Assembly (NCBI GenBank): GCA_031409655.1
Contig: JANNXQ010000025.1
Coordinates: forward strand, 1-48,620
Source of the DNA: Chthoniobacteraceae bacterium
GTDB lineage: Bacteria; Verrucomicrobiota; Verrucomicrobiia; Chthoniobacterales; Chthoniobacteraceae
Length of the DNA: 48,620 bases
Reading direction: 5' to 3'
The notes beneath the pieces are model-generated. The model worked only from the letters and a program-made list of their open reading frames with translations, did no database searches and had not been told where the DNA came from. Made by a program: the position numbers and the translations under genes. Position 1 is the first letter of the stretch, and every line of letters begins with the position of its first letter. Positions 1-48,620 of this stretch are shown here, in pieces.

Positions 1-83
1 GGCTTTTGTCGCGCCGACGATGTTCAAATTGCTCGTACTGCCGATGCCCGCGGAGTTGTGGGGGAATTGCCTGTTTAATGCTT

Positions 84-249
84 AGCCGCTTGTTTAAAAA
101 CCCGCGGGGGCCTCGGTGGAGGGCGGCGCTCCGCGCGCCACGACTCGCTTAGCGCGCAGCGCCATTCTGAAAGTTGGGCCTGCGGCGAGCGTTTGGCATG
201 GCGCGCGGAGCGACGCCATCCACCGACGCAAGTCTTTCAACAGGCTGCT
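84..249. mobile_element. MITE-like element: imperfect 18-bp terminal inverted repeats enclosing a 27-bp REP-like inverted repeat pair
   Basis: Outer arms AGCCGCTTGTTTAAAAAC (84-101) and GTCTTTCAACAGGCTGCT (232-249) match 14/18 as inverted repeats. Inner arms 114-140 and 199-225 match 25/27. Confidence 0.6.
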
Positions 250-338
250 CGCGGGCGCTGCGCGGAGTCTGGTATGTGCCGCAGATTCTGCTAAGAAAGG
301 CCGGCGTCGAGCGAGCGCTCGAACGTTTCCCCCCGATC

Positions 339-3023
339 ATGCTTCTCAACCTGTCCCGATGGATCTCTGTCTCCGCGAAGAACGGCGCAATCGCACTGTG
401 CAGCATCTTCGCGGCGCTCGCACTGCCGGCGGCGCGCGCGCAATCGACGACGTATGTGAACTTCGAGGCCCAGCAAACGCGACCGATCTGCCTGTCGCCG
501 GATGGGACACGACTCTTTGTGGTGAATACTCCAGACGGGCGCCTCTCCGTCTTCGATGTCTCGAATACCGCGAACCCCGTGCCCGTGCTGATCCGCGAAA
601 TCCCGGTGGGTGTGGAACCGGTCTCGGTGAACGCGCTCTCGAATGACGAAGCCTGGGTGGTGAATGAGGTCTCGGATTCCGTGAGCGTCGTGTCGGTGAC
701 CGCGGGCGCAGTCACGGCGACGCTGCAATGCAAAGACGAGCCTTCGGATGTGGTCTTCGCGGGTGGGCGCGCCTTTGTTTCGTGTGGGAGAAACAATCTT
801 GTCCGAGTTTTTGATCTCTCAACGCTGGCTGAGACGACGACGGTCACGCTCGAAGGGCCCGACCCCCGATCCCTCGCCGTGAGCGCCGATGGCACGAAGG
901 TCTATGCAGCGTGCAAGCTTTCGGGAAATCGCACCACGCTCCTTCCGGCAAACCCCTTATACCCGCCGCCGCCGCCGACCAATGGAAGTCTCCCGCCGCC
1001 ACCGCTTGTGGGCACGATCGTGAGTGCGGACGACTCCCGCCTAAACCCGAAGCCGAACATGCCGGACAATGATGTGGCGGAGATCGACACGGCGACGCTC
1101 GCGGTTTCGCGTTATTTCAAAGGTGTCGGCACGGTGAACTTCTGCATCGTGGTGCGGCCGGGGAGCGATGAACTGTGGGTCGCCAACACCGAAGCGCGGA
1201 ACCTCGTGCGCTTCGAGCCGATGCTCAGAGGGCATAGCGTGGACAATCGGCTGACGCGGATTTCGACAACCGGGCCCGGGACGGTCACCGCGTTTGATCT
1301 CAATCCCGACATCACGTACCCAGTCTCCGCAAACACGACGGCGCTCGCTCAGCCGACGGCACTCGCCTTCACCCCGGATGGCGCGGCGCTGTGGGTGGCG
1401 AGTTTTGGCACGGATCGCGTGGCGAAGGTCAATGCCACGACGGGCGATGTCCTGACGCGGATCGAGACCGGACCGACTACCGGCGCGGATGCCAATTCGC
1501 GCAATAAACGCGGCCCGCGTGGCCTGGCGCTCCACCCGGTCACGGGCCGGCTCTACATTGCCAATCGCATCTCCAACACCATCTCCATCGTCTCGACGAT
1601 CGGTGAAGTCGTGATCGCCGAAATCCCCACTGGCAGCTACGACCCGACCCCGCTGGTCATCCGGCAGGGGCGCGGCTTCCTCTACGACGCGAGGCTCTCG
1701 GGCAATGGCACGCAATCCTGCGCCTCGTGCCACATCGACGGCGATCGGGACGACCTGGCCTGGGATCTGGGCGATCCAGCTGGCTCGATGCAGACGGTCA
1801 GCACGCCATTCGGTTCATTTCCCATGCACCCGATGAAAGGCCCGATGACCACGCAAACCTTTCGCGGATTCCTGGTCGTGGACTTGGCACCGAGTCCTTA
1901 CGGGCAGTTCAGCCTGCTCCCGCTGCACTGGCGCGGCGACCGCGCGACCTTCAATGCCTTCAATCCCTCCTTCGCTTCGCTGCTCGGCGGCGCGCCGCTC
2001 AGCGCCGCAGACATGGATGCCTTCCGCGATTTCATCAACACCATCGTCATCCAGCCGAATCCGAATCAGAAACTCGATCGCACGATGCCGGATCTCTTTC
2101 CGCCGGGGGATCCGAATGCAGGCGACCCGAACGCCGGGCGAAGTACTTTCGAGAACGAAAATTTTGCGGTCAATCAGCGCTGCACGACCTGCCATGCGCT
2201 GCCTGCGGGGACCAGCAACACGATCATTAACGCACCGATGGGACAGAGCCAGAATTTCAAGGTGCCGCACTTGCGGAACATTTATCAAAAGTTGCAGTTC
2301 CGACGCAGCGCGACGGAAGTCTCGCTCAGCGGCTTTGGCCTGATGCATGACGGACGTGAGCAAGATGTCGTGAGTTTTCTCTCCCAGCCATTTTTTGGCA
2401 GCTTTGCGGCGGACACTGTGCGCAAGCGCAACCTCAATGCGTTCATGCAATGCTTCGACACTGGCACTGCGCCGGCGGTCGGCTATACGCGGACGGTGCG
2501 GGCGGACACGCTCGCGAGCAGCGCGGCGGATTGGTCGGTGCTCGAAGGGCAAGCCGTTCCCACGCCGTCCATTTACAGTAGCGATCTCGTGGTCCGGTTG
2601 CTCGAAAATGGCGAGCGGCACAGCTTCGTCTATCGCCCGGTCACGAATGATTATCTGAGCGATCAAACCGGGCTCGGACCATTCACGCGCGCGGCGCTTG
2701 AGGCGAAGGTCGCGGCAGGTGCGACTCTCACCCTCATGGGCACGCCGCGCACCAGCGGCCAGCGCCTCGGTATCGACCGCAATGGCAACGGCATCACGGA
2801 TGCGGACGAAGCCCTGCCGCGGCTCGACATCGCCTTGGCCGCCGGCACTCCGCAGCTTGCCTGGCCGGTCGGCAGTGCTGGGCTCGTTCTCGAATTCACC
2901 GACTCTCTCGATCCCGCGAACTGGGAGCCCGTCACCCAGCCACGCAGCTTCTCGGGCGGTTCAATCCTGGTCCCGGACGCCACCGCGGGCCAGCAGCGCT
3001 TCTATCGCCTGCGGCGGCCGTGA
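339..3023 (+). CDS. Secreted YVTN/YncE-type beta-propeller fused to a di-heme cytochrome c (peroxidase/MauG-like) domain, with C-terminal RFYR domain
   Basis: ATG at 339 is in frame with ORF 174-3023. Signal peptide ends ALPAARA-Q. Propeller blades include SPDGTRLFVVN, SADGTKVY and TPDGAALWVA. Two CxxCH motifs (CASCH, CTTCH), FKVPHLRN motif, terminal QRFYRLRRP. Confidence 0.85.
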   Translation: MLLNLSRWISVSAKNGAIALCSIFAALALPAARAQSTTYVNFEAQQTRPICLSPDGTRLFVVNTPDGRLSVFDVSNTANPVPVLIREIPVGVEPVSVNALSNDEAWVVNEVSDSVSVVSVTAGAVTATLQCKDEPSDVVFAGGRAFVSCGRNNLVRVFDLSTLAETTTVTLEGPDPRSLAVSADGTKVYAACKLSGNRTTLLPANPLYPPPPPTNGSLPPPPLVGTIVSADDSRLNPKPNMPDNDVAEIDTATLAVSRYFKGVGTVNFCIVVRPGSDELWVANTEARNLVRFEPMLRGHSVDNRLTRISTTGPGTVTAFDLNPDITYPVSANTTALAQPTALAFTPDGAALWVASFGTDRVAKVNATTGDVLTRIETGPTTGADANSRNKRGPRGLALHPVTGRLYIANRISNTISIVSTIGEVVIAEIPTGSYDPTPLVIRQGRGFLYDARLSGNGTQSCASCHIDGDRDDLAWDLGDPAGSMQTVSTPFGSFPMHPMKGPMTTQTFRGFLVVDLAPSPYGQFSLLPLHWRGDRATFNAFNPSFASLLGGAPLSAADMDAFRDFINTIVIQPNPNQKLDRTMPDLFPPGDPNAGDPNAGRSTFENENFAVNQRCTTCHALPAGTSNTIINAPMGQSQNFKVPHLRNIYQKLQFRRSATEVSLSGFGLMHDGREQDVVSFLSQPFFGSFAADTVRKRNLNAFMQCFDTGTAPAVGYTRTVRADTLASSAADWSVLEGQAVPTPSIYSSDLVVRLLENGERHSFVYRPVTNDYLSDQTGLGPFTRAALEAKVAAGATLTLMGTPRTSGQRLGIDRNGNGITDADEALPRLDIALAAGTPQLAWPVGSAGLVLEFTDSLDPANWEPVTQPRSFSGGSILVPDATAGQQRFYRLRRP

Positions 3024-3144
3024 TCCTTCGCGCGACCGAGCGGCAGATCTGCCGGCGCCTTCTCCGCCTACTGGAGTCCCCGGTACGCGAAACGACTGTA
3101 GGGGCAGCCAGTGGCACCCCTACAGTCGCACGACGTTTTTTGAA

Positions 3145-4101
3145 TCAGGCTGCGCTGACGGACTTGCGCCGCCGCGCGCTGAGGATGGACAGACCACCGA
3201 GCAGGAGAGCCGCCGTCGATGGCTCAGGAACGGGGGTCACATTCAATGAGCCGTCGCCATTGATGCCGATGATGACGTTGGTCGCCTCCTGCAAGCCGCC
3301 GGCAGCGGCACCCACTTTCCCTCCGTCACCGAGTGCCCCCTGTGTTCCGCCCGCCGCGGAAGCGCCCCAGAAGACCGGATCGGGATCATACATCCCGGTC
3401 GCAGGATTGATCCCGCCACCTGGAAGCGGTCCGCCGGGCGTCACTTGAGAAGGCTGAATGCGGAGCGGCACCTCCAGTTCCACGAGCAAGTGCGGATTCG
3501 AATCGAGCGGTGATCCTCCGGCGGACGTCGTGCCCTTCAAGCCATTGAAGAGCGGGTCCGATATCGGAAGCAAAGGGTTGATTGGATTGAAGGGTTCGAG
3601 ATCCACGAAGACGTCGAAGAAGCTGGCCAATCCGTTGCCTTTGAAGACCACGGAGATGTCGCGTTTCGGAATGTTCGGCAGGGTCACCGGGAAGGTCACC
3701 GACGCAAAGATTTCGTTGAGCTGTGGGGGCGCGGAGCGTGGCTCAAAGTCATACATCAGGTGCAACTGGAGATCGCCCGGGGCGCTGAGAGCATTGTGGG
3801 AGATCGCCGCGTAGAGCTGGGTGTTCTTCAAGGGATCGCTGTTGCTCGTCGGGACCGTGCCGGTCGCGCTGGAAATGAAGGAGAACGGTGTGACGTCGGA
3901 CCATTCGCCGGTCGGACCGGCGGCGGTGAACCCGTTGGTGAACTGGCCGTCGAGCGTGAAGTTAAACGCGCTGATCTGTGCAGTACTGGACGCCGGAAGC
4001 GCGAAGCTCGCGGCAGCGGCAATCAGGCCTGTGAGGATGAACTTTGCGGGGACTGCGCGACGAGTCGCGCTGGAGGACTGCGGGTGGTTTTGTTTTTTCA
4101 T
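3145..4101 (-). CDS. PEP-CTERM sorting-signal protein
   Basis: N-terminal signal peptide; C-terminus VPEPSTAALLLGGLSILSARRRK (PEP motif, TM helix, basic tail). Confidence 0.92.
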   Translation of the reverse strand: MKKQNHPQSSSATRRAVPAKFILTGLIAAAASFALPASSTAQISAFNFTLDGQFTNGFTAAGPTGEWSDVTPFSFISSATGTVPTSNSDPLKNTQLYAAISHNALSAPGDLQLHLMYDFEPRSAPPQLNEIFASVTFPVTLPNIPKRDISVVFKGNGLASFFDVFVDLEPFNPINPLLPISDPLFNGLKGTTSAGGSPLDSNPHLLVELEVPLRIQPSQVTPGGPLPGGGINPATGMYDPDPVFWGASAAGGTQGALGDGGKVGAAAGGLQEATNVIIGINGDGSLNVTPVPEPSTAALLLGGLSILSARRRKSVSAA

Positions 4102-4230
4102 GGGGTGAGGGGGAATTGGGTAGCCGAAAAGACTGCCCGGGTCGGGTCTGGGTCAAACCGCCGACGCTGTCGATCGGAAAATGAGTCTCCGCTGAATTTT
4201 CCCGGGTGACGGCCATCGCGCTTCGCCGCG

Positions 4231-4292
4231 GGACGAACTGGCGGGCGCCTTTCGCGGCTCTCGGAAACCACGAAACAGCCCGCCATCTGTCC
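4231..4292 (-). other. Long RNA hairpin upstream of the PEP-CTERM gene
   Basis: Nested pairings GGAC/GTCC, TGGCGGGC/GCCCGCCA and TTTCGTGGTT/AGCCGCGAAA. Two positions are G-U pairs on the minus strand but A-C mismatches on the plus strand. Confidence 0.45.
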
Positions 4293-4339
4293 TTTTTTTC
4301 CGGGAAAATTCTGACGCGCGCGATTGCTTCAAACCACAC

Positions 4340-4368
4340 TTGCCAAGCCTCCCCGCATCGCGCAGATT
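4340..4368 (+). promoter_or_regulatory. Candidate sigma70-type promoter for tRNA-Gln
   Basis: TTGCCA (4340-4345), 17-bp spacer, CAGATT (4363-4368), ending 14 nt before the tRNA. Confidence 0.35.
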
Positions 4369-4382
4369 CCGCGGCTCGTTTT

Positions 4383-4456
4383 TACCCGATGGTGTAACGG
4401 TAGCACAGGGGACTTTGACTCCCCTAGTCAAGGTTCAAATCCTTGTCGGGTAACCA
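4383..4456 (+). tRNA. tRNA-Gln (anticodon TTG)
   Basis: Acceptor stem TACCCGA/TCGGGTA, D-arm GTGTAACGGTAGCAC, anticodon arm GGGGA-CT-TTG-AC-TCCCC, T-arm CAAGG-TTCAAAT-CCTTG, encoded CCA. Confidence 0.97.
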
Positions 4457-4511
4457 ATTCTAGCGCGGGTTTTAGGCGCCCCCCGTTCTCGGGGATCCGG
4501 GCGAGCGCCGC

Positions 4512-4811
4512 TTACTCGAAGTCGTAGATTACCGCGCGGGCGCAGTTCGGCTTGAAGGCTTTTTCGACGAACTGCAGGTGCAACGGGTGAATCTGATAGG
4601 CGGCTTCGGCCTCTTTGTTTTCAAACTGGAGACTCAGGGCGATCTGGTAGGTCTGGTCCACGATTTCGCGATGGCTCTTCACCATGCGACCGACGTGGAA
4701 ACTTTTTAGCCCAGGGATGGGACGGAGGTATTGCTCGGCTCCGGCGAGCAGCTTTTCGGTGGCATCGGGGATTTCGGGTTTGGTCCAGAAGATGACGACG
4801 TGGGAAAACAT
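4512..4811 (-). CDS. Dabb family stress-responsive A/B barrel protein
   Basis: 99 aa, MFSHVVIFW...YQIHPLH...IYDFE; typical HxVxF, YxxHPxH and terminal DF/E pattern. Confidence 0.88.
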   Translation of the reverse strand: MFSHVVIFWTKPEIPDATEKLLAGAEQYLRPIPGLKSFHVGRMVKSHREIVDQTYQIALSLQFENKEAEAAYQIHPLHLQFVEKAFKPNCARAVIYDFE

Positions 4812-4953
4812 GGTGGAGTGGATGTGGAGGGTGAATGGTTGTTTCGGGGAGCCATCGGATACCAACCGGCCTTCGGAAGTCCAACCCTCCGTTCACCCAT
4901 CTTGCAGATTGGGATCGCGCCGGGCATCGACCGGGCACGGTCGGGCGGAGTGC

Positions 4954-7900
4954 TTAGAGCATCCGCACGTTTGGCGGGGCGAGGGGAACGGGGCGGGCGG
5001 GCTGAATGCGCAGGCCGCTGGTGGCTTCTGCACGCTGCTCCGGTTCGCGGATGATTTCGGCTTCGGAAATGTCGATGACGTTTGACTCCTTGGCCGTCTC
5101 GCGGGCTCTCGCGGATTTCATCGGAGTGCCGCCAGAATCGGTGGCGGGCTTGTGGGCGCCCGGGACTTCGTCGTTGAGGCCAGCGAGAAGCTCGCGCTGC
5201 TCATCGACGACGCGTTCAAAACGGGCGCGCAGGGCGTCGCGCTGCTGCGTCACGGAATCGCGCTCGCGGCGGAGTCGGCTCATCTCCCGCTCGTGCTGCT
5301 GGGTGAGTTCCGCTTCGACCCGCTGGAGAGCGGCACGATCTTTGGCGAGGTCGGCTTCCTTTTGCTCAGTGCTGGTGCGGATGAGGGCGAGTTGGTTGAG
5401 TGCCTGGTCGCGCTGCGTCATCACCGACTTAAATTCACGGGCAAACACCGCGCTCTGAGACTTGTGGGCTTCGGTCGCTTCCAGCAGATCAGCGATGGCC
5501 TTCTGTTTCGCGGCGACGAGCGCTTCACTTTCACTCTGCAAGGCAGCCATCCGCTTCTCGGCGTCGATGGAGACGGCGGCGAGACGTTGGGCGACGGCGG
5601 CGCTGTCCTTTTGCGCCTCGTCACGTTGCGTCACGAGTTCGCCGATGTGCGCGTCGGCCTGAGCCTTGGCTTCGGCTAGTTTGTCGCGCTCGGCTTTGAT
5701 GGCGGCGATGGCGCGGTCCATCTCGGCACTGAGGCCGGCGAGCGCGTTGGTCTTTTCCACCGCGGCTGCACTGAGCGTTTCCTGGTGCCGCTTCGCGAGC
5801 GCCGTCAAGCGGTCTTCCTGATCGGCGAAGAGCGCGGCTTTATCGGCGGCAAGTTGGGCGATGGTGGCGTCTTTCTCCGTCGTCAGCGCGGAGAGCGTAC
5901 GCTCGTGGCGCTGGGTCTGCGCGGCGACGGCCTCGCTATGCTCGGTGGTGATCCGGCTGATGGTCTCGTCGCGTTGCCGGATCATGGTGCGCGCATTGGC
6001 GACAAAGCCGTCGAGTTCTTCGATCCGCGCGTTGCGTTCTTCGCCGAGGCGCTGCACGTCGCCGAGTTGCTTCTCGAGTTGCGCCTTGGTGCCTTCGACC
6101 GTTTTGCGTTCGGCGATGATGGCATCGCGGGCCGCGGTGAGAGCCGCGAGTTCCTGCCCGTGCTGGTGAGTCTGCGCGCAGATCTGGTCGTGGTGCGCGG
6201 TGTTGAGCTTGGCGATGTCCTTCTCCTTTTGCTCGACGGCTTGGCGGGCGGTGAAGAGGTCGGCTTCGTGTTTCTGCACGCGGACTTCGAGCTGGCGGAC
6301 GGTGCCCTGCGTCTCCGCGAGGAGCTTCGCAGTCTCCGTGCGCGCCTGCTTTTCTTGTTCGCGCTCGCCCGCGATGGTGGCGATGTCCGCATCCTTTTTG
6401 CGGGTGAGTTCGGCAAGAACCGCGTCCTTGTCAGTAGCCACAGTGGCGAGAGATTTCCGGTGCGTTTCGCCGAGCGTGACGAGCGCCTTCTGCTGGTCGC
6501 CAGCGAGGCGGGCGATTTCCTGTTCCTTCTCGCGGATCTTCGACTGCGCTCCCGCGACGTCCCCGTGCAGCTTCTCGATCTGCAACTGCCGCTCCGCCGC
6601 GGTCCGCTCGGTTTCGGCGAGGCGTTTCTCGAGCTCGGCCTTCGTCGAAACGACGTGATCGCGGGCCGCCGTGAGGGAAGCGATGGCCGCTTCCTTCGCC
6701 GCTTTGATGGCCACGAGCGCGCCCTCGTGCTCCGAGAGTTGGGCCGAGATTGCTTGCTGATGGGCGTCGGAACGCTGGGTGATGGAGACTTCGAGCTGGC
6801 GCATCTGCGCCTGCCGTTCGTCGTGCAGCGCGTTGAGGCGGGCGATCTCGTCTTCTTTCTCGCGCACTTTCCCCTGCGTTTTCGCGACCTCGCCCTGGAG
6901 GGCTTCGATCTGCGTCTGGCGTTCCACGATCGTCCCGCGCGCTTCCGCGAGTTGCCGTTCGACTTGCGCTTTCTCTGCAACCACCGCTTCCCGGGTCGCA
7001 TTCAGGGAGGCAAGTGCGGCGTCTTTCTCTGTCCGGAGCGCGCCCAGCCTGGCCTCCTGCTCTGCGGTCTGGACGCCCAGCGCCTTCTCATGCTCCTGAG
7101 AACGCCGGGCGATTTCGCCATCCAGCTTCTGGATCTGCGCAAGGTGGGTGGCCGTCTCCGTCGTGAGTCGGCCGATTTCGCCGTGAAGTTTTTCGATTTG
7201 CGCCTGGCGGTCCGTGGACTGGCTGTCGAGGGCACCGAGGCGCTGTTCGATTTCGATCCTGGCCGCGAGGGCCGCGTCGCGGGCCGCAGAAAGAGAGTTC
7301 ACCGCGGATTCCTTTTCGGTCCGCAGTGAGGAGAGCGTCGCTTGATGTTGCGAGAGCTGCGTGGCGAGCGCGCGCTCGTGTTCCGAGCTCTGGCGGGCGA
7401 TGTCCTTCTCCAGCTTCTGCACCTGCCCGAGCCGCTGCGTGGCCGTCTGCTCGGTTTCGATGGAGCGCTTCTCGAGCCCTGCTTTTTCGTCCAGAAGAGC
7501 GCTCCGCTCGCTCGCAAATTTCTCGCCGGCGCCTTGCAGCCCGGCGAGGGCGGCGGCAGCGGCGGCCTGGGCGGTGTCGCGTTCCTTGATGAAGTTTTTG
7601 ATCCGCTGCCGATACGTTTCGATGTCGGCTTCGAGCTGGGCGACGGCGCGCGATTCGAAAGACGACTGGGCTTTTACCGAACTTTCGTTGGAGCGGACGA
7701 GCAGCGCGTGCGCGTCCTGGCTCCGCCGGAGTTCAGCGTCGATCTGAGCGCGTGACTTGTTGGCCTCTTCGACTTGCGTCCGCAATTGGTCGAGCTGTTT
7801 CGCCTGTTCGGCTTCGCGCTGGCGAGCGGATGCGGCGGCTTCGGCCAGTTGCTGCTCGCTGGTTTGCTTCAGTGCCTGGATGGCCACGGTCCCAGCTTTG

Positions 7901-10900
7901 GCCGCTTCCGTCGTGCGAAGCTGCAGGGTGCTGTCGAATTCGTTCCGCAGGCTGGCGACAGTTTGCGCCAGCGTCTTTTCGCTCTCAATCTTGAGTGTGG
8001 CGCCATCGGCGCGAGCCGCGGCGAGTTCCGCGGCAAATTTGTCGCGCGCGGCGGTGGCAGTTTGGAGCTGTTCCTGAAGCTGCTTGAGCGCGGTCGCGAT
8101 CTCCGTCTCGCGCTGCTTTTTCTCGCCTTCAAATTCCTGGCGCAGGCGCTTCGCGACTTCCTCGGCCTGCCGGCTGGTCTCCGTGCTGAGCCGCGCCTCG
8201 GCGGCCTGAGCTGCAGTGGCGTTCGCGGCGCGAGTCTGCTCGAGTTCGGTGGAAAGTTTCTCCTTTGCGTCCGTCGCGGCCTTGAATTCGACCTGGAGTT
8301 TTTCCAACGCCGCCGCGGCTTCTACCTTTTGCTTTTGCAAAGTGGCGTCGAATTCCCCACGCAGCGTCGTCGTCGATTGCTTGAGCTTGCGCGCCGTTTC
8401 CTCGGCAAACCGCGCTTCGGTGGCGCGGACACTTTCGCCGACTGCCGTGCGGGTTTGTTCGAGTTCCGCAGAAAGTTTCGCGCGTGCTTCGGTGGTCGCG
8501 CTGAGCTGATTCTGCAGTTGCTTGAGGGCGTTCGCGGATTGCGCCGCGTGCTGCTCCTGCGCGGCGGCAAACTCCTTCTGCAAGCGCGCCGTCGTTTCCT
8601 CGATCTTCCGGGCGTGCTCTTCCGTGAGCCGTTGCTCGATGGCCTTTGCGGACTCGGACCGTTCCAGCCCGGCTTGCTCGAGATCCGCGCTGAGCTTGGT
8701 GCGCGCCTCGGCGGCAGCGTCGAGTTGGGCCTGGAGCGCAGTGATGGCCGCCTGCTTCTCCGCCTCAAATTTTTCCCGAGCGTCAGACAGCGCATCCTCG
8801 GCAGCCTGAGCGGTCGCCTTTTCCATCCGGGCAGCGGTTGCCTTCGCTGTTTCAGTCCGGGCGATCTGCGCCTGCTCGAGTTCCGCGGCGAGTTTTGCGT
8901 GCGCTTCGGTGGCCGCTCGAAGTTGCTCCTGGATCTCCGCGAGCGCGGAAGCGGCGGCAGCGTCGCGCTGCTGCTTCTCGGCTGCAAATTCCCGCCGCAG
9001 GGTTGCCGCCGCGCTCGCCAGTTCGGCCACGCGCTTCTCGTGCGCTTCGTTCTCCAGCCGAGCCGTCGTCTCTTCGAGCTTCCGCGCATGGTCTGCGGTC
9101 AGTCGCTGTTCAATGGCCTTTGCGGATTCGGTCCGATCACGGCGCGCTTGCTCGAGCTCGGCGCTGAGTTTGTTGCGCGTCTCGGCAGCGGAGCCCAGTT
9201 GCGTCTGGATCGCGGCGATGGACGCAGTGATCGCTGCTTGTTTTTCCGCCGCAAATTTCTCCCGGGCCTTGTTCGCGGCGACTTCTGCGGCGCGGGCCGC
9301 CTCCGCCTCGATTCGAGCCGCCATGGCCTTCGAACTTTCGGTGTGCGCGATTTTCGCCTGCGCGAGTTCGGCGGTGAGTTTTGCGTGGGCGTCGTTGGCG
9401 GAGTGAAGCTTCTGCTGGAGCTCCGCAAGCTCGGCGGCGGCGGCCTCGGCGCGCTGCTCTTTCTCCGCCGCGAATTCCTGCCGCAGATTCGTCGTCGCTC
9501 GTTCGAGTTCAGCGGAAAATTTCGCGCGGTCTTCGGCGGCAGCGCTGAGTTGATCCTTCAGTTGATTCACCGCGCTCGTCGATTCAGCCGCCCGCTGCTC
9601 GTTTGTCGCGGCGAATTCCTGCTGCAGCCGAGCCGTTGTCTCTTCGATTTTCCGGGCGTGTTCCGCTGTCAGTCGCTGCTCGATCGCCTGCGTGGATGCG
9701 GTCCGATCCTGCCGGGCTTGCTCGAGCTCCGCGCCGAGTTTATTGCGCGTCTCGGCAGCCGCCTCCAGTTGGCTTTGGAGCGCGGCGATGGCCGCTTGCT
9801 TTTCCGCCTCAAAGTTTTCCCGAGCCTTCGCCACGGCGTCCGCGGCAGCGCGCGCCGTTTCCGTTTCGATCTGAGCCGCCGCGGTCTTTGCGGTTTCAGT
9901 CTGCGCGACCTTTGCCTGCTCGAGTTCGGCGGCGAGTTTCGTGTGCGCGTCGGTGGCGGATTGAAGTTGTTGCTGAATTTCCGCGAGCGCGGTGGCGGCC
10001 GCTTCGTCGCGCTTCTGTTTGGCGGCCTCAAACTCCCGCCGCAGGCCCGTCTTTGCGTGTTCCAGTTCCTTGGCGTGTTCTTCCTTGAGCCGGTTTTCCG
10101 CGGCCCGGGCGGTTTCGGAGCGCGTGGCTTTCGCTTGCTCCAGTTCGCCGGTCAGCCGCGCGTGCGTGGCATTCGCGGCCTTGAGCTGATCCTGGAGTTG
10201 TTTGAAGGTCGCGGAAACTTCGGCTTCGCGTTTTTGTTTCGCCGCTTCGAATTCCAGTTGCAGGCTCGCGCGGGCGGTGCCGATCGTTTTGTCGTTTTCG
10301 AGCCGCAGCCGGTTCTCCACATTCTTCGTGGATTCCGCGAGGGCCTGGCGGCCTTGGTCGAGTTCGGCGGAAAGTTTCTCCCGCGTCGCGACTGTCGCTT
10401 CGAGGTCAGCCTGGAGCTTTGCGAGAGCAGTCGCCGCCTCCGCTTCGCGCTGCGCTTTTGCGGCCTCGAATTCCTGGCGCAAATTTGTCGCGGTCTCTTC
10501 GATTCTCCGCGCGGTCTCCTGCTTGAGCCGCTCTTCGGCCGTCTTCCATTCCTCGTCTTTTGCCACCTTCGTCTGTTCGAGTTCCGTGGAAAGTTTGCCC
10601 CGCGCGTCATCCACGGCCTTGAGCTGCGCCTGGATCTTCTGGATCTCCGCGGTCGCTTCGGCTTCCCGCTGGCGAGCGGTGGCTTCAAATTCCTCCTGCA
10701 GGCGCGCCGTCGTCTCCTCGATCTTCCGAGTGCTCTCCTGTTTGGCCTTCTCCGAGGCGGCGAGTTGCTCCTCGAGGCTGCGGCAGCGAGTGCGCGCCTG
10801 ATTAAGGTCGGCCTGCGCGCTTTCCCGAGCCGTTTCGAGCGTGGCGATCTTCTGTTGCAGGCCGTGGATCTCACTCTCGTTCGAGCGCTTCGCCTGTTCG

Positions 10901-12057
10901 GCAAACCCGGCCGCCGCCGTGGCCGCCGCCCCCTTCTCCTGCGGACTCGCGCCCTTCTTGAGCAGGGCGTCGCGTTCCTGCTGGAGCTTCTGCAAATTCT
11001 CGGTGCTCTTCGCGGCGACCGATTTCTGAAATTCGATCTGGTCCAGCTTGTCGTGAACTTCCTCCTGCGCCTTCGCGAGATCCGCCGCGATCCGATCGCG
11101 TTCGTCGGCGAGCGCCTTCCGCTCGTCCTTCGCGGTCGTGAGTTGCCGCTCCAGTTCCCCCTTCACGCGATTCAGATTCCGCGTCGCCAGGTCACGGGCG
11201 CGGATGAGCTCGTCACGGGTCAGGCGGTCGTCATCTTCGGACGGGGTGGTGCTGACTGGCGTGACGTCGATGGCGGGCAGGGCGCTCTTTTTCTCCGCAG
11301 GCTTGGCGAGCGCGAGGGCTGGGACAGTCGGCGGCGGCGGCATGTCGGACGCGGGCGCAGGGCGCGGTGCCGCGGGTGCGGCCGTCGGGGGCGCGGGGGC
11401 GGGCGTTACCGGGCGGGCGGGTGCTGTCGGCGCGGCGGGCGCTTCGTTTTTGATCGGGACGACGTTCCGCGGTGGGCGCGCACTGATGAGCCGCTCGGAG
11501 AGGGCGCGGGCAGCGGCTTCCGTGAGCGGCGAGCCTTTCTGCGCGCCGCGCGATTGATTCAGGAGGATCATCACCTTCTGCCATGGGAAGCGGATCTGCG
11601 CGTCCTCCGACGCCTTCACTTCACTCCGGAAGACGGAGGGGAGTTGCCGGTAGATTTCGACCAGTGGGATCGTGGTCAGGCCGCGCGAGATTCGCGCGGC
11701 CATCTCGTCGATCCTAAAGCTCAGGCTCTGATGCAAATCATGCGTGCCGGCGCCGAGCATCGAGTGCGGGATGCGGTGGAGGAAATCGCCGAGTTCCAGT
11801 TGCATCTCCAGGTCGGCGTTTTTCGCTGCGGGCGCCGCCGCGGGCGGGATCCCCGGACCGGCGAGGCGCGTCTCTGGCTTCGGCGGCGCCATTTTGAATT
11901 CCTGCTTGTGATTGGCCAGCACCGCCTGCGCCGCGAGCTTGATGGCGGCGGGATCGGCTTTTTTCGGGGGCACTGCGGTTTTCGCCGGAGGCGCTGGCTG
12001 CACTTCAGGCGCGGGCGACTCCGGCGCCTTACGTTTGAAGCGGTCGAGGAATGACAT
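4954..12057 (-). CDS. Giant coiled-coil protein (2367 aa) with an N-terminal globular domain and ~73-aa internal repeats
   Basis: Ala/Glu/Lys/Gln/Arg-rich helical sequence over ~2000 aa, 13 copies of a KLxxELEQ-like motif, Pro-rich linkers. No Walker A motif, so not an SMC protein. No signal peptide. Confidence 0.85.
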   Translation of the reverse strand: MSFLDRFKRKAPESPAPEVQPAPPAKTAVPPKKADPAAIKLAAQAVLANHKQEFKMAPPKPETRLAGPGIPPAAAPAAKNADLEMQLELGDFLHRIPHSMLGAGTHDLHQSLSFRIDEMAARISRGLTTIPLVEIYRQLPSVFRSEVKASEDAQIRFPWQKVMILLNQSRGAQKGSPLTEAAARALSERLISARPPRNVVPIKNEAPAAPTAPARPVTPAPAPPTAAPAAPRPAPASDMPPPPTVPALALAKPAEKKSALPAIDVTPVSTTPSEDDDRLTRDELIRARDLATRNLNRVKGELERQLTTAKDERKALADERDRIAADLAKAQEEVHDKLDQIEFQKSVAAKSTENLQKLQQERDALLKKGASPQEKGAAATAAAGFAEQAKRSNESEIHGLQQKIATLETARESAQADLNQARTRCRSLEEQLAASEKAKQESTRKIEETTARLQEEFEATARQREAEATAEIQKIQAQLKAVDDARGKLSTELEQTKVAKDEEWKTAEERLKQETARRIEETATNLRQEFEAAKAQREAEAATALAKLQADLEATVATREKLSAELDQGRQALAESTKNVENRLRLENDKTIGTARASLQLEFEAAKQKREAEVSATFKQLQDQLKAANATHARLTGELEQAKATRSETARAAENRLKEEHAKELEHAKTGLRREFEAAKQKRDEAAATALAEIQQQLQSATDAHTKLAAELEQAKVAQTETAKTAAAQIETETARAAADAVAKARENFEAEKQAAIAALQSQLEAAAETRNKLGAELEQARQDRTASTQAIEQRLTAEHARKIEETTARLQQEFAATNEQRAAESTSAVNQLKDQLSAAAEDRAKFSAELERATTNLRQEFAAEKEQRAEAAAAELAELQQKLHSANDAHAKLTAELAQAKIAHTESSKAMAARIEAEAARAAEVAANKAREKFAAEKQAAITASIAAIQTQLGSAAETRNKLSAELEQARRDRTESAKAIEQRLTADHARKLEETTARLENEAHEKRVAELASAAATLRREFAAEKQQRDAAAASALAEIQEQLRAATEAHAKLAAELEQAQIARTETAKATAARMEKATAQAAEDALSDAREKFEAEKQAAITALQAQLDAAAEARTKLSADLEQAGLERSESAKAIEQRLTEEHARKIEETTARLQKEFAAAQEQHAAQSANALKQLQNQLSATTEARAKLSAELEQTRTAVGESVRATEARFAEETARKLKQSTTTLRGEFDATLQKQKVEAAAALEKLQVEFKAATDAKEKLSTELEQTRAANATAAQAAEARLSTETSRQAEEVAKRLRQEFEGEKKQRETEIATALKQLQEQLQTATAARDKFAAELAAARADGATLKIESEKTLAQTVASLRNEFDSTLQLRTTEAAKAGTVAIQALKQTSEQQLAEAAASARQREAEQAKQLDQLRTQVEEANKSRAQIDAELRRSQDAHALLVRSNESSVKAQSSFESRAVAQLEADIETYRQRIKNFIKERDTAQAAAAAALAGLQGAGEKFASERSALLDEKAGLEKRSIETEQTATQRLGQVQKLEKDIARQSSEHERALATQLSQHQATLSSLRTEKESAVNSLSAARDAALAARIEIEQRLGALDSQSTDRQAQIEKLHGEIGRLTTETATHLAQIQKLDGEIARRSQEHEKALGVQTAEQEARLGALRTEKDAALASLNATREAVVAEKAQVERQLAEARGTIVERQTQIEALQGEVAKTQGKVREKEDEIARLNALHDERQAQMRQLEVSITQRSDAHQQAISAQLSEHEGALVAIKAAKEAAIASLTAARDHVVSTKAELEKRLAETERTAAERQLQIEKLHGDVAGAQSKIREKEQEIARLAGDQQKALVTLGETHRKSLATVATDKDAVLAELTRKKDADIATIAGEREQEKQARTETAKLLAETQGTVRQLEVRVQKHEADLFTARQAVEQKEKDIAKLNTAHHDQICAQTHQHGQELAALTAARDAIIAERKTVEGTKAQLEKQLGDVQRLGEERNARIEELDGFVANARTMIRQRDETISRITTEHSEAVAAQTQRHERTLSALTTEKDATIAQLAADKAALFADQEDRLTALAKRHQETLSAAAVEKTNALAGLSAEMDRAIAAIKAERDKLAEAKAQADAHIGELVTQRDEAQKDSAAVAQRLAAVSIDAEKRMAALQSESEALVAAKQKAIADLLEATEAHKSQSAVFAREFKSVMTQRDQALNQLALIRTSTEQKEADLAKDRAALQRVEAELTQQHEREMSRLRRERDSVTQQRDALRARFERVVDEQRELLAGLNDEVPGAHKPATDSGGTPMKSARARETAKESNVIDISEAEIIREPEQRAEATSGLRIQPARPVPLAPPNVRML

Positions 12058-12099
12058 GATCCGGTATGAACTTCTAGGGGCTGGTGGAACGGTAGGAAC

Positions 12100-13449
12100 T
12101 CAGGGCGTTTTGTTAGCGGCTGGGCTGGATTTTGTCTCTAAAGAATGCACGTCGCGTGCCGCCGGTGGCAACGGGCTTGCTATTGCATACGGCGCGTAGC
12201 TTTCCTCGAGCCGTTTCGAGACCGTGGCGACGAGGCAGACGTCGTCGTCTTCGTAGCGCGTTTCGAGCACGTGGGCATCCCGGTGGAGCCGCGCGATCAG
12301 CCCCGCTTCCCTCTGGGGGATGCGCAATTCCATGGTCGTGCTCCCGGCGGACGCCATCTCTTCCATCCGGGCGATCAGTGCTTCCAAGCCCTGGCCCGTC
12401 TGCACCGACAAAAAAAGTGCGTCGGGGAAATGCCGGCGCAAGACGGCAAGAGCTGCCGGGTCCTCCACTTTATCGATTTTGTTGAAAGCGACGAGCATCG
12501 GACGCTTATCGGCGCCGAGGTCCCCGAGCACCGCCATGGTCGTATTGAAAAACTCGATGACCTCGGGTTGGGAGGCATCGAGCAAGTGGATGAGGAAGTC
12601 CGCGACCGCCGCTTCTTCGAGCGTCGCGCGGAAAGCCTCGACGAGCCGATGCGGCAGTCGGCGGACGAATCCGACGGTGTCCGTGAGGAGCAGCGGCTGG
12701 TGATTTGGCAGCGCCACTTTCCGCGTGGTGGTGTCCAAGGTGGCGAAAAGTTTGTCCTCGATCAGCACCTCCGCGCCGGTGAGTCGGCGGAGCAGCGAGG
12801 ACTTGCCGGAATTCGTGTAGCCGACGATGGCCGCATTCGGCACCGGGGTGCGCTGCCGATCCTTCCGCTGGGTCGCCCGGGAGCTGCGCACATTTTCGAG
12901 TTCCCGTTTGCAGCGGTCGATCGCCCCGCGGATGCGCCGCTTGTCCTGCTCGAGCTGCGTTTCCCCTTCTCCCCGATTCCCGATGCCGCCGCCCTGCCGG
13001 ACGAGATGGCCCCAGGCGCGCGTCAGCCGGGGCAGCGAGTACTCGAGCTGAGCGAGTTCGATCTGCAGCCGCGCTTCCCGGGTCTGCGCGCGACGCGCGA
13101 AAATATCGAGGATCACCTCCTGCCGATCGATCACCGTCACCTTGGAGACCTCCTCCCAGTTCCGCTGCTGGCTGGGCGAGAGTTCGTTGTCGAAGATCAG
13201 CACGTCGATGCCGAGCTCCTGCACCTTTGCGGCGATCTCGTCTGCCTTGCCGGTCCCGAGGAGCAGCTTCGCGTGATTTTCGCGGTGAAAGACGAGCATC
13301 TTTTCCACCACGGGAATGCCGAGCGTCACCACGAGTTCCTCCAGTTCCTCCAGCAAGCTCGCCGCCTCCGTGCGAGCCGCGGTGTCAGTATAAGCGCCCA
13401 CCAGCAGCGCGCGCTCGACCTTGTGGTCCCCGGCAGTGTTTTCGATCAT
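12100..13449 (-). CDS. hflX: GTPase HflX
   Basis: ELSPSQQRNWE, ILDIFARRAQTREARLQIELAQL, GEGETQLEQDKR, VGYTNSGKSS, LFATLDTT, DTVGF, NKID. Confidence 0.97.
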   Translation of the reverse strand: MIENTAGDHKVERALLVGAYTDTAARTEAASLLEELEELVVTLGIPVVEKMLVFHRENHAKLLLGTGKADEIAAKVQELGIDVLIFDNELSPSQQRNWEEVSKVTVIDRQEVILDIFARRAQTREARLQIELAQLEYSLPRLTRAWGHLVRQGGGIGNRGEGETQLEQDKRRIRGAIDRCKRELENVRSSRATQRKDRQRTPVPNAAIVGYTNSGKSSLLRRLTGAEVLIEDKLFATLDTTTRKVALPNHQPLLLTDTVGFVRRLPHRLVEAFRATLEEAAVADFLIHLLDASQPEVIEFFNTTMAVLGDLGADKRPMLVAFNKIDKVEDPAALAVLRRHFPDALFLSVQTGQGLEALIARMEEMASAGSTTMELRIPQREAGLIARLHRDAHVLETRYEDDDVCLVATVSKRLEESYAPYAIASPLPPAARDVHSLETKSSPAANKTP

Positions 13450-13524
13450 GCGTGTTTCCAAGAGGCGATCATAGTAGCGGATACTTGCCCGGGCGGAAAG
13501 GCCGTTGAACGGGGGCTGGTGCGG

Positions 13525-13599
13525 CTCATCCTCGTAACCGTCCTCGTCCTCGTCCTCGAACGCATAATCTTTCGAGGACGAGGACGATTACGAGCACGA
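13525..13599. repeat. REP-like palindrome made of CTCGTC/CTCGTA hexamers
   Basis: ...GTCCTCGTCCTCGTCCTCGAA, 10-nt loop, TTCGAGGACGAGGACGATTACGAGCACGA; lies between divergent hflX and the kinase gene. Confidence 0.75.
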
Positions 13600-13685
13600 C
13601 TCCCCCCTGCGACCGAGCCGCACTTTGCGAAAGCTCCTGACAAGCGCGCGCCGGCCGGATGAAATGCACGCGCCACCTGCGCTTC

Positions 13686-16600
13686 ATGAAAAATCTCCTT
13701 GTCTGGCAAAAGCTGACCTTGCTCGGCGCCGTCTTCCTCCTCCCCCTCATCGCGGTGACGTGGGCCTACGTCTCCTCCGTCAATACGACGGGCATCCAAA
13801 CCGCGGAGCAGGAGATCCGTGGGGTCGAATATGCGCGCTCTTTGCTGGCTCTGCTCCGCGATCTGCAACAGCGCCGCGGGCTCGTGGCCGCGATTGATGC
13901 CGGCGGCGGAGCCCTGCGCAATATCCTCGCCAGTAAGACGACCGATGTGGAGCGCGGTCTCGCGGACTTCGAGGCGACCCATTCCGAGCTCGGCCCGCCC
14001 CTCCGCCTGGAATCGGAAGGCCGCGAGATCATCGCCCGGACTCGCGCGCTGCTCGCGCCGGACGTCGCGGATGTGGAGGCCCATTCCGTGTTGATCGACG
14101 CGATCGGCATCTTCGTCACCCTGGTCGCGGACAATGCTGCGCTCACCCTCGATCCTGAATTGCCCACGTACTACCTCCAGGATCTGGTGATCACGCAGCT
14201 CCCGCGTCATGCGGAAAATGTCGGACGCGCCTGGGTGAGAGCTGCCGAAGTGCGACCGGGCGAAGCGCTCAGTACCGAGACCTGTGACAATCTGCGCCTC
14301 TTCACCGCGATCATCGATCACCTGCACTGGGCCGTGAATGACTCGCTCCGCAAGGCCGTGAACTACGCCGCCGACGCCCGCCAGGACGTCCAACTCACGC
14401 CGCTCGACGCCATGCGGCAGGACGATCCGCTCAAGGCGGCCGCCGATCGCGGCACCGTGGAGATGCCGCCCATCCCATTTTTCCACGCGATGACCGTGCG
14501 GCTCGTCGCGGACTACGAGCTGGCGGAAAAAGGCAGCGTCGCCCTCCAGCGATTGCTCGACGAGCGCATCGTGCGGCATCGCGGCAGCATCCGCACCGCG
14601 CTGCTCTGGAGCGGGCTCGGTATCGCCGGCGTCACGGTGCTGGGGTGGGGGATCATCCGCGATATCACCCGCTCGCTCGGCGGGCTCGTGGCCACGGCGC
14701 GCGCCATCACTGGCGGGGCGAAAGATGCCACCGTGAATCTGCCACCGCGGGCCGACGAAATTGGCGAACTCGCCGTCGCCTTCGACGGCATGCTCACCGC
14801 CCAACGCGAGAGCCGGGAGAAGCTCGTGAGCGGCAATATCGAGCTGCTCTCGGCGAACGAAAAACTGGAGTCCGCCCGATTCGAAGCCGACGCCGCCAAC
14901 CGCGCCAAGCGCGACTTTCTCGCCGTGATGAGCCACGAGATCCGCACCCCGATGAATGGCATCCTCGGCATGACCGAGCTCACGCTCAATACCGCGCTCA
15001 ACCCCACCCAGCGCGAGTATCTGGAGATGGCGCGCGGCTCTGCGGAGTCCCTCCTCCTGCTGCTCAATGACCTCCTCGACTTCTCCAAGATCGAAGCCGG
15101 AAAGCTGGATCTGGATCGCGCGCCCTTCGATCTCCGCGACGCCCTCGGCGACACCATGCACACGCTCGCCTTGCGCGCTCAGGAAAAGGGGGTCGAACTC
15201 GCACTGCACATCCGGCCCGACGTCCCGGACGCGCTTTTCGGCGACGCTTTCCGCCTCCGGCAGGTCGTGGTGAATCTCGTTGGCAACGCCATCAAATTCA
15301 CCGACGCCGGCGAGATCGCGGTGCGCGTCGAAAACGCTGGCACGACCGACGGCAGCGTCGCTCTGAACTTCACCGTGCGCGATACCGGCATCGGCATTCC
15401 CAGGAAAGCGCAGGCGAAGATTTTCGAGGCCTTTTCCCAAGCCGACATCTCGACCACGCGCCGCTTCGGCGGCACCGGACTCGGTCTCGCCATCGCCAGT
15501 CAGATCGTCGGCCTCATGGGTGGTCGCATCGAGCTCGAGAGCGCGGAGGGGCAAGGCTCCACCTTTCGCTTCACCGCGCGTTTCGCCATGCAGAGCGCGC
15601 GGCCGGTATCGCTCCCCGCGGAGTTGGAAAGCGTGCGCGTGCTCGTGGTGGACGACAACGCCACGAACCGCCTCATCCTCCGCGAAATGTTCACGAGCTG
15701 GCGGATGGAGGTGCTCGTCGCCGAGAGCGCCCTGGACGCCCTCGCCACTTTGGAAACGACCTGCGCGGAGGGCCGCCCGGTCTCGCTCGTCGTCACGGAT
15801 CTGATGATGCCCGAGATGGATGGCTTCGAATTCGTCTCGCGGATGCGCCAGGAGTCGGCCCTGCGCGAAACGCGCGTCGTCATGGTCACCTCGGCAAACC
15901 GGGCCGGCGACGCCGATCGCTGCACGGACCTCGGCATCGGCGCGCATCTCTCCAAGCCCGTGAAACAATCCACGCTCATGGATGCGATCGTCGATGTCCT
16001 CGGCCCCACTGGCCAGGCCGACCGCAGCGCAAAACTCCCGCTCCACAACGCCGCGCCCGCGCAGCGCCCGCTCCGCATCCTCCTCGCCGAAGACAACAAG
16101 GTGAACCAGCGCCTCGCCGTCGCGAACCTCGAGTCGTGGGGCCATCAGGTCGTCATCGCCAACGACGGCCAGGAAGCCGTGGAGATCAGCGCGCGCGACG
16201 CCTTCGATCTCATCCTCATGGATTCGCAAATGCCGCGGATGAGCGGCTTTCAGGCAGCGGCGGCGATCCGCGAGCGGGAGCGCGGCAGCGCGCGGCGGCT
16301 GCCGATCATCGCCATCACCGCGAGCGCGATGAAAGGCGCGCGCGAGGAGTGTCTCGCCGCCGGGATGGACGGCTACGTCGCCAAGCCCATCCGCCGCGAG
16401 GAATTCATCGCCGCCATGGCCGCCGTCGTCCCCGATCTCCTCACTGGCGCCCCGCCCGAGGCGACTCCCGCGCTGCTGACCCCCGCGCCCAGCGAGCCCG
16501 CGGCCTTCGATGCCGCCCGTGCTCTGGAAGCCGTCGGCGGGAATGCTGGCGTCCTCCGCGAGATGGCCCGGCTGTGCCTGGAAGACGATGCGCCGCGCCT

Positions 16601-16829
16601 TTTCACGCAACTCCGCGAAGCCGTCGGGCGCCGCGACTTCTCCGAACTCGAACACGCCGCGCACGGCATCAAGGGCCTCGTTGGCGAATTCCGCGCCGAG
16701 CGTGCCCGCCTGGCGGCGGGACGCGTCGAAGAGCAGGGCCGGGCGGGAAACGGCGAAGGCCTCGCCGGCTTGATCGCCGATCTCGAGCGCGAGTTTGAGC
16801 GCTTCGCCACCGAAGTCCGCCGCTTCTGA
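13686..16829 (+). CDS. Membrane hybrid sensor histidine kinase (periplasmic sensor-HAMP-HisKA-HATPase-REC-REC-HPt)
   Basis: Two TM helices; HAMP (RADEIGELAVAF); H-box MSHEIRTPMNG; N/G boxes (NLVGNAIKFT, DTGIGI, GGTGLGL); receivers VDDN...TDLMMP and AEDN...MDSQMP; HPt AHGIKG. Confidence 0.95.
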   Translation: MKNLLVWQKLTLLGAVFLLPLIAVTWAYVSSVNTTGIQTAEQEIRGVEYARSLLALLRDLQQRRGLVAAIDAGGGALRNILASKTTDVERGLADFEATHSELGPPLRLESEGREIIARTRALLAPDVADVEAHSVLIDAIGIFVTLVADNAALTLDPELPTYYLQDLVITQLPRHAENVGRAWVRAAEVRPGEALSTETCDNLRLFTAIIDHLHWAVNDSLRKAVNYAADARQDVQLTPLDAMRQDDPLKAAADRGTVEMPPIPFFHAMTVRLVADYELAEKGSVALQRLLDERIVRHRGSIRTALLWSGLGIAGVTVLGWGIIRDITRSLGGLVATARAITGGAKDATVNLPPRADEIGELAVAFDGMLTAQRESREKLVSGNIELLSANEKLESARFEADAANRAKRDFLAVMSHEIRTPMNGILGMTELTLNTALNPTQREYLEMARGSAESLLLLLNDLLDFSKIEAGKLDLDRAPFDLRDALGDTMHTLALRAQEKGVELALHIRPDVPDALFGDAFRLRQVVVNLVGNAIKFTDAGEIAVRVENAGTTDGSVALNFTVRDTGIGIPRKAQAKIFEAFSQADISTTRRFGGTGLGLAIASQIVGLMGGRIELESAEGQGSTFRFTARFAMQSARPVSLPAELESVRVLVVDDNATNRLILREMFTSWRMEVLVAESALDALATLETTCAEGRPVSLVVTDLMMPEMDGFEFVSRMRQESALRETRVVMVTSANRAGDADRCTDLGIGAHLSKPVKQSTLMDAIVDVLGPTGQADRSAKLPLHNAAPAQRPLRILLAEDNKVNQRLAVANLESWGHQVVIANDGQEAVEISARDAFDLILMDSQMPRMSGFQAAAAIRERERGSARRLPIIAITASAMKGAREECLAAGMDGYVAKPIRREEFIAAMAAVVPDLLTGAPPEATPALLTPAPSEPAAFDAARALEAVGGNAGVLREMARLCLEDDAPRLFTQLREAVGRRDFSELEHAAHGIKGLVGEFRAERARLAAGRVEEQGRAGNGEGLAGLIADLEREFERFATEVRRF

Positions 16830-16958
16830 TACCATCTCGTGAAATAAAACGGACCCTCGTCCTCGTCCTCGTCCTCCTACTCGTACTCGAAACGCGCCGA
16901 GTCGGAGTAGGAGAACGAGGAGGAGAACAGTCCGATTGTTTTCGGGATATGGTATGAG
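16826..16958. mobile_element. MITE-like element copy 1 (133 bp): ~29-bp imperfect TIRs around a hexamer palindrome
   Basis: Left end CTGATACCATCTCGTGAAATAAAACGGAC; right end reverse-complements to CTCATACCATATCCCGAAAACAATCGGAC. A near-identical inverted copy lies at 20670-20793. Confidence 0.8.
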
Positions 16959-17023
16959 TCCCCGGAATGAATCCGCGCCACCTTTCCACTTCCCCCGCAC
17001 TGCTCCTTTTGTAATCTCCCGCC

Positions 17024-18370
17024 ATGAGTTCCGCGTGGCAGCCGAAAGGCCGCATCCTGATCGGTGAAGACGTGCGCTCGATTGCCTTCAAAATGCAGCA
17101 GGCACTCGAGGCCGTCGGCTATTCCGTGGAGGTCGCCGAGGATGGCGGCGAGGTGCTGCGCAAGATCCGCGAATCCGCGCCGGATCTCCTCGTCCTCGAT
17201 ATCATGATGCCCAAGGTCCACGGCATCACCGTCCTCAAGGAATTGCGCGCCGACCCTGCCACGAAAAAGGTCGGCGTGATCATGTGTACGGCCCGCGATT
17301 CGCGGGCCGACGCCGCCGCCTGCGCCGATCTCGGGGCCTCGGATTTCCTCGTGAAACCCTTCGAGCCGCCCGTGCTCATCGAGAAGGTCGAGGAGTTCTT
17401 TTCCCGCCGCGACCGCGCCGCCGTCGCCCTCGGCATCCCCGCCGCCGCTGCCTACAGCAGCAGCGCCACGCCATTCCGCCAGACCCTCGCCGACACCCAC
17501 GTCCGCCACACCCTCTGGGGCACCCGCGGTTCGACGCCGGTCCCGAATGCGCGCTTCCTCCGCCACGGCGGGAATACCTCGTGCATGTCCGTCGAGTTCG
17601 GCGGCGAGACTTTTATCTTCGATGCCGGCACCGGCATCCGTGAACTCGGCCTCGAACTCATGAAAGAGGAGTGCCGAAAGTTGCACCTCTTCATCACCCA
17701 CACCCATTGGGATCACATCCAGGGCTTTCCCTTTTTCACTCCCGCCTACGTGCCCGGCTTCGAGCTCACGATCTACGGCGCGGAGGGTTTCGGGAAAGAT
17801 CTGCGCAGCGTCTTCAAGGGCCAGCTCGATCGCGATTATTTCCCCGTCCAGATGGACGACATGAATTCGCAGATCGTCTTCCGCACCCTCCAGGAAAATC
17901 CCGTCGTCTTGAGCGGCGCGAAAGTCTGGTGGGAATTCGCGCAGCACCCCGGCGCCACCGTCGGCTACAAGATCGAAGTCGGCGGACGCAAGATCGCCTG
18001 GGTGCCGGACAATGAATTTCTCCAGGGCTACACCGGCTCGCCCGAGACCCTGACTCGGGAGCACCCGCTCGTCGCTCCTTACGGGAAGATGATCGATTTC
18101 CTCTCCGACGCCGACGTCGTCATCCACGAAGCGCAATACACCCTGGATGAATATCCCAGCAAGATCCGCTGGGGCCACAGCTCGATCGCCAATGCCGCCG
18201 TGCTCATGAAACTGGCCGGTGTGAAGCGATGGATCATCACGCATCACGACCCGATGCACGACGACGGCTTCCTCGAGACCAAGCTGAACCTCACCCGCCG
18301 CATCCTCGAGCGCCTCGAGTATCCCATCCAGGTGAGCCACGCCTACGACGGCTGGACGGAATACTTCTGA
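17024..18370 (+). CDS. Response regulator receiver fused to an MBL-fold metallo-hydrolase (RNase Z/phosphodiesterase-like)
   Basis: REC (ILIGED, LVLDIMMP, MCTA, KPF) followed by WGTRGS, GGNTSC, FDAGTG, HTHWDH, HPG, WGHSS, HHDP. Confidence 0.92.
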   Translation: MSSAWQPKGRILIGEDVRSIAFKMQQALEAVGYSVEVAEDGGEVLRKIRESAPDLLVLDIMMPKVHGITVLKELRADPATKKVGVIMCTARDSRADAAACADLGASDFLVKPFEPPVLIEKVEEFFSRRDRAAVALGIPAAAAYSSSATPFRQTLADTHVRHTLWGTRGSTPVPNARFLRHGGNTSCMSVEFGGETFIFDAGTGIRELGLELMKEECRKLHLFITHTHWDHIQGFPFFTPAYVPGFELTIYGAEGFGKDLRSVFKGQLDRDYFPVQMDDMNSQIVFRTLQENPVVLSGAKVWWEFAQHPGATVGYKIEVGGRKIAWVPDNEFLQGYTGSPETLTREHPLVAPYGKMIDFLSDADVVIHEAQYTLDEYPSKIRWGHSSIANAAVLMKLAGVKRWIITHHDPMHDDGFLETKLNLTRRILERLEYPIQVSHAYDGWTEYF

Positions 18371-18374
18371 GGGC

Positions 18375-18447
18375 GCTCTTCTCTTCCCCTTCCCCTTCCC
18401 CTTCCCCTTCCTCTTCCTCCCCGCCCCAAAAGATGAAGCTGAAGATG
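18375..18447. repeat. Pyrimidine hexamer tract (CCCTTC/CTCTTC)n followed by degenerate complementary GAAGAT/GAAGCT units
   Basis: ctcttctcttccccttccccttccccttccccttcctcttc ... agatgaagctgaagatg, directly after the REC-MBL stop codon. Confidence 0.5.
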
Positions 18448-18524
18448 CAAAGCCCGAGTCCAAAAGCGCCGCCGCCTGATTTTTCACGGTGCGATTTTCC
18501 CGAGCCGTGCCATTCTCCCCGCCC

Positions 18525-19646
18525 GTGAAGCCGTCCGAAATCCACAACCTCCCAGACGACGCCCAGTCGCGTCCGCATTTCCCCACCCTCGCCGAGGCCC
18601 TCACGCCGCTGCCCTCGGAACCCTTCCGCGAACACATCGGCCCGCGCGAGGTGGAGTACGAACCGCGCTTCGTCGCCCCGTCCGCCTCCCGGCACGACGC
18701 CTCCGGGACGCGCAATCTCGCCTTCGGCGGCGGCGCCCTTTTCCTCGCGCTCCTCATCGGCGGCGCGGCCCTCTTCATCGTCGGGCCACGCGCCATCCTA
18801 CCGCTCGTCGCGTGTCTTTTCACCTTCTGCATCCTCTATCTGCTCGCGCGTCTGCAAATCTTCCGCGAGCAGCACGGCGCCTTCCTCGCCCTCGGGATCG
18901 TGTGCCTGATCGGCGCCGTCTTCGCCTTGTTCGAACGCGCCTTCCACGGGCTCGATGGGAACTACTTCTCCCCACTCACCGCCCCGCCCGCGCCGACGCG
19001 TTACCTTGCCGCAAACTCATTCGGCGAGTCCGGCCCGACGCTCCTCACCGAGGCCTTTGCCCTGACCGCGCCTGATGCGAAAAGCGGCCCGCGCGTGAAG
19101 GCGCGCAAAGATTCCCGCGTGGTCATCGAGGGCAAACCCTTCCTCATCAAGAGCGGCGACATCTTCCCGCTCGCCGAAGCCAAAGCCGACGAGGTCACCT
19201 TCAAAGTGCGCGACCTCCACATCGCGCTCCCGATCAGCGCCGTGGAAATCCTCGACGATCCCCGGAAGGAAAAACTCGCCGAAGCCACGCCCGTGCAGAA
19301 GCCCCTGGAAAAACCCGCGCCGGAGTCCGGCCCGGTCGTGGATGATGGCCCATCGCCCGCCATCGCCGCCGAAGTCAGCAAGCAAGCGCAAGGAATGGCC
19401 ATCCGCCGCTATCCTGCGCTCGGCATCAAAGACTCGCGCGAAAACGCCGTCTTCGTCTCGACCGTCACCGAAATGAAGGCCAGCAAGAACACCGAGTTTT
19501 TCAAAAACCCCGAGTGGCCCCTCGAACTCGCCGAACTCCTCGCCAAGCGCGAAGGCTGGCCGCGCGACGACGTGCCCCTGAAAGCCCCTCCGCTCCCGCC
19601 CCCAGCGCCGAACGCCGAGCCGCAGTTACCCATCCTCGAAAACTGA
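18525..19646 (+). CDS. Hypothetical membrane protein (3 N-terminal TM segments, soluble C-terminal domains)
   Basis: ORF 18489-19646 with strong GC3 bias; likely GTG start at 18525; hydrophobic segments GGGALFLALLIGG, ILPLVACLFTFCILYLL, AFLALGIVCLIGAVFALF. Confidence 0.8.
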   Translation: MKPSEIHNLPDDAQSRPHFPTLAEALTPLPSEPFREHIGPREVEYEPRFVAPSASRHDASGTRNLAFGGGALFLALLIGGAALFIVGPRAILPLVACLFTFCILYLLARLQIFREQHGAFLALGIVCLIGAVFALFERAFHGLDGNYFSPLTAPPAPTRYLAANSFGESGPTLLTEAFALTAPDAKSGPRVKARKDSRVVIEGKPFLIKSGDIFPLAEAKADEVTFKVRDLHIALPISAVEILDDPRKEKLAEATPVQKPLEKPAPESGPVVDDGPSPAIAAEVSKQAQGMAIRRYPALGIKDSRENAVFVSTVTEMKASKNTEFFKNPEWPLELAELLAKREGWPRDDVPLKAPPLPPPAPNAEPQLPILEN

Positions 19647-19719
19647 GTCTGGGCACGGAAGCGAGCAGGGAAAGCGACCCGCCACCCGGCGTGCTCCACG
19701 CCGGATTGCTGAGCCCTCT

Positions 19720-20552
19720 CTTTTCGATCTCCCAGCGCAGCCGGTAGAGATGCGCAATGACGCCCGGCGGCAAGGTGCATTCGCCGGTCAGGAAGCTAAA
19801 CTCCTCGCCGCGCAACCCGCAGTGGTAACGCACCCGCCGCACACTCACGCCTTGGCTGGTCGCCACCAGTTCATTGGAGAGCACGCCTACGTTACGCGGG
19901 TCGGCCCGGTCCCAGCGGTTTTCGCCGAGGCCCTCCAGCTTCATGTTCTCCTTTTGCCAGCGCCCGCCGGCGCTGCCCTGCGGGCAAAGGCTCCGCCCTT
20001 TGGCTATCTCGCTCCGCTCGGTTCCCGGCTCAAAAAGGAGCGCCCGCCCGAGTGCTTCCAATCGTGCCACTCTTGAAAGTCGATCCCCGCCCGATCCCAG
20101 ACATAGAGAACCATGCGACCCTTGCCGGCCCCCTGGCGCAGTTCATGCGCGGCCCCGGCGTGAAAGTGGCCGTCGCCCGCGTGGATCTCAAAGCCCGCCA
20201 ACTCCGGCCCGCCACCCCAGAAGTCCGCCCCCAACGCCGGCAGGTTGCGCGCCAGCCCGCGGGAGACCTCGGCGATCAAAGCCAGCCGGCGGTCACTTTT
20301 GAGGGTCGCAAAGAAATTGCTCGTCGTCGGGGGCTCCAGACTGGCCGCGCTCAGATGCTGGAGAAAGGCTCGGCCACTGGGCCGCTCTTCCAAAGCGCCG
20401 CGCACTCCGAGGAGCGGCCACTGGTCATCGGAAAGTTCCGCGCAGACCCGCGCCGACGGGGCTTGGCCGAGATGGGTGCGCGCCGGGGCAAAGAAACATT
20501 CGGCAAAGTTCGGGGTGCGGATAGCGGGCTGGGTAGGACGAGGAAGAGACAT
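19720..20552 (-). pseudogene. IS4-family DDE transposase remnant (frameshifted, 3'-truncated)
   Basis: One frame gives AGDGH...VLYVWDRAGIDF...FLSRE; a second frame gives KENMK...FSFLT...IAHLYRLRWEIEK (IS4 YxxRWxIE signature). Transposase-like sequence stops right after that motif. Confidence 0.85.
19954..20021. repeat. 68-bp multi-hairpin insertion inside the IS4 remnant
   Basis: Separates SRE from KENMK and shifts the frame. On the minus strand it contains CAAAGG/CCTTTG, GCCC/GGGC and CAGCGCC/GGCGCTG stems. Confidence 0.6.
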
Positions 20553-20669
20553 GAAAATTTTCGCCGATTTTTCACCCTTCAGGTCAAGGGCTATTGCGCG
20601 GAAACTCTGCTCTTTCCTTGCTGCGCGACCCCGGAATGTCCGCGCGACCCCAGCCGTCATGAGCCTCGC

Positions 20670-20793
20670 CTCATACCATATCCCGAAGACAATCGGACTG
20701 TTCTCCTCCCCCTCGTCCTCCTACTCCTACTCCTACTCGGCACGTTTCGAGTAGGAGAACGAGGGTCCGTTTTATTTCACGAGATGGTATCAG
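20670..20793. mobile_element. MITE-like element copy 2 (124 bp), inverted relative to copy 1
   Basis: Starts CTCATACCATATCCCGAAGACAATCGGAC and ends GTCCGTTTTATTTCACGAGATGGTATCAG; interior is a CTCCTA/CTCGTC hexamer palindrome. Confidence 0.8.
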
Positions 20794-20861
20794 TCCTCCC
20801 AGTTCCCGTGCACACCTAACCATGCCTCATTTTTTCACGGAACTTTGGACACCGTTGATGT

Positions 20862-21008
20862 GCCTCCTTTCCCACTGCCGTGAACACCGCGCTCCTCGCG
20901 CACGAATTCAAAGCCGACTCCCACTTCGCAGCGGCGGCCGTTTTCTACAGCACTGTAGCCAGCCTGGTCACCGTGACCCTGCTGATCGCGCTCGTCCGAA
21001 TCGTGTGA
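20862..21008 (+). pseudogene. C-terminal fragment of an AEC-family (auxin efflux carrier/malate permease-like) transporter
   Basis: Translates ASFPTAVNTALLAHEFKADSHFAAAAVFYSTVASLVTVTLLIALVRIV*. In-frame TGA at 20856-20858 and no start codon for a full gene. Confidence 0.75.
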
Positions 21009-21279
21009 CGGGACGTTGAATGACGGCCCGGCGGCCGCGGTGCGGGCGGCCGCTCCGACGGGGATTGAGCTTGCCATGAGCTTCGGTTTCCAAGCATCCT
21101 CCGAGTCCCCCGCGCGGCATTCGTTATTGTTGCGCCGCCAGTCCCATGAACTCTCATCTCTCCGCGCCACTTCGGCGGGACGGATATCCTCCGGGGGGAT
21201 CCTTTCTTTCGGGCTCGAGCCTCCGCACCGAGCCGTCCACCCACTGCAGCCGACTCGCTGCACCAGCCCACCCAGATCC

Positions 21280-24200
21280 ATGAAAGCATCTCCCACATCC
21301 CTCCAGCGCAGCCGCGTTTTTCGTTTCGTCGCACCGCTCGCCGCCGTTGCCGTGGCCTTCGCGGCACCGGTCGAGACTCGCGCGCAGGAAGTCTTCTTCC
21401 CGACCCATCTCCTCCAGCCGCCGGAAGGCATGTATGTGAATACGGCACAGCCTTTCGCCCAGTATTTCAATGGCACCATCGTCAAGGACGTGAGCGTCCG
21501 GAGTTTTTCGGATAGCGTGGCGCCGCCGGCTCTCGGGGCGGCGGCTCAACTCCGCACCTTCGGCGCTGAGCTGCGGATGCTGATCTCTTCCGATGGCGGC
21601 GCGACGTTCCAACCCGCGACCACGCCAGCCACGGTCACGACGAGGACTCTGGCCGTGGCGGTTCCGGCCGGCGCTCCGGCGCGTTACGAGACGGAAATGC
21701 TCCAGCTCGACATCTCGGGCGGGACGCTGCCGGCAGGCGTGATGGTGCGTGAAAGTCCCACGCGCGCATCCACGGGCCGGACGAACATCCGGACGGTCAG
21801 TGGTGGTTTCACGATCGCGAGTTTCTTCGACGTCTTCACCGACCTGACTTTTGACGGCGGGCAAACGTGGAGCCCGGCACAAGCGGCGGGGCGCCTCGAG
21901 TTGCGCGGCGATCCGACGAAGACCGCGCCGATCAAGACCTCAACGCGGCTGCTGCCGCCGCCGAACGATCTCTATGTGAGCCCGGCGCAGTTCCATGTGC
22001 TCTTCGCGCAGGGCATCGTCATTCGCGATGTGCGGCATCGGTTCTTCACCCAATCGCTGCCGCCGCCGCCGCAGGGCGGGCCGCCGCAGGTGCATACTTT
22101 CAATTCGCAGGTCGATATGGAGGTGTCGTTTGATGGCGGGGTTGCCTTCCAGCAGATGCGCGCGCCGGCGGCGGTGACGGTCCAGGTCTCACCGCGGGCG
22201 AACTGGGATGGCACGGACGTTTACGACACGGAAATGCTGGCGCTGAATCTCCAGGGTGGCGACCTGCCTCCGACGGTGATGCTGCGCGAGAGCCCGACCA
22301 GGCAATCGCTCGGCGGCACGGCGATCGCCCAGCCGCCGATCGGCGATCCGGATTTCGATCTGCTGCGGATCGGCAGCTTCTTCGACATCTTCACCGAGAT
22401 CAGTCTCGATGGCGGGCTAAACTGGTCGCCGGCGACCAGCGCTGCACACGTGGTGCTCGAGTGCAACGCGCCGGAAGTAACCGAGACCTCGCCGAATCTG
22501 CCGCCGCCGGGCGACGAATATCTGAGCCCAGCGGATTATCATGCGGCCTTCGCGGCGGGTATCATCATCAAGGACATCAAGCACGATCGCTTCACGCAAT
22601 CGCTGCCGCCGCCGCCTCCGGGCGGCTCGCAGATTCACAATTTCCAGTCGCACGTGCAGTTCCGGATTTCGCAGGATGGCGGAGTCACGTTCCAGCCGGG
22701 GCGCGCACCGGCGCAGTGTGTGGCCCAGGTGTCCAGCAGCGTGGACGCTGGCGGCACGCGTTTCTTCGACACGGAGATGCTGGATCTGAGCATCTCCGGC
22801 GGCACGCTGCCGGCCGGGGTGATGCTGCGCGAGAGTCCGAGCAAGGCGTCGCTTGGCCGCACCAGCATCCGGCAAACGACCACCGGCGGTTTTGAGGTCG
22901 CGAGCTTCTTCGACATCTTCGTCGAGTTGACCGTGGACGGCGGCGTGACGTGGCAGCCCACGACGAGCGGTCCGACGGAAGTGGTGCTCCAGAAGCCGCC
23001 GGTCCCGCACTTCTTCACCTCGAATGCGCTGCCGCCGCAGCCGGGCGTCTATGTGAGCCCGGCGGATTTTCACGCGGCGTATGCGAATGGGATCATCCTT
23101 CGGAATGTGAGCCACAAGCGCTTCACGCAGAGTCTGCCGCCGCCGCCGCCGGGCAGCACGCAGGTGCATAACTTCGGCTCGACCGTGGAGATGGATGTCT
23201 CCTCGGATGGCGGGCTCACCTTCCAGCACGTCTCGGCGCCGGCGAGCGTGACCGCGCGCGTGACCGGGTTTGGGAATAACCCGGACAACCTTTGTTTCTA
23301 CGACACCGAAATGCTGGCCCTGAACATCTCGGGCGGGAGTCTGCCGACCGGCGTCATGGTGCGCGAAAGCCCCAGCAAGGCATCGCTCGGCCGGACGACC
23401 ATCGAGCCCGTGGGCGGTGGCTACATGATCGACAGCTTCTTCGACATCTTCACCGAGGTCAGCCTCGACGGTGGCCAGAATTGGTCGCCCGCTGCGGAGG
23501 CGGCGCATGTGGAATTGACGGTCGATCCGACGCTCATCACGCCGATCAAGGCACCGACGAACTTGTTGCCGCCGCCGAACGATCTCTACATCTCGCCGGC
23601 GCTCTTCCACGTCCTCTTTGCCCAAGGCATCGTCATCCGCGACGTGAAGCACCGCTTCTTCACCGGATCGCTGCCCCCGCCTCCGCTCGGCCAGAGCCAG
23701 GTCCACACCTTCGGCTCTCAGGTCGATATGGAGGTCTCCATCGACGGTGGGCAAACCTTCCGACCCACCCGCGCTCCGGCAGCCGTGACCGTGCGTCTGG
23801 CGCACACGCGCGACGAAGGCACCACGCAAATCTTCGACACGGAGATGCTGCAACTCGACATCCAGGGCGGCGACCTGCCACTCGGGGTGATGCTGCGCGA
23901 AAGCCCGACGCGGCGTTCGCTGGGCGGCACCGCGATGGCCCAGGCGGCGATCGGCGATCCTGATTTCGACTTGCTGCGCATCGGCAGCTTCTTCGACATC
24001 TTCACGGAGATCAGCCTCGATGGCGGCCAAAACTGGTCACCGGCGGTCAGCGCTCCGGCTCACGTCGAGTTGATTTGCAACGCGCCGGAAGTCGTCGAGC
24101 CGACGCCGAACCTGCCGCCGATCGGCGACCAGTATGTGGACCGGGAGGATTTCCATGCGGCCTTTGCCTCGGGCATCATCCTCAAAGACGTCTCGTATGA

Positions 24201-26598
24201 TCGCTTCACGCAATCCATGCCGCCGCCGCCGCCGGGAGCCTCGCAGATCCACTCGTTCCAGTTGCGGGCGCAGTTCCGGATTTCGCAGGATGGCGGAGTC
24301 AAGTTCAATCCGGGATCGGCGCCGGCTTTTGCCGTGGTCCAGGTGACGAGCAGCACGGATGCGGGCAGCACGCGCTTCTTTGACACGGAGATGCTGTCCT
24401 TGGAAATCCAAGGCGGCTCGCTGCCGCTCGGAGTGATGGTGCGCGAAAGCCCATCCAAGGCCTCGCTCGGCCGCACCAGCATCCGCATGGTCACCGACTC
24501 TTCGGGAGTGATCTGGGATTACATCAGCAGCTTCTTCGACATCTTCGTCGAAATGAGCGTGAACGGTGGTGCCACCTGGGATCCATCGGTGAGCGGCCCG
24601 GCGGAAGTCGTCCTCGCCAAGTCGCCGAAGCCGCACTTCTTCACCACGAATGTGCTGCCGCCGGGGAATGGCGTTTACGTCAGCCCGGCGGATTTCCACG
24701 CCGCCTACGCAAACGGCATCATCATCAAAAATGTGAGCCACAATCGGTTCACCCAGGGCCTGCCGCCGCCGCCTCCGGGTGGCACGCAGGTGCATAACTT
24801 CGGCTCGACGGTGCATATGGATGTCTCGATCGACGGCGGCGCGACCTTCCAGCACGTCTCGGCTCCAGCCAGCGTGAGCGCGCGCGTGACCAGCTTTGGC
24901 AATAACCCGGACAACCTGTGTTTTTACGACACCGAAATGCTGGCGCTGAACATTTCCGGCGGCGGTCTGCCGCCCAACGTCATGGTGCGCGAAAGTCCCA
25001 CCAAAGCCTCGCTCGGACGAACCAGCATCGAGCCCGTGGGCGGTGGCTACATGATCGACAGCTTCTTCGACATCTTCACCGAGATCAGCCTAGACGGCGG
25101 CCAGAGTTGGTCGCCGTCCGCCGAGCCGGGCCACGTCGAACTTGCAGTCGATCCCACCTTGATCCCACCAGTCCCGGCACCGACCACGCTGCTGCCGCCG
25201 CCGAACGATTTCTACGTTTCGCCGGCGCTCTTCTACGCGTTGTTCGCCCAAGGCATCGTCATCCGCGACGTGAAGCATCACTTCTTCACCGCCTCGCTCC
25301 CCGCGCCGCCGCTCGGCCAGAGCAGGGTCCACACCTGCGATGCCGTGATGGACATGGAAATTTCCATCGACGGCGGGCAGACCTTCCGCCCCTCGCGCGC
25401 CCCGACGGCGATGACCATGCGGGTGACCCACACCCGCGACGAAGGCACCACCCAGATCTTCGACACCGAGATGCTGCAACTCGACGTCCATGGCGGCGAC
25501 CTGCCACTTGGAGTGATGCTGCGCGAAAGCCCGACGCGGAAATCGCAAGGCGGCACCGCGATCACCGCGAATACCGACGGCACCCAGCGCATCGGCAGCT
25601 TCTTCGACATCTTCACCGAGCTGAGCCTGGACGGCGGCCAGAACTGGACGCCCGCCAGCGGACCGTCCCACATCGAGCTGCAATGCAACGCGCCCGAGCT
25701 GGTCGAGACCTCGCCAAACCTCCCCCCGCTGCTCGATGAATACGTCAGCGTGGAGGAATTCGATGGCGCCTTCGCCGTGGGAGTCATCGTCCAGGACGTG
25801 AAGTACGACCGCTTCACGCAATCGACTCCGCCGCCTCCTCCGGGTGGATCGCAGATTCATCAGTTTGAATCGCGGGTGCGGTTCATGATTTCCCAAAACA
25901 ACGGCCAGACGTTCACTCCGGGCCTGGCGTTTGCCGATGTCATCGTGCGTGTGACCAGTTCGCAGGACCAGGAAACCACGCGCTACTTCGACACCGAGAT
26001 GCTCTCCTTGAACATCCACGGCGGCTCCCTGCCGACCACCGTGATGCTGCGCGAGAGTCCGAGCAAAGCCTCGCTCGGCCGCACCAGCGTGCGCACCGTG
26101 GCGTCCGGCTACCGCACCAGCAGCTTCTTCGACATCTTCACCGAGATCAGCGTCGACGGCGGCCAGAACTGGTCGCCTTCCGTCAGCGGCCCGGTGGAAA
26201 TGAATCTGCGCGACCCCGACACCGACGACGACGGACTCGAGGACGCCTGGGAACTCGCCTTCTTCGGCAATCTCACAAAAGGCCCGAACGAAGACACCGA
26301 CGGCGATGGCGCGACCAACCTCGCCGAATTGCTCGCCGGGACCGTTCCGACCAACCCGGCAAGCGTGCTGCGTGCGCGAGTTTCCCAGAACGGCAACAAT
26401 CTGCTTCTCGGATTCCCGAGCGTGCTGGGTCACAAGTACTCGATCGAGTGCAAGAGGGATCTCGGATCACCCATCGAACAGTGGGTGCCAGTAGTCACCA
26501 ACATCGAAGGCGACGGCACCGTCGCCGCGATCATCCTCTTGGACGTGTTGCTCTTCCCGAGGCGCTTCTATCGCGTGGTGGTGCAACCGTCACCGTAA
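21280..26598 (+). CDS. Large secreted repeat protein (1772 aa): nine ~180-aa Asp-box-containing domains as (ABC)x3, DxDxDG motifs, RFYR C-terminal domain
   Basis: Signal peptide ends ETRA-Q. Nine (D/E)TEML...RESP...SFFD(I/V)F...GGxxW units; period 1626 bp between 23005 and 24631. DTDDDGLEDAWE, DTDGDGATNLAE, RRFYRVVV. Confidence 0.9.
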   Translation: MKASPTSLQRSRVFRFVAPLAAVAVAFAAPVETRAQEVFFPTHLLQPPEGMYVNTAQPFAQYFNGTIVKDVSVRSFSDSVAPPALGAAAQLRTFGAELRMLISSDGGATFQPATTPATVTTRTLAVAVPAGAPARYETEMLQLDISGGTLPAGVMVRESPTRASTGRTNIRTVSGGFTIASFFDVFTDLTFDGGQTWSPAQAAGRLELRGDPTKTAPIKTSTRLLPPPNDLYVSPAQFHVLFAQGIVIRDVRHRFFTQSLPPPPQGGPPQVHTFNSQVDMEVSFDGGVAFQQMRAPAAVTVQVSPRANWDGTDVYDTEMLALNLQGGDLPPTVMLRESPTRQSLGGTAIAQPPIGDPDFDLLRIGSFFDIFTEISLDGGLNWSPATSAAHVVLECNAPEVTETSPNLPPPGDEYLSPADYHAAFAAGIIIKDIKHDRFTQSLPPPPPGGSQIHNFQSHVQFRISQDGGVTFQPGRAPAQCVAQVSSSVDAGGTRFFDTEMLDLSISGGTLPAGVMLRESPSKASLGRTSIRQTTTGGFEVASFFDIFVELTVDGGVTWQPTTSGPTEVVLQKPPVPHFFTSNALPPQPGVYVSPADFHAAYANGIILRNVSHKRFTQSLPPPPPGSTQVHNFGSTVEMDVSSDGGLTFQHVSAPASVTARVTGFGNNPDNLCFYDTEMLALNISGGSLPTGVMVRESPSKASLGRTTIEPVGGGYMIDSFFDIFTEVSLDGGQNWSPAAEAAHVELTVDPTLITPIKAPTNLLPPPNDLYISPALFHVLFAQGIVIRDVKHRFFTGSLPPPPLGQSQVHTFGSQVDMEVSIDGGQTFRPTRAPAAVTVRLAHTRDEGTTQIFDTEMLQLDIQGGDLPLGVMLRESPTRRSLGGTAMAQAAIGDPDFDLLRIGSFFDIFTEISLDGGQNWSPAVSAPAHVELICNAPEVVEPTPNLPPIGDQYVDREDFHAAFASGIILKDVSYDRFTQSMPPPPPGASQIHSFQLRAQFRISQDGGVKFNPGSAPAFAVVQVTSSTDAGSTRFFDTEMLSLEIQGGSLPLGVMVRESPSKASLGRTSIRMVTDSSGVIWDYISSFFDIFVEMSVNGGATWDPSVSGPAEVVLAKSPKPHFFTTNVLPPGNGVYVSPADFHAAYANGIIIKNVSHNRFTQGLPPPPPGGTQVHNFGSTVHMDVSIDGGATFQHVSAPASVSARVTSFGNNPDNLCFYDTEMLALNISGGGLPPNVMVRESPTKASLGRTSIEPVGGGYMIDSFFDIFTEISLDGGQSWSPSAEPGHVELAVDPTLIPPVPAPTTLLPPPNDFYVSPALFYALFAQGIVIRDVKHHFFTASLPAPPLGQSRVHTCDAVMDMEISIDGGQTFRPSRAPTAMTMRVTHTRDEGTTQIFDTEMLQLDVHGGDLPLGVMLRESPTRKSQGGTAITANTDGTQRIGSFFDIFTELSLDGGQNWTPASGPSHIELQCNAPELVETSPNLPPLLDEYVSVEEFDGAFAVGVIVQDVKYDRFTQSTPPPPPGGSQIHQFESRVRFMISQNNGQTFTPGLAFADVIVRVTSSQDQETTRYFDTEMLSLNIHGGSLPTTVMLRESPSKASLGRTSVRTVASGYRTSSFFDIFTEISVDGGQNWSPSVSGPVEMNLRDPDTDDDGLEDAWELAFFGNLTKGPNEDTDGDGATNLAELLAGTVPTNPASVLRARVSQNGNNLLLGFPSVLGHKYSIECKRDLGSPIEQWVPVVTNIEGDGTVAAIILLDVLLFPRRFYRVVVQPSP

Positions 26599-26719
26599 CC
26601 GCTCCATTCTGCCGCTGGCGCGAACCGATTCCGCCGTTCCGGTGTTCTGCGAAAAGGGACAGGTCATTTATTGAAAGGAAGCATCGACGCGTAGCTTTGG
26701 GCGCAGATCGGGTGCCGCC

Positions 26720-26899
26720 GTGCGCCGGCCTCGCTTCAAAGCTCCCCCAGAGCGTCCGCTCGCCTATGACCACTGCATCTCCCGCCTCGTGGATCGGCAG
26801 TTTGTCCTTGGGCCACAGGAAAAAGAGCAGTTTATCGAGTTCATGCGGCTCTGCGCCCTCTTTTGCGGCGTGCGCTTGGTGACCTACTGCGTGATGAGC
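26720..26899 (+). pseudogene. N-terminal remnant of a REP-associated/IS200-like HUH tyrosine transposase
   Basis: MRRPRFKAP...YDHCISRLVDRQFVLG...EKEQF...FCGVRLVTYCVMS breaks off exactly where NHxH is expected. Upstream AAAAGGGACAGGTCATTTATT (26652-26672) is REP-like. Confidence 0.7.
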
Positions 26900-26981
26900 G
26901 TGCGGCGTTGGCGGGAGAAGGTGCTGGGGACGCGGGCAACGCGTCCAAGTGGGCCTGCGGGCCGGGAGCGACGTGCCTTTG

Positions 26982-27821
26982 TTACCTCAGCGTCTCGAGA
27001 TATTTCAGGCTCACCGGGATTTGTTCTTCCACGGTGGGCGATTCGTCCTCGATGAAATAGTGGCGCACGCCGCTCTTGGACGCGGCGCGGAGGACGGCGG
27101 GCCAATCGACCTGGCCGGTGCCGATGGCGACGTCGTCCTTCAGATCTGCCTTGCCGGTATAGACGCCCGTCCGCGCGCCTTTGCGGAGGTCCTTGACGTG
27201 CATGAAAAGCCAGCGGCCCGGATACTTTTCGAGGAGCTTCACTGGGTCCGCGCCGGGATACACCACCCAGAAGACATCCATCTCGAAGCTCACCAGGTCG
27301 GGCTTGGTCTCCTTCGCGAGCAGATCGAAGAATGTCTCGCTCGCTCCCTCCGTCACGGGACGGAATTCGTAGCCGTGGACATGGTAGTAGAACTGAATGC
27401 CCTCCTTCTTAAAGGCCTCGGCAAACTGGTGAAAGTCCGCCGCCGCGCGCTTCACGTCGGCTCCACTGAAGTTGCCAACCTCGTGCGGAATCCAAGCCAC
27501 GCCCGCGTATTTCAGCCCGAAGGTCTTGGCCATCGCGATGGCCGGGGCGATGTCCTTTTTCAGCGCGTCGTACGAGAAGTGCCCGCTGATCGCTGTGATC
27601 CCGCGGTCGGCGAGCATCTGTTTCACCTGCTCGGGTTCGCCCGGCATGCCGCTGTAGAGTTCCGCCGTCGCAAAGCCCAGAGCCTTTACTTTGTCGAGAG
27701 TGCCGGGCACGTCCTTTTTAAAGGACTCGCGCAAGCTGTAGAGCTGGAGCCCGAGGGGTCCGGTGAAGTCGCCGGCGAAGGCCGAGACGGTGCAGAGGAG
27801 AAAGGGGAGGAGGCGTTTCAT
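26982..27821 (-). CDS. Exported sugar-phosphate isomerase/epimerase (xylose-isomerase-like TIM barrel)
   Basis: Signal peptide MKRLLPFLLCTVSAFA; GLQLYSLR, YHVHGYEF, FEMDVFW, MHVKD, GTGQVDW, YFIEDE. Confidence 0.9.
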   Translation of the reverse strand: MKRLLPFLLCTVSAFAGDFTGPLGLQLYSLRESFKKDVPGTLDKVKALGFATAELYSGMPGEPEQVKQMLADRGITAISGHFSYDALKKDIAPAIAMAKTFGLKYAGVAWIPHEVGNFSGADVKRAAADFHQFAEAFKKEGIQFYYHVHGYEFRPVTEGASETFFDLLAKETKPDLVSFEMDVFWVVYPGADPVKLLEKYPGRWLFMHVKDLRKGARTGVYTGKADLKDDVAIGTGQVDWPAVLRAASKSGVRHYFIEDESPTVEEQIPVSLKYLETLR

Positions 27822-27924
27822 GCGCTCCCATTTAGCGGATTGTGCGGCGAGGAAAATCGAAAACCGTCGGCGCGCGGTCGGCGTCCTCCGCGTGCAGTGG
27901 CGGCACTCCGCGCGCGGAGGCGTT

Positions 27925-28209
27925 TCAGCCGTGGCCCGATACACGATCCGCGAAATTCAGCGCCGCCTGCGAATTTGGGAACCACAGCCGCCAGCCTGTC
28001 GCTGGGAGTTTCAGCGTATAGCCCCGCACTCGCACGCAGGGCTGGACGTCGAAGAGACCCCGCACCCGCCGCTTCCCACGCCGCTCCAAGGCTTCTTTGG
28101 CGCGCGTCGCATACTCCGTCGCCGCCTCCGTGGCGTCGATCGTTTCACTCTCACAAGCCGCTCGCGCGGTTCTCTCGGTCTGGGTCTCGGTTCTCATGAT
28201 GTCGGTCAT
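27925..28209 (-). CDS. Hypothetical protein (~94 aa)
   Basis: ATG at 28209 preceded by an A-rich tract; fills the gap between neighbours; plausible folded C-terminal part (GYTLKLPATGWRLWFPN). Confidence 0.5.
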   Translation of the reverse strand: MTDIMRTETQTERTARAACESETIDATEAATEYATRAKEALERRGKRRVRGLFDVQPCVRVRGYTLKLPATGWRLWFPNSQAALNFADRVSGHG

Positions 28210-28393
28210 TTTATGGAAGTCCGGGGAGAACAAAGATCGCTGGCGCGCGGCGGTCGGATTAGTCCGACGGCCGCATCGCCCTCGATGATAGACGCAGGAA
28301 GTGACGGAAAGTTGCGTCACTATCTCGCGGCATGTCGGCCGGGCGCGGTAGCAATTGCCAGGCCGGGGTCCTCTCGGCCAGAGTCCGGGCGCG

Positions 28394-29047
28394 ATGAAAA
28401 CCGTCCTTTGCTTTGGTGATTCCAATACCTGGGGCTACGACCCCGAGGCCTCCGCTTCGTCGCCTTTCCCGCTCCGGCATCCGCCGGAAGTGCGCTGGAC
28501 CGGGGTGCTCGCCCGCGAGCTCGGCGCTGGGTGGCGGGTGATCGAGGAGGGGCAAAACGGACGCACCACGGTCTTCGACGATCCCACGAATCCACATCGC
28601 ATCGGCCGCGACTATCTGCCTGCTGCCTTGGAAAGCCATAAGCCGCTCGATGTCGTGGTGCTCATGCTCGGCACGAATGATCTGAAAGCCGTCTTCTCCG
28701 TGCCGGTCGGCCAGATCGCGGAATGTGTGGCCGTGCTCGCAAAGATCATCCTCGCGAGCGACGCGGGTCCCGGATCTCGCCCGCCGAGGCTTCTGCTCGT
28801 CGCCCCACCCGGGGTCGGCAGTTTCGCTCACCTCCCGGATCTGGAGGAAAAGCTCGCCGGGGCCGAGGCGAAGGCGCGGCGTTTCCCCGAACTCTACCGC
28901 CGCGTCGCGGAGACGCTTGGCTGCACCTTCCTCGATGCGCAGGCTTTCACTGAGCCAAGCCCCGTGGATGGCATCCACCTCGACGCCACGAGCCACACCG
29001 CGCTCGGTCGAGCCATCGCCGCGGCGCTCGTGAAGTCGCAGGGCTGA
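28394..29047 (+). CDS. SGNH/GDSL hydrolase (arylesterase-like)
   Basis: Blocks FGDSNTWG, EEGQNGRT, MLGTND and DGIH. Confidence 0.93.
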   Translation: MKTVLCFGDSNTWGYDPEASASSPFPLRHPPEVRWTGVLARELGAGWRVIEEGQNGRTTVFDDPTNPHRIGRDYLPAALESHKPLDVVVLMLGTNDLKAVFSVPVGQIAECVAVLAKIILASDAGPGSRPPRLLLVAPPGVGSFAHLPDLEEKLAGAEAKARRFPELYRRVAETLGCTFLDAQAFTEPSPVDGIHLDATSHTALGRAIAAALVKSQG

Positions 29048-29081
29048 CCCGGACGCTCGCTGGCTTGCCCCCCCGTTTCGG

Positions 29082-30776
29082 TCAGCCCGGAATCTCCCGC
29101 AGCATCTGCGAGTTCGTGGAGAAGCGCTTCATGAAGAAGATGAGCCGCTCGATGGCGTCGATCGGTTTGCCGCCGGAAAGACCGCGGCGGATGACGCCGA
29201 TCTTGTGCAGATCGTCCGCGGGGATGAGCAGTTCTTCGCGGCGGGTGCCGGACTGGTAGATGTCCACCGCCGGGTAGATGCGCATGTCGCTGATCTTGCG
29301 ATCGAGGACGAGTTCCATGTTCCCGGTGCCCTTGAACTCCTGGAAGATGAGTTCGTCCATCTTACTCCCGGTATCGATGAGCGCGGTGGCGATGATCGTG
29401 AGGGAGCCGGCTTCCTCGGTATTGCGTGCGGCGGCGAAAATGCGCCGGGGGATTTCCAAAGCGCGCGAATCGATGCCGCCGGACATGGTGCGTCCGCCGC
29501 CGCCAGTGGCGTTGTTAAAGGCGCGACCGACGCGAGTGATCGAATCGAGAAGGATGAAGACATCGCGCCCTTGCTCCACGAGGCGCTTGGCGCGCTCCAT
29601 GGCGAGTTGCGCGATGCGGGTGTGTGATTTCACATCGCTATCGTTCGAGCTGGCCATGATCTCGGTCTTGCCGAGGGTGCGCTTGAATTCCGTGACCTCC
29701 TCAGGCCGCTCATCGACGAGCAGGACCATGAGATGCACGTCGGGGTGATTGACCATCACGGCTTCGGCGATGTGCTGGAGCAGGGTGGTCTTACCCGTGC
29801 GCGGCGGGGCTACGATGAGGCCGCGCTGCCCTTTCCCAATCGGCGCCATGAGGTCGATGATGCGCGTGGTGAAACGTTCCGGCACCGTTTCCAGACGGAA
29901 GGGCTCCATGGGGCTGAGCACGGTGAGTTCGTCAAAGGCCGGGAGGAGACGCGCCTTTTCGGGTGGCTCGCCATTGATCTCCAGGACCTTGTAAATCTGC
30001 GCACCGCGATTGCCGCGCCGGATTTCGCCTTTCAGCCATTGCCCGTCGCGGAGATTGAAAGCGCGGCAGATTTCGGGGGTGACAAAGACATCGTTCGGGT
30101 GCTGCGAAAAGTTCCGCTGCGGATCGCGGAGGAAACCGAATCCTTTGCCGGAAACCTCAATGATCCCCTCAGCGACCCCGAGTGTCTCCTCGCTGATTGG
30201 CTCATTCGACGCAAACTCTTCCATGTCGCGCTCGACGGGCGGGCGCGGCTCCCGAGGTTCCCGCTGCTCGCGGGGCCCCCGGTGATCGCGGGGCTGCTGC
30301 TGGCCATGGTCTCGCGTGCGCACCTGGACGACTGGCACCGGAACTGGAGGAGCCTGCTGTTTCTGGCGCTCCATGAAGGCGATCGCCTCGGGACTATCCT
30401 GGGCAATTCCTTCGGCCTCGAGTTGCTTCGCGACGTGCCGCGGGATGTAGATCGGGCGCGGGCGGGCCGCTGGGGCTTCGGTGGCCGCCGGCGGGAATCC
30501 CGGCGGCGGGGCGACGGGAGCTGGCGGAAGCTCCGGAGCAGGGGGATTCACCACTTCCTCGATGGGCGCCACGGCCACCACTTCCTCAGCCGCCGACAGT
30601 GCCTCCGGACTTGCCACCGCCTTTTTCGGGCTCCGCTTGGGTCGTGCCTTCGCGGGCTTGGGAGCAGGCTTTTCCGCCGCCTTTGCTGGCTGCGCTTTCG
30701 TCACCCGCTTCTTCGGAGCTTTCTTGGGACTTTCGTCAGCTTCGATGAGAAGTGGCTGATCTGATGGCTCTGTCAT
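29082..30776 (-). CDS. rho: Transcription termination factor Rho with a long low-complexity N-terminal extension
   Basis: GFGFLR, PIGKGQRGLIVAPPRTGKT, LVDERPEEVT, LDSITR, GSLTIIATAL, FKGTGNMEL, SGTRREELL. Confidence 0.96.
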   Translation of the reverse strand: MTEPSDQPLLIEADESPKKAPKKRVTKAQPAKAAEKPAPKPAKARPKRSPKKAVASPEALSAAEEVVAVAPIEEVVNPPAPELPPAPVAPPPGFPPAATEAPAARPRPIYIPRHVAKQLEAEGIAQDSPEAIAFMERQKQQAPPVPVPVVQVRTRDHGQQQPRDHRGPREQREPREPRPPVERDMEEFASNEPISEETLGVAEGIIEVSGKGFGFLRDPQRNFSQHPNDVFVTPEICRAFNLRDGQWLKGEIRRGNRGAQIYKVLEINGEPPEKARLLPAFDELTVLSPMEPFRLETVPERFTTRIIDLMAPIGKGQRGLIVAPPRTGKTTLLQHIAEAVMVNHPDVHLMVLLVDERPEEVTEFKRTLGKTEIMASSNDSDVKSHTRIAQLAMERAKRLVEQGRDVFILLDSITRVGRAFNNATGGGGRTMSGGIDSRALEIPRRIFAAARNTEEAGSLTIIATALIDTGSKMDELIFQEFKGTGNMELVLDRKISDMRIYPAVDIYQSGTRREELLIPADDLHKIGVIRRGLSGGKPIDAIERLIFFMKRFSTNSQMLREIPG

Positions 30777-31145
30777 AAATAGGGAAAATGGGACCGAAGG
30801 CGGCAGGTGCCGCGACCGCGTGAGGGAGATGGATTGGGAGAGCAAAGGTTTGCCTGGGGGCTCCACGAACACCTTGTCCGGTGCAGTCATGGAGGCTCCC
30901 TCGGCAGGGATTGCTGAAAAGCGGTCCCCGGCATCAACCGGGGAGACCATTAGTGTGCTTGGTTTGGAACCACTGAAGATGACCCGCCTTGCGGATCACG
31001 GATTGGATTAAACTAAAAATTGTAGAACGAAGTGCGGAGACGCACGAGGCAGCCGTTTCGGGGTTTCTAGGAAACCTGCGCGACTCCGAAGCGAGGAGCC
31101 GCCACCGGGAGAGCAGACTGACGACGGGAACTTGGGTGATTCCTC

Positions 31146-31180
31146 GGGTGGCGTCAAAAGATTTTTTCTCAACGCCACCC
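31146..31180 (-). terminator. Hairpin just downstream of the LuxR-family gene; it overlaps a TTGACG candidate -35 for rho
   Basis: GGGTGGCGT...ACGCCACCC inverted repeat, extendable by G-U pairs on the minus strand; no clear U-tract. Confidence 0.4.
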
Positions 31181-31196
31181 TCCGCCGCACTCTGGC

Positions 31197-31850
31197 CTAA
31201 GCTGCCGCGTGGTGAAAGAGCACCGCCCGCCGCTGGAGATCACTGCCATCCTTGAGGTGCAGTTTTTCCTTAATGTGCTGCCGGTGCGTTTCCACCGTCT
31301 TCACGCTGACCTTCAACTCATCGGCGACCGCCCGGGTTCCGAGCCCCCGGCCAATCGCCCGGAAGATTTGCAGTTCCCGATTCGAGAGTGCGGCCTCGGC
31401 GCTACCGTGCAATTCCACCGAACCGCAGGCCAGCCGATCGAGCAGGAGATGGGCGACCCGCGGGGCCGCGTGGCGCTGCCCGGCCAGGGCACAATCGATG
31501 GCCACGAGGAGTTCCGCCGCGGGATCGAGCCGTGTCACGTATCCTTGCGCGCCACCTTGGAAGGCGCGCTGGACCGAAAGTGCATCCTCGAGCGAGGTAA
31601 AGGCGATCACCCGGATGCCCGGCGCCCAGCGGGGAAATTCCTTGAGCAGACCGAACCCGTCGCCAAGCGCGAGATCGAGCACTGCGAGATTTGGTCGATG
31701 CCGCGCGCAGAGTTCCCGCGCCGTCGGCGATGAGTCCGCCTCGCCACAGATGCGGAGACGACCGTGACCATTCAGCAAATGCACCAGGCCGAGCCGCGCG
31801 ACGGGATGGGCATCAACAATCAACACACTGATTTTCCGATTATTGGACAT
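31197..31850 (-). CDS. NarL/LuxR-family response regulator
   Basis: REC (VLIVDAHP, LAVLDLAL) plus LuxR HTH (LSNRELQIF...VSVKTVETHRQHIKEKL). Confidence 0.92.
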   Translation of the reverse strand: MSNNRKISVLIVDAHPVARLGLVHLLNGHGRLRICGEADSSPTARELCARHRPNLAVLDLALGDGFGLLKEFPRWAPGIRVIAFTSLEDALSVQRAFQGGAQGYVTRLDPAAELLVAIDCALAGQRHAAPRVAHLLLDRLACGSVELHGSAEAALSNRELQIFRAIGRGLGTRAVADELKVSVKTVETHRQHIKEKLHLKDGSDLQRRAVLFHHAAA

Positions 31851-32087
31851 GGGAAGACCTCGCTTCTGCACTGCCATGTAAGGAATCCCCCGATACGCTG
31901 GCAAGCCTGGTTTTCGGGGAAAGGCGGCCGTTTGTCCTATGGGTTACTTCCGTGATTGCTCGACGAAACTTTCCTCCCGGCGCCCGATACCGCCGCCGCG
32001 CCGCACCTGCTCGAATCTTTCCCATGGCGCGGTTTGCAACTCACCTCGGCCCGTCGGTTCTGCGGCGCAGCTAACGACCATCTCTCT

Positions 32088-34445
32088 ATGCCCACTCCAA
32101 AATTCAACGTCCAACCCGACATCCCGGACCTCCGGGATCGTCTCTACAATCCGACCCTCCGCGGACTCGAGCCCACCTTCAATGCCCAGCCTTTCGCCGA
32201 TCCGGCCTTCTGCGCGCGGATCAAGAATCAGGGCCAGACTTCTGCCTGCACCGGCTTTGCTCTCGCGGCGATGATCGAAGGCTTGGTCTATCGCGCCTGG
32301 AGCCGCACCGCGCAGCAGAGTCCCGCGCCGGACGTCATCTCGCCGTATATGCTGTACTACTTTGCCCGCCGCTACGATGAGCTGCCCGGCACCGCCGCCG
32401 GCGAAGGCTCCACGGCGCGCGGCGCGATGAAAGCGTGGCACAAGCACGGGGCCTGCAAGCTCGACCTGTGGCGGGGCATTGAGACGAGCATCGCGCGCGA
32501 CGGCGCGGAATGGATTGCTGACGCCTTTCATACCCCGCTCGGCGCTTACTTCCGTGTCGATCACACCAGCATTCCGGACCTTCACGCCGCACTCAATGAA
32601 ACGGGCTTCGTCTATGTGACCGCGGAGGTACACAGCGGCTGGATGGCGCTGGGTGAAGATGGCGTCATCCCCTACGACGGGTCGCAGACTCCCGAGGGCG
32701 GCCATGCATTCCTTTTCGTCGGGTACGATGAAGACGGCTTCTGGCTGCAAAACTCGTGGCACGACGATTGGGGTCGCGGCGGCTTCGCACGGCTGAGCTA
32801 TCACGACTGGAGTGCGAACAGCATGGATGCCTGGGTCGGGCAACTCGGCGTCCACATCAGCCGCAAGGCCGAAAGCCTCGCCACCGGACTGCGCTTTACC
32901 CCACCAGCCTCACGCGCCGACGCTGCCTCCGCGGCGCCTGCACCCAATCTCTCCTCGAATGCCAGCCTCAGCGCCCAGCAGATCAATCCCTATATCCTCA
33001 ATGTCGGGAATAACGGACGGCTCTCCGATAGCGGTCAGTTTGCCACGCGGCCCGAGGACCTGCACGACCTGCTCGCCTTCTATCTGCCAAATGCGGTGAA
33101 GCAGTGGGGCTTGGATGCGAACCAGCCCATCGACGTCGCCATCTACGCCCACGGCGGGCTTGTCGATGAAAAGTCCGCCGCTGAGACCGCGCGCTGGTGG
33201 GTGCCGGCGCTCTTTAATCACCGCATCTTCCCCATCTTCCTGATGTGGGAGACGGGCTTCTGGGACGTTGTCAAAAATGTCATCGCCGATGCTTTCCAGC
33301 GACAGTCCGCGGGTGGGGCGGCGGGCGCATTCTGGGATAAGATCGGCAACGCCATCCAGAACTGGTGGAACGAGCGTCTGGAGAACCTCGCCAGCAAGCC
33401 CGGCACACTCCAGTGGGACAAGATGAAGGAAAACGGTGAGCGCGCCACGACCAACAAAAAGGACGGCGGCCTTGCCTTGCTCCACCGCGAGTTACTCAAG
33501 TCCGAACACGAAGCCATCCGCAAACGGCTGCGTTTTCACCTGATCGGTCACAGCGCTGGCTCGATCGTCCACTCGCATCTCGGAGCGGCGCTCGTCGAGG
33601 CCGGCTTAAAGCTCGATGGAATCTACTTCCTCGCGCCGGCCTGCCGCGTTGAGTTATTCAAGGCAAAACTGTTGCCCCTCTTCAAGTCCGGCAAGATCGC
33701 CAGTTATACCCAGTTTCACATGACCGACGAGGTCGAGCGCCGTGATAATTGCGGGACGATCTATCGCCAGTCGCTGCTTTACCTCGTCTCAAATGCCTTC
33801 GAACATCAACGCGCCACGCCCATTCTCGGTATGGAGAAGTTCGCCAAGGCCGTGATTGACGCGAAGCCAGCGAGTGCCTCCGTCTGGGACTTCATCGCCG
33901 CGCCCACCAGTCCTGTGGACCCCACGCGCCGGAGTAATTCCACCAGCCACGGTGGGTTCGACAATGATGCGGATACGCGCATGGCCGTCCTCACCCGCAT
34001 CGTCCGGCGGCAGAGCGGTGGTGGTGGTGGGGCGGGCGCGGGTCAGATGATGAAGAAGAAGCCGACCACTCCAAAAGCCACCGTCTCGGCCAAGGGGGCG
34101 AAGGCGCCCGCGAAAACCAAAGCGAAAGCACCCCCAAAAGTGACTCGAGTGGCCAAGGCCGGCGCTCCGCAGGCCAGGACGCGCCCGGAGGTCTTGGCCG
34201 TCGTGCTGAATCGGCTTCACGCCTACAACATCCATCGGAACGCCTCGGCTGGCACGGACATCAAGTGGGATTTCCGCGACACGGAAAGAGAGGACAAGCA
34301 AACCACGCCGCGCGGTCAACGCGTGAACTCCTTCCTCACGGACTTGCGGCTCGGCATCGTCCATCCCGTCAATATCGGGCCGTCCGACCTGATCCGCGGC
34401 GACTTCGATACGCCCAACGACCTCACCGACTTCATCATGCCATGA
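32088..34445 (+). CDS. Papain-like C1 cysteine peptidase fused to an alpha/beta-hydrolase domain, a Lys/Ala-rich linker and a small C-terminal domain
   Basis: C1 motifs PDLRD, NQGQTSACTGFA, GGHAF, QNSW..WG..GF; hydrolase motifs YAHGGL, LIGHSAGS, SHGGFDND. No signal peptide. Confidence 0.88.
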   Translation: MPTPKFNVQPDIPDLRDRLYNPTLRGLEPTFNAQPFADPAFCARIKNQGQTSACTGFALAAMIEGLVYRAWSRTAQQSPAPDVISPYMLYYFARRYDELPGTAAGEGSTARGAMKAWHKHGACKLDLWRGIETSIARDGAEWIADAFHTPLGAYFRVDHTSIPDLHAALNETGFVYVTAEVHSGWMALGEDGVIPYDGSQTPEGGHAFLFVGYDEDGFWLQNSWHDDWGRGGFARLSYHDWSANSMDAWVGQLGVHISRKAESLATGLRFTPPASRADAASAAPAPNLSSNASLSAQQINPYILNVGNNGRLSDSGQFATRPEDLHDLLAFYLPNAVKQWGLDANQPIDVAIYAHGGLVDEKSAAETARWWVPALFNHRIFPIFLMWETGFWDVVKNVIADAFQRQSAGGAAGAFWDKIGNAIQNWWNERLENLASKPGTLQWDKMKENGERATTNKKDGGLALLHRELLKSEHEAIRKRLRFHLIGHSAGSIVHSHLGAALVEAGLKLDGIYFLAPACRVELFKAKLLPLFKSGKIASYTQFHMTDEVERRDNCGTIYRQSLLYLVSNAFEHQRATPILGMEKFAKAVIDAKPASASVWDFIAAPTSPVDPTRRSNSTSHGGFDNDADTRMAVLTRIVRRQSGGGGGAGAGQMMKKKPTTPKATVSAKGAKAPAKTKAKAPPKVTRVAKAGAPQARTRPEVLAVVLNRLHAYNIHRNASAGTDIKWDFRDTEREDKQTTPRGQRVNSFLTDLRLGIVHPVNIGPSDLIRGDFDTPNDLTDFIMP

Positions 34446-35737
34446 GAAATTTTCGCGCCCGCGCCTTCTGCCTCGCCCTGCTCGTGTGGTTCATGCAGGC
34501 GGGCAGCCTTCTTGCGGAACAAGTTTGGATCTCCGCCGACTGGAGTGTGCAGGACCAGGGCAAGGAAAAGCGGTTTGTCCGCCAGGTCGTGCGCATTAGC
34601 TTGCGCAAGGGACCACCTCCAGCCGGCATCGTCCCCAAGCCCGTCATCCTTGGAGACAGCCCGGCGGTGCTCGATGCCCGGTACTGGAAACTCATCGCGG
34701 AGAAAGGTGACAGGAAGGAGGAGATACCGGTCACGGTCGTGCTCCCTACCCTGAGTCCCGAACCGCGGGTGAAATACATCATGCTCGCGCCCGGCAAAGC
34801 TCTTGATCCAGGAAAGAGTTACACCCTCTCGCTGGTCCGAGCGCCCGGCCTGCCGTACCCATTGCGGCTCGCGCCGGGTTTCACCCTTGCCAACCCCGAC
34901 GCTCTGACGAGTGTCGGTCTGCCCTCAGACGAACTCAAACGGGACAAGAACTACGTGGATGGTAACAAGGCCTTTGAGAACAGTTTTGTTCTCAACACCG
35001 GTGAAGGCAATGGCGTCAGTGTACGTGCTGCGTGGGGGCGCAGCGACTTCAAGTACGGCTCCCATTCGAGCTTCCTCGCGACCCTGAACGCCGACGGCAC
35101 CTACAAGCCCAAGGACCAAGGCAACTACCTCAACAGCATCGTCGGGGAAATCGATGCCTCGTGGAATTTCACCAAAGAGTTTCCGGCTTTGCGGGCCAAT
35201 GCCGTCGAGATGCTGGCGCTGACCCATCGCATCGAGGCGGATCGGGACTTTGAGGTCGTCAATGGCACTCTCGGCGTCACTTCGTGGACTTCGTTTGGAG
35301 CGGATTGGCTGGATCGCTTCTCGCGCGCGCTTTGCGTCATCGGCACGCCGCCATCACGCACGCCGAGCCCCATTCTCGCGCTCGCCTACGACTACGTTTT
35401 TAAAATCCACGAAAACCTCGACACCGGTGAGCGCATCCGCGAGGTCGGTGACCATCGCTTGCGCGTGCAATTCTATTGGTCGGTCAAGGTGGCCCACGAA
35501 TTTCAGTTGCCGCTCATCGAAGGAAAATACGATGCCGACGTCGTTCTCAACCTCAGCGGGATTCAGGACTTCAAGACGGGCGACTTTCTCCCCGACGCGC
35601 GGGTCACGCTCGAATTGGCTCCCGCCTCCGATGACAAGAGCAAGCCATCGTTTACCCTCAGCTACGTTAACGGAAAGGTGACCCCGCGCTTTGAGAACTA
35701 CGACGCCATTCTCGCCGGCTTAAAACTTCCCTTCTGA
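34442..35737 (+). CDS. Exported hypothetical protein, probable outer-membrane beta-barrel with an N-terminal Ig-like domain
   Basis: ATGA overlap with the upstream stop; signal peptide ends SLLA-E; LAPGKALDPGKSYTLSL resembles an Ig-like strand pattern; alternating amphipathic strands; ends LAGLKLPF with terminal Phe. Confidence 0.7.
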   Translation: MRNFRARAFCLALLVWFMQAGSLLAEQVWISADWSVQDQGKEKRFVRQVVRISLRKGPPPAGIVPKPVILGDSPAVLDARYWKLIAEKGDRKEEIPVTVVLPTLSPEPRVKYIMLAPGKALDPGKSYTLSLVRAPGLPYPLRLAPGFTLANPDALTSVGLPSDELKRDKNYVDGNKAFENSFVLNTGEGNGVSVRAAWGRSDFKYGSHSSFLATLNADGTYKPKDQGNYLNSIVGEIDASWNFTKEFPALRANAVEMLALTHRIEADRDFEVVNGTLGVTSWTSFGADWLDRFSRALCVIGTPPSRTPSPILALAYDYVFKIHENLDTGERIREVGDHRLRVQFYWSVKVAHEFQLPLIEGKYDADVVLNLSGIQDFKTGDFLPDARVTLELAPASDDKSKPSFTLSYVNGKVTPRFENYDAILAGLKLPF

Positions 35738-35781
35738 TAGGCAATGCCAGATTCCGCAGCGAAACCCGACTAATTCACAAC

Positions 35782-37362
35782 GTGAAAATCCGCGACGCCA
35801 TCGAGTGGTTTCAGACCGCTTTTGACAAAGAACTCCAGACCGCGGTGAGCGGCACCCCTTTTGACATCGATCTCGTTTCCGCCATTGCCTATCAGGAGAC
35901 GGGTTACATCTGGCAACTTCTCGTCGAGAAAGGACTCAAGAAGGACGACGTGCTGCGCCTCTGTGTGGGCGATACGATCGACGCGAGCGGAGGGCGCGGC
36001 GCCTTTCCGAGGACCAAGGCGGATTTGGTGGCCCACCCGAGAGGTGGCGAGATGTTCAAAATCGCCCGTCGCAGTCTGGATGAGATGGCAGCTTTCATTC
36101 CCGGATACGCCGGGGCGGTCGCGAAGCCGAATAAGTTCTGCCACGGGTTTGGCATCTTTCAGTACGACCTGCAGTTCTTTAAGGATGACGCTGACTTCTT
36201 CCTTGAGGAGCGGTGGGGCTCGGCGGCGGAATGCTTTGAGCGCTTCATCGCGGAACTCTTTGAGGCGAAGCGGCGCCAAGGTTGGCGCGGGAAACAAACG
36301 CTGACCGATCTGGACAAAGTCCTCGTAGCCATCGCTTACAATCGAGGATCCGCCAACGTTGCGAAAGGACTCAAACAAGGGCACAAGAATGACGAAGGGA
36401 AGTATTACGGAGAGTTGGTGTCGGCTTACTACGACATTGCCAGGAGCATCCCTTTCGATCCGGGGATGGCGATCGGCGGCGGGCCGGGGATGAATCTCGC
36501 GCGGAAGGCGGCCTTTGTGGCGCTGCCGGTCGGTATCGCGGCGCCTGCTTATCCGCGGCATCTTATCCTGCGTGACTCGAAAGACACCGTTTCGGTGAGG
36601 CGCATTCAGAAGCGCCTTCAGGATCTCGGCTACACCCAGCCCGGCCGGACCGGCGGCACTGCACCGCTCAAGGTGGACGGACTTTTCGGTGAGGATACTG
36701 AAGATGCGGTGGAGTTGTTCCAAGTCCGCCACACCGATGCACACGGTGCTCCGCTGACGGTCGATGGCGAAGTGGGGCCTGAGACTTGGGCGGCACTTTT
36801 CGGCGCGGTAACGCTGCACATTTCCAAGAGCAAAAGCGTGGATAGCCCGATCCTGGACGCGGTGCTCGATGTGGCTTCGGAGGAAGTGGGCGTGCTCGAA
36901 GAACCGGCTGGGTCGAACCGGGGCCAAAGAGTCCAGGAGTTTCAGCGCGCGGTCGGGATTTCGCCCGGCGATCCGTGGTGCGTGGCTTTCGTCTATTGGT
37001 GTTTCGCGCAGGCGGCCGCGAAAGTGAACCTCACGAACCCAATGGAGGACGAGTGTCGCACCGGCAGCGTGCTCGACCTTTGGAATCGCGCTCGCTGCGC
37101 GAAAAACGTGGAGACCATCGGTAGTGATCAGGCGCTCGACGATCCGAGTATCGTGAAGCCCGGCACCGTCTTCATCATCTCCACGGGCGGTGGCTACGGC
37201 CACACGGGTCTGGTTTCCAGGGTCGTGGGCAACCGGTTGGAAACCATCGAAGGCAATACTAATGATGGCGGATCGCGGGAAGGCATCGGCGTCTTCCGGC
37301 GCAGTGGCCGGACGATTGTCAGTATCAACCGTGGCTTCATCGACTTCAGCGGCGCAGTCTGA
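35782..37362 (+). CDS. Tri-domain peptidoglycan hydrolase: lysozyme-like, PG-binding and CHAP domains
   Basis: AIAYQETG, HGFGIFQYD, AYNRG (lysozyme fold); IQKRLQDLGY, VDGLFGEDTEDAVELFQ, VDGEVGPETWAAL (PG_binding_1-like); PWCVAFV, GHTGLV, TIEGNT (CHAP). Confidence 0.9.
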   Translation: MKIRDAIEWFQTAFDKELQTAVSGTPFDIDLVSAIAYQETGYIWQLLVEKGLKKDDVLRLCVGDTIDASGGRGAFPRTKADLVAHPRGGEMFKIARRSLDEMAAFIPGYAGAVAKPNKFCHGFGIFQYDLQFFKDDADFFLEERWGSAAECFERFIAELFEAKRRQGWRGKQTLTDLDKVLVAIAYNRGSANVAKGLKQGHKNDEGKYYGELVSAYYDIARSIPFDPGMAIGGGPGMNLARKAAFVALPVGIAAPAYPRHLILRDSKDTVSVRRIQKRLQDLGYTQPGRTGGTAPLKVDGLFGEDTEDAVELFQVRHTDAHGAPLTVDGEVGPETWAALFGAVTLHISKSKSVDSPILDAVLDVASEEVGVLEEPAGSNRGQRVQEFQRAVGISPGDPWCVAFVYWCFAQAAAKVNLTNPMEDECRTGSVLDLWNRARCAKNVETIGSDQALDDPSIVKPGTVFIISTGGGYGHTGLVSRVVGNRLETIEGNTNDGGSREGIGVFRRSGRTIVSINRGFIDFSGAV

Positions 37363-37395
37363 GCCGCAATCGAGATCAGCGAAACGCCGGCAACT

Positions 37396-38346
37396 ATGAA
37401 ACTCTCGGCACCCATCGAATTCGCCCGCCGCTGCGATGCCTCGGGTGGAATCGCCGTTAGCGCCGATCAGTGGGTTGGCGCGAATGACGAAGATAACGTC
37501 TTGCGCCTTTATTCTACGGCAGGGGGCGCGCCGGTGAATGACCGGCTGATCGACCTCGATCAGTTCCTCGAGATTGCGGGTGAGCCGGATCAGCGGGAAG
37601 CCGATCTTGAAAGCGCGACGACGTTCGGTGACTTGGTCTTTTGGATTGGCTCGCATTCCCAGAGCCGGAAAGGCCGCGGCCGCCTTAACCGACATCGGCT
37701 CTTCGCCACGAAGACGGGTGGCGCTGGCGGAGTGGCCACGCGGATCGAGGGCTACGGCAAACCCTGCAAGACCTTGCGCAGCGCACTGGTGAAAGAGCCG
37801 CGGCTCAAAAACTACGCCTTGGAAGACGCGATCCTGCTGCCGCCAAAAGATTCAGGCGGGTTTAACATCGAGTCGCTTTGCGCCGACCTCGCCTGCCAAA
37901 GACTCTGGCTGGGCTTGCGCAATCCAATCCCAACCGCTGGCGCGCTGCTCGTCCCTCTGGAGAATCCGCGCAAAGTGGTCGAGGACGCGGCCCCTCCGCT
38001 CCTTGGCGATCCTTTGCTGCTGGATCTCGGAGGGCTGGGCTTCCGCGACATGGTCGTCATCGGGGAAGACTATCTCATCCTTGCCGGCGATTTTCGCGAC
38101 CGCAATGCGGAGGGCGCGCAACCGTCGGCGCTCTTTGCCTGGCCCGGACCGGGCGGCGCGCTCCGGCGGTTGAACGTGGAATTCGGTGACCTGAACCCCG
38201 AGGCGCTCATCGCCTTTCCCGGAGAGAAAGTTCTGATCGTCAGCGACGATGGCGCCCGGCTCACCGGCAGACAGAAATGCAAGGACGTAGCGGAGGAAGA
38301 GCGGTCATTCAGGGCGGTGTGGCTCGAGTATGGGAAGTCTCCTTGA
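37396..38346 (+). CDS. DUF3616-like beta-propeller protein
   Basis: CDASG, ANDEDN, DLESAT, WIGSHS, GFNIESL, LGLRNP, LDLGGLGFRDM, NPEAL, VSDDG. No signal peptide. Confidence 0.8.
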   Translation: MKLSAPIEFARRCDASGGIAVSADQWVGANDEDNVLRLYSTAGGAPVNDRLIDLDQFLEIAGEPDQREADLESATTFGDLVFWIGSHSQSRKGRGRLNRHRLFATKTGGAGGVATRIEGYGKPCKTLRSALVKEPRLKNYALEDAILLPPKDSGGFNIESLCADLACQRLWLGLRNPIPTAGALLVPLENPRKVVEDAAPPLLGDPLLLDLGGLGFRDMVVIGEDYLILAGDFRDRNAEGAQPSALFAWPGPGGALRRLNVEFGDLNPEALIAFPGEKVLIVSDDGARLTGRQKCKDVAEEERSFRAVWLEYGKSP

Positions 38347-38421
38347 AGCCCGTGAATCCCGCAGATTTCCCGGCACCGCCGAAGCTGCAAATTTCCACCC
38401 ACACCAGCTCCCATCCACACC

Positions 38422-40005
38422 ATGAATAGCAAAGTCATCATCACCAATCTCGCCGCCCTGAAAAAGAAGTACGGCGTCGCTGGCTTGAAGAGAATCAAAG
38501 CTGCCATCAAGGCGCTGATCGCAGCAGATAAGGCGCGCGGATTTCAGACGACCCTCACCGCGCTCGACAGCGCCGAGGCGATGAAAAAGGTGAAAGGCAA
38601 GAAGGTCGCCGATGCCAAAGACCCTGCGCAGAACAAAGCCGCCATCGACGCGATCTACCGCGCGCTCGTGCCTGACTACGTGATGCTCCTCGGTGCGCTC
38701 GACGTCATTCCGCATCAGGATCTGATCAATCCTGTCTTCAGTCCCGGCAACGACGACGATGAGTACGCCTACGGCGATCTGCCCTACGCCTGCGAAGCGC
38801 CTTACAGCCCGAAGGTGAAAGATTTCGTCGGACCCACGCGGGTCGTCGGGCGGCTCCCCGATCTCACCGGGGGCACCGATCCGGCCTATCTTCTCGGGTT
38901 GCTCGCCACCGCGACGGGATGGATTTCGCGCCCCGCTGCCGATTACTCCGGGGACTTTGCGATCAGCGCCGAAGTTTGGAAAAAGTCCACGGCGCTCAGT
39001 GTGCAGCGGCTTTTCGGCGCGAGCGGCACCGTGCAACTTGCCCCGCCCGGCGGACCCGCATGGGGAGCTTCGTTGCTCGCGAAACGCCCCCATTTCATCA
39101 ACTGCCACGGGGCCTCGGCCGACCCGCAATTCTATGGGCAGAAAGGCAACTCCTATCCGGTGTCACATCAGGCCGCGCGACTCGCTGGCAAAATCGCCGA
39201 GGGCACGGTCGTTGCCGTCGAATGCTGCTACGGCGCGGAACTCTACGATCCGCTCCTGGCTGGCGGCCAGGCCGGCATCTGCAGCACTTACCTCGCAGAA
39301 AAGGCCTACGGCTATTTTGGCAGCAGTACCATTGCCTACGGGCCGGCGGTCGGGAATGGGGCCGCGGATTTGATCTGCCAGTACTTCCTCCGCCGGGTCA
39401 TCGCCGGCTCATCGATCGGACGGGCGGCCCTCGAGGCGCGGCTCGAATTTGCCGGCGGTGCCGCGGAACTCGATCCCGTGGACTTGAAGACGCTCGCGCA
39501 GTTCAGCCTGCTCGGCGATCCTTCCATCCATCCCGTGGCTGCGTCCACGCCGCACGCCGTCATGGCCGCGCCGGGGACGAAAGGCCCGGCTGCAAAAGGA
39601 CTCGCGGCCGCGATCGCAAATGCGGCTGCGGCGCGCACGGATCGTCGCCGCCAATTGCTCTCGCGCGGGCTGCGCATTGGCGCATCACAACCGTGCGCAG
39701 TGAAGCTCGCAAAGGCGAAACCCGCCGGGCCGCTGATGGCTGCACTGAAGAAGCTGGCCGCGCAGTTGGACATTCCTGACCCGGACTTTCTCGCCTTTAA
39801 GATCGAGACGCCTGCCGCGCCCAAAGGCACCAAGCCTCTCTCATTAAAAGCCGGACCGAAGGCCATGATGGCGGCTCCCGATGGCTTTCACGTCGTTTCC
39901 GGTTCGCGAAACGTCTCCGCGTTAAAGACGCCGCAAATCGTCGCGATGGTGGCGAAGGAAGTGGGCGGAAAAATTGTGTCGTATCGCGAGATGCACGGCC
40001 GATAA
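38422..40005 (+). CDS. C25 (gingipain-like, clan CD) cysteine peptidase
   Basis: YVMLLG...IP, GDLPYA, VGRLP, INCHG (His), ECCYG (Cys), YFGSS, FSLLGDP. No signal peptide. Confidence 0.85.
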   Translation: MNSKVIITNLAALKKKYGVAGLKRIKAAIKALIAADKARGFQTTLTALDSAEAMKKVKGKKVADAKDPAQNKAAIDAIYRALVPDYVMLLGALDVIPHQDLINPVFSPGNDDDEYAYGDLPYACEAPYSPKVKDFVGPTRVVGRLPDLTGGTDPAYLLGLLATATGWISRPAADYSGDFAISAEVWKKSTALSVQRLFGASGTVQLAPPGGPAWGASLLAKRPHFINCHGASADPQFYGQKGNSYPVSHQAARLAGKIAEGTVVAVECCYGAELYDPLLAGGQAGICSTYLAEKAYGYFGSSTIAYGPAVGNGAADLICQYFLRRVIAGSSIGRAALEARLEFAGGAAELDPVDLKTLAQFSLLGDPSIHPVAASTPHAVMAAPGTKGPAAKGLAAAIANAAAARTDRRRQLLSRGLRIGASQPCAVKLAKAKPAGPLMAALKKLAAQLDIPDPDFLAFKIETPAAPKGTKPLSLKAGPKAMMAAPDGFHVVSGSRNVSALKTPQIVAMVAKEVGGKIVSYREMHGR

Positions 40006-40025
40006 GTGCTGCTACGCTGCGGGCT

Positions 40026-40271
40026 GTGAAGCCACAGCAACTCATCGGACGCGTGGTCAAGGAGCCCTTCGCCAAGGGTTCGAAAAGCGAACACGACGCC
40101 GTTCTGCTGCTCGTGGACGGCCAACGCTACGTGCTGCGCCGGCAGGGCGGCCATGCCTTCTGTGATCCCGCACTCGACGCGCTTGTCGGGAAGACGATCT
40201 GCGGCACGGGCCTGCTCAACGGCTACACTTTCCTCCTGAGCGAATGGTCTGAGCCGGGCGGGAACCGCTGA
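40026..40271 (+). CDS. Small beta-rich hypothetical protein (81 aa), last gene of the protease cluster
   Basis: GTG start 20 nt after the C25 stop; GSKSEHDAVLL...YVLRRQGG...LVGK looks like a compact beta-barrel. Confidence 0.7.
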   Translation: MKPQQLIGRVVKEPFAKGSKSEHDAVLLLVDGQRYVLRRQGGHAFCDPALDALVGKTICGTGLLNGYTFLLSEWSEPGGNR

Positions 40272-40287
40272 CCCAGACGGGCGCGCC

Positions 40288-42105
40288 TTAGACGACCTTC
40301 TGCACGGCGCGCTTGCGCAGGTTTGCGTCGAGGATCTTTTTCCGGAGGCGCAGGCTCTTTGGCGTCGCTTCGACGTATTCATCGGGGCCGATGTATTCGA
40401 GGGCGCGCTCCAGACTCATGGTCAGCGGGGGCGAGAGCGAGATGCCTTTGCCGTCGCCGGTGGAGCGCATGTTGCTCAGCTTTTTGGCGCGGCAAGGATT
40501 CACCGGCATGTCGTCGGGGCGGGCGTTTTCACCGATGATCATACCTTCGTAAATTTCCGCCTGCGCGCCGATGAAGAGGCGGCCGCGTTCCTGGATGGTC
40601 TCGAGCGAGTAGGCGGTGGAGATGCCGCCCTCCATGGCGACGAGCACGCCATTGAAGCGCGTGGCAATGTCGCCTTTGTAGGGGCCGTATTCTTTGAAGA
40701 TGTGCGACATGATGCCGTGGCCTTTGGTGGCGTTCACGAGATCCGTCTCGAAACCGATGAGCCCGCGCGTGGGCACCACGGCCTGGACGGTCACGGTCTT
40801 CGGCAAATGCTCCATATGGATGATGTCGGCTTTCCGTCCAGCGAGGGACTGGAGGATGGTGCCGAGATCTTCGTTGGGCACTTCGACGTAGAGGGTCTCG
40901 AAGGGTTCCATGAGCGTGCCTTCGTCGTCGCGCTGGAAGATGACCTCGGGGCGCGAGATCAGGATCTCAAAGCCTTCGCGGCGCATTTGTTCGACGAGGA
41001 TGGCAACCTGCATTTCGCCGCGCGCCTTCAGTTCGAAGTGACCGGCGACGTCCGTATCGGTGAAGAAGATGGAGACGTTCGTGCGGGTCTCGCGGACGAG
41101 GCGTTCGCGGACTTGGCGGGCCGTGAGGAGCTTGCCTTCCTTGCCGGCGAGTGGGCCGTCGTTGATGCACATTTTCATCGTGATCGTGGGCGGATCGATA
41201 TCGACGAAGTGCAGCGGCAGGCGTTCTTCCGTATCGGTGATGGTCTCGCCGATGAAGGCATCTTCAAATCCGCAGATGCCGATGATGTCGCCCGCGCTGG
41301 CGTGCTGCGTCTCGACCTTCGCCAGACCGACGTGAGTGAAAATCGCGGTGATGTTCGCCCGCTCGCGGCGGTTTTCCTTGCCGATGCGGACCACGGTGTC
41401 GCCGACTTTCACGCGACCACTGACGATGCGCCCGTAAGCGATTCGGCCGAGGTAGTCGGAGTAGTCGAGGTTTGAGATGAGGAATTGGAAGAAGCTCACG
41501 TCGCTCTTGGGCGGCGGCGGGATGTGTTTGATGATGGCCTCGTAGAGCGGCTCCATCGTGGTGCTGCTCTCGTGGATTTCCTTCATCGCGTAGCCAGCCT
41601 TCGCGGAGGCGTAGATCACTGGGAAATCGAGCTGTAGATCGGAGGCGTTGAGTTCGATGAAGAGATCGAAAATCATGTCGAGCACCTTGTGCGGGCGGGC
41701 GTTCTCGCGGTCGATCTTGTTGATCACCACGATCGGCTTCGCGCCCTTCTCGAGCGCCTTGCGGAGCACAAATTTCGTCTGCGCCTGCGGTCCGTCGTGG
41801 GCATCGACCACGAGCAGCACGCCGTCGATCATCTTCATGATGCGCTCGACCTCGCCGCCGAAATCGGCGTGGCCAGGCGTGTCCACGATGTTCACATGGT
41901 AGTCGTGGTACTTAAAGGCGGCGTTCTTCGCGCGGATGGTGATGCCCTTCTCCCGCTCCAGATCCATGGAGTCCATGATGCGGATTTCGGAGGACTTGGC
42001 CTCGTTCGCGCGGAAGGTGCCAGCCTGCTTCAGGAGCTGATCGACGAGAGTGGTCTTGCCGTGATCGACGTGCGCGATGATGGCGATATTGCGAATGTGT
42101 TCCAT
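40288..42105 (-). CDS. typA: Translational GTPase TypA/BipA
   Basis: [74 protein letters not shown]. Confidence 0.97.
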
Positions 42106-42279
42106 GTGGTCCGTGTCTAGGTCGGGTTTCAAAAAGGGGCGGGACTATGTGGGCCGGTGCCCGTGGCGTCAATCGAGGTTCTTGTGAAGTTTTGGCGCGC
42201 CTGCCGAGAGGGCAAGCATCGGGTGCGGGTTGTTTTCGGTTGCCGGCCGAAAAGGTTTCGCGGCAGAGTCCGCGCCCAC

Positions 42280-43161
42280 ATGGACCTTTCGCAGTATCTT
42301 TCCACCCGGAGTGCGCTGGTGGACCGGGCTCTGGATCAGCACCTGCCGAAAGCCACGACCAAGCCGGCCACGATTCACAAGGCGATGCGCTACAGCCTCT
42401 TTGCCGGTGGCAAACGCCTGCGTCCCATCCTCGCGCTCGCCGCGGCGGAGGCCTGCGGGGGCGCCGTTTCCGAGGCTTTGCCGGCCGCGTGTGCGGTCGA
42501 GTGCATCCACACCTACTCGCTCATTCACGATGATCTTCCGTGCATGGATGACGATGATCTCCGGCGCGGGCGACCGACCGCGCACAAAGTTTTCGGCGAA
42601 GGGATCGCCGTGCTCGCGGGGGATGCGCTCCTGACCATCGCGTTTGAAATTCTCGCGCACACTGCGCCAACGAAGCGCTCCTCCACTGCCGCGCTCATCG
42701 GTGAATTGGCCGGCGCCTCGGGAAGCAAATGGCTCATCGGCGGGCAGGTCGCCGATCTGGAAGGGGAGGGGAGGAAGATCACCGGCACCGAGCTGCGCTA
42801 CATCCATCGGTGCAAGACGGCGGCGCTGCTCACCGCGAGCCTCCGCCTCGGCGCGATGAGCGCGAATGCCGCGCCGGCGCGGCTGGCGAGCCTCACCGAT
42901 TTCGGCCAGGCGCTCGGGCTCGCGTTCCAGATCATCGACGACATCCTCGACGTGACGCAGACGACCGAAAAGCTCGGCAAGACCGCCGGTAAAGACGCCG
43001 AAGCGACGAAGGCGACTTTCCCCGCAGTCTACGGCCTCGTCCGCTCGCGAGCCGAGGCGCACCGGCTCACGACCGCCGCGCATGCCGCGCTCAAGCCGCT
43101 CGGCACAAAAGCCGCACGCCTCCGCGAGATCGCCGACTACCTCCTGGCGCGCGAGTACTGA
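42280..43161 (+). CDS. ispA: Farnesyl/geranylgeranyl diphosphate synthase
   Basis: GGKRLRP, HTYSLIHDDLPCMDDDDLRRGRPT, AGDALL, GQVAD, FQIIDDILD, GKD...KATF. Confidence 0.93.
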   Translation: MDLSQYLSTRSALVDRALDQHLPKATTKPATIHKAMRYSLFAGGKRLRPILALAAAEACGGAVSEALPAACAVECIHTYSLIHDDLPCMDDDDLRRGRPTAHKVFGEGIAVLAGDALLTIAFEILAHTAPTKRSSTAALIGELAGASGSKWLIGGQVADLEGEGRKITGTELRYIHRCKTAALLTASLRLGAMSANAAPARLASLTDFGQALGLAFQIIDDILDVTQTTEKLGKTAGKDAEATKATFPAVYGLVRSRAEAHRLTTAAHAALKPLGTKAARLREIADYLLAREY

Positions 43162-43178
43162 GTCTCGGAGCGCGCGTC

Positions 43179-43872
43179 CCGCCGTCTGTGTGGGAATTGC
43201 TTGTCAGCGAGCACCGGTTTCCCTCTCTTCCCGCGCACCCACCCATGGCATCCAACTACACTGAAGCCAGCATCAAGACCCTCAGTTCGCTGGAGCACAT
43301 CCGCCTCCGCCCCGGCATGTATATCGGGCGGCTGGGCAATGGCGCCCACGCGGAGGACGGCATCTACGTGCTGCTCAAGGAAACGATCGATAACTCGATC
43401 GACGAATTCATGATGGGGCAGGGGAAGCGAATCGAGGTGGAGATCACCGATCGCAGCGTGAAGGTGCGCGACTACGGACGTGGCATCCCGCTGGGAAAAC
43501 TCGTGGATTGCGTCTCGATCATCAACACGGGCGCGAAGTACGACAGCGAGACTTTCCAAAAAGCCGTCGGGCTCAATGGCGTCGGGCAGAAGGCGGTGAA
43601 TGCGCTCTCGCTGAACTACCGCGCGCAGGCCATCCGCGAGGGCGAGAGCAAAGTCGTTGACTTTGAAAAGGGGAAGCTCACGTCGCAGTCGCGCGTCACG
43701 AAGACCGAGGAGCGCAATGGCACGCTCGTGGAGTTCACGCCGGATGAGGCGCTCTTCGGCAAGGACTTCAAGTTCCGCACCGAGTTCGTCGAGGACATGC
43801 TGTGGAAGTACGCGTTCCTCAACCGCGGCCTCACACTCACGCTCAATGCCCAGCGCTTTAAGTCAGAGCACG
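43179..43872 (+). repeat. Direct repeat copy 1 (parE upstream region plus 5' coding region); copy 2 at about 47460-48153
   Basis: Shared GTCTGTGTGGGAATTGCTTGTCAGCG and TCTCTTCCCGCGCACC leader. Manual comparison gives about 44 differences in ~627 coding nt. Confidence 0.9.
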
Positions 43873-43913
43873 AGCGGAAGGAACTCGCCGGAGTCCATGC
43901 GGAGGGAGAGTGA
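43245..43913 (+). pseudogene. parE: Truncated, internally deleted copy of topoisomerase IV subunit B
   Basis: ~209 codons align with 47526-48153, then jump to EHERKE (48604-48620) and stop 12 codons after the junction. Confidence 0.88.
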
Positions 43914-43925
43914 AGCGCCGGCGCT

Positions 43926-45071
43926 TCAAGGGATTTCGGCACACGGCGGCACCGCGGCGCGGCTGCCGAGCCATTCCTCCCACTGTCCGGCGCGGATTGC
44001 CCAGGTGGCGTTCTGTCGGACGTAGTCGATCTGTCGGCGCATGAATTCCTCGGCGACCGCGAGGCCGCTCGTGGATTCGGTCAGCGCCTCGACAGTGTTG
44101 CGGACAAAGGCGCTCAGATAGTCCGCCCGAGTCCCGGGGATCGGCACGAGCCGCGCAAATCCGGCGGAGGTTTCGCGCAACGCACCGAGATCGCTGGTGA
44201 CGATGCGGCAGCCGGCGGACATGGCTTCGAGGACGGAGATGCAGGAGGTCTCGGGAAAACAGTTCGGGTAGGCGAACACGCGGACTGCGCGTAGCTCCCG
44301 GGCGAGGACCGGTTGCGCCACGGAGCCGAGGTATTCGACTCCGGGAGTCTCGCGGCAGCGTTGATAGAGCGCTCCATATTCCGCCTGCTCCTGATCCGGA
44401 GCGACCCGATAAACCTGCATGCCCGAGAAGACGCGGAGCCGAGCCTCGGGGAAGGCGGCACGGATTGCTGGAAAAGCCTCAAGGAGCAGATCAAGCCCGC
44501 GAAACGGCGTGCTCGTATAGGCGAGGATGGGCGGTGTCGCCTTGTGGGGTTCGACTGAGCCGGCATCGGGAAAGAGGTCCTGAAACGCGGGGGCGATGGC
44601 ATTGCGCAGCACCACGGAGCGGTCCGGGTCGATGGAAAACTGGCGGAGGAATTCCTGGCGTTGCCACTCGCTGACGAAGACAAACGCATCGTAACTCTGC
44701 TGCTCGCTGGATTGACCCAGCAACTGCACGCTCTGCTGATCGCAGCGATGCTGGGTCCAGAGAATCAGCCGTGTCGCTGGGTCGAGCGCGTTGCGGAGAG
44801 GGACGCCGTTCCCGGCGCTCAGGATACCGACGAACACATCGAGGCCGAGCGAGCGCAGCGACTCCACGGACGTCTCCGCCCAGGACCGACACTGGACGCC
44901 CGCGTGCAGCCCAGGCGCGGTGGTCAGGGTGAAAAACCAAACCTCGTGCCCCCGCTGGACGAGGGCCTGGGCCAGGTAGCTGGCGGCGGACGAAGAGCCG
45001 CCGAGCGGGGTGGACTCGACGCTCCCTGCGTGGAAATCCCAGCCGGAAAATTCCCCGAACGCGATTTTCAT
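43926..45071 (-). CDS. GT4-like (GT-B fold) glycosyltransferase
   Basis: PLGGSSSA, GHEV, FVFVSEWQ, LRNAI, YTSTPFRGL, YPNCFPETSCISVLEAMSAGCRIVTSDLGALRE; ATGA overlap with the upstream gene. Confidence 0.9.
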   Translation of the reverse strand: MKIAFGEFSGWDFHAGSVESTPLGGSSSAASYLAQALVQRGHEVWFFTLTTAPGLHAGVQCRSWAETSVESLRSLGLDVFVGILSAGNGVPLRNALDPATRLILWTQHRCDQQSVQLLGQSSEQQSYDAFVFVSEWQRQEFLRQFSIDPDRSVVLRNAIAPAFQDLFPDAGSVEPHKATPPILAYTSTPFRGLDLLLEAFPAIRAAFPEARLRVFSGMQVYRVAPDQEQAEYGALYQRCRETPGVEYLGSVAQPVLARELRAVRVFAYPNCFPETSCISVLEAMSAGCRIVTSDLGALRETSAGFARLVPIPGTRADYLSAFVRNTVEALTESTSGLAVAEEFMRRQIDYVRQNATWAIRAGQWEEWLGSRAAVPPCAEIP

Positions 45072-47032
45072 CCGGCGCACCACTCCCTCCACATCGTGCG
45101 AAAGGCATTCTCGAGGCCGCGGGTGAAACGGGCCGCGTCCATCAGCGGCGAAGCTTGCAAGCGGGTGCGCAAGCCGGCGCGCAGTGCGGCGAGGTGCGGC
45201 AGGTCGCCTGCCAGTTCGCGGGCGATGCGGAGATACTCCTCGGCCTTGAAGGCGACAAGTTCCGGCAGGCCGGCGTTCGTGAGCAGGCTCAGGCCTCCGC
45301 GCGAGACCGGCGTCTCGCCAGCGAGGCTGACCACCGGCACGCCCATCCATAGAGCATCGCAGGTGGTCATGTGGCCATTGTAGGGGAAGGGATCGAGCGC
45401 GATATCGATCCTCCGATAGAGCGTCAGATAGTCTGCGCGCGAGAGCTTGCCCGTGAATTCGATCCGGCTGCTTCCGATGCCGCCCGCAGCGAAGTGGGCG
45501 AGCACACGCGACCGGGCGGCGCCCTCCGGACAGAGCAGGAGCAAGCGGGCTTCGGGCAGGGAGCGGAGGAGTTCGGTCCAGAGGTGAAGCACCGGGTCAT
45601 TCACCTTGGAAAAACGGCTCAGGCAGCCGAAAACCACGCCCTTTGCCGAGGCCGCGGGAAGTTCGCTTACCATCGGGGTGTCATCCAGCGGATCGAAAAG
45701 CCAGAAACTGTCCGGCAATCGGAACTCTTGCCCGAATTCCGGCTCCGCCACGGTGCCGGGCGGATCCAGGAAGCGATCGGTCACGCGCCATGCGATCGTC
45801 TCGAGACCGGTCGCACCGGGGTAGCCCGCGAAGCTGGCCTGAACGGGTGCTGGCTGCCGGGCAAACACCGGAAGGCGATTCCCTGCGGTGTGCAGGGCGA
45901 GATCGACGAGGAGATCGATCCGGTCGTCGCGCACCTGGGCAGCCAGCCGGTCGTCGCTCCAGGATGCGGTGTCCCGCCAGAGGCTCACGCATTCGCGAAG
46001 TCGGGCGGTCGTCGTGTCAGCGGGAAACGCATCCGAATAGCAGACGACTTCGACCTGCGCCGGATCGTGGGCGCGCAACACTGGCAGGAGATGCCGGGCC
46101 ACCGGGTGATCCCGCAGGTCCGGCGAAACATACCCGACCCGGAGACGGCGGTCCGGCGCACGATCGTGGACGGACGGGGGCGTGCTGGGGCGCAGACTTT
46201 CGCCGTGCTGGCACCACCAGCGCTGGCACTCCCCGGCGATGGTTTCGCGGCCGACGCCGGGCGCCATCTGGAGCATGAAAATGATATTGCTGTGCACGCC
46301 CGCGAGGGAGGGATCGAGCGCCACGCTGCGCCGCGTGCAGTCGAGCGCCTCGTCGAGTAAGCCCGCCTCCCACAAGGTTTGCCCCAGATTGTTCCACGGC
46401 TGCGCGATGTCGGGGGCGCACTCGATTGCTTTCCGGTAGGCGAGGGCTGCAGCCTCCACTTGCGCCTGAAGGTTGAGGGCATTCCCCAGATGGTTCCAGA
46501 GAGGCGCGGACCCCGGCAGGCGACGGACCGCTTCCTGATAGACGGCGACCACGCCGGCGTGATCGCCCAAACCGGAAAGTGCGGCCCCGAGCAGGACGTA
46601 GGTGCGTTCATCATCTGGCTGGTGTGCGAGGAAGCGCTGGAAGCAAACTGCGGCGTCGTCGAAGCGTTCCTGTTTCAGACGGGTGTTGCCCGCGTTGAAG
46701 AACACGTTGACGAAATTCGGATCGAGTTGCAGCGCCTGTTCGAAAGAAGCGATTGCGGGTTCGCACTCTCCGAGGTCGTGCAGGATAAGTCCGAGGTTGT
46801 TCCGGTAAATCGCGTCCGCGGGAGCCGTGGCGATCGCCTGCTCGATCCACTGCCGCGCCTCCGCGATTCGACCGGCGCGAAGAGCCATCAGACCGAGTTC
46901 GTGCATGAGGTCCGGATTCCCGGGATGCGTCGTGAGGAGCTGCCAGTAGATCGCTTCCGCGTCGGCCAGTCGGCCTGCCGCCGTGTGCTGGGCGGCCAGG
47001 GCGAGCCATTGCTGGTCGGAGAGGATCGTCAC
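45068..47032 (-). CDS. TPR-containing GT41 protein glycosyltransferase (OGT/SPINDLY-like)
   Basis: About seven TPRs, then RLRVGYVSPDLRDHPV, IDLLVDL..HT, APVQ...GYPGATG, FSKVN, DIALDPFPYNG..TTCDALWMGVPVV. Confidence 0.93.
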   Translation of the reverse strand: MTILSDQQWLALAAQHTAAGRLADAEAIYWQLLTTHPGNPDLMHELGLMALRAGRIAEARQWIEQAIATAPADAIYRNNLGLILHDLGECEPAIASFEQALQLDPNFVNVFFNAGNTRLKQERFDDAAVCFQRFLAHQPDDERTYVLLGAALSGLGDHAGVVAVYQEAVRRLPGSAPLWNHLGNALNLQAQVEAAALAYRKAIECAPDIAQPWNNLGQTLWEAGLLDEALDCTRRSVALDPSLAGVHSNIIFMLQMAPGVGRETIAGECQRWWCQHGESLRPSTPPSVHDRAPDRRLRVGYVSPDLRDHPVARHLLPVLRAHDPAQVEVVCYSDAFPADTTTARLRECVSLWRDTASWSDDRLAAQVRDDRIDLLVDLALHTAGNRLPVFARQPAPVQASFAGYPGATGLETIAWRVTDRFLDPPGTVAEPEFGQEFRLPDSFWLFDPLDDTPMVSELPAASAKGVVFGCLSRFSKVNDPVLHLWTELLRSLPEARLLLLCPEGAARSRVLAHFAAGGIGSSRIEFTGKLSRADYLTLYRRIDIALDPFPYNGHMTTCDALWMGVPVVSLAGETPVSRGGLSLLTNAGLPELVAFKAEEYLRIARELAGDLPHLAALRAGLRTRLQASPLMDAARFTRGLENAFRTMWREWCAG

Positions 47033-47077
47033 GTGCGCAGTTTATCGCCCGGTCCCGTGCGCGGCGGCAAGTCCGGC

Positions 47078-47458
47078 TTATCCGCACAGCGCTCGAATCC
47101 GCGGACTGCGAGCCCGAGCTGCGGATGCGGGACATAGAGCGGCTTTTCCCCTGAAGGCTATGCAATCACCGTTCTTCAGCGCGAGCGCCAGGGCAGCGTC
47201 CCAATCTGGTTCTAAATCGTCATCATAATCCTCCGCCAACGGAGTAAGCCGTGCGATTCGGAGCACGGCACTGCCGGTGTCCGGCTTTACGAGTAGCGCG
47301 GAACCGAAGTCATACGCGTGGGTGACCGCACCCTACGCATGCACGATTGCGGAATGCCGCGGGTGAGCGGTTTCGATGGGAGCTGTCAGGAACGTAAAAT
47401 GGTTGCAGTCAGTCTCCTTTTTCTGCCCGTCGACAATGCGGTGGTGCTGGTCGTGCGA
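47078..47458 (-). pseudogene. Fragment of an unknown gene with an in-frame TAG, cut at the parE repeat junction
   Basis: Listed ORFs 47333-47536 and 47078-47266 share a frame and are separated by a single TAG (47333-47335). Confidence 0.35.
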
Positions 47459-47525
47459 TCCGCTGTCTGTGTGGGAATTGCTTGTCAGCGTCCCTCGCTT
47501 TCCATCTCTTCCCGCGCACCAATCC

Positions 47526-48620
47526 ATGGCATCCAACTACACCGAAGCCAGCATCAAGACCCTCAGCTCGCTGGAGCACATCCGGCTCCGGCCCGGCATG
47601 TATATCGGGCGGCTCGGCAACGGCGCGCATGCGGAGGACGGCATCTATGTGCTGCTGAAGGAGACGATCGATAACTCGATCGACGAATTCATGATGGGGC
47701 AGGGCAAGAGGATCGAGGTGGAGATCACCGATCGTAGCGTGAAGGTGCGCGACTACGGGCGCGGCATCCCGCTGGGGAAACTCGTGGACTGCGTCTCGAT
47801 CATCAACACGGGCGCGAAGTATGACAGCGAGACTTTCCAAAAAGCCGTGGGGCTCAATGGCGTCGGGCAGAAAGCGGTGAACGCCCTCTCGCTGAACTAC
47901 CGCGCGCAGGCCGTCCGCGAGGGGGAGAGCAAGGTCGTTGATTTTGAAAAGGGGAAGCTCAAGTCGCAGTCTCGCGTGACGAAGACCGAGGAGCGCAACG
48001 GCACGCTCGTCGAGTTCACGCCGGACGAGGCCCTCTTCGGCAAGGACTTCAAATTCCGCACGGAGTTCATCGAGGATATGCTGTGGAAATACGCGTTCCT
48101 CAACCGCGGGCTCACGCTCACGCTCAATGGCCAGCGCTTTAAGTCCGAGCACGGGCTGAAGGATCTGCTCACCAAGGAACTCAGCGGCGAGCCGCTTTAT
48201 CCCATAATTCACCTCGAGGGCGAGGACATCGAGATCGCGCTCACCCACGGCAATCACTACGGCGAGGAATACTGGTCGTTCGTGAACGGCCAGCACACCA
48301 CGATGGGCGGCACGCATCTCGCCGCGTTCCGCGAGGCGTTCGTCGCGACGTTGCGCAATCATTTCAAAAAGGAGTTCGACGCCGCGGATGTGCGCCAGTC
48401 CATCGACGCCGCGATCGTCGTGCGCGTGCAGGAACCCGTCTTCGAGTCGCAGACAAAGACGAAGCTCGGCTCCACCGAAGTCGGGCCAAAGGGGCCGACC
48501 ATCAAGGAATTCGTCGGCAAATTCGTGCAGCAGGCGCTCGACACCTACCTGCACAAGAACCGCGAGACCGCCGAAATCATCCGCAAGAAAATCGAGGAGA
48601 ACGAGCACGAGCGGAAGGAA
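47526..48620 (+). CDS. parE: DNA topoisomerase IV subunit B (type IIA B subunit); 5' part, runs off the window
   Basis: [71 protein letters not shown]. parE rather than gyrB is inferred from the GNG...DGIY and NGQH signature. Confidence 0.9.

Follow-up and report, generated by a model that had tools for sequence, protein, structure and literature searches.

A probable patchwork hydrolase cassette of Chthoniobacteraceae with a fixed pair of a gingipain-fold protease and an OB-fold protein predicted to inhibit it

The main result of this analysis is that a block of six hydrolase-related genes in a Chthoniobacteraceae contig of 48,620 nt (hereafter the window, meaning this whole stretch) is very probably a patchwork of separately mobile genes and not one system, with a single fixed unit at its downstream end. 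This unit comprises gene E, a protease of the gingipain fold, and gene F, a small OB-fold protein; the coupling of the two holds in several phyla and in some cases extends to fusion, whereas the remaining genes (A to D) come and go. Our preferred reading, to which we assign a probability of about 0.5, is that of a patchwork cassette whose one fixed unit is a protease with its own OB-fold inhibitor. No description of the E-F pair was found in the literature searched, which covered main texts with few subscription journals among them.

Organization of the locus

The block spans positions 32088 to 40271 of the window, and its ORF coordinates bear out the arrangement given in a preliminary description of this DNA: six co-directional genes on the forward strand separated by gaps of -4, 44, 33, 75 and 20 nt. 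The divergent LuxR-type regulator noted there likewise corresponds to a gene with Pfam Response_reg and GerE matches.

31197-31847, minus strand: response regulator (receiver and LuxR/GerE helix-turn-helix domains; Pfam Response_reg and GerE), divergent from the block
32088-34445, plus strand: A, papain-family (C1) protease and alpha/beta-hydrolase joined by a Lys/Ala-rich linker, with a short C-terminal part and without signal peptide (785 aa; Pfam, conserved motifs)
34442-35737, plus strand: B, signal-peptide protein, probable outer-membrane beta-barrel (431 aa; Atlas leads, 3 other relatives)
35782-37362, plus strand: C, lysozyme/lytic-transglycosylase-like N-terminal domain, peptidoglycan-binding domain and CHAP domain, without signal peptide (526 aa; Pfam, conserved motifs)
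37396-38346, plus strand: D, DUF3616 protein, putative beta-propeller (316 aa; Pfam, E-value 1e-16)
38422-40005, plus strand: E, gingipain-fold (C25, clan CD) cysteine protease (527 aa; model, Foldseek, VIA, conserved residues)
40026-40271, plus strand: F, OB-fold protein, fixed partner of E and predicted cognate inhibitor (81 aa; co-occurrence, model)

The GC content of the block genes (0.59-0.64) is close to that of the genome (0.634) and hence gives no sign of recent transfer, and in run X1, possibly the source of this DNA, the depth of coverage is even over the left flank and the block, with no pointer to misassembly. A search against NCBIfam returned nothing at cut-off, Pfam had no match for B or F, and scans for promoters and terminators stayed at chance level (2 versus 1.6; 9 versus 10.0). 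Reading of the ORF list between 26 and 46 kb agrees with the reported absence of holin and secretion genes. The catalytic motifs of the earlier parts list also stand, and their conservation across relatives of A, C (QET) and E argues that they are not due to chance; the C1 protease and the serine hydrolase of that list, however, are two domains of one protein, A, and its title, correct in the number of genes, omits F, the best conserved partner in the block. Signal peptides were judged by a crude hydrophobicity window, in which B scores highest (2.73) and all others but E remain at or below 1.3; E reaches 2.24 on this crude measure, but the segment responsible is the first strand of its structural model.

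The gingipain-fold protease E

Secreted gingipains are the main known representatives of family C25. The model of E (pLDDT 88) places the protease fold at residues 1-375, followed by a flexible linker and a C-terminal domain of helix and sheet (389-527). Foldseek matches it to Kgp with an E-value of 4e-12, and VIA aligns 331 residues with RgpB (Z 31.4, rmsd 3.9), with Kgp at Z 27.7 and the next family, the CHAT proteases being the next structural relatives, at Z 15.7. In sequence searches, E itself scores 17.2 bits against Peptidase_C25 (PF01364; E-value 0.003), below the cut-off of 23, and a 57-sequence profile of E had no match in the PDB; most of the E relatives listed carry PF01364 in precomputed annotation, and some are named "C25 family cysteine peptidase" by NCBI. 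This signal-less branch of C25 is large (2451 proteins at an E-value of 0.001 among 8000 candidates), and the hosts of E-F include Verrucomicrobiota, Acidobacteriota, Planctomycetota, Pseudomonadota and Nitrospirota, among others.

The catalytic residues are conserved throughout, with C268 and C269 present in 57/57 aligned sequences, H229 in 56/57, and both Y306 and D316 invariant; among the relatives listed, CHG occurs in 120/120 and ECC[YF]G in 119/120. The Kgp active site, as given in the part of PMC13266019 consulted, comprises His444, Cys476-Cys477, Tyr512 and Asp516. Order and spacing suggest that H229, C268-C269, Y306 and D316 are their counterparts in E, and spacing would make D316 the equivalent of Asp516. 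With the gingipains Kgp and RgpB of Porphyromonas gingivalis (MEROPS C25, clan CD), E shares the His-Gly and Cys-Cys catalytic motifs and, over residues 1-404, the two-subdomain caspase-like fold. It differs from them in its low identity (8-17%), its C-terminal domain, its environmental hosts and its fixed small partner gene. Since the match to the mature gingipain catalytic domain begins at residue 1-2, E has no N-terminal prodomain, and only 2 of 67 relatives exceed 2.2 in the crude hydrophobicity test. As modelled, then, E is a gingipain fold without signal peptide or N-terminal prodomain.

The OB-fold partner F

F is modelled (pLDDT 82) as a small OB fold of five strands and one helix. Potempin A heads its structural matches (Z 6.7, rmsd 2.0, 63 residues aligned), with potempin D at Z 5.1, but SSB and PriB are tied with potempin A within one Z unit, and values of Z under 8 may reflect no more than a common arrangement. 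The family spans 803 clusters at 50% identity and has no Pfam family. Its hallmark is an exposed G-S/T-K-S loop located between strands 4-15 and 23-30 (b1-b2), in which K20 and S21 are invariant over 63 sequences, and G[ST][KR]S recurs in 134 of the best 150 profile matches; R38-R39 are kept too.

These features could also point to a nucleic-acid-binding sensor or activator, in which bound ssDNA or RNA, such as that of an infecting phage, would switch E on in the manner of Craspase or SAVED-CHAT. Nucleic-acid-binding OB folds such as SSB, PriB and RPA fill the structure lists of F and its top Foldseek rows, none of the latter at an E-value of 0.001 or below; K20, R38 and R39 are conserved; the structural proximity of E to CHAT proteases is compatible with such a role; a few E-F loci (L061, G456, L173, L200) lie near defence genes; and one cluster has an F-like domain but no E, its long member containing poly(A) polymerase/CCA and HD domains (P0124, P0155). 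Nevertheless, we consider this alternative unlikely: the net charge of F has a median of only +2 (range -4 to +6), no conserved effector accompanies E-F, and only 5/108 immediate neighbours of the pair match PADLOC at 1e-10 (heuristic gene calls, no control set), in each case by way of a generic domain (two subtilases, one MotB/OmpA-like, one helicase and one TIR).

Coupling of E and F

In the genome loci examined by tblastn, F lies downstream of E in 64 of 70, and a 65th holds a cut F. Four of the others end at E and a single one (L068) has room but no F, so that 65 of the 66 loci with room carry the gene, a count over partly related and hence not independent loci (L048, L052 and L055 come from one genome). 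The reverse test yields the same picture, with E directly upstream in 8/8 genomic F matches outside the alignment (G014, G235, the second copy of G456, G474, G530, G638, G758 and G798), and on plasmids F follows E in the 5/5 loci examined, from 10 matches. The gap between both genes is at most 70 nt in 53/55 loci, and two E-F fusions (P0055 and P0103, each a single-member cluster) appear among the best 150 F-profile matches; in P0055, Glu replaces the catalytic His.

Co-folding lends weak support to a complex, with a score of 0.49 for E-F against 0.00 for the best of 3 controls; contact agreement was at least 94% and partner pLDDT at least 79, and one of the three runs scored 0.05. The mark applied here is reached by 116/157 solved complexes and 2/215 mismatches, and the range up to 0.60 contains 18 of those 157 complexes together with both mismatches. 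Taken as a whole, we consider it likely that E and F act together physically. Pairwise distances of E and F correlate as well (Spearman 0.81 over 54 pairs, 0/999 permutations) among kin that share their history, and on account of this shared history the correlation was not counted as co-evolution.

The pair is found mostly among unrelated genes that include no muralytic enzyme. The commonest third gene is a GDSL hydrolase, which adjoins E-F in 17/70 loci and which in 15 of these 17 carries 24-37 K/R/A within its first 60 residues. This composition, the Lys/Ala-rich linker of A and the exposed invariant Lys of F would agree with a reading in which F, or neighbouring GDSL and alpha/beta-hydrolases, are substrates of E, to be cut after the Lys of F or in Lys/Ala-rich tails so as to free a latent effector. 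Pairing of a protease with an effector, the partners being small proteins or hydrolase zymogens, is established in the sections of PMC12642450 considered here, whose protease-activated defence modules (MBL, alpha/beta-hydrolase, Pepco as well as EACC1) likewise set a protease beside a small or hydrolase partner. The proteases there are trypsin, caspase or S8 enzymes fused to sensors, whereas E has a gingipain fold, no sensor and an OB-fold partner. Moreover, GDSL genes are missing from most E-F loci, and none of 64 F sequences shows a hydrophobic or amphipathic segment or a signal peptide in a crude hydrophobicity test. A substrate role is accordingly rather unlikely in our view.

Composition of the block in other genomes

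In A, Pfam locates Peptidase_C1 at residues 44-238 (E-value 2e-8), and among 72 sequences Q48, C54, H206 and N222 of the protease domain, as well as G487-H488-S489-A490-G491 and H621 of the hydrolase domain, are each at least 95% conserved. Members of this family are typically about 640 aa long and usually encoded by solitary genes; elsewhere they are fused to muramidase, amidase or caspase domains, and in L021 and L168 it is the hydrolase domain that is fused to a caspase. C contains PG_binding_1 (271-339) and CHAP (396-492) matches, preceded by an N-terminal domain that has no match in Pfam and retrieves only designed helical repeats in a PDB sequence search. Q38-E39-T40-G41, GIFQ and AYN-G are at least 95% conserved in this domain (73 sequences), and E39, GIFQ and AYN-G presumably correspond to lysozyme motifs. 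B has only 3 other relatives (72-91% identity), is absent from all other loci examined and is a rare, lineage-specific passenger. Weak Atlas leads to outer-membrane barrel clusters (0.83-0.90) and a C-terminal Phe, which we take to be the beta-signal of such barrels, make it a probable outer-membrane beta-barrel.

According to the preliminary description, all six genes make up a single system: a protease cascade would control the muralytic enzyme, which would serve programmed lysis or phage defence, or be exported through or onto the barrel to attack neighbours. Tight spacing on one strand is in keeping with this proposal, as are the A-family fusions to muramidase or to amidase and caspase, the D-C-A row on a Rhizobium gallicum plasmid (preceded by a trypsin-NucA gene), the G1154 locus, where a broken A is immediately preceded by a C-like gene, and the occurrence of E-F, DUF3616, lysozyme and caspase genes within 12 kb in Rhizobium ruizarguesonis TA1. 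Relatives of D also adjoin relatives of C on three rhizobial plasmids. The A-family fusions and the R. gallicum row indicate that the A, C and D families keep company with cell-wall hydrolases, and to that extent the theme of the proposal survives. As a set of six, however, the block largely fails the test suggested with it, namely that homologs should co-occur outside close relatives. B to F are found in 0/92 loci of A relatives (41 of 80 metagenome loci offering at least 3 kb downstream, and 12 genome loci only about 1.5 kb), and around 70 E relatives A and D are each seen once, B and C in none. Likewise, among the 50 genomes that carry E-F, an A-like match of any kind is present in 8 and the N-terminal domain of C in 2, for the most part at some other place in the genome. 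Pairing among A, C and D is only occasional, as in the rhizobial hydrolase clusters known from the literature, only subsets of A to F recur, and six-gene conservation was rejected. In addition, the inner membrane would separate a cytoplasmic cell-wall hydrolase from its substrate, so that no proteolytic brake would be needed. With B nearly unique, E-F mostly devoid of muralytic neighbours and no evidence for export through the barrel, we regard a single six-gene cascade as highly improbable.

A role in phage defence found no evidence either. No PADLOC model (library dated 2023) fits any of the six proteins at a meaningful E-value, the only hit being one fragment at 0.04. The defence genes seen close to E-F are TIR and TIR-NACHT in L061, AbiEi/AbiEii in L173, SIR2 in L200, and, in G456, OLD-TOPRIM and UvrD at a distance of about 3 kb from its second copy. 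A phage origin of the genes was rejected as well: F has no match in 50,697 phage records, and exact-pattern scans of viral contigs, which are of low sensitivity, retrieved no relative of E or C.

The divergent response regulator is likely the regulator of a cassette slot. Its orthologs in G454 (62%) and G003 (58%) have the same divergent orientation towards a cassette of other content or a single cargo gene, facing amidase, alpha/beta-hydrolase, membrane protein, E and F genes in the former and a haem peroxidase gene in the latter. In G454, the 16 kb downstream of typA contain none of A to F, and the G001-G003 contigs stop before typA or no more than 2 kb from it, too early to reveal an insertion site.

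Discussion

In the reading that we favour, of a patchwork cassette with a protease and its inhibitor as the fixed unit, E would be made in the cytoplasm without the restraining N-terminal prodomain of gingipains and would therefore need a brake. F may provide it by inserting the exposed loop with its invariant Lys20 into a putative acidic S1 pocket (D316) of E, much as potempins wedge loops into co-transcribed proteases. The divergent regulator might switch on the whole cassette of proteases, cell-wall hydrolase and esterase, and these signal-less enzymes, released by lysis of some producers, could then act on neighbours or on dead cells, degrading their proteins, lipids and cell walls. That F inhibits E is a tentative proposal, falling just short of an even bet, and a digestive role of the cassette is possible but somewhat doubtful. 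The potempins of Tannerella forsythia, found with the KLIKK peptidases, are, according to the portions of PMC9890683 used here, likewise small five-stranded OB folds encoded beside a protease gene; they are outer-membrane lipoproteins encoded upstream of secreted serine or metallo-peptidases, whereas F is encoded downstream, lacks a signal peptide and pairs with a cysteine protease. The same portions describe potempin A as inhibiting through loops b2-b3 and b4-b5, and the kept loop of F, b1-b2 in its model, would argue against a potempin-like mode of inhibition. R38-R39 and the E-less poly(A) polymerase/HD cluster would fit nucleic-acid binding instead, and the C-terminal domain of E could itself be the brake.

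A composite of these ideas can be conceived, in which E-F is a widespread undescribed switch: a cytoplasmic, Lys-specific E would be plugged by the Lys loop of F, whose basic face would read ssDNA or RNA, and invading nucleic acid would unplug E to trim Lys-rich tails off latent GDSL, alpha/beta- or cell-wall hydrolases, leading to cell death. We deem this very unlikely; were F an inhibitor in such a plugged switch, it would be, to our knowledge, the first natural bacterial OB-fold inhibitor of a gingipain fold.

The company kept by the block has parallels. The rhizobial clusters around bacterial Hedgehog (M15A) genes, as outlined in the text of PMC8052667 consulted, lie outside the core genome and bring together lysozyme, amidase, a number of proteases and DUF3616, and a feeding or scavenging role has been suggested for those of Mesorhizobium and Bradyrhizobium. 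The plasmid loci of this analysis are alike in composition and have families in common with A, C, D and E; the block, by contrast, has no Hedgehog, trypsin or endonuclease gene, and neither E-F nor the C1-hydrolase fusion is named in that text. System 3 of Kaur et al. 2020 (conflict systems of peptidase and NucA; PMC7159879) likewise includes operons that encode several peptidases, with effectors of the lysozyme and papain-like peptidoglycan peptidase types, but Pfam finds neither of its core genes, trypsin and NucA, among the six genes of the block, and the main text considered has no match for gingipain or DUF3616. Finally, metacaspases fused to amidase, peptidoglycan-binding or GDSL domains, as described in the part of PMC3501461 examined, show the same domain company, with C14 caspases in place of C25 and no OB-fold partner there.

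E represents a large signal-less branch of C25 tied to an unnamed OB-fold family, and as the pair is small and present in cultured rhizobia, it is directly testable. Should F be an inhibitor, clan CD proteases could be targeted with a new scaffold of 80 residues, which might also be useful against gingipains; should it instead sense nucleic acids, E-F would be a new minimal immune switch. More generally, the poorly studied signal-less hydrolase clusters of rhizobia occur in Verrucomicrobiota too, with their content swapped beside one regulator.

Composition and distribution of the six-gene block

The block analyzed here lies beside a divergent regulatory gene:

31197..31847, minus strand: response regulator with receiver and LuxR/GerE domains
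32088..40271, divergent from the regulator: six co-directional genes, A to F in gene order

ORF, Pfam and conservation checks confirmed the six reading frames, the gaps of -4, 44, 33, 75 and 20 nt and the motifs reported in the preliminary description. A combines a C1 protease and an alpha/beta-hydrolase within one protein, B carries a signal peptide and is a probable barrel, C joins lysozyme-like, peptidoglycan-binding and CHAP domains, D is a DUF3616 protein, E is a C25-like protease, and F, counted among the six in that description and absent from its title, encodes 81 aa and falls in no family. Two further DUF3616-like domains of the host genome, at C196:685-5061 and on contig C81, sit within proteins of more than 1400 aa. 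DNA of the window is present in freshwater sediment metagenome runs of one study, and one of these runs may be its source.

The proposal that these genes form a single proteolytic cascade is not supported by their neighbourhoods: A to F seldom co-occur around relatives of E or A, the six do not travel together, and only subsets recur. Searching species genomes with E produced 70 loci from many phyla, and tblastn over up to 10 kb per side placed B and C at none of them, D at one (6 kb off) and A at one (hydrolase domain only). The scan with A covered 12 genome loci and the top 80 of 298 loci from metagenomes, and B to F were found at none of these 92, within flanks that extended at least 3 kb downstream at 41 of the 80 metagenome loci and only about 1.5 kb at the 12 genome loci; many of the 80 are kin and share one chromosomal context. 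The nearest relatives of A (62-65%) are also surrounded by unrelated genes. An A-like match of any kind occurs in 8 of 50 genomes with E-F, and the N-terminal domain of C in 2 of 50. A search of 60 relatives of the host found E and F in one of them and partial matches of C in two, and it found none of the three genes in 3 same-genus genomes (74-97% complete). The best relative of E (68% identity) resides in a genome with a 95% identical TypA. B has three other relatives (72-91% identity), and export through this putative barrel, the other option raised, is unlikely as a general rule because B turned up at none of the other loci.

A widespread protease-partner pair

The unit that stays fixed is E-F, a widespread and unnamed pair in which an OB-fold partner accompanies a signal-less gingipain-fold protease, and of which we found no description in the openly accessible article texts searched. 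F follows E at 64 of the 70 loci by tblastn; of the others, one holds a cut copy of F, four stop at E and one has room for F and lacks it. Profile searches for F covered 61, 401, 301, 401 and 5 genomes, and the resulting prevalence is a lower bound, since the large searches scored only 13-18 candidates in each genome. E lies directly upstream of all eight profile matches outside the alignment, F is present at all five plasmid loci opened (out of ten plasmid matches of E), and the two genes are fused in two of the best 150 profile matches. In one fusion F replaces the C-terminal domain of E, and Glu replaces the catalytic His. F-like domains also exist apart from E, either as tandem copies or in a family that carries poly(A) polymerase and HD domains, and count against strict coupling. 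Four such proteins (P0124, P0155, P0139 and P0036) carry an F-like OB domain followed by a small C-terminal domain common to them. The long member of this cluster contains poly(A) polymerase/CCA and HD domains; the 31 contigs on which it occurs, up to 515,884 bases long, could represent a large virus or plasmid.

In its structural model (pLDDT 88), E is far closer to Kgp and RgpB than to other clan CD proteases. The match starts at residue 1-2, and E therefore lacks a signal peptide and an N-terminal prodomain. A low-confidence linker (376-390) is followed by a helix with conserved R405, R408 and R409 and by a small sheet. H229 and C268-C269 are conserved. The Kgp site, as given in PMC13266019, includes His444, Cys476, Cys477, Tyr512 and Asp516. 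Y306 and D316 of E are invariant and ordered like Tyr512 and Asp516, a likeness of order and spacing only, which suggests an acidic S1 pocket.

F is modelled as a five-stranded OB fold, with the invariant K20 and S21 in the loop joining the first two strands. Its top structural match, potempin A, is tied with SSB and PriB, and the Z scores may reflect the common fold only. Potempin A, according to PMC9890683, is an inhibitor co-transcribed with its own protease. The presence of SSB and PriB in the tie would fit a nucleic-acid sensor or activator, a role that we regard as unlikely. Co-folding of E and F scored 0.49 (runs of 0.49, 0.55 and 0.05; best of three controls, 0.00) against a mark reached by 116 of 157 solved complexes versus 2 of 215 mismatches, with only 18 of the 157 complexes and both mismatches at or below 0.60. 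Contact agreement was at least 94% and partner pLDDT at least 79. Such values lend weak support to binding between the two proteins. A cytoplasmic protease without a prodomain would need a brake, and F may provide it, restraining E by offering Lys20 as bait to the putative acidic pocket (rough probability, 0.45). The pair would then work like potempin-peptidase pairs, yet it is no member of them.

The commonest third gene is a GDSL hydrolase, which adjoins E-F at 17 of the 70 loci and mostly has a Lys/Arg/Ala-rich N-terminal start. F or the neighbouring hydrolases would be substrates if the locus were a protease-effector module of the kind outlined in PMC12642450, a reading about as unlikely as that of a sensor. 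F as a brake remains our preferred reading. A second recurring company consists of ferritin-like/LodA-like, radical SAM, tyrosinase and Dyp or haem peroxidase genes, frequently near E-F (L172, L173, L175, L176, L191, L194 and L198). In an environmental genome, the gene directly 5' of the pair (L059:3875-9754) is large and encodes the Pfam domains SpvB and TcdB-middle.

Comparison with defence systems, and further reading frames of the window

None of the six proteins A to F fits a PADLOC model. Defence genes lie near a few E-F loci, and PADLOC matches at 1e-10 (subtilase, MotB/OmpA-like, helicase and TIR domains) were found in 5 of 108 immediate E-F neighbours, a count made on heuristic gene calls without a control set. 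These results speak neither for nor against a role in defence. At L190:12927-16567, an AAA/OLD-TOPRIM gene and a UvrD helicase, which we take to be a Gabija-like pair, lie about 3 kb from a second E-F copy placed after a trypsin gene.

Three further reading frames were observed in the window:

4954-12057, minus strand: 2367-aa ORF across strong AT skew, down to -0.5
21016-26598, plus strand: 1860-aa ORF with many long internal repeats (YDTEML, FFDIFTE motifs) and a hydrophobic stretch close to a later start codon; the product is probably a secreted repeat protein
43188-43913, plus strand: 241-aa ORF with an abrupt end, presumably resembling the N-terminal ATPase part of gyrase B/ParE only; a glycosyltransferase and a TPR protein adjoin on the opposite strand

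A variable slot for hydrolases

Subsets of A to F recur in changing order. A Rhizobium gallicum plasmid carries a trypsin-NucA gene and then D-C-A consecutively, and R. ruizarguesonis TP15 and Sinorhizobium medicae each have D-C on a plasmid; these three plasmid loci may have a common origin. Elsewhere, a C-like gene lies directly 5' of a frameshifted A (genome G1154), and in R. ruizarguesonis TA1 E-F sits beside DUF3616, lysozyme, L,D-transpeptidase, chitosanase and caspase genes. Proteins of the A family are fused to a muramidase or, in other cases, have an amidase in place of the C1 domain and an added caspase. The genes facing the regulator are swapped as well: its ortholog in genome G454 (62%) stands opposite amidase, alpha/beta-hydrolase, membrane protein, E and F genes, and that in G003 (58%) opposite a haem peroxidase. 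A membrane protein of no Pfam family heads or lies inside hydrolase cassettes of three verrucomicrobial genomes (L003:8579-9595, L021:1930-3033 and L215:6601-7563), with a small lipoprotein in some, and is a candidate release route for hydrolases.

These recurring subsets and swapped genes make the patchwork block one occupant of a slot with variable content, its genes taken from a pool of hydrolases that mostly lack signal peptides. The cassette adds a new example to a type of hydrolase cluster that has been described only loosely. Comparable clusters have been noted in Mesorhizobium and Bradyrhizobium, with feeding or scavenging suggested in PMC8052667, and related multi-peptidase operons are interpreted as conflict systems in PMC7159879. 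Tentatively, and with less confidence than we place in F as a brake, the whole cassette may be a regulated battery of digestive enzymes, which would leave by the lysis of some cells.
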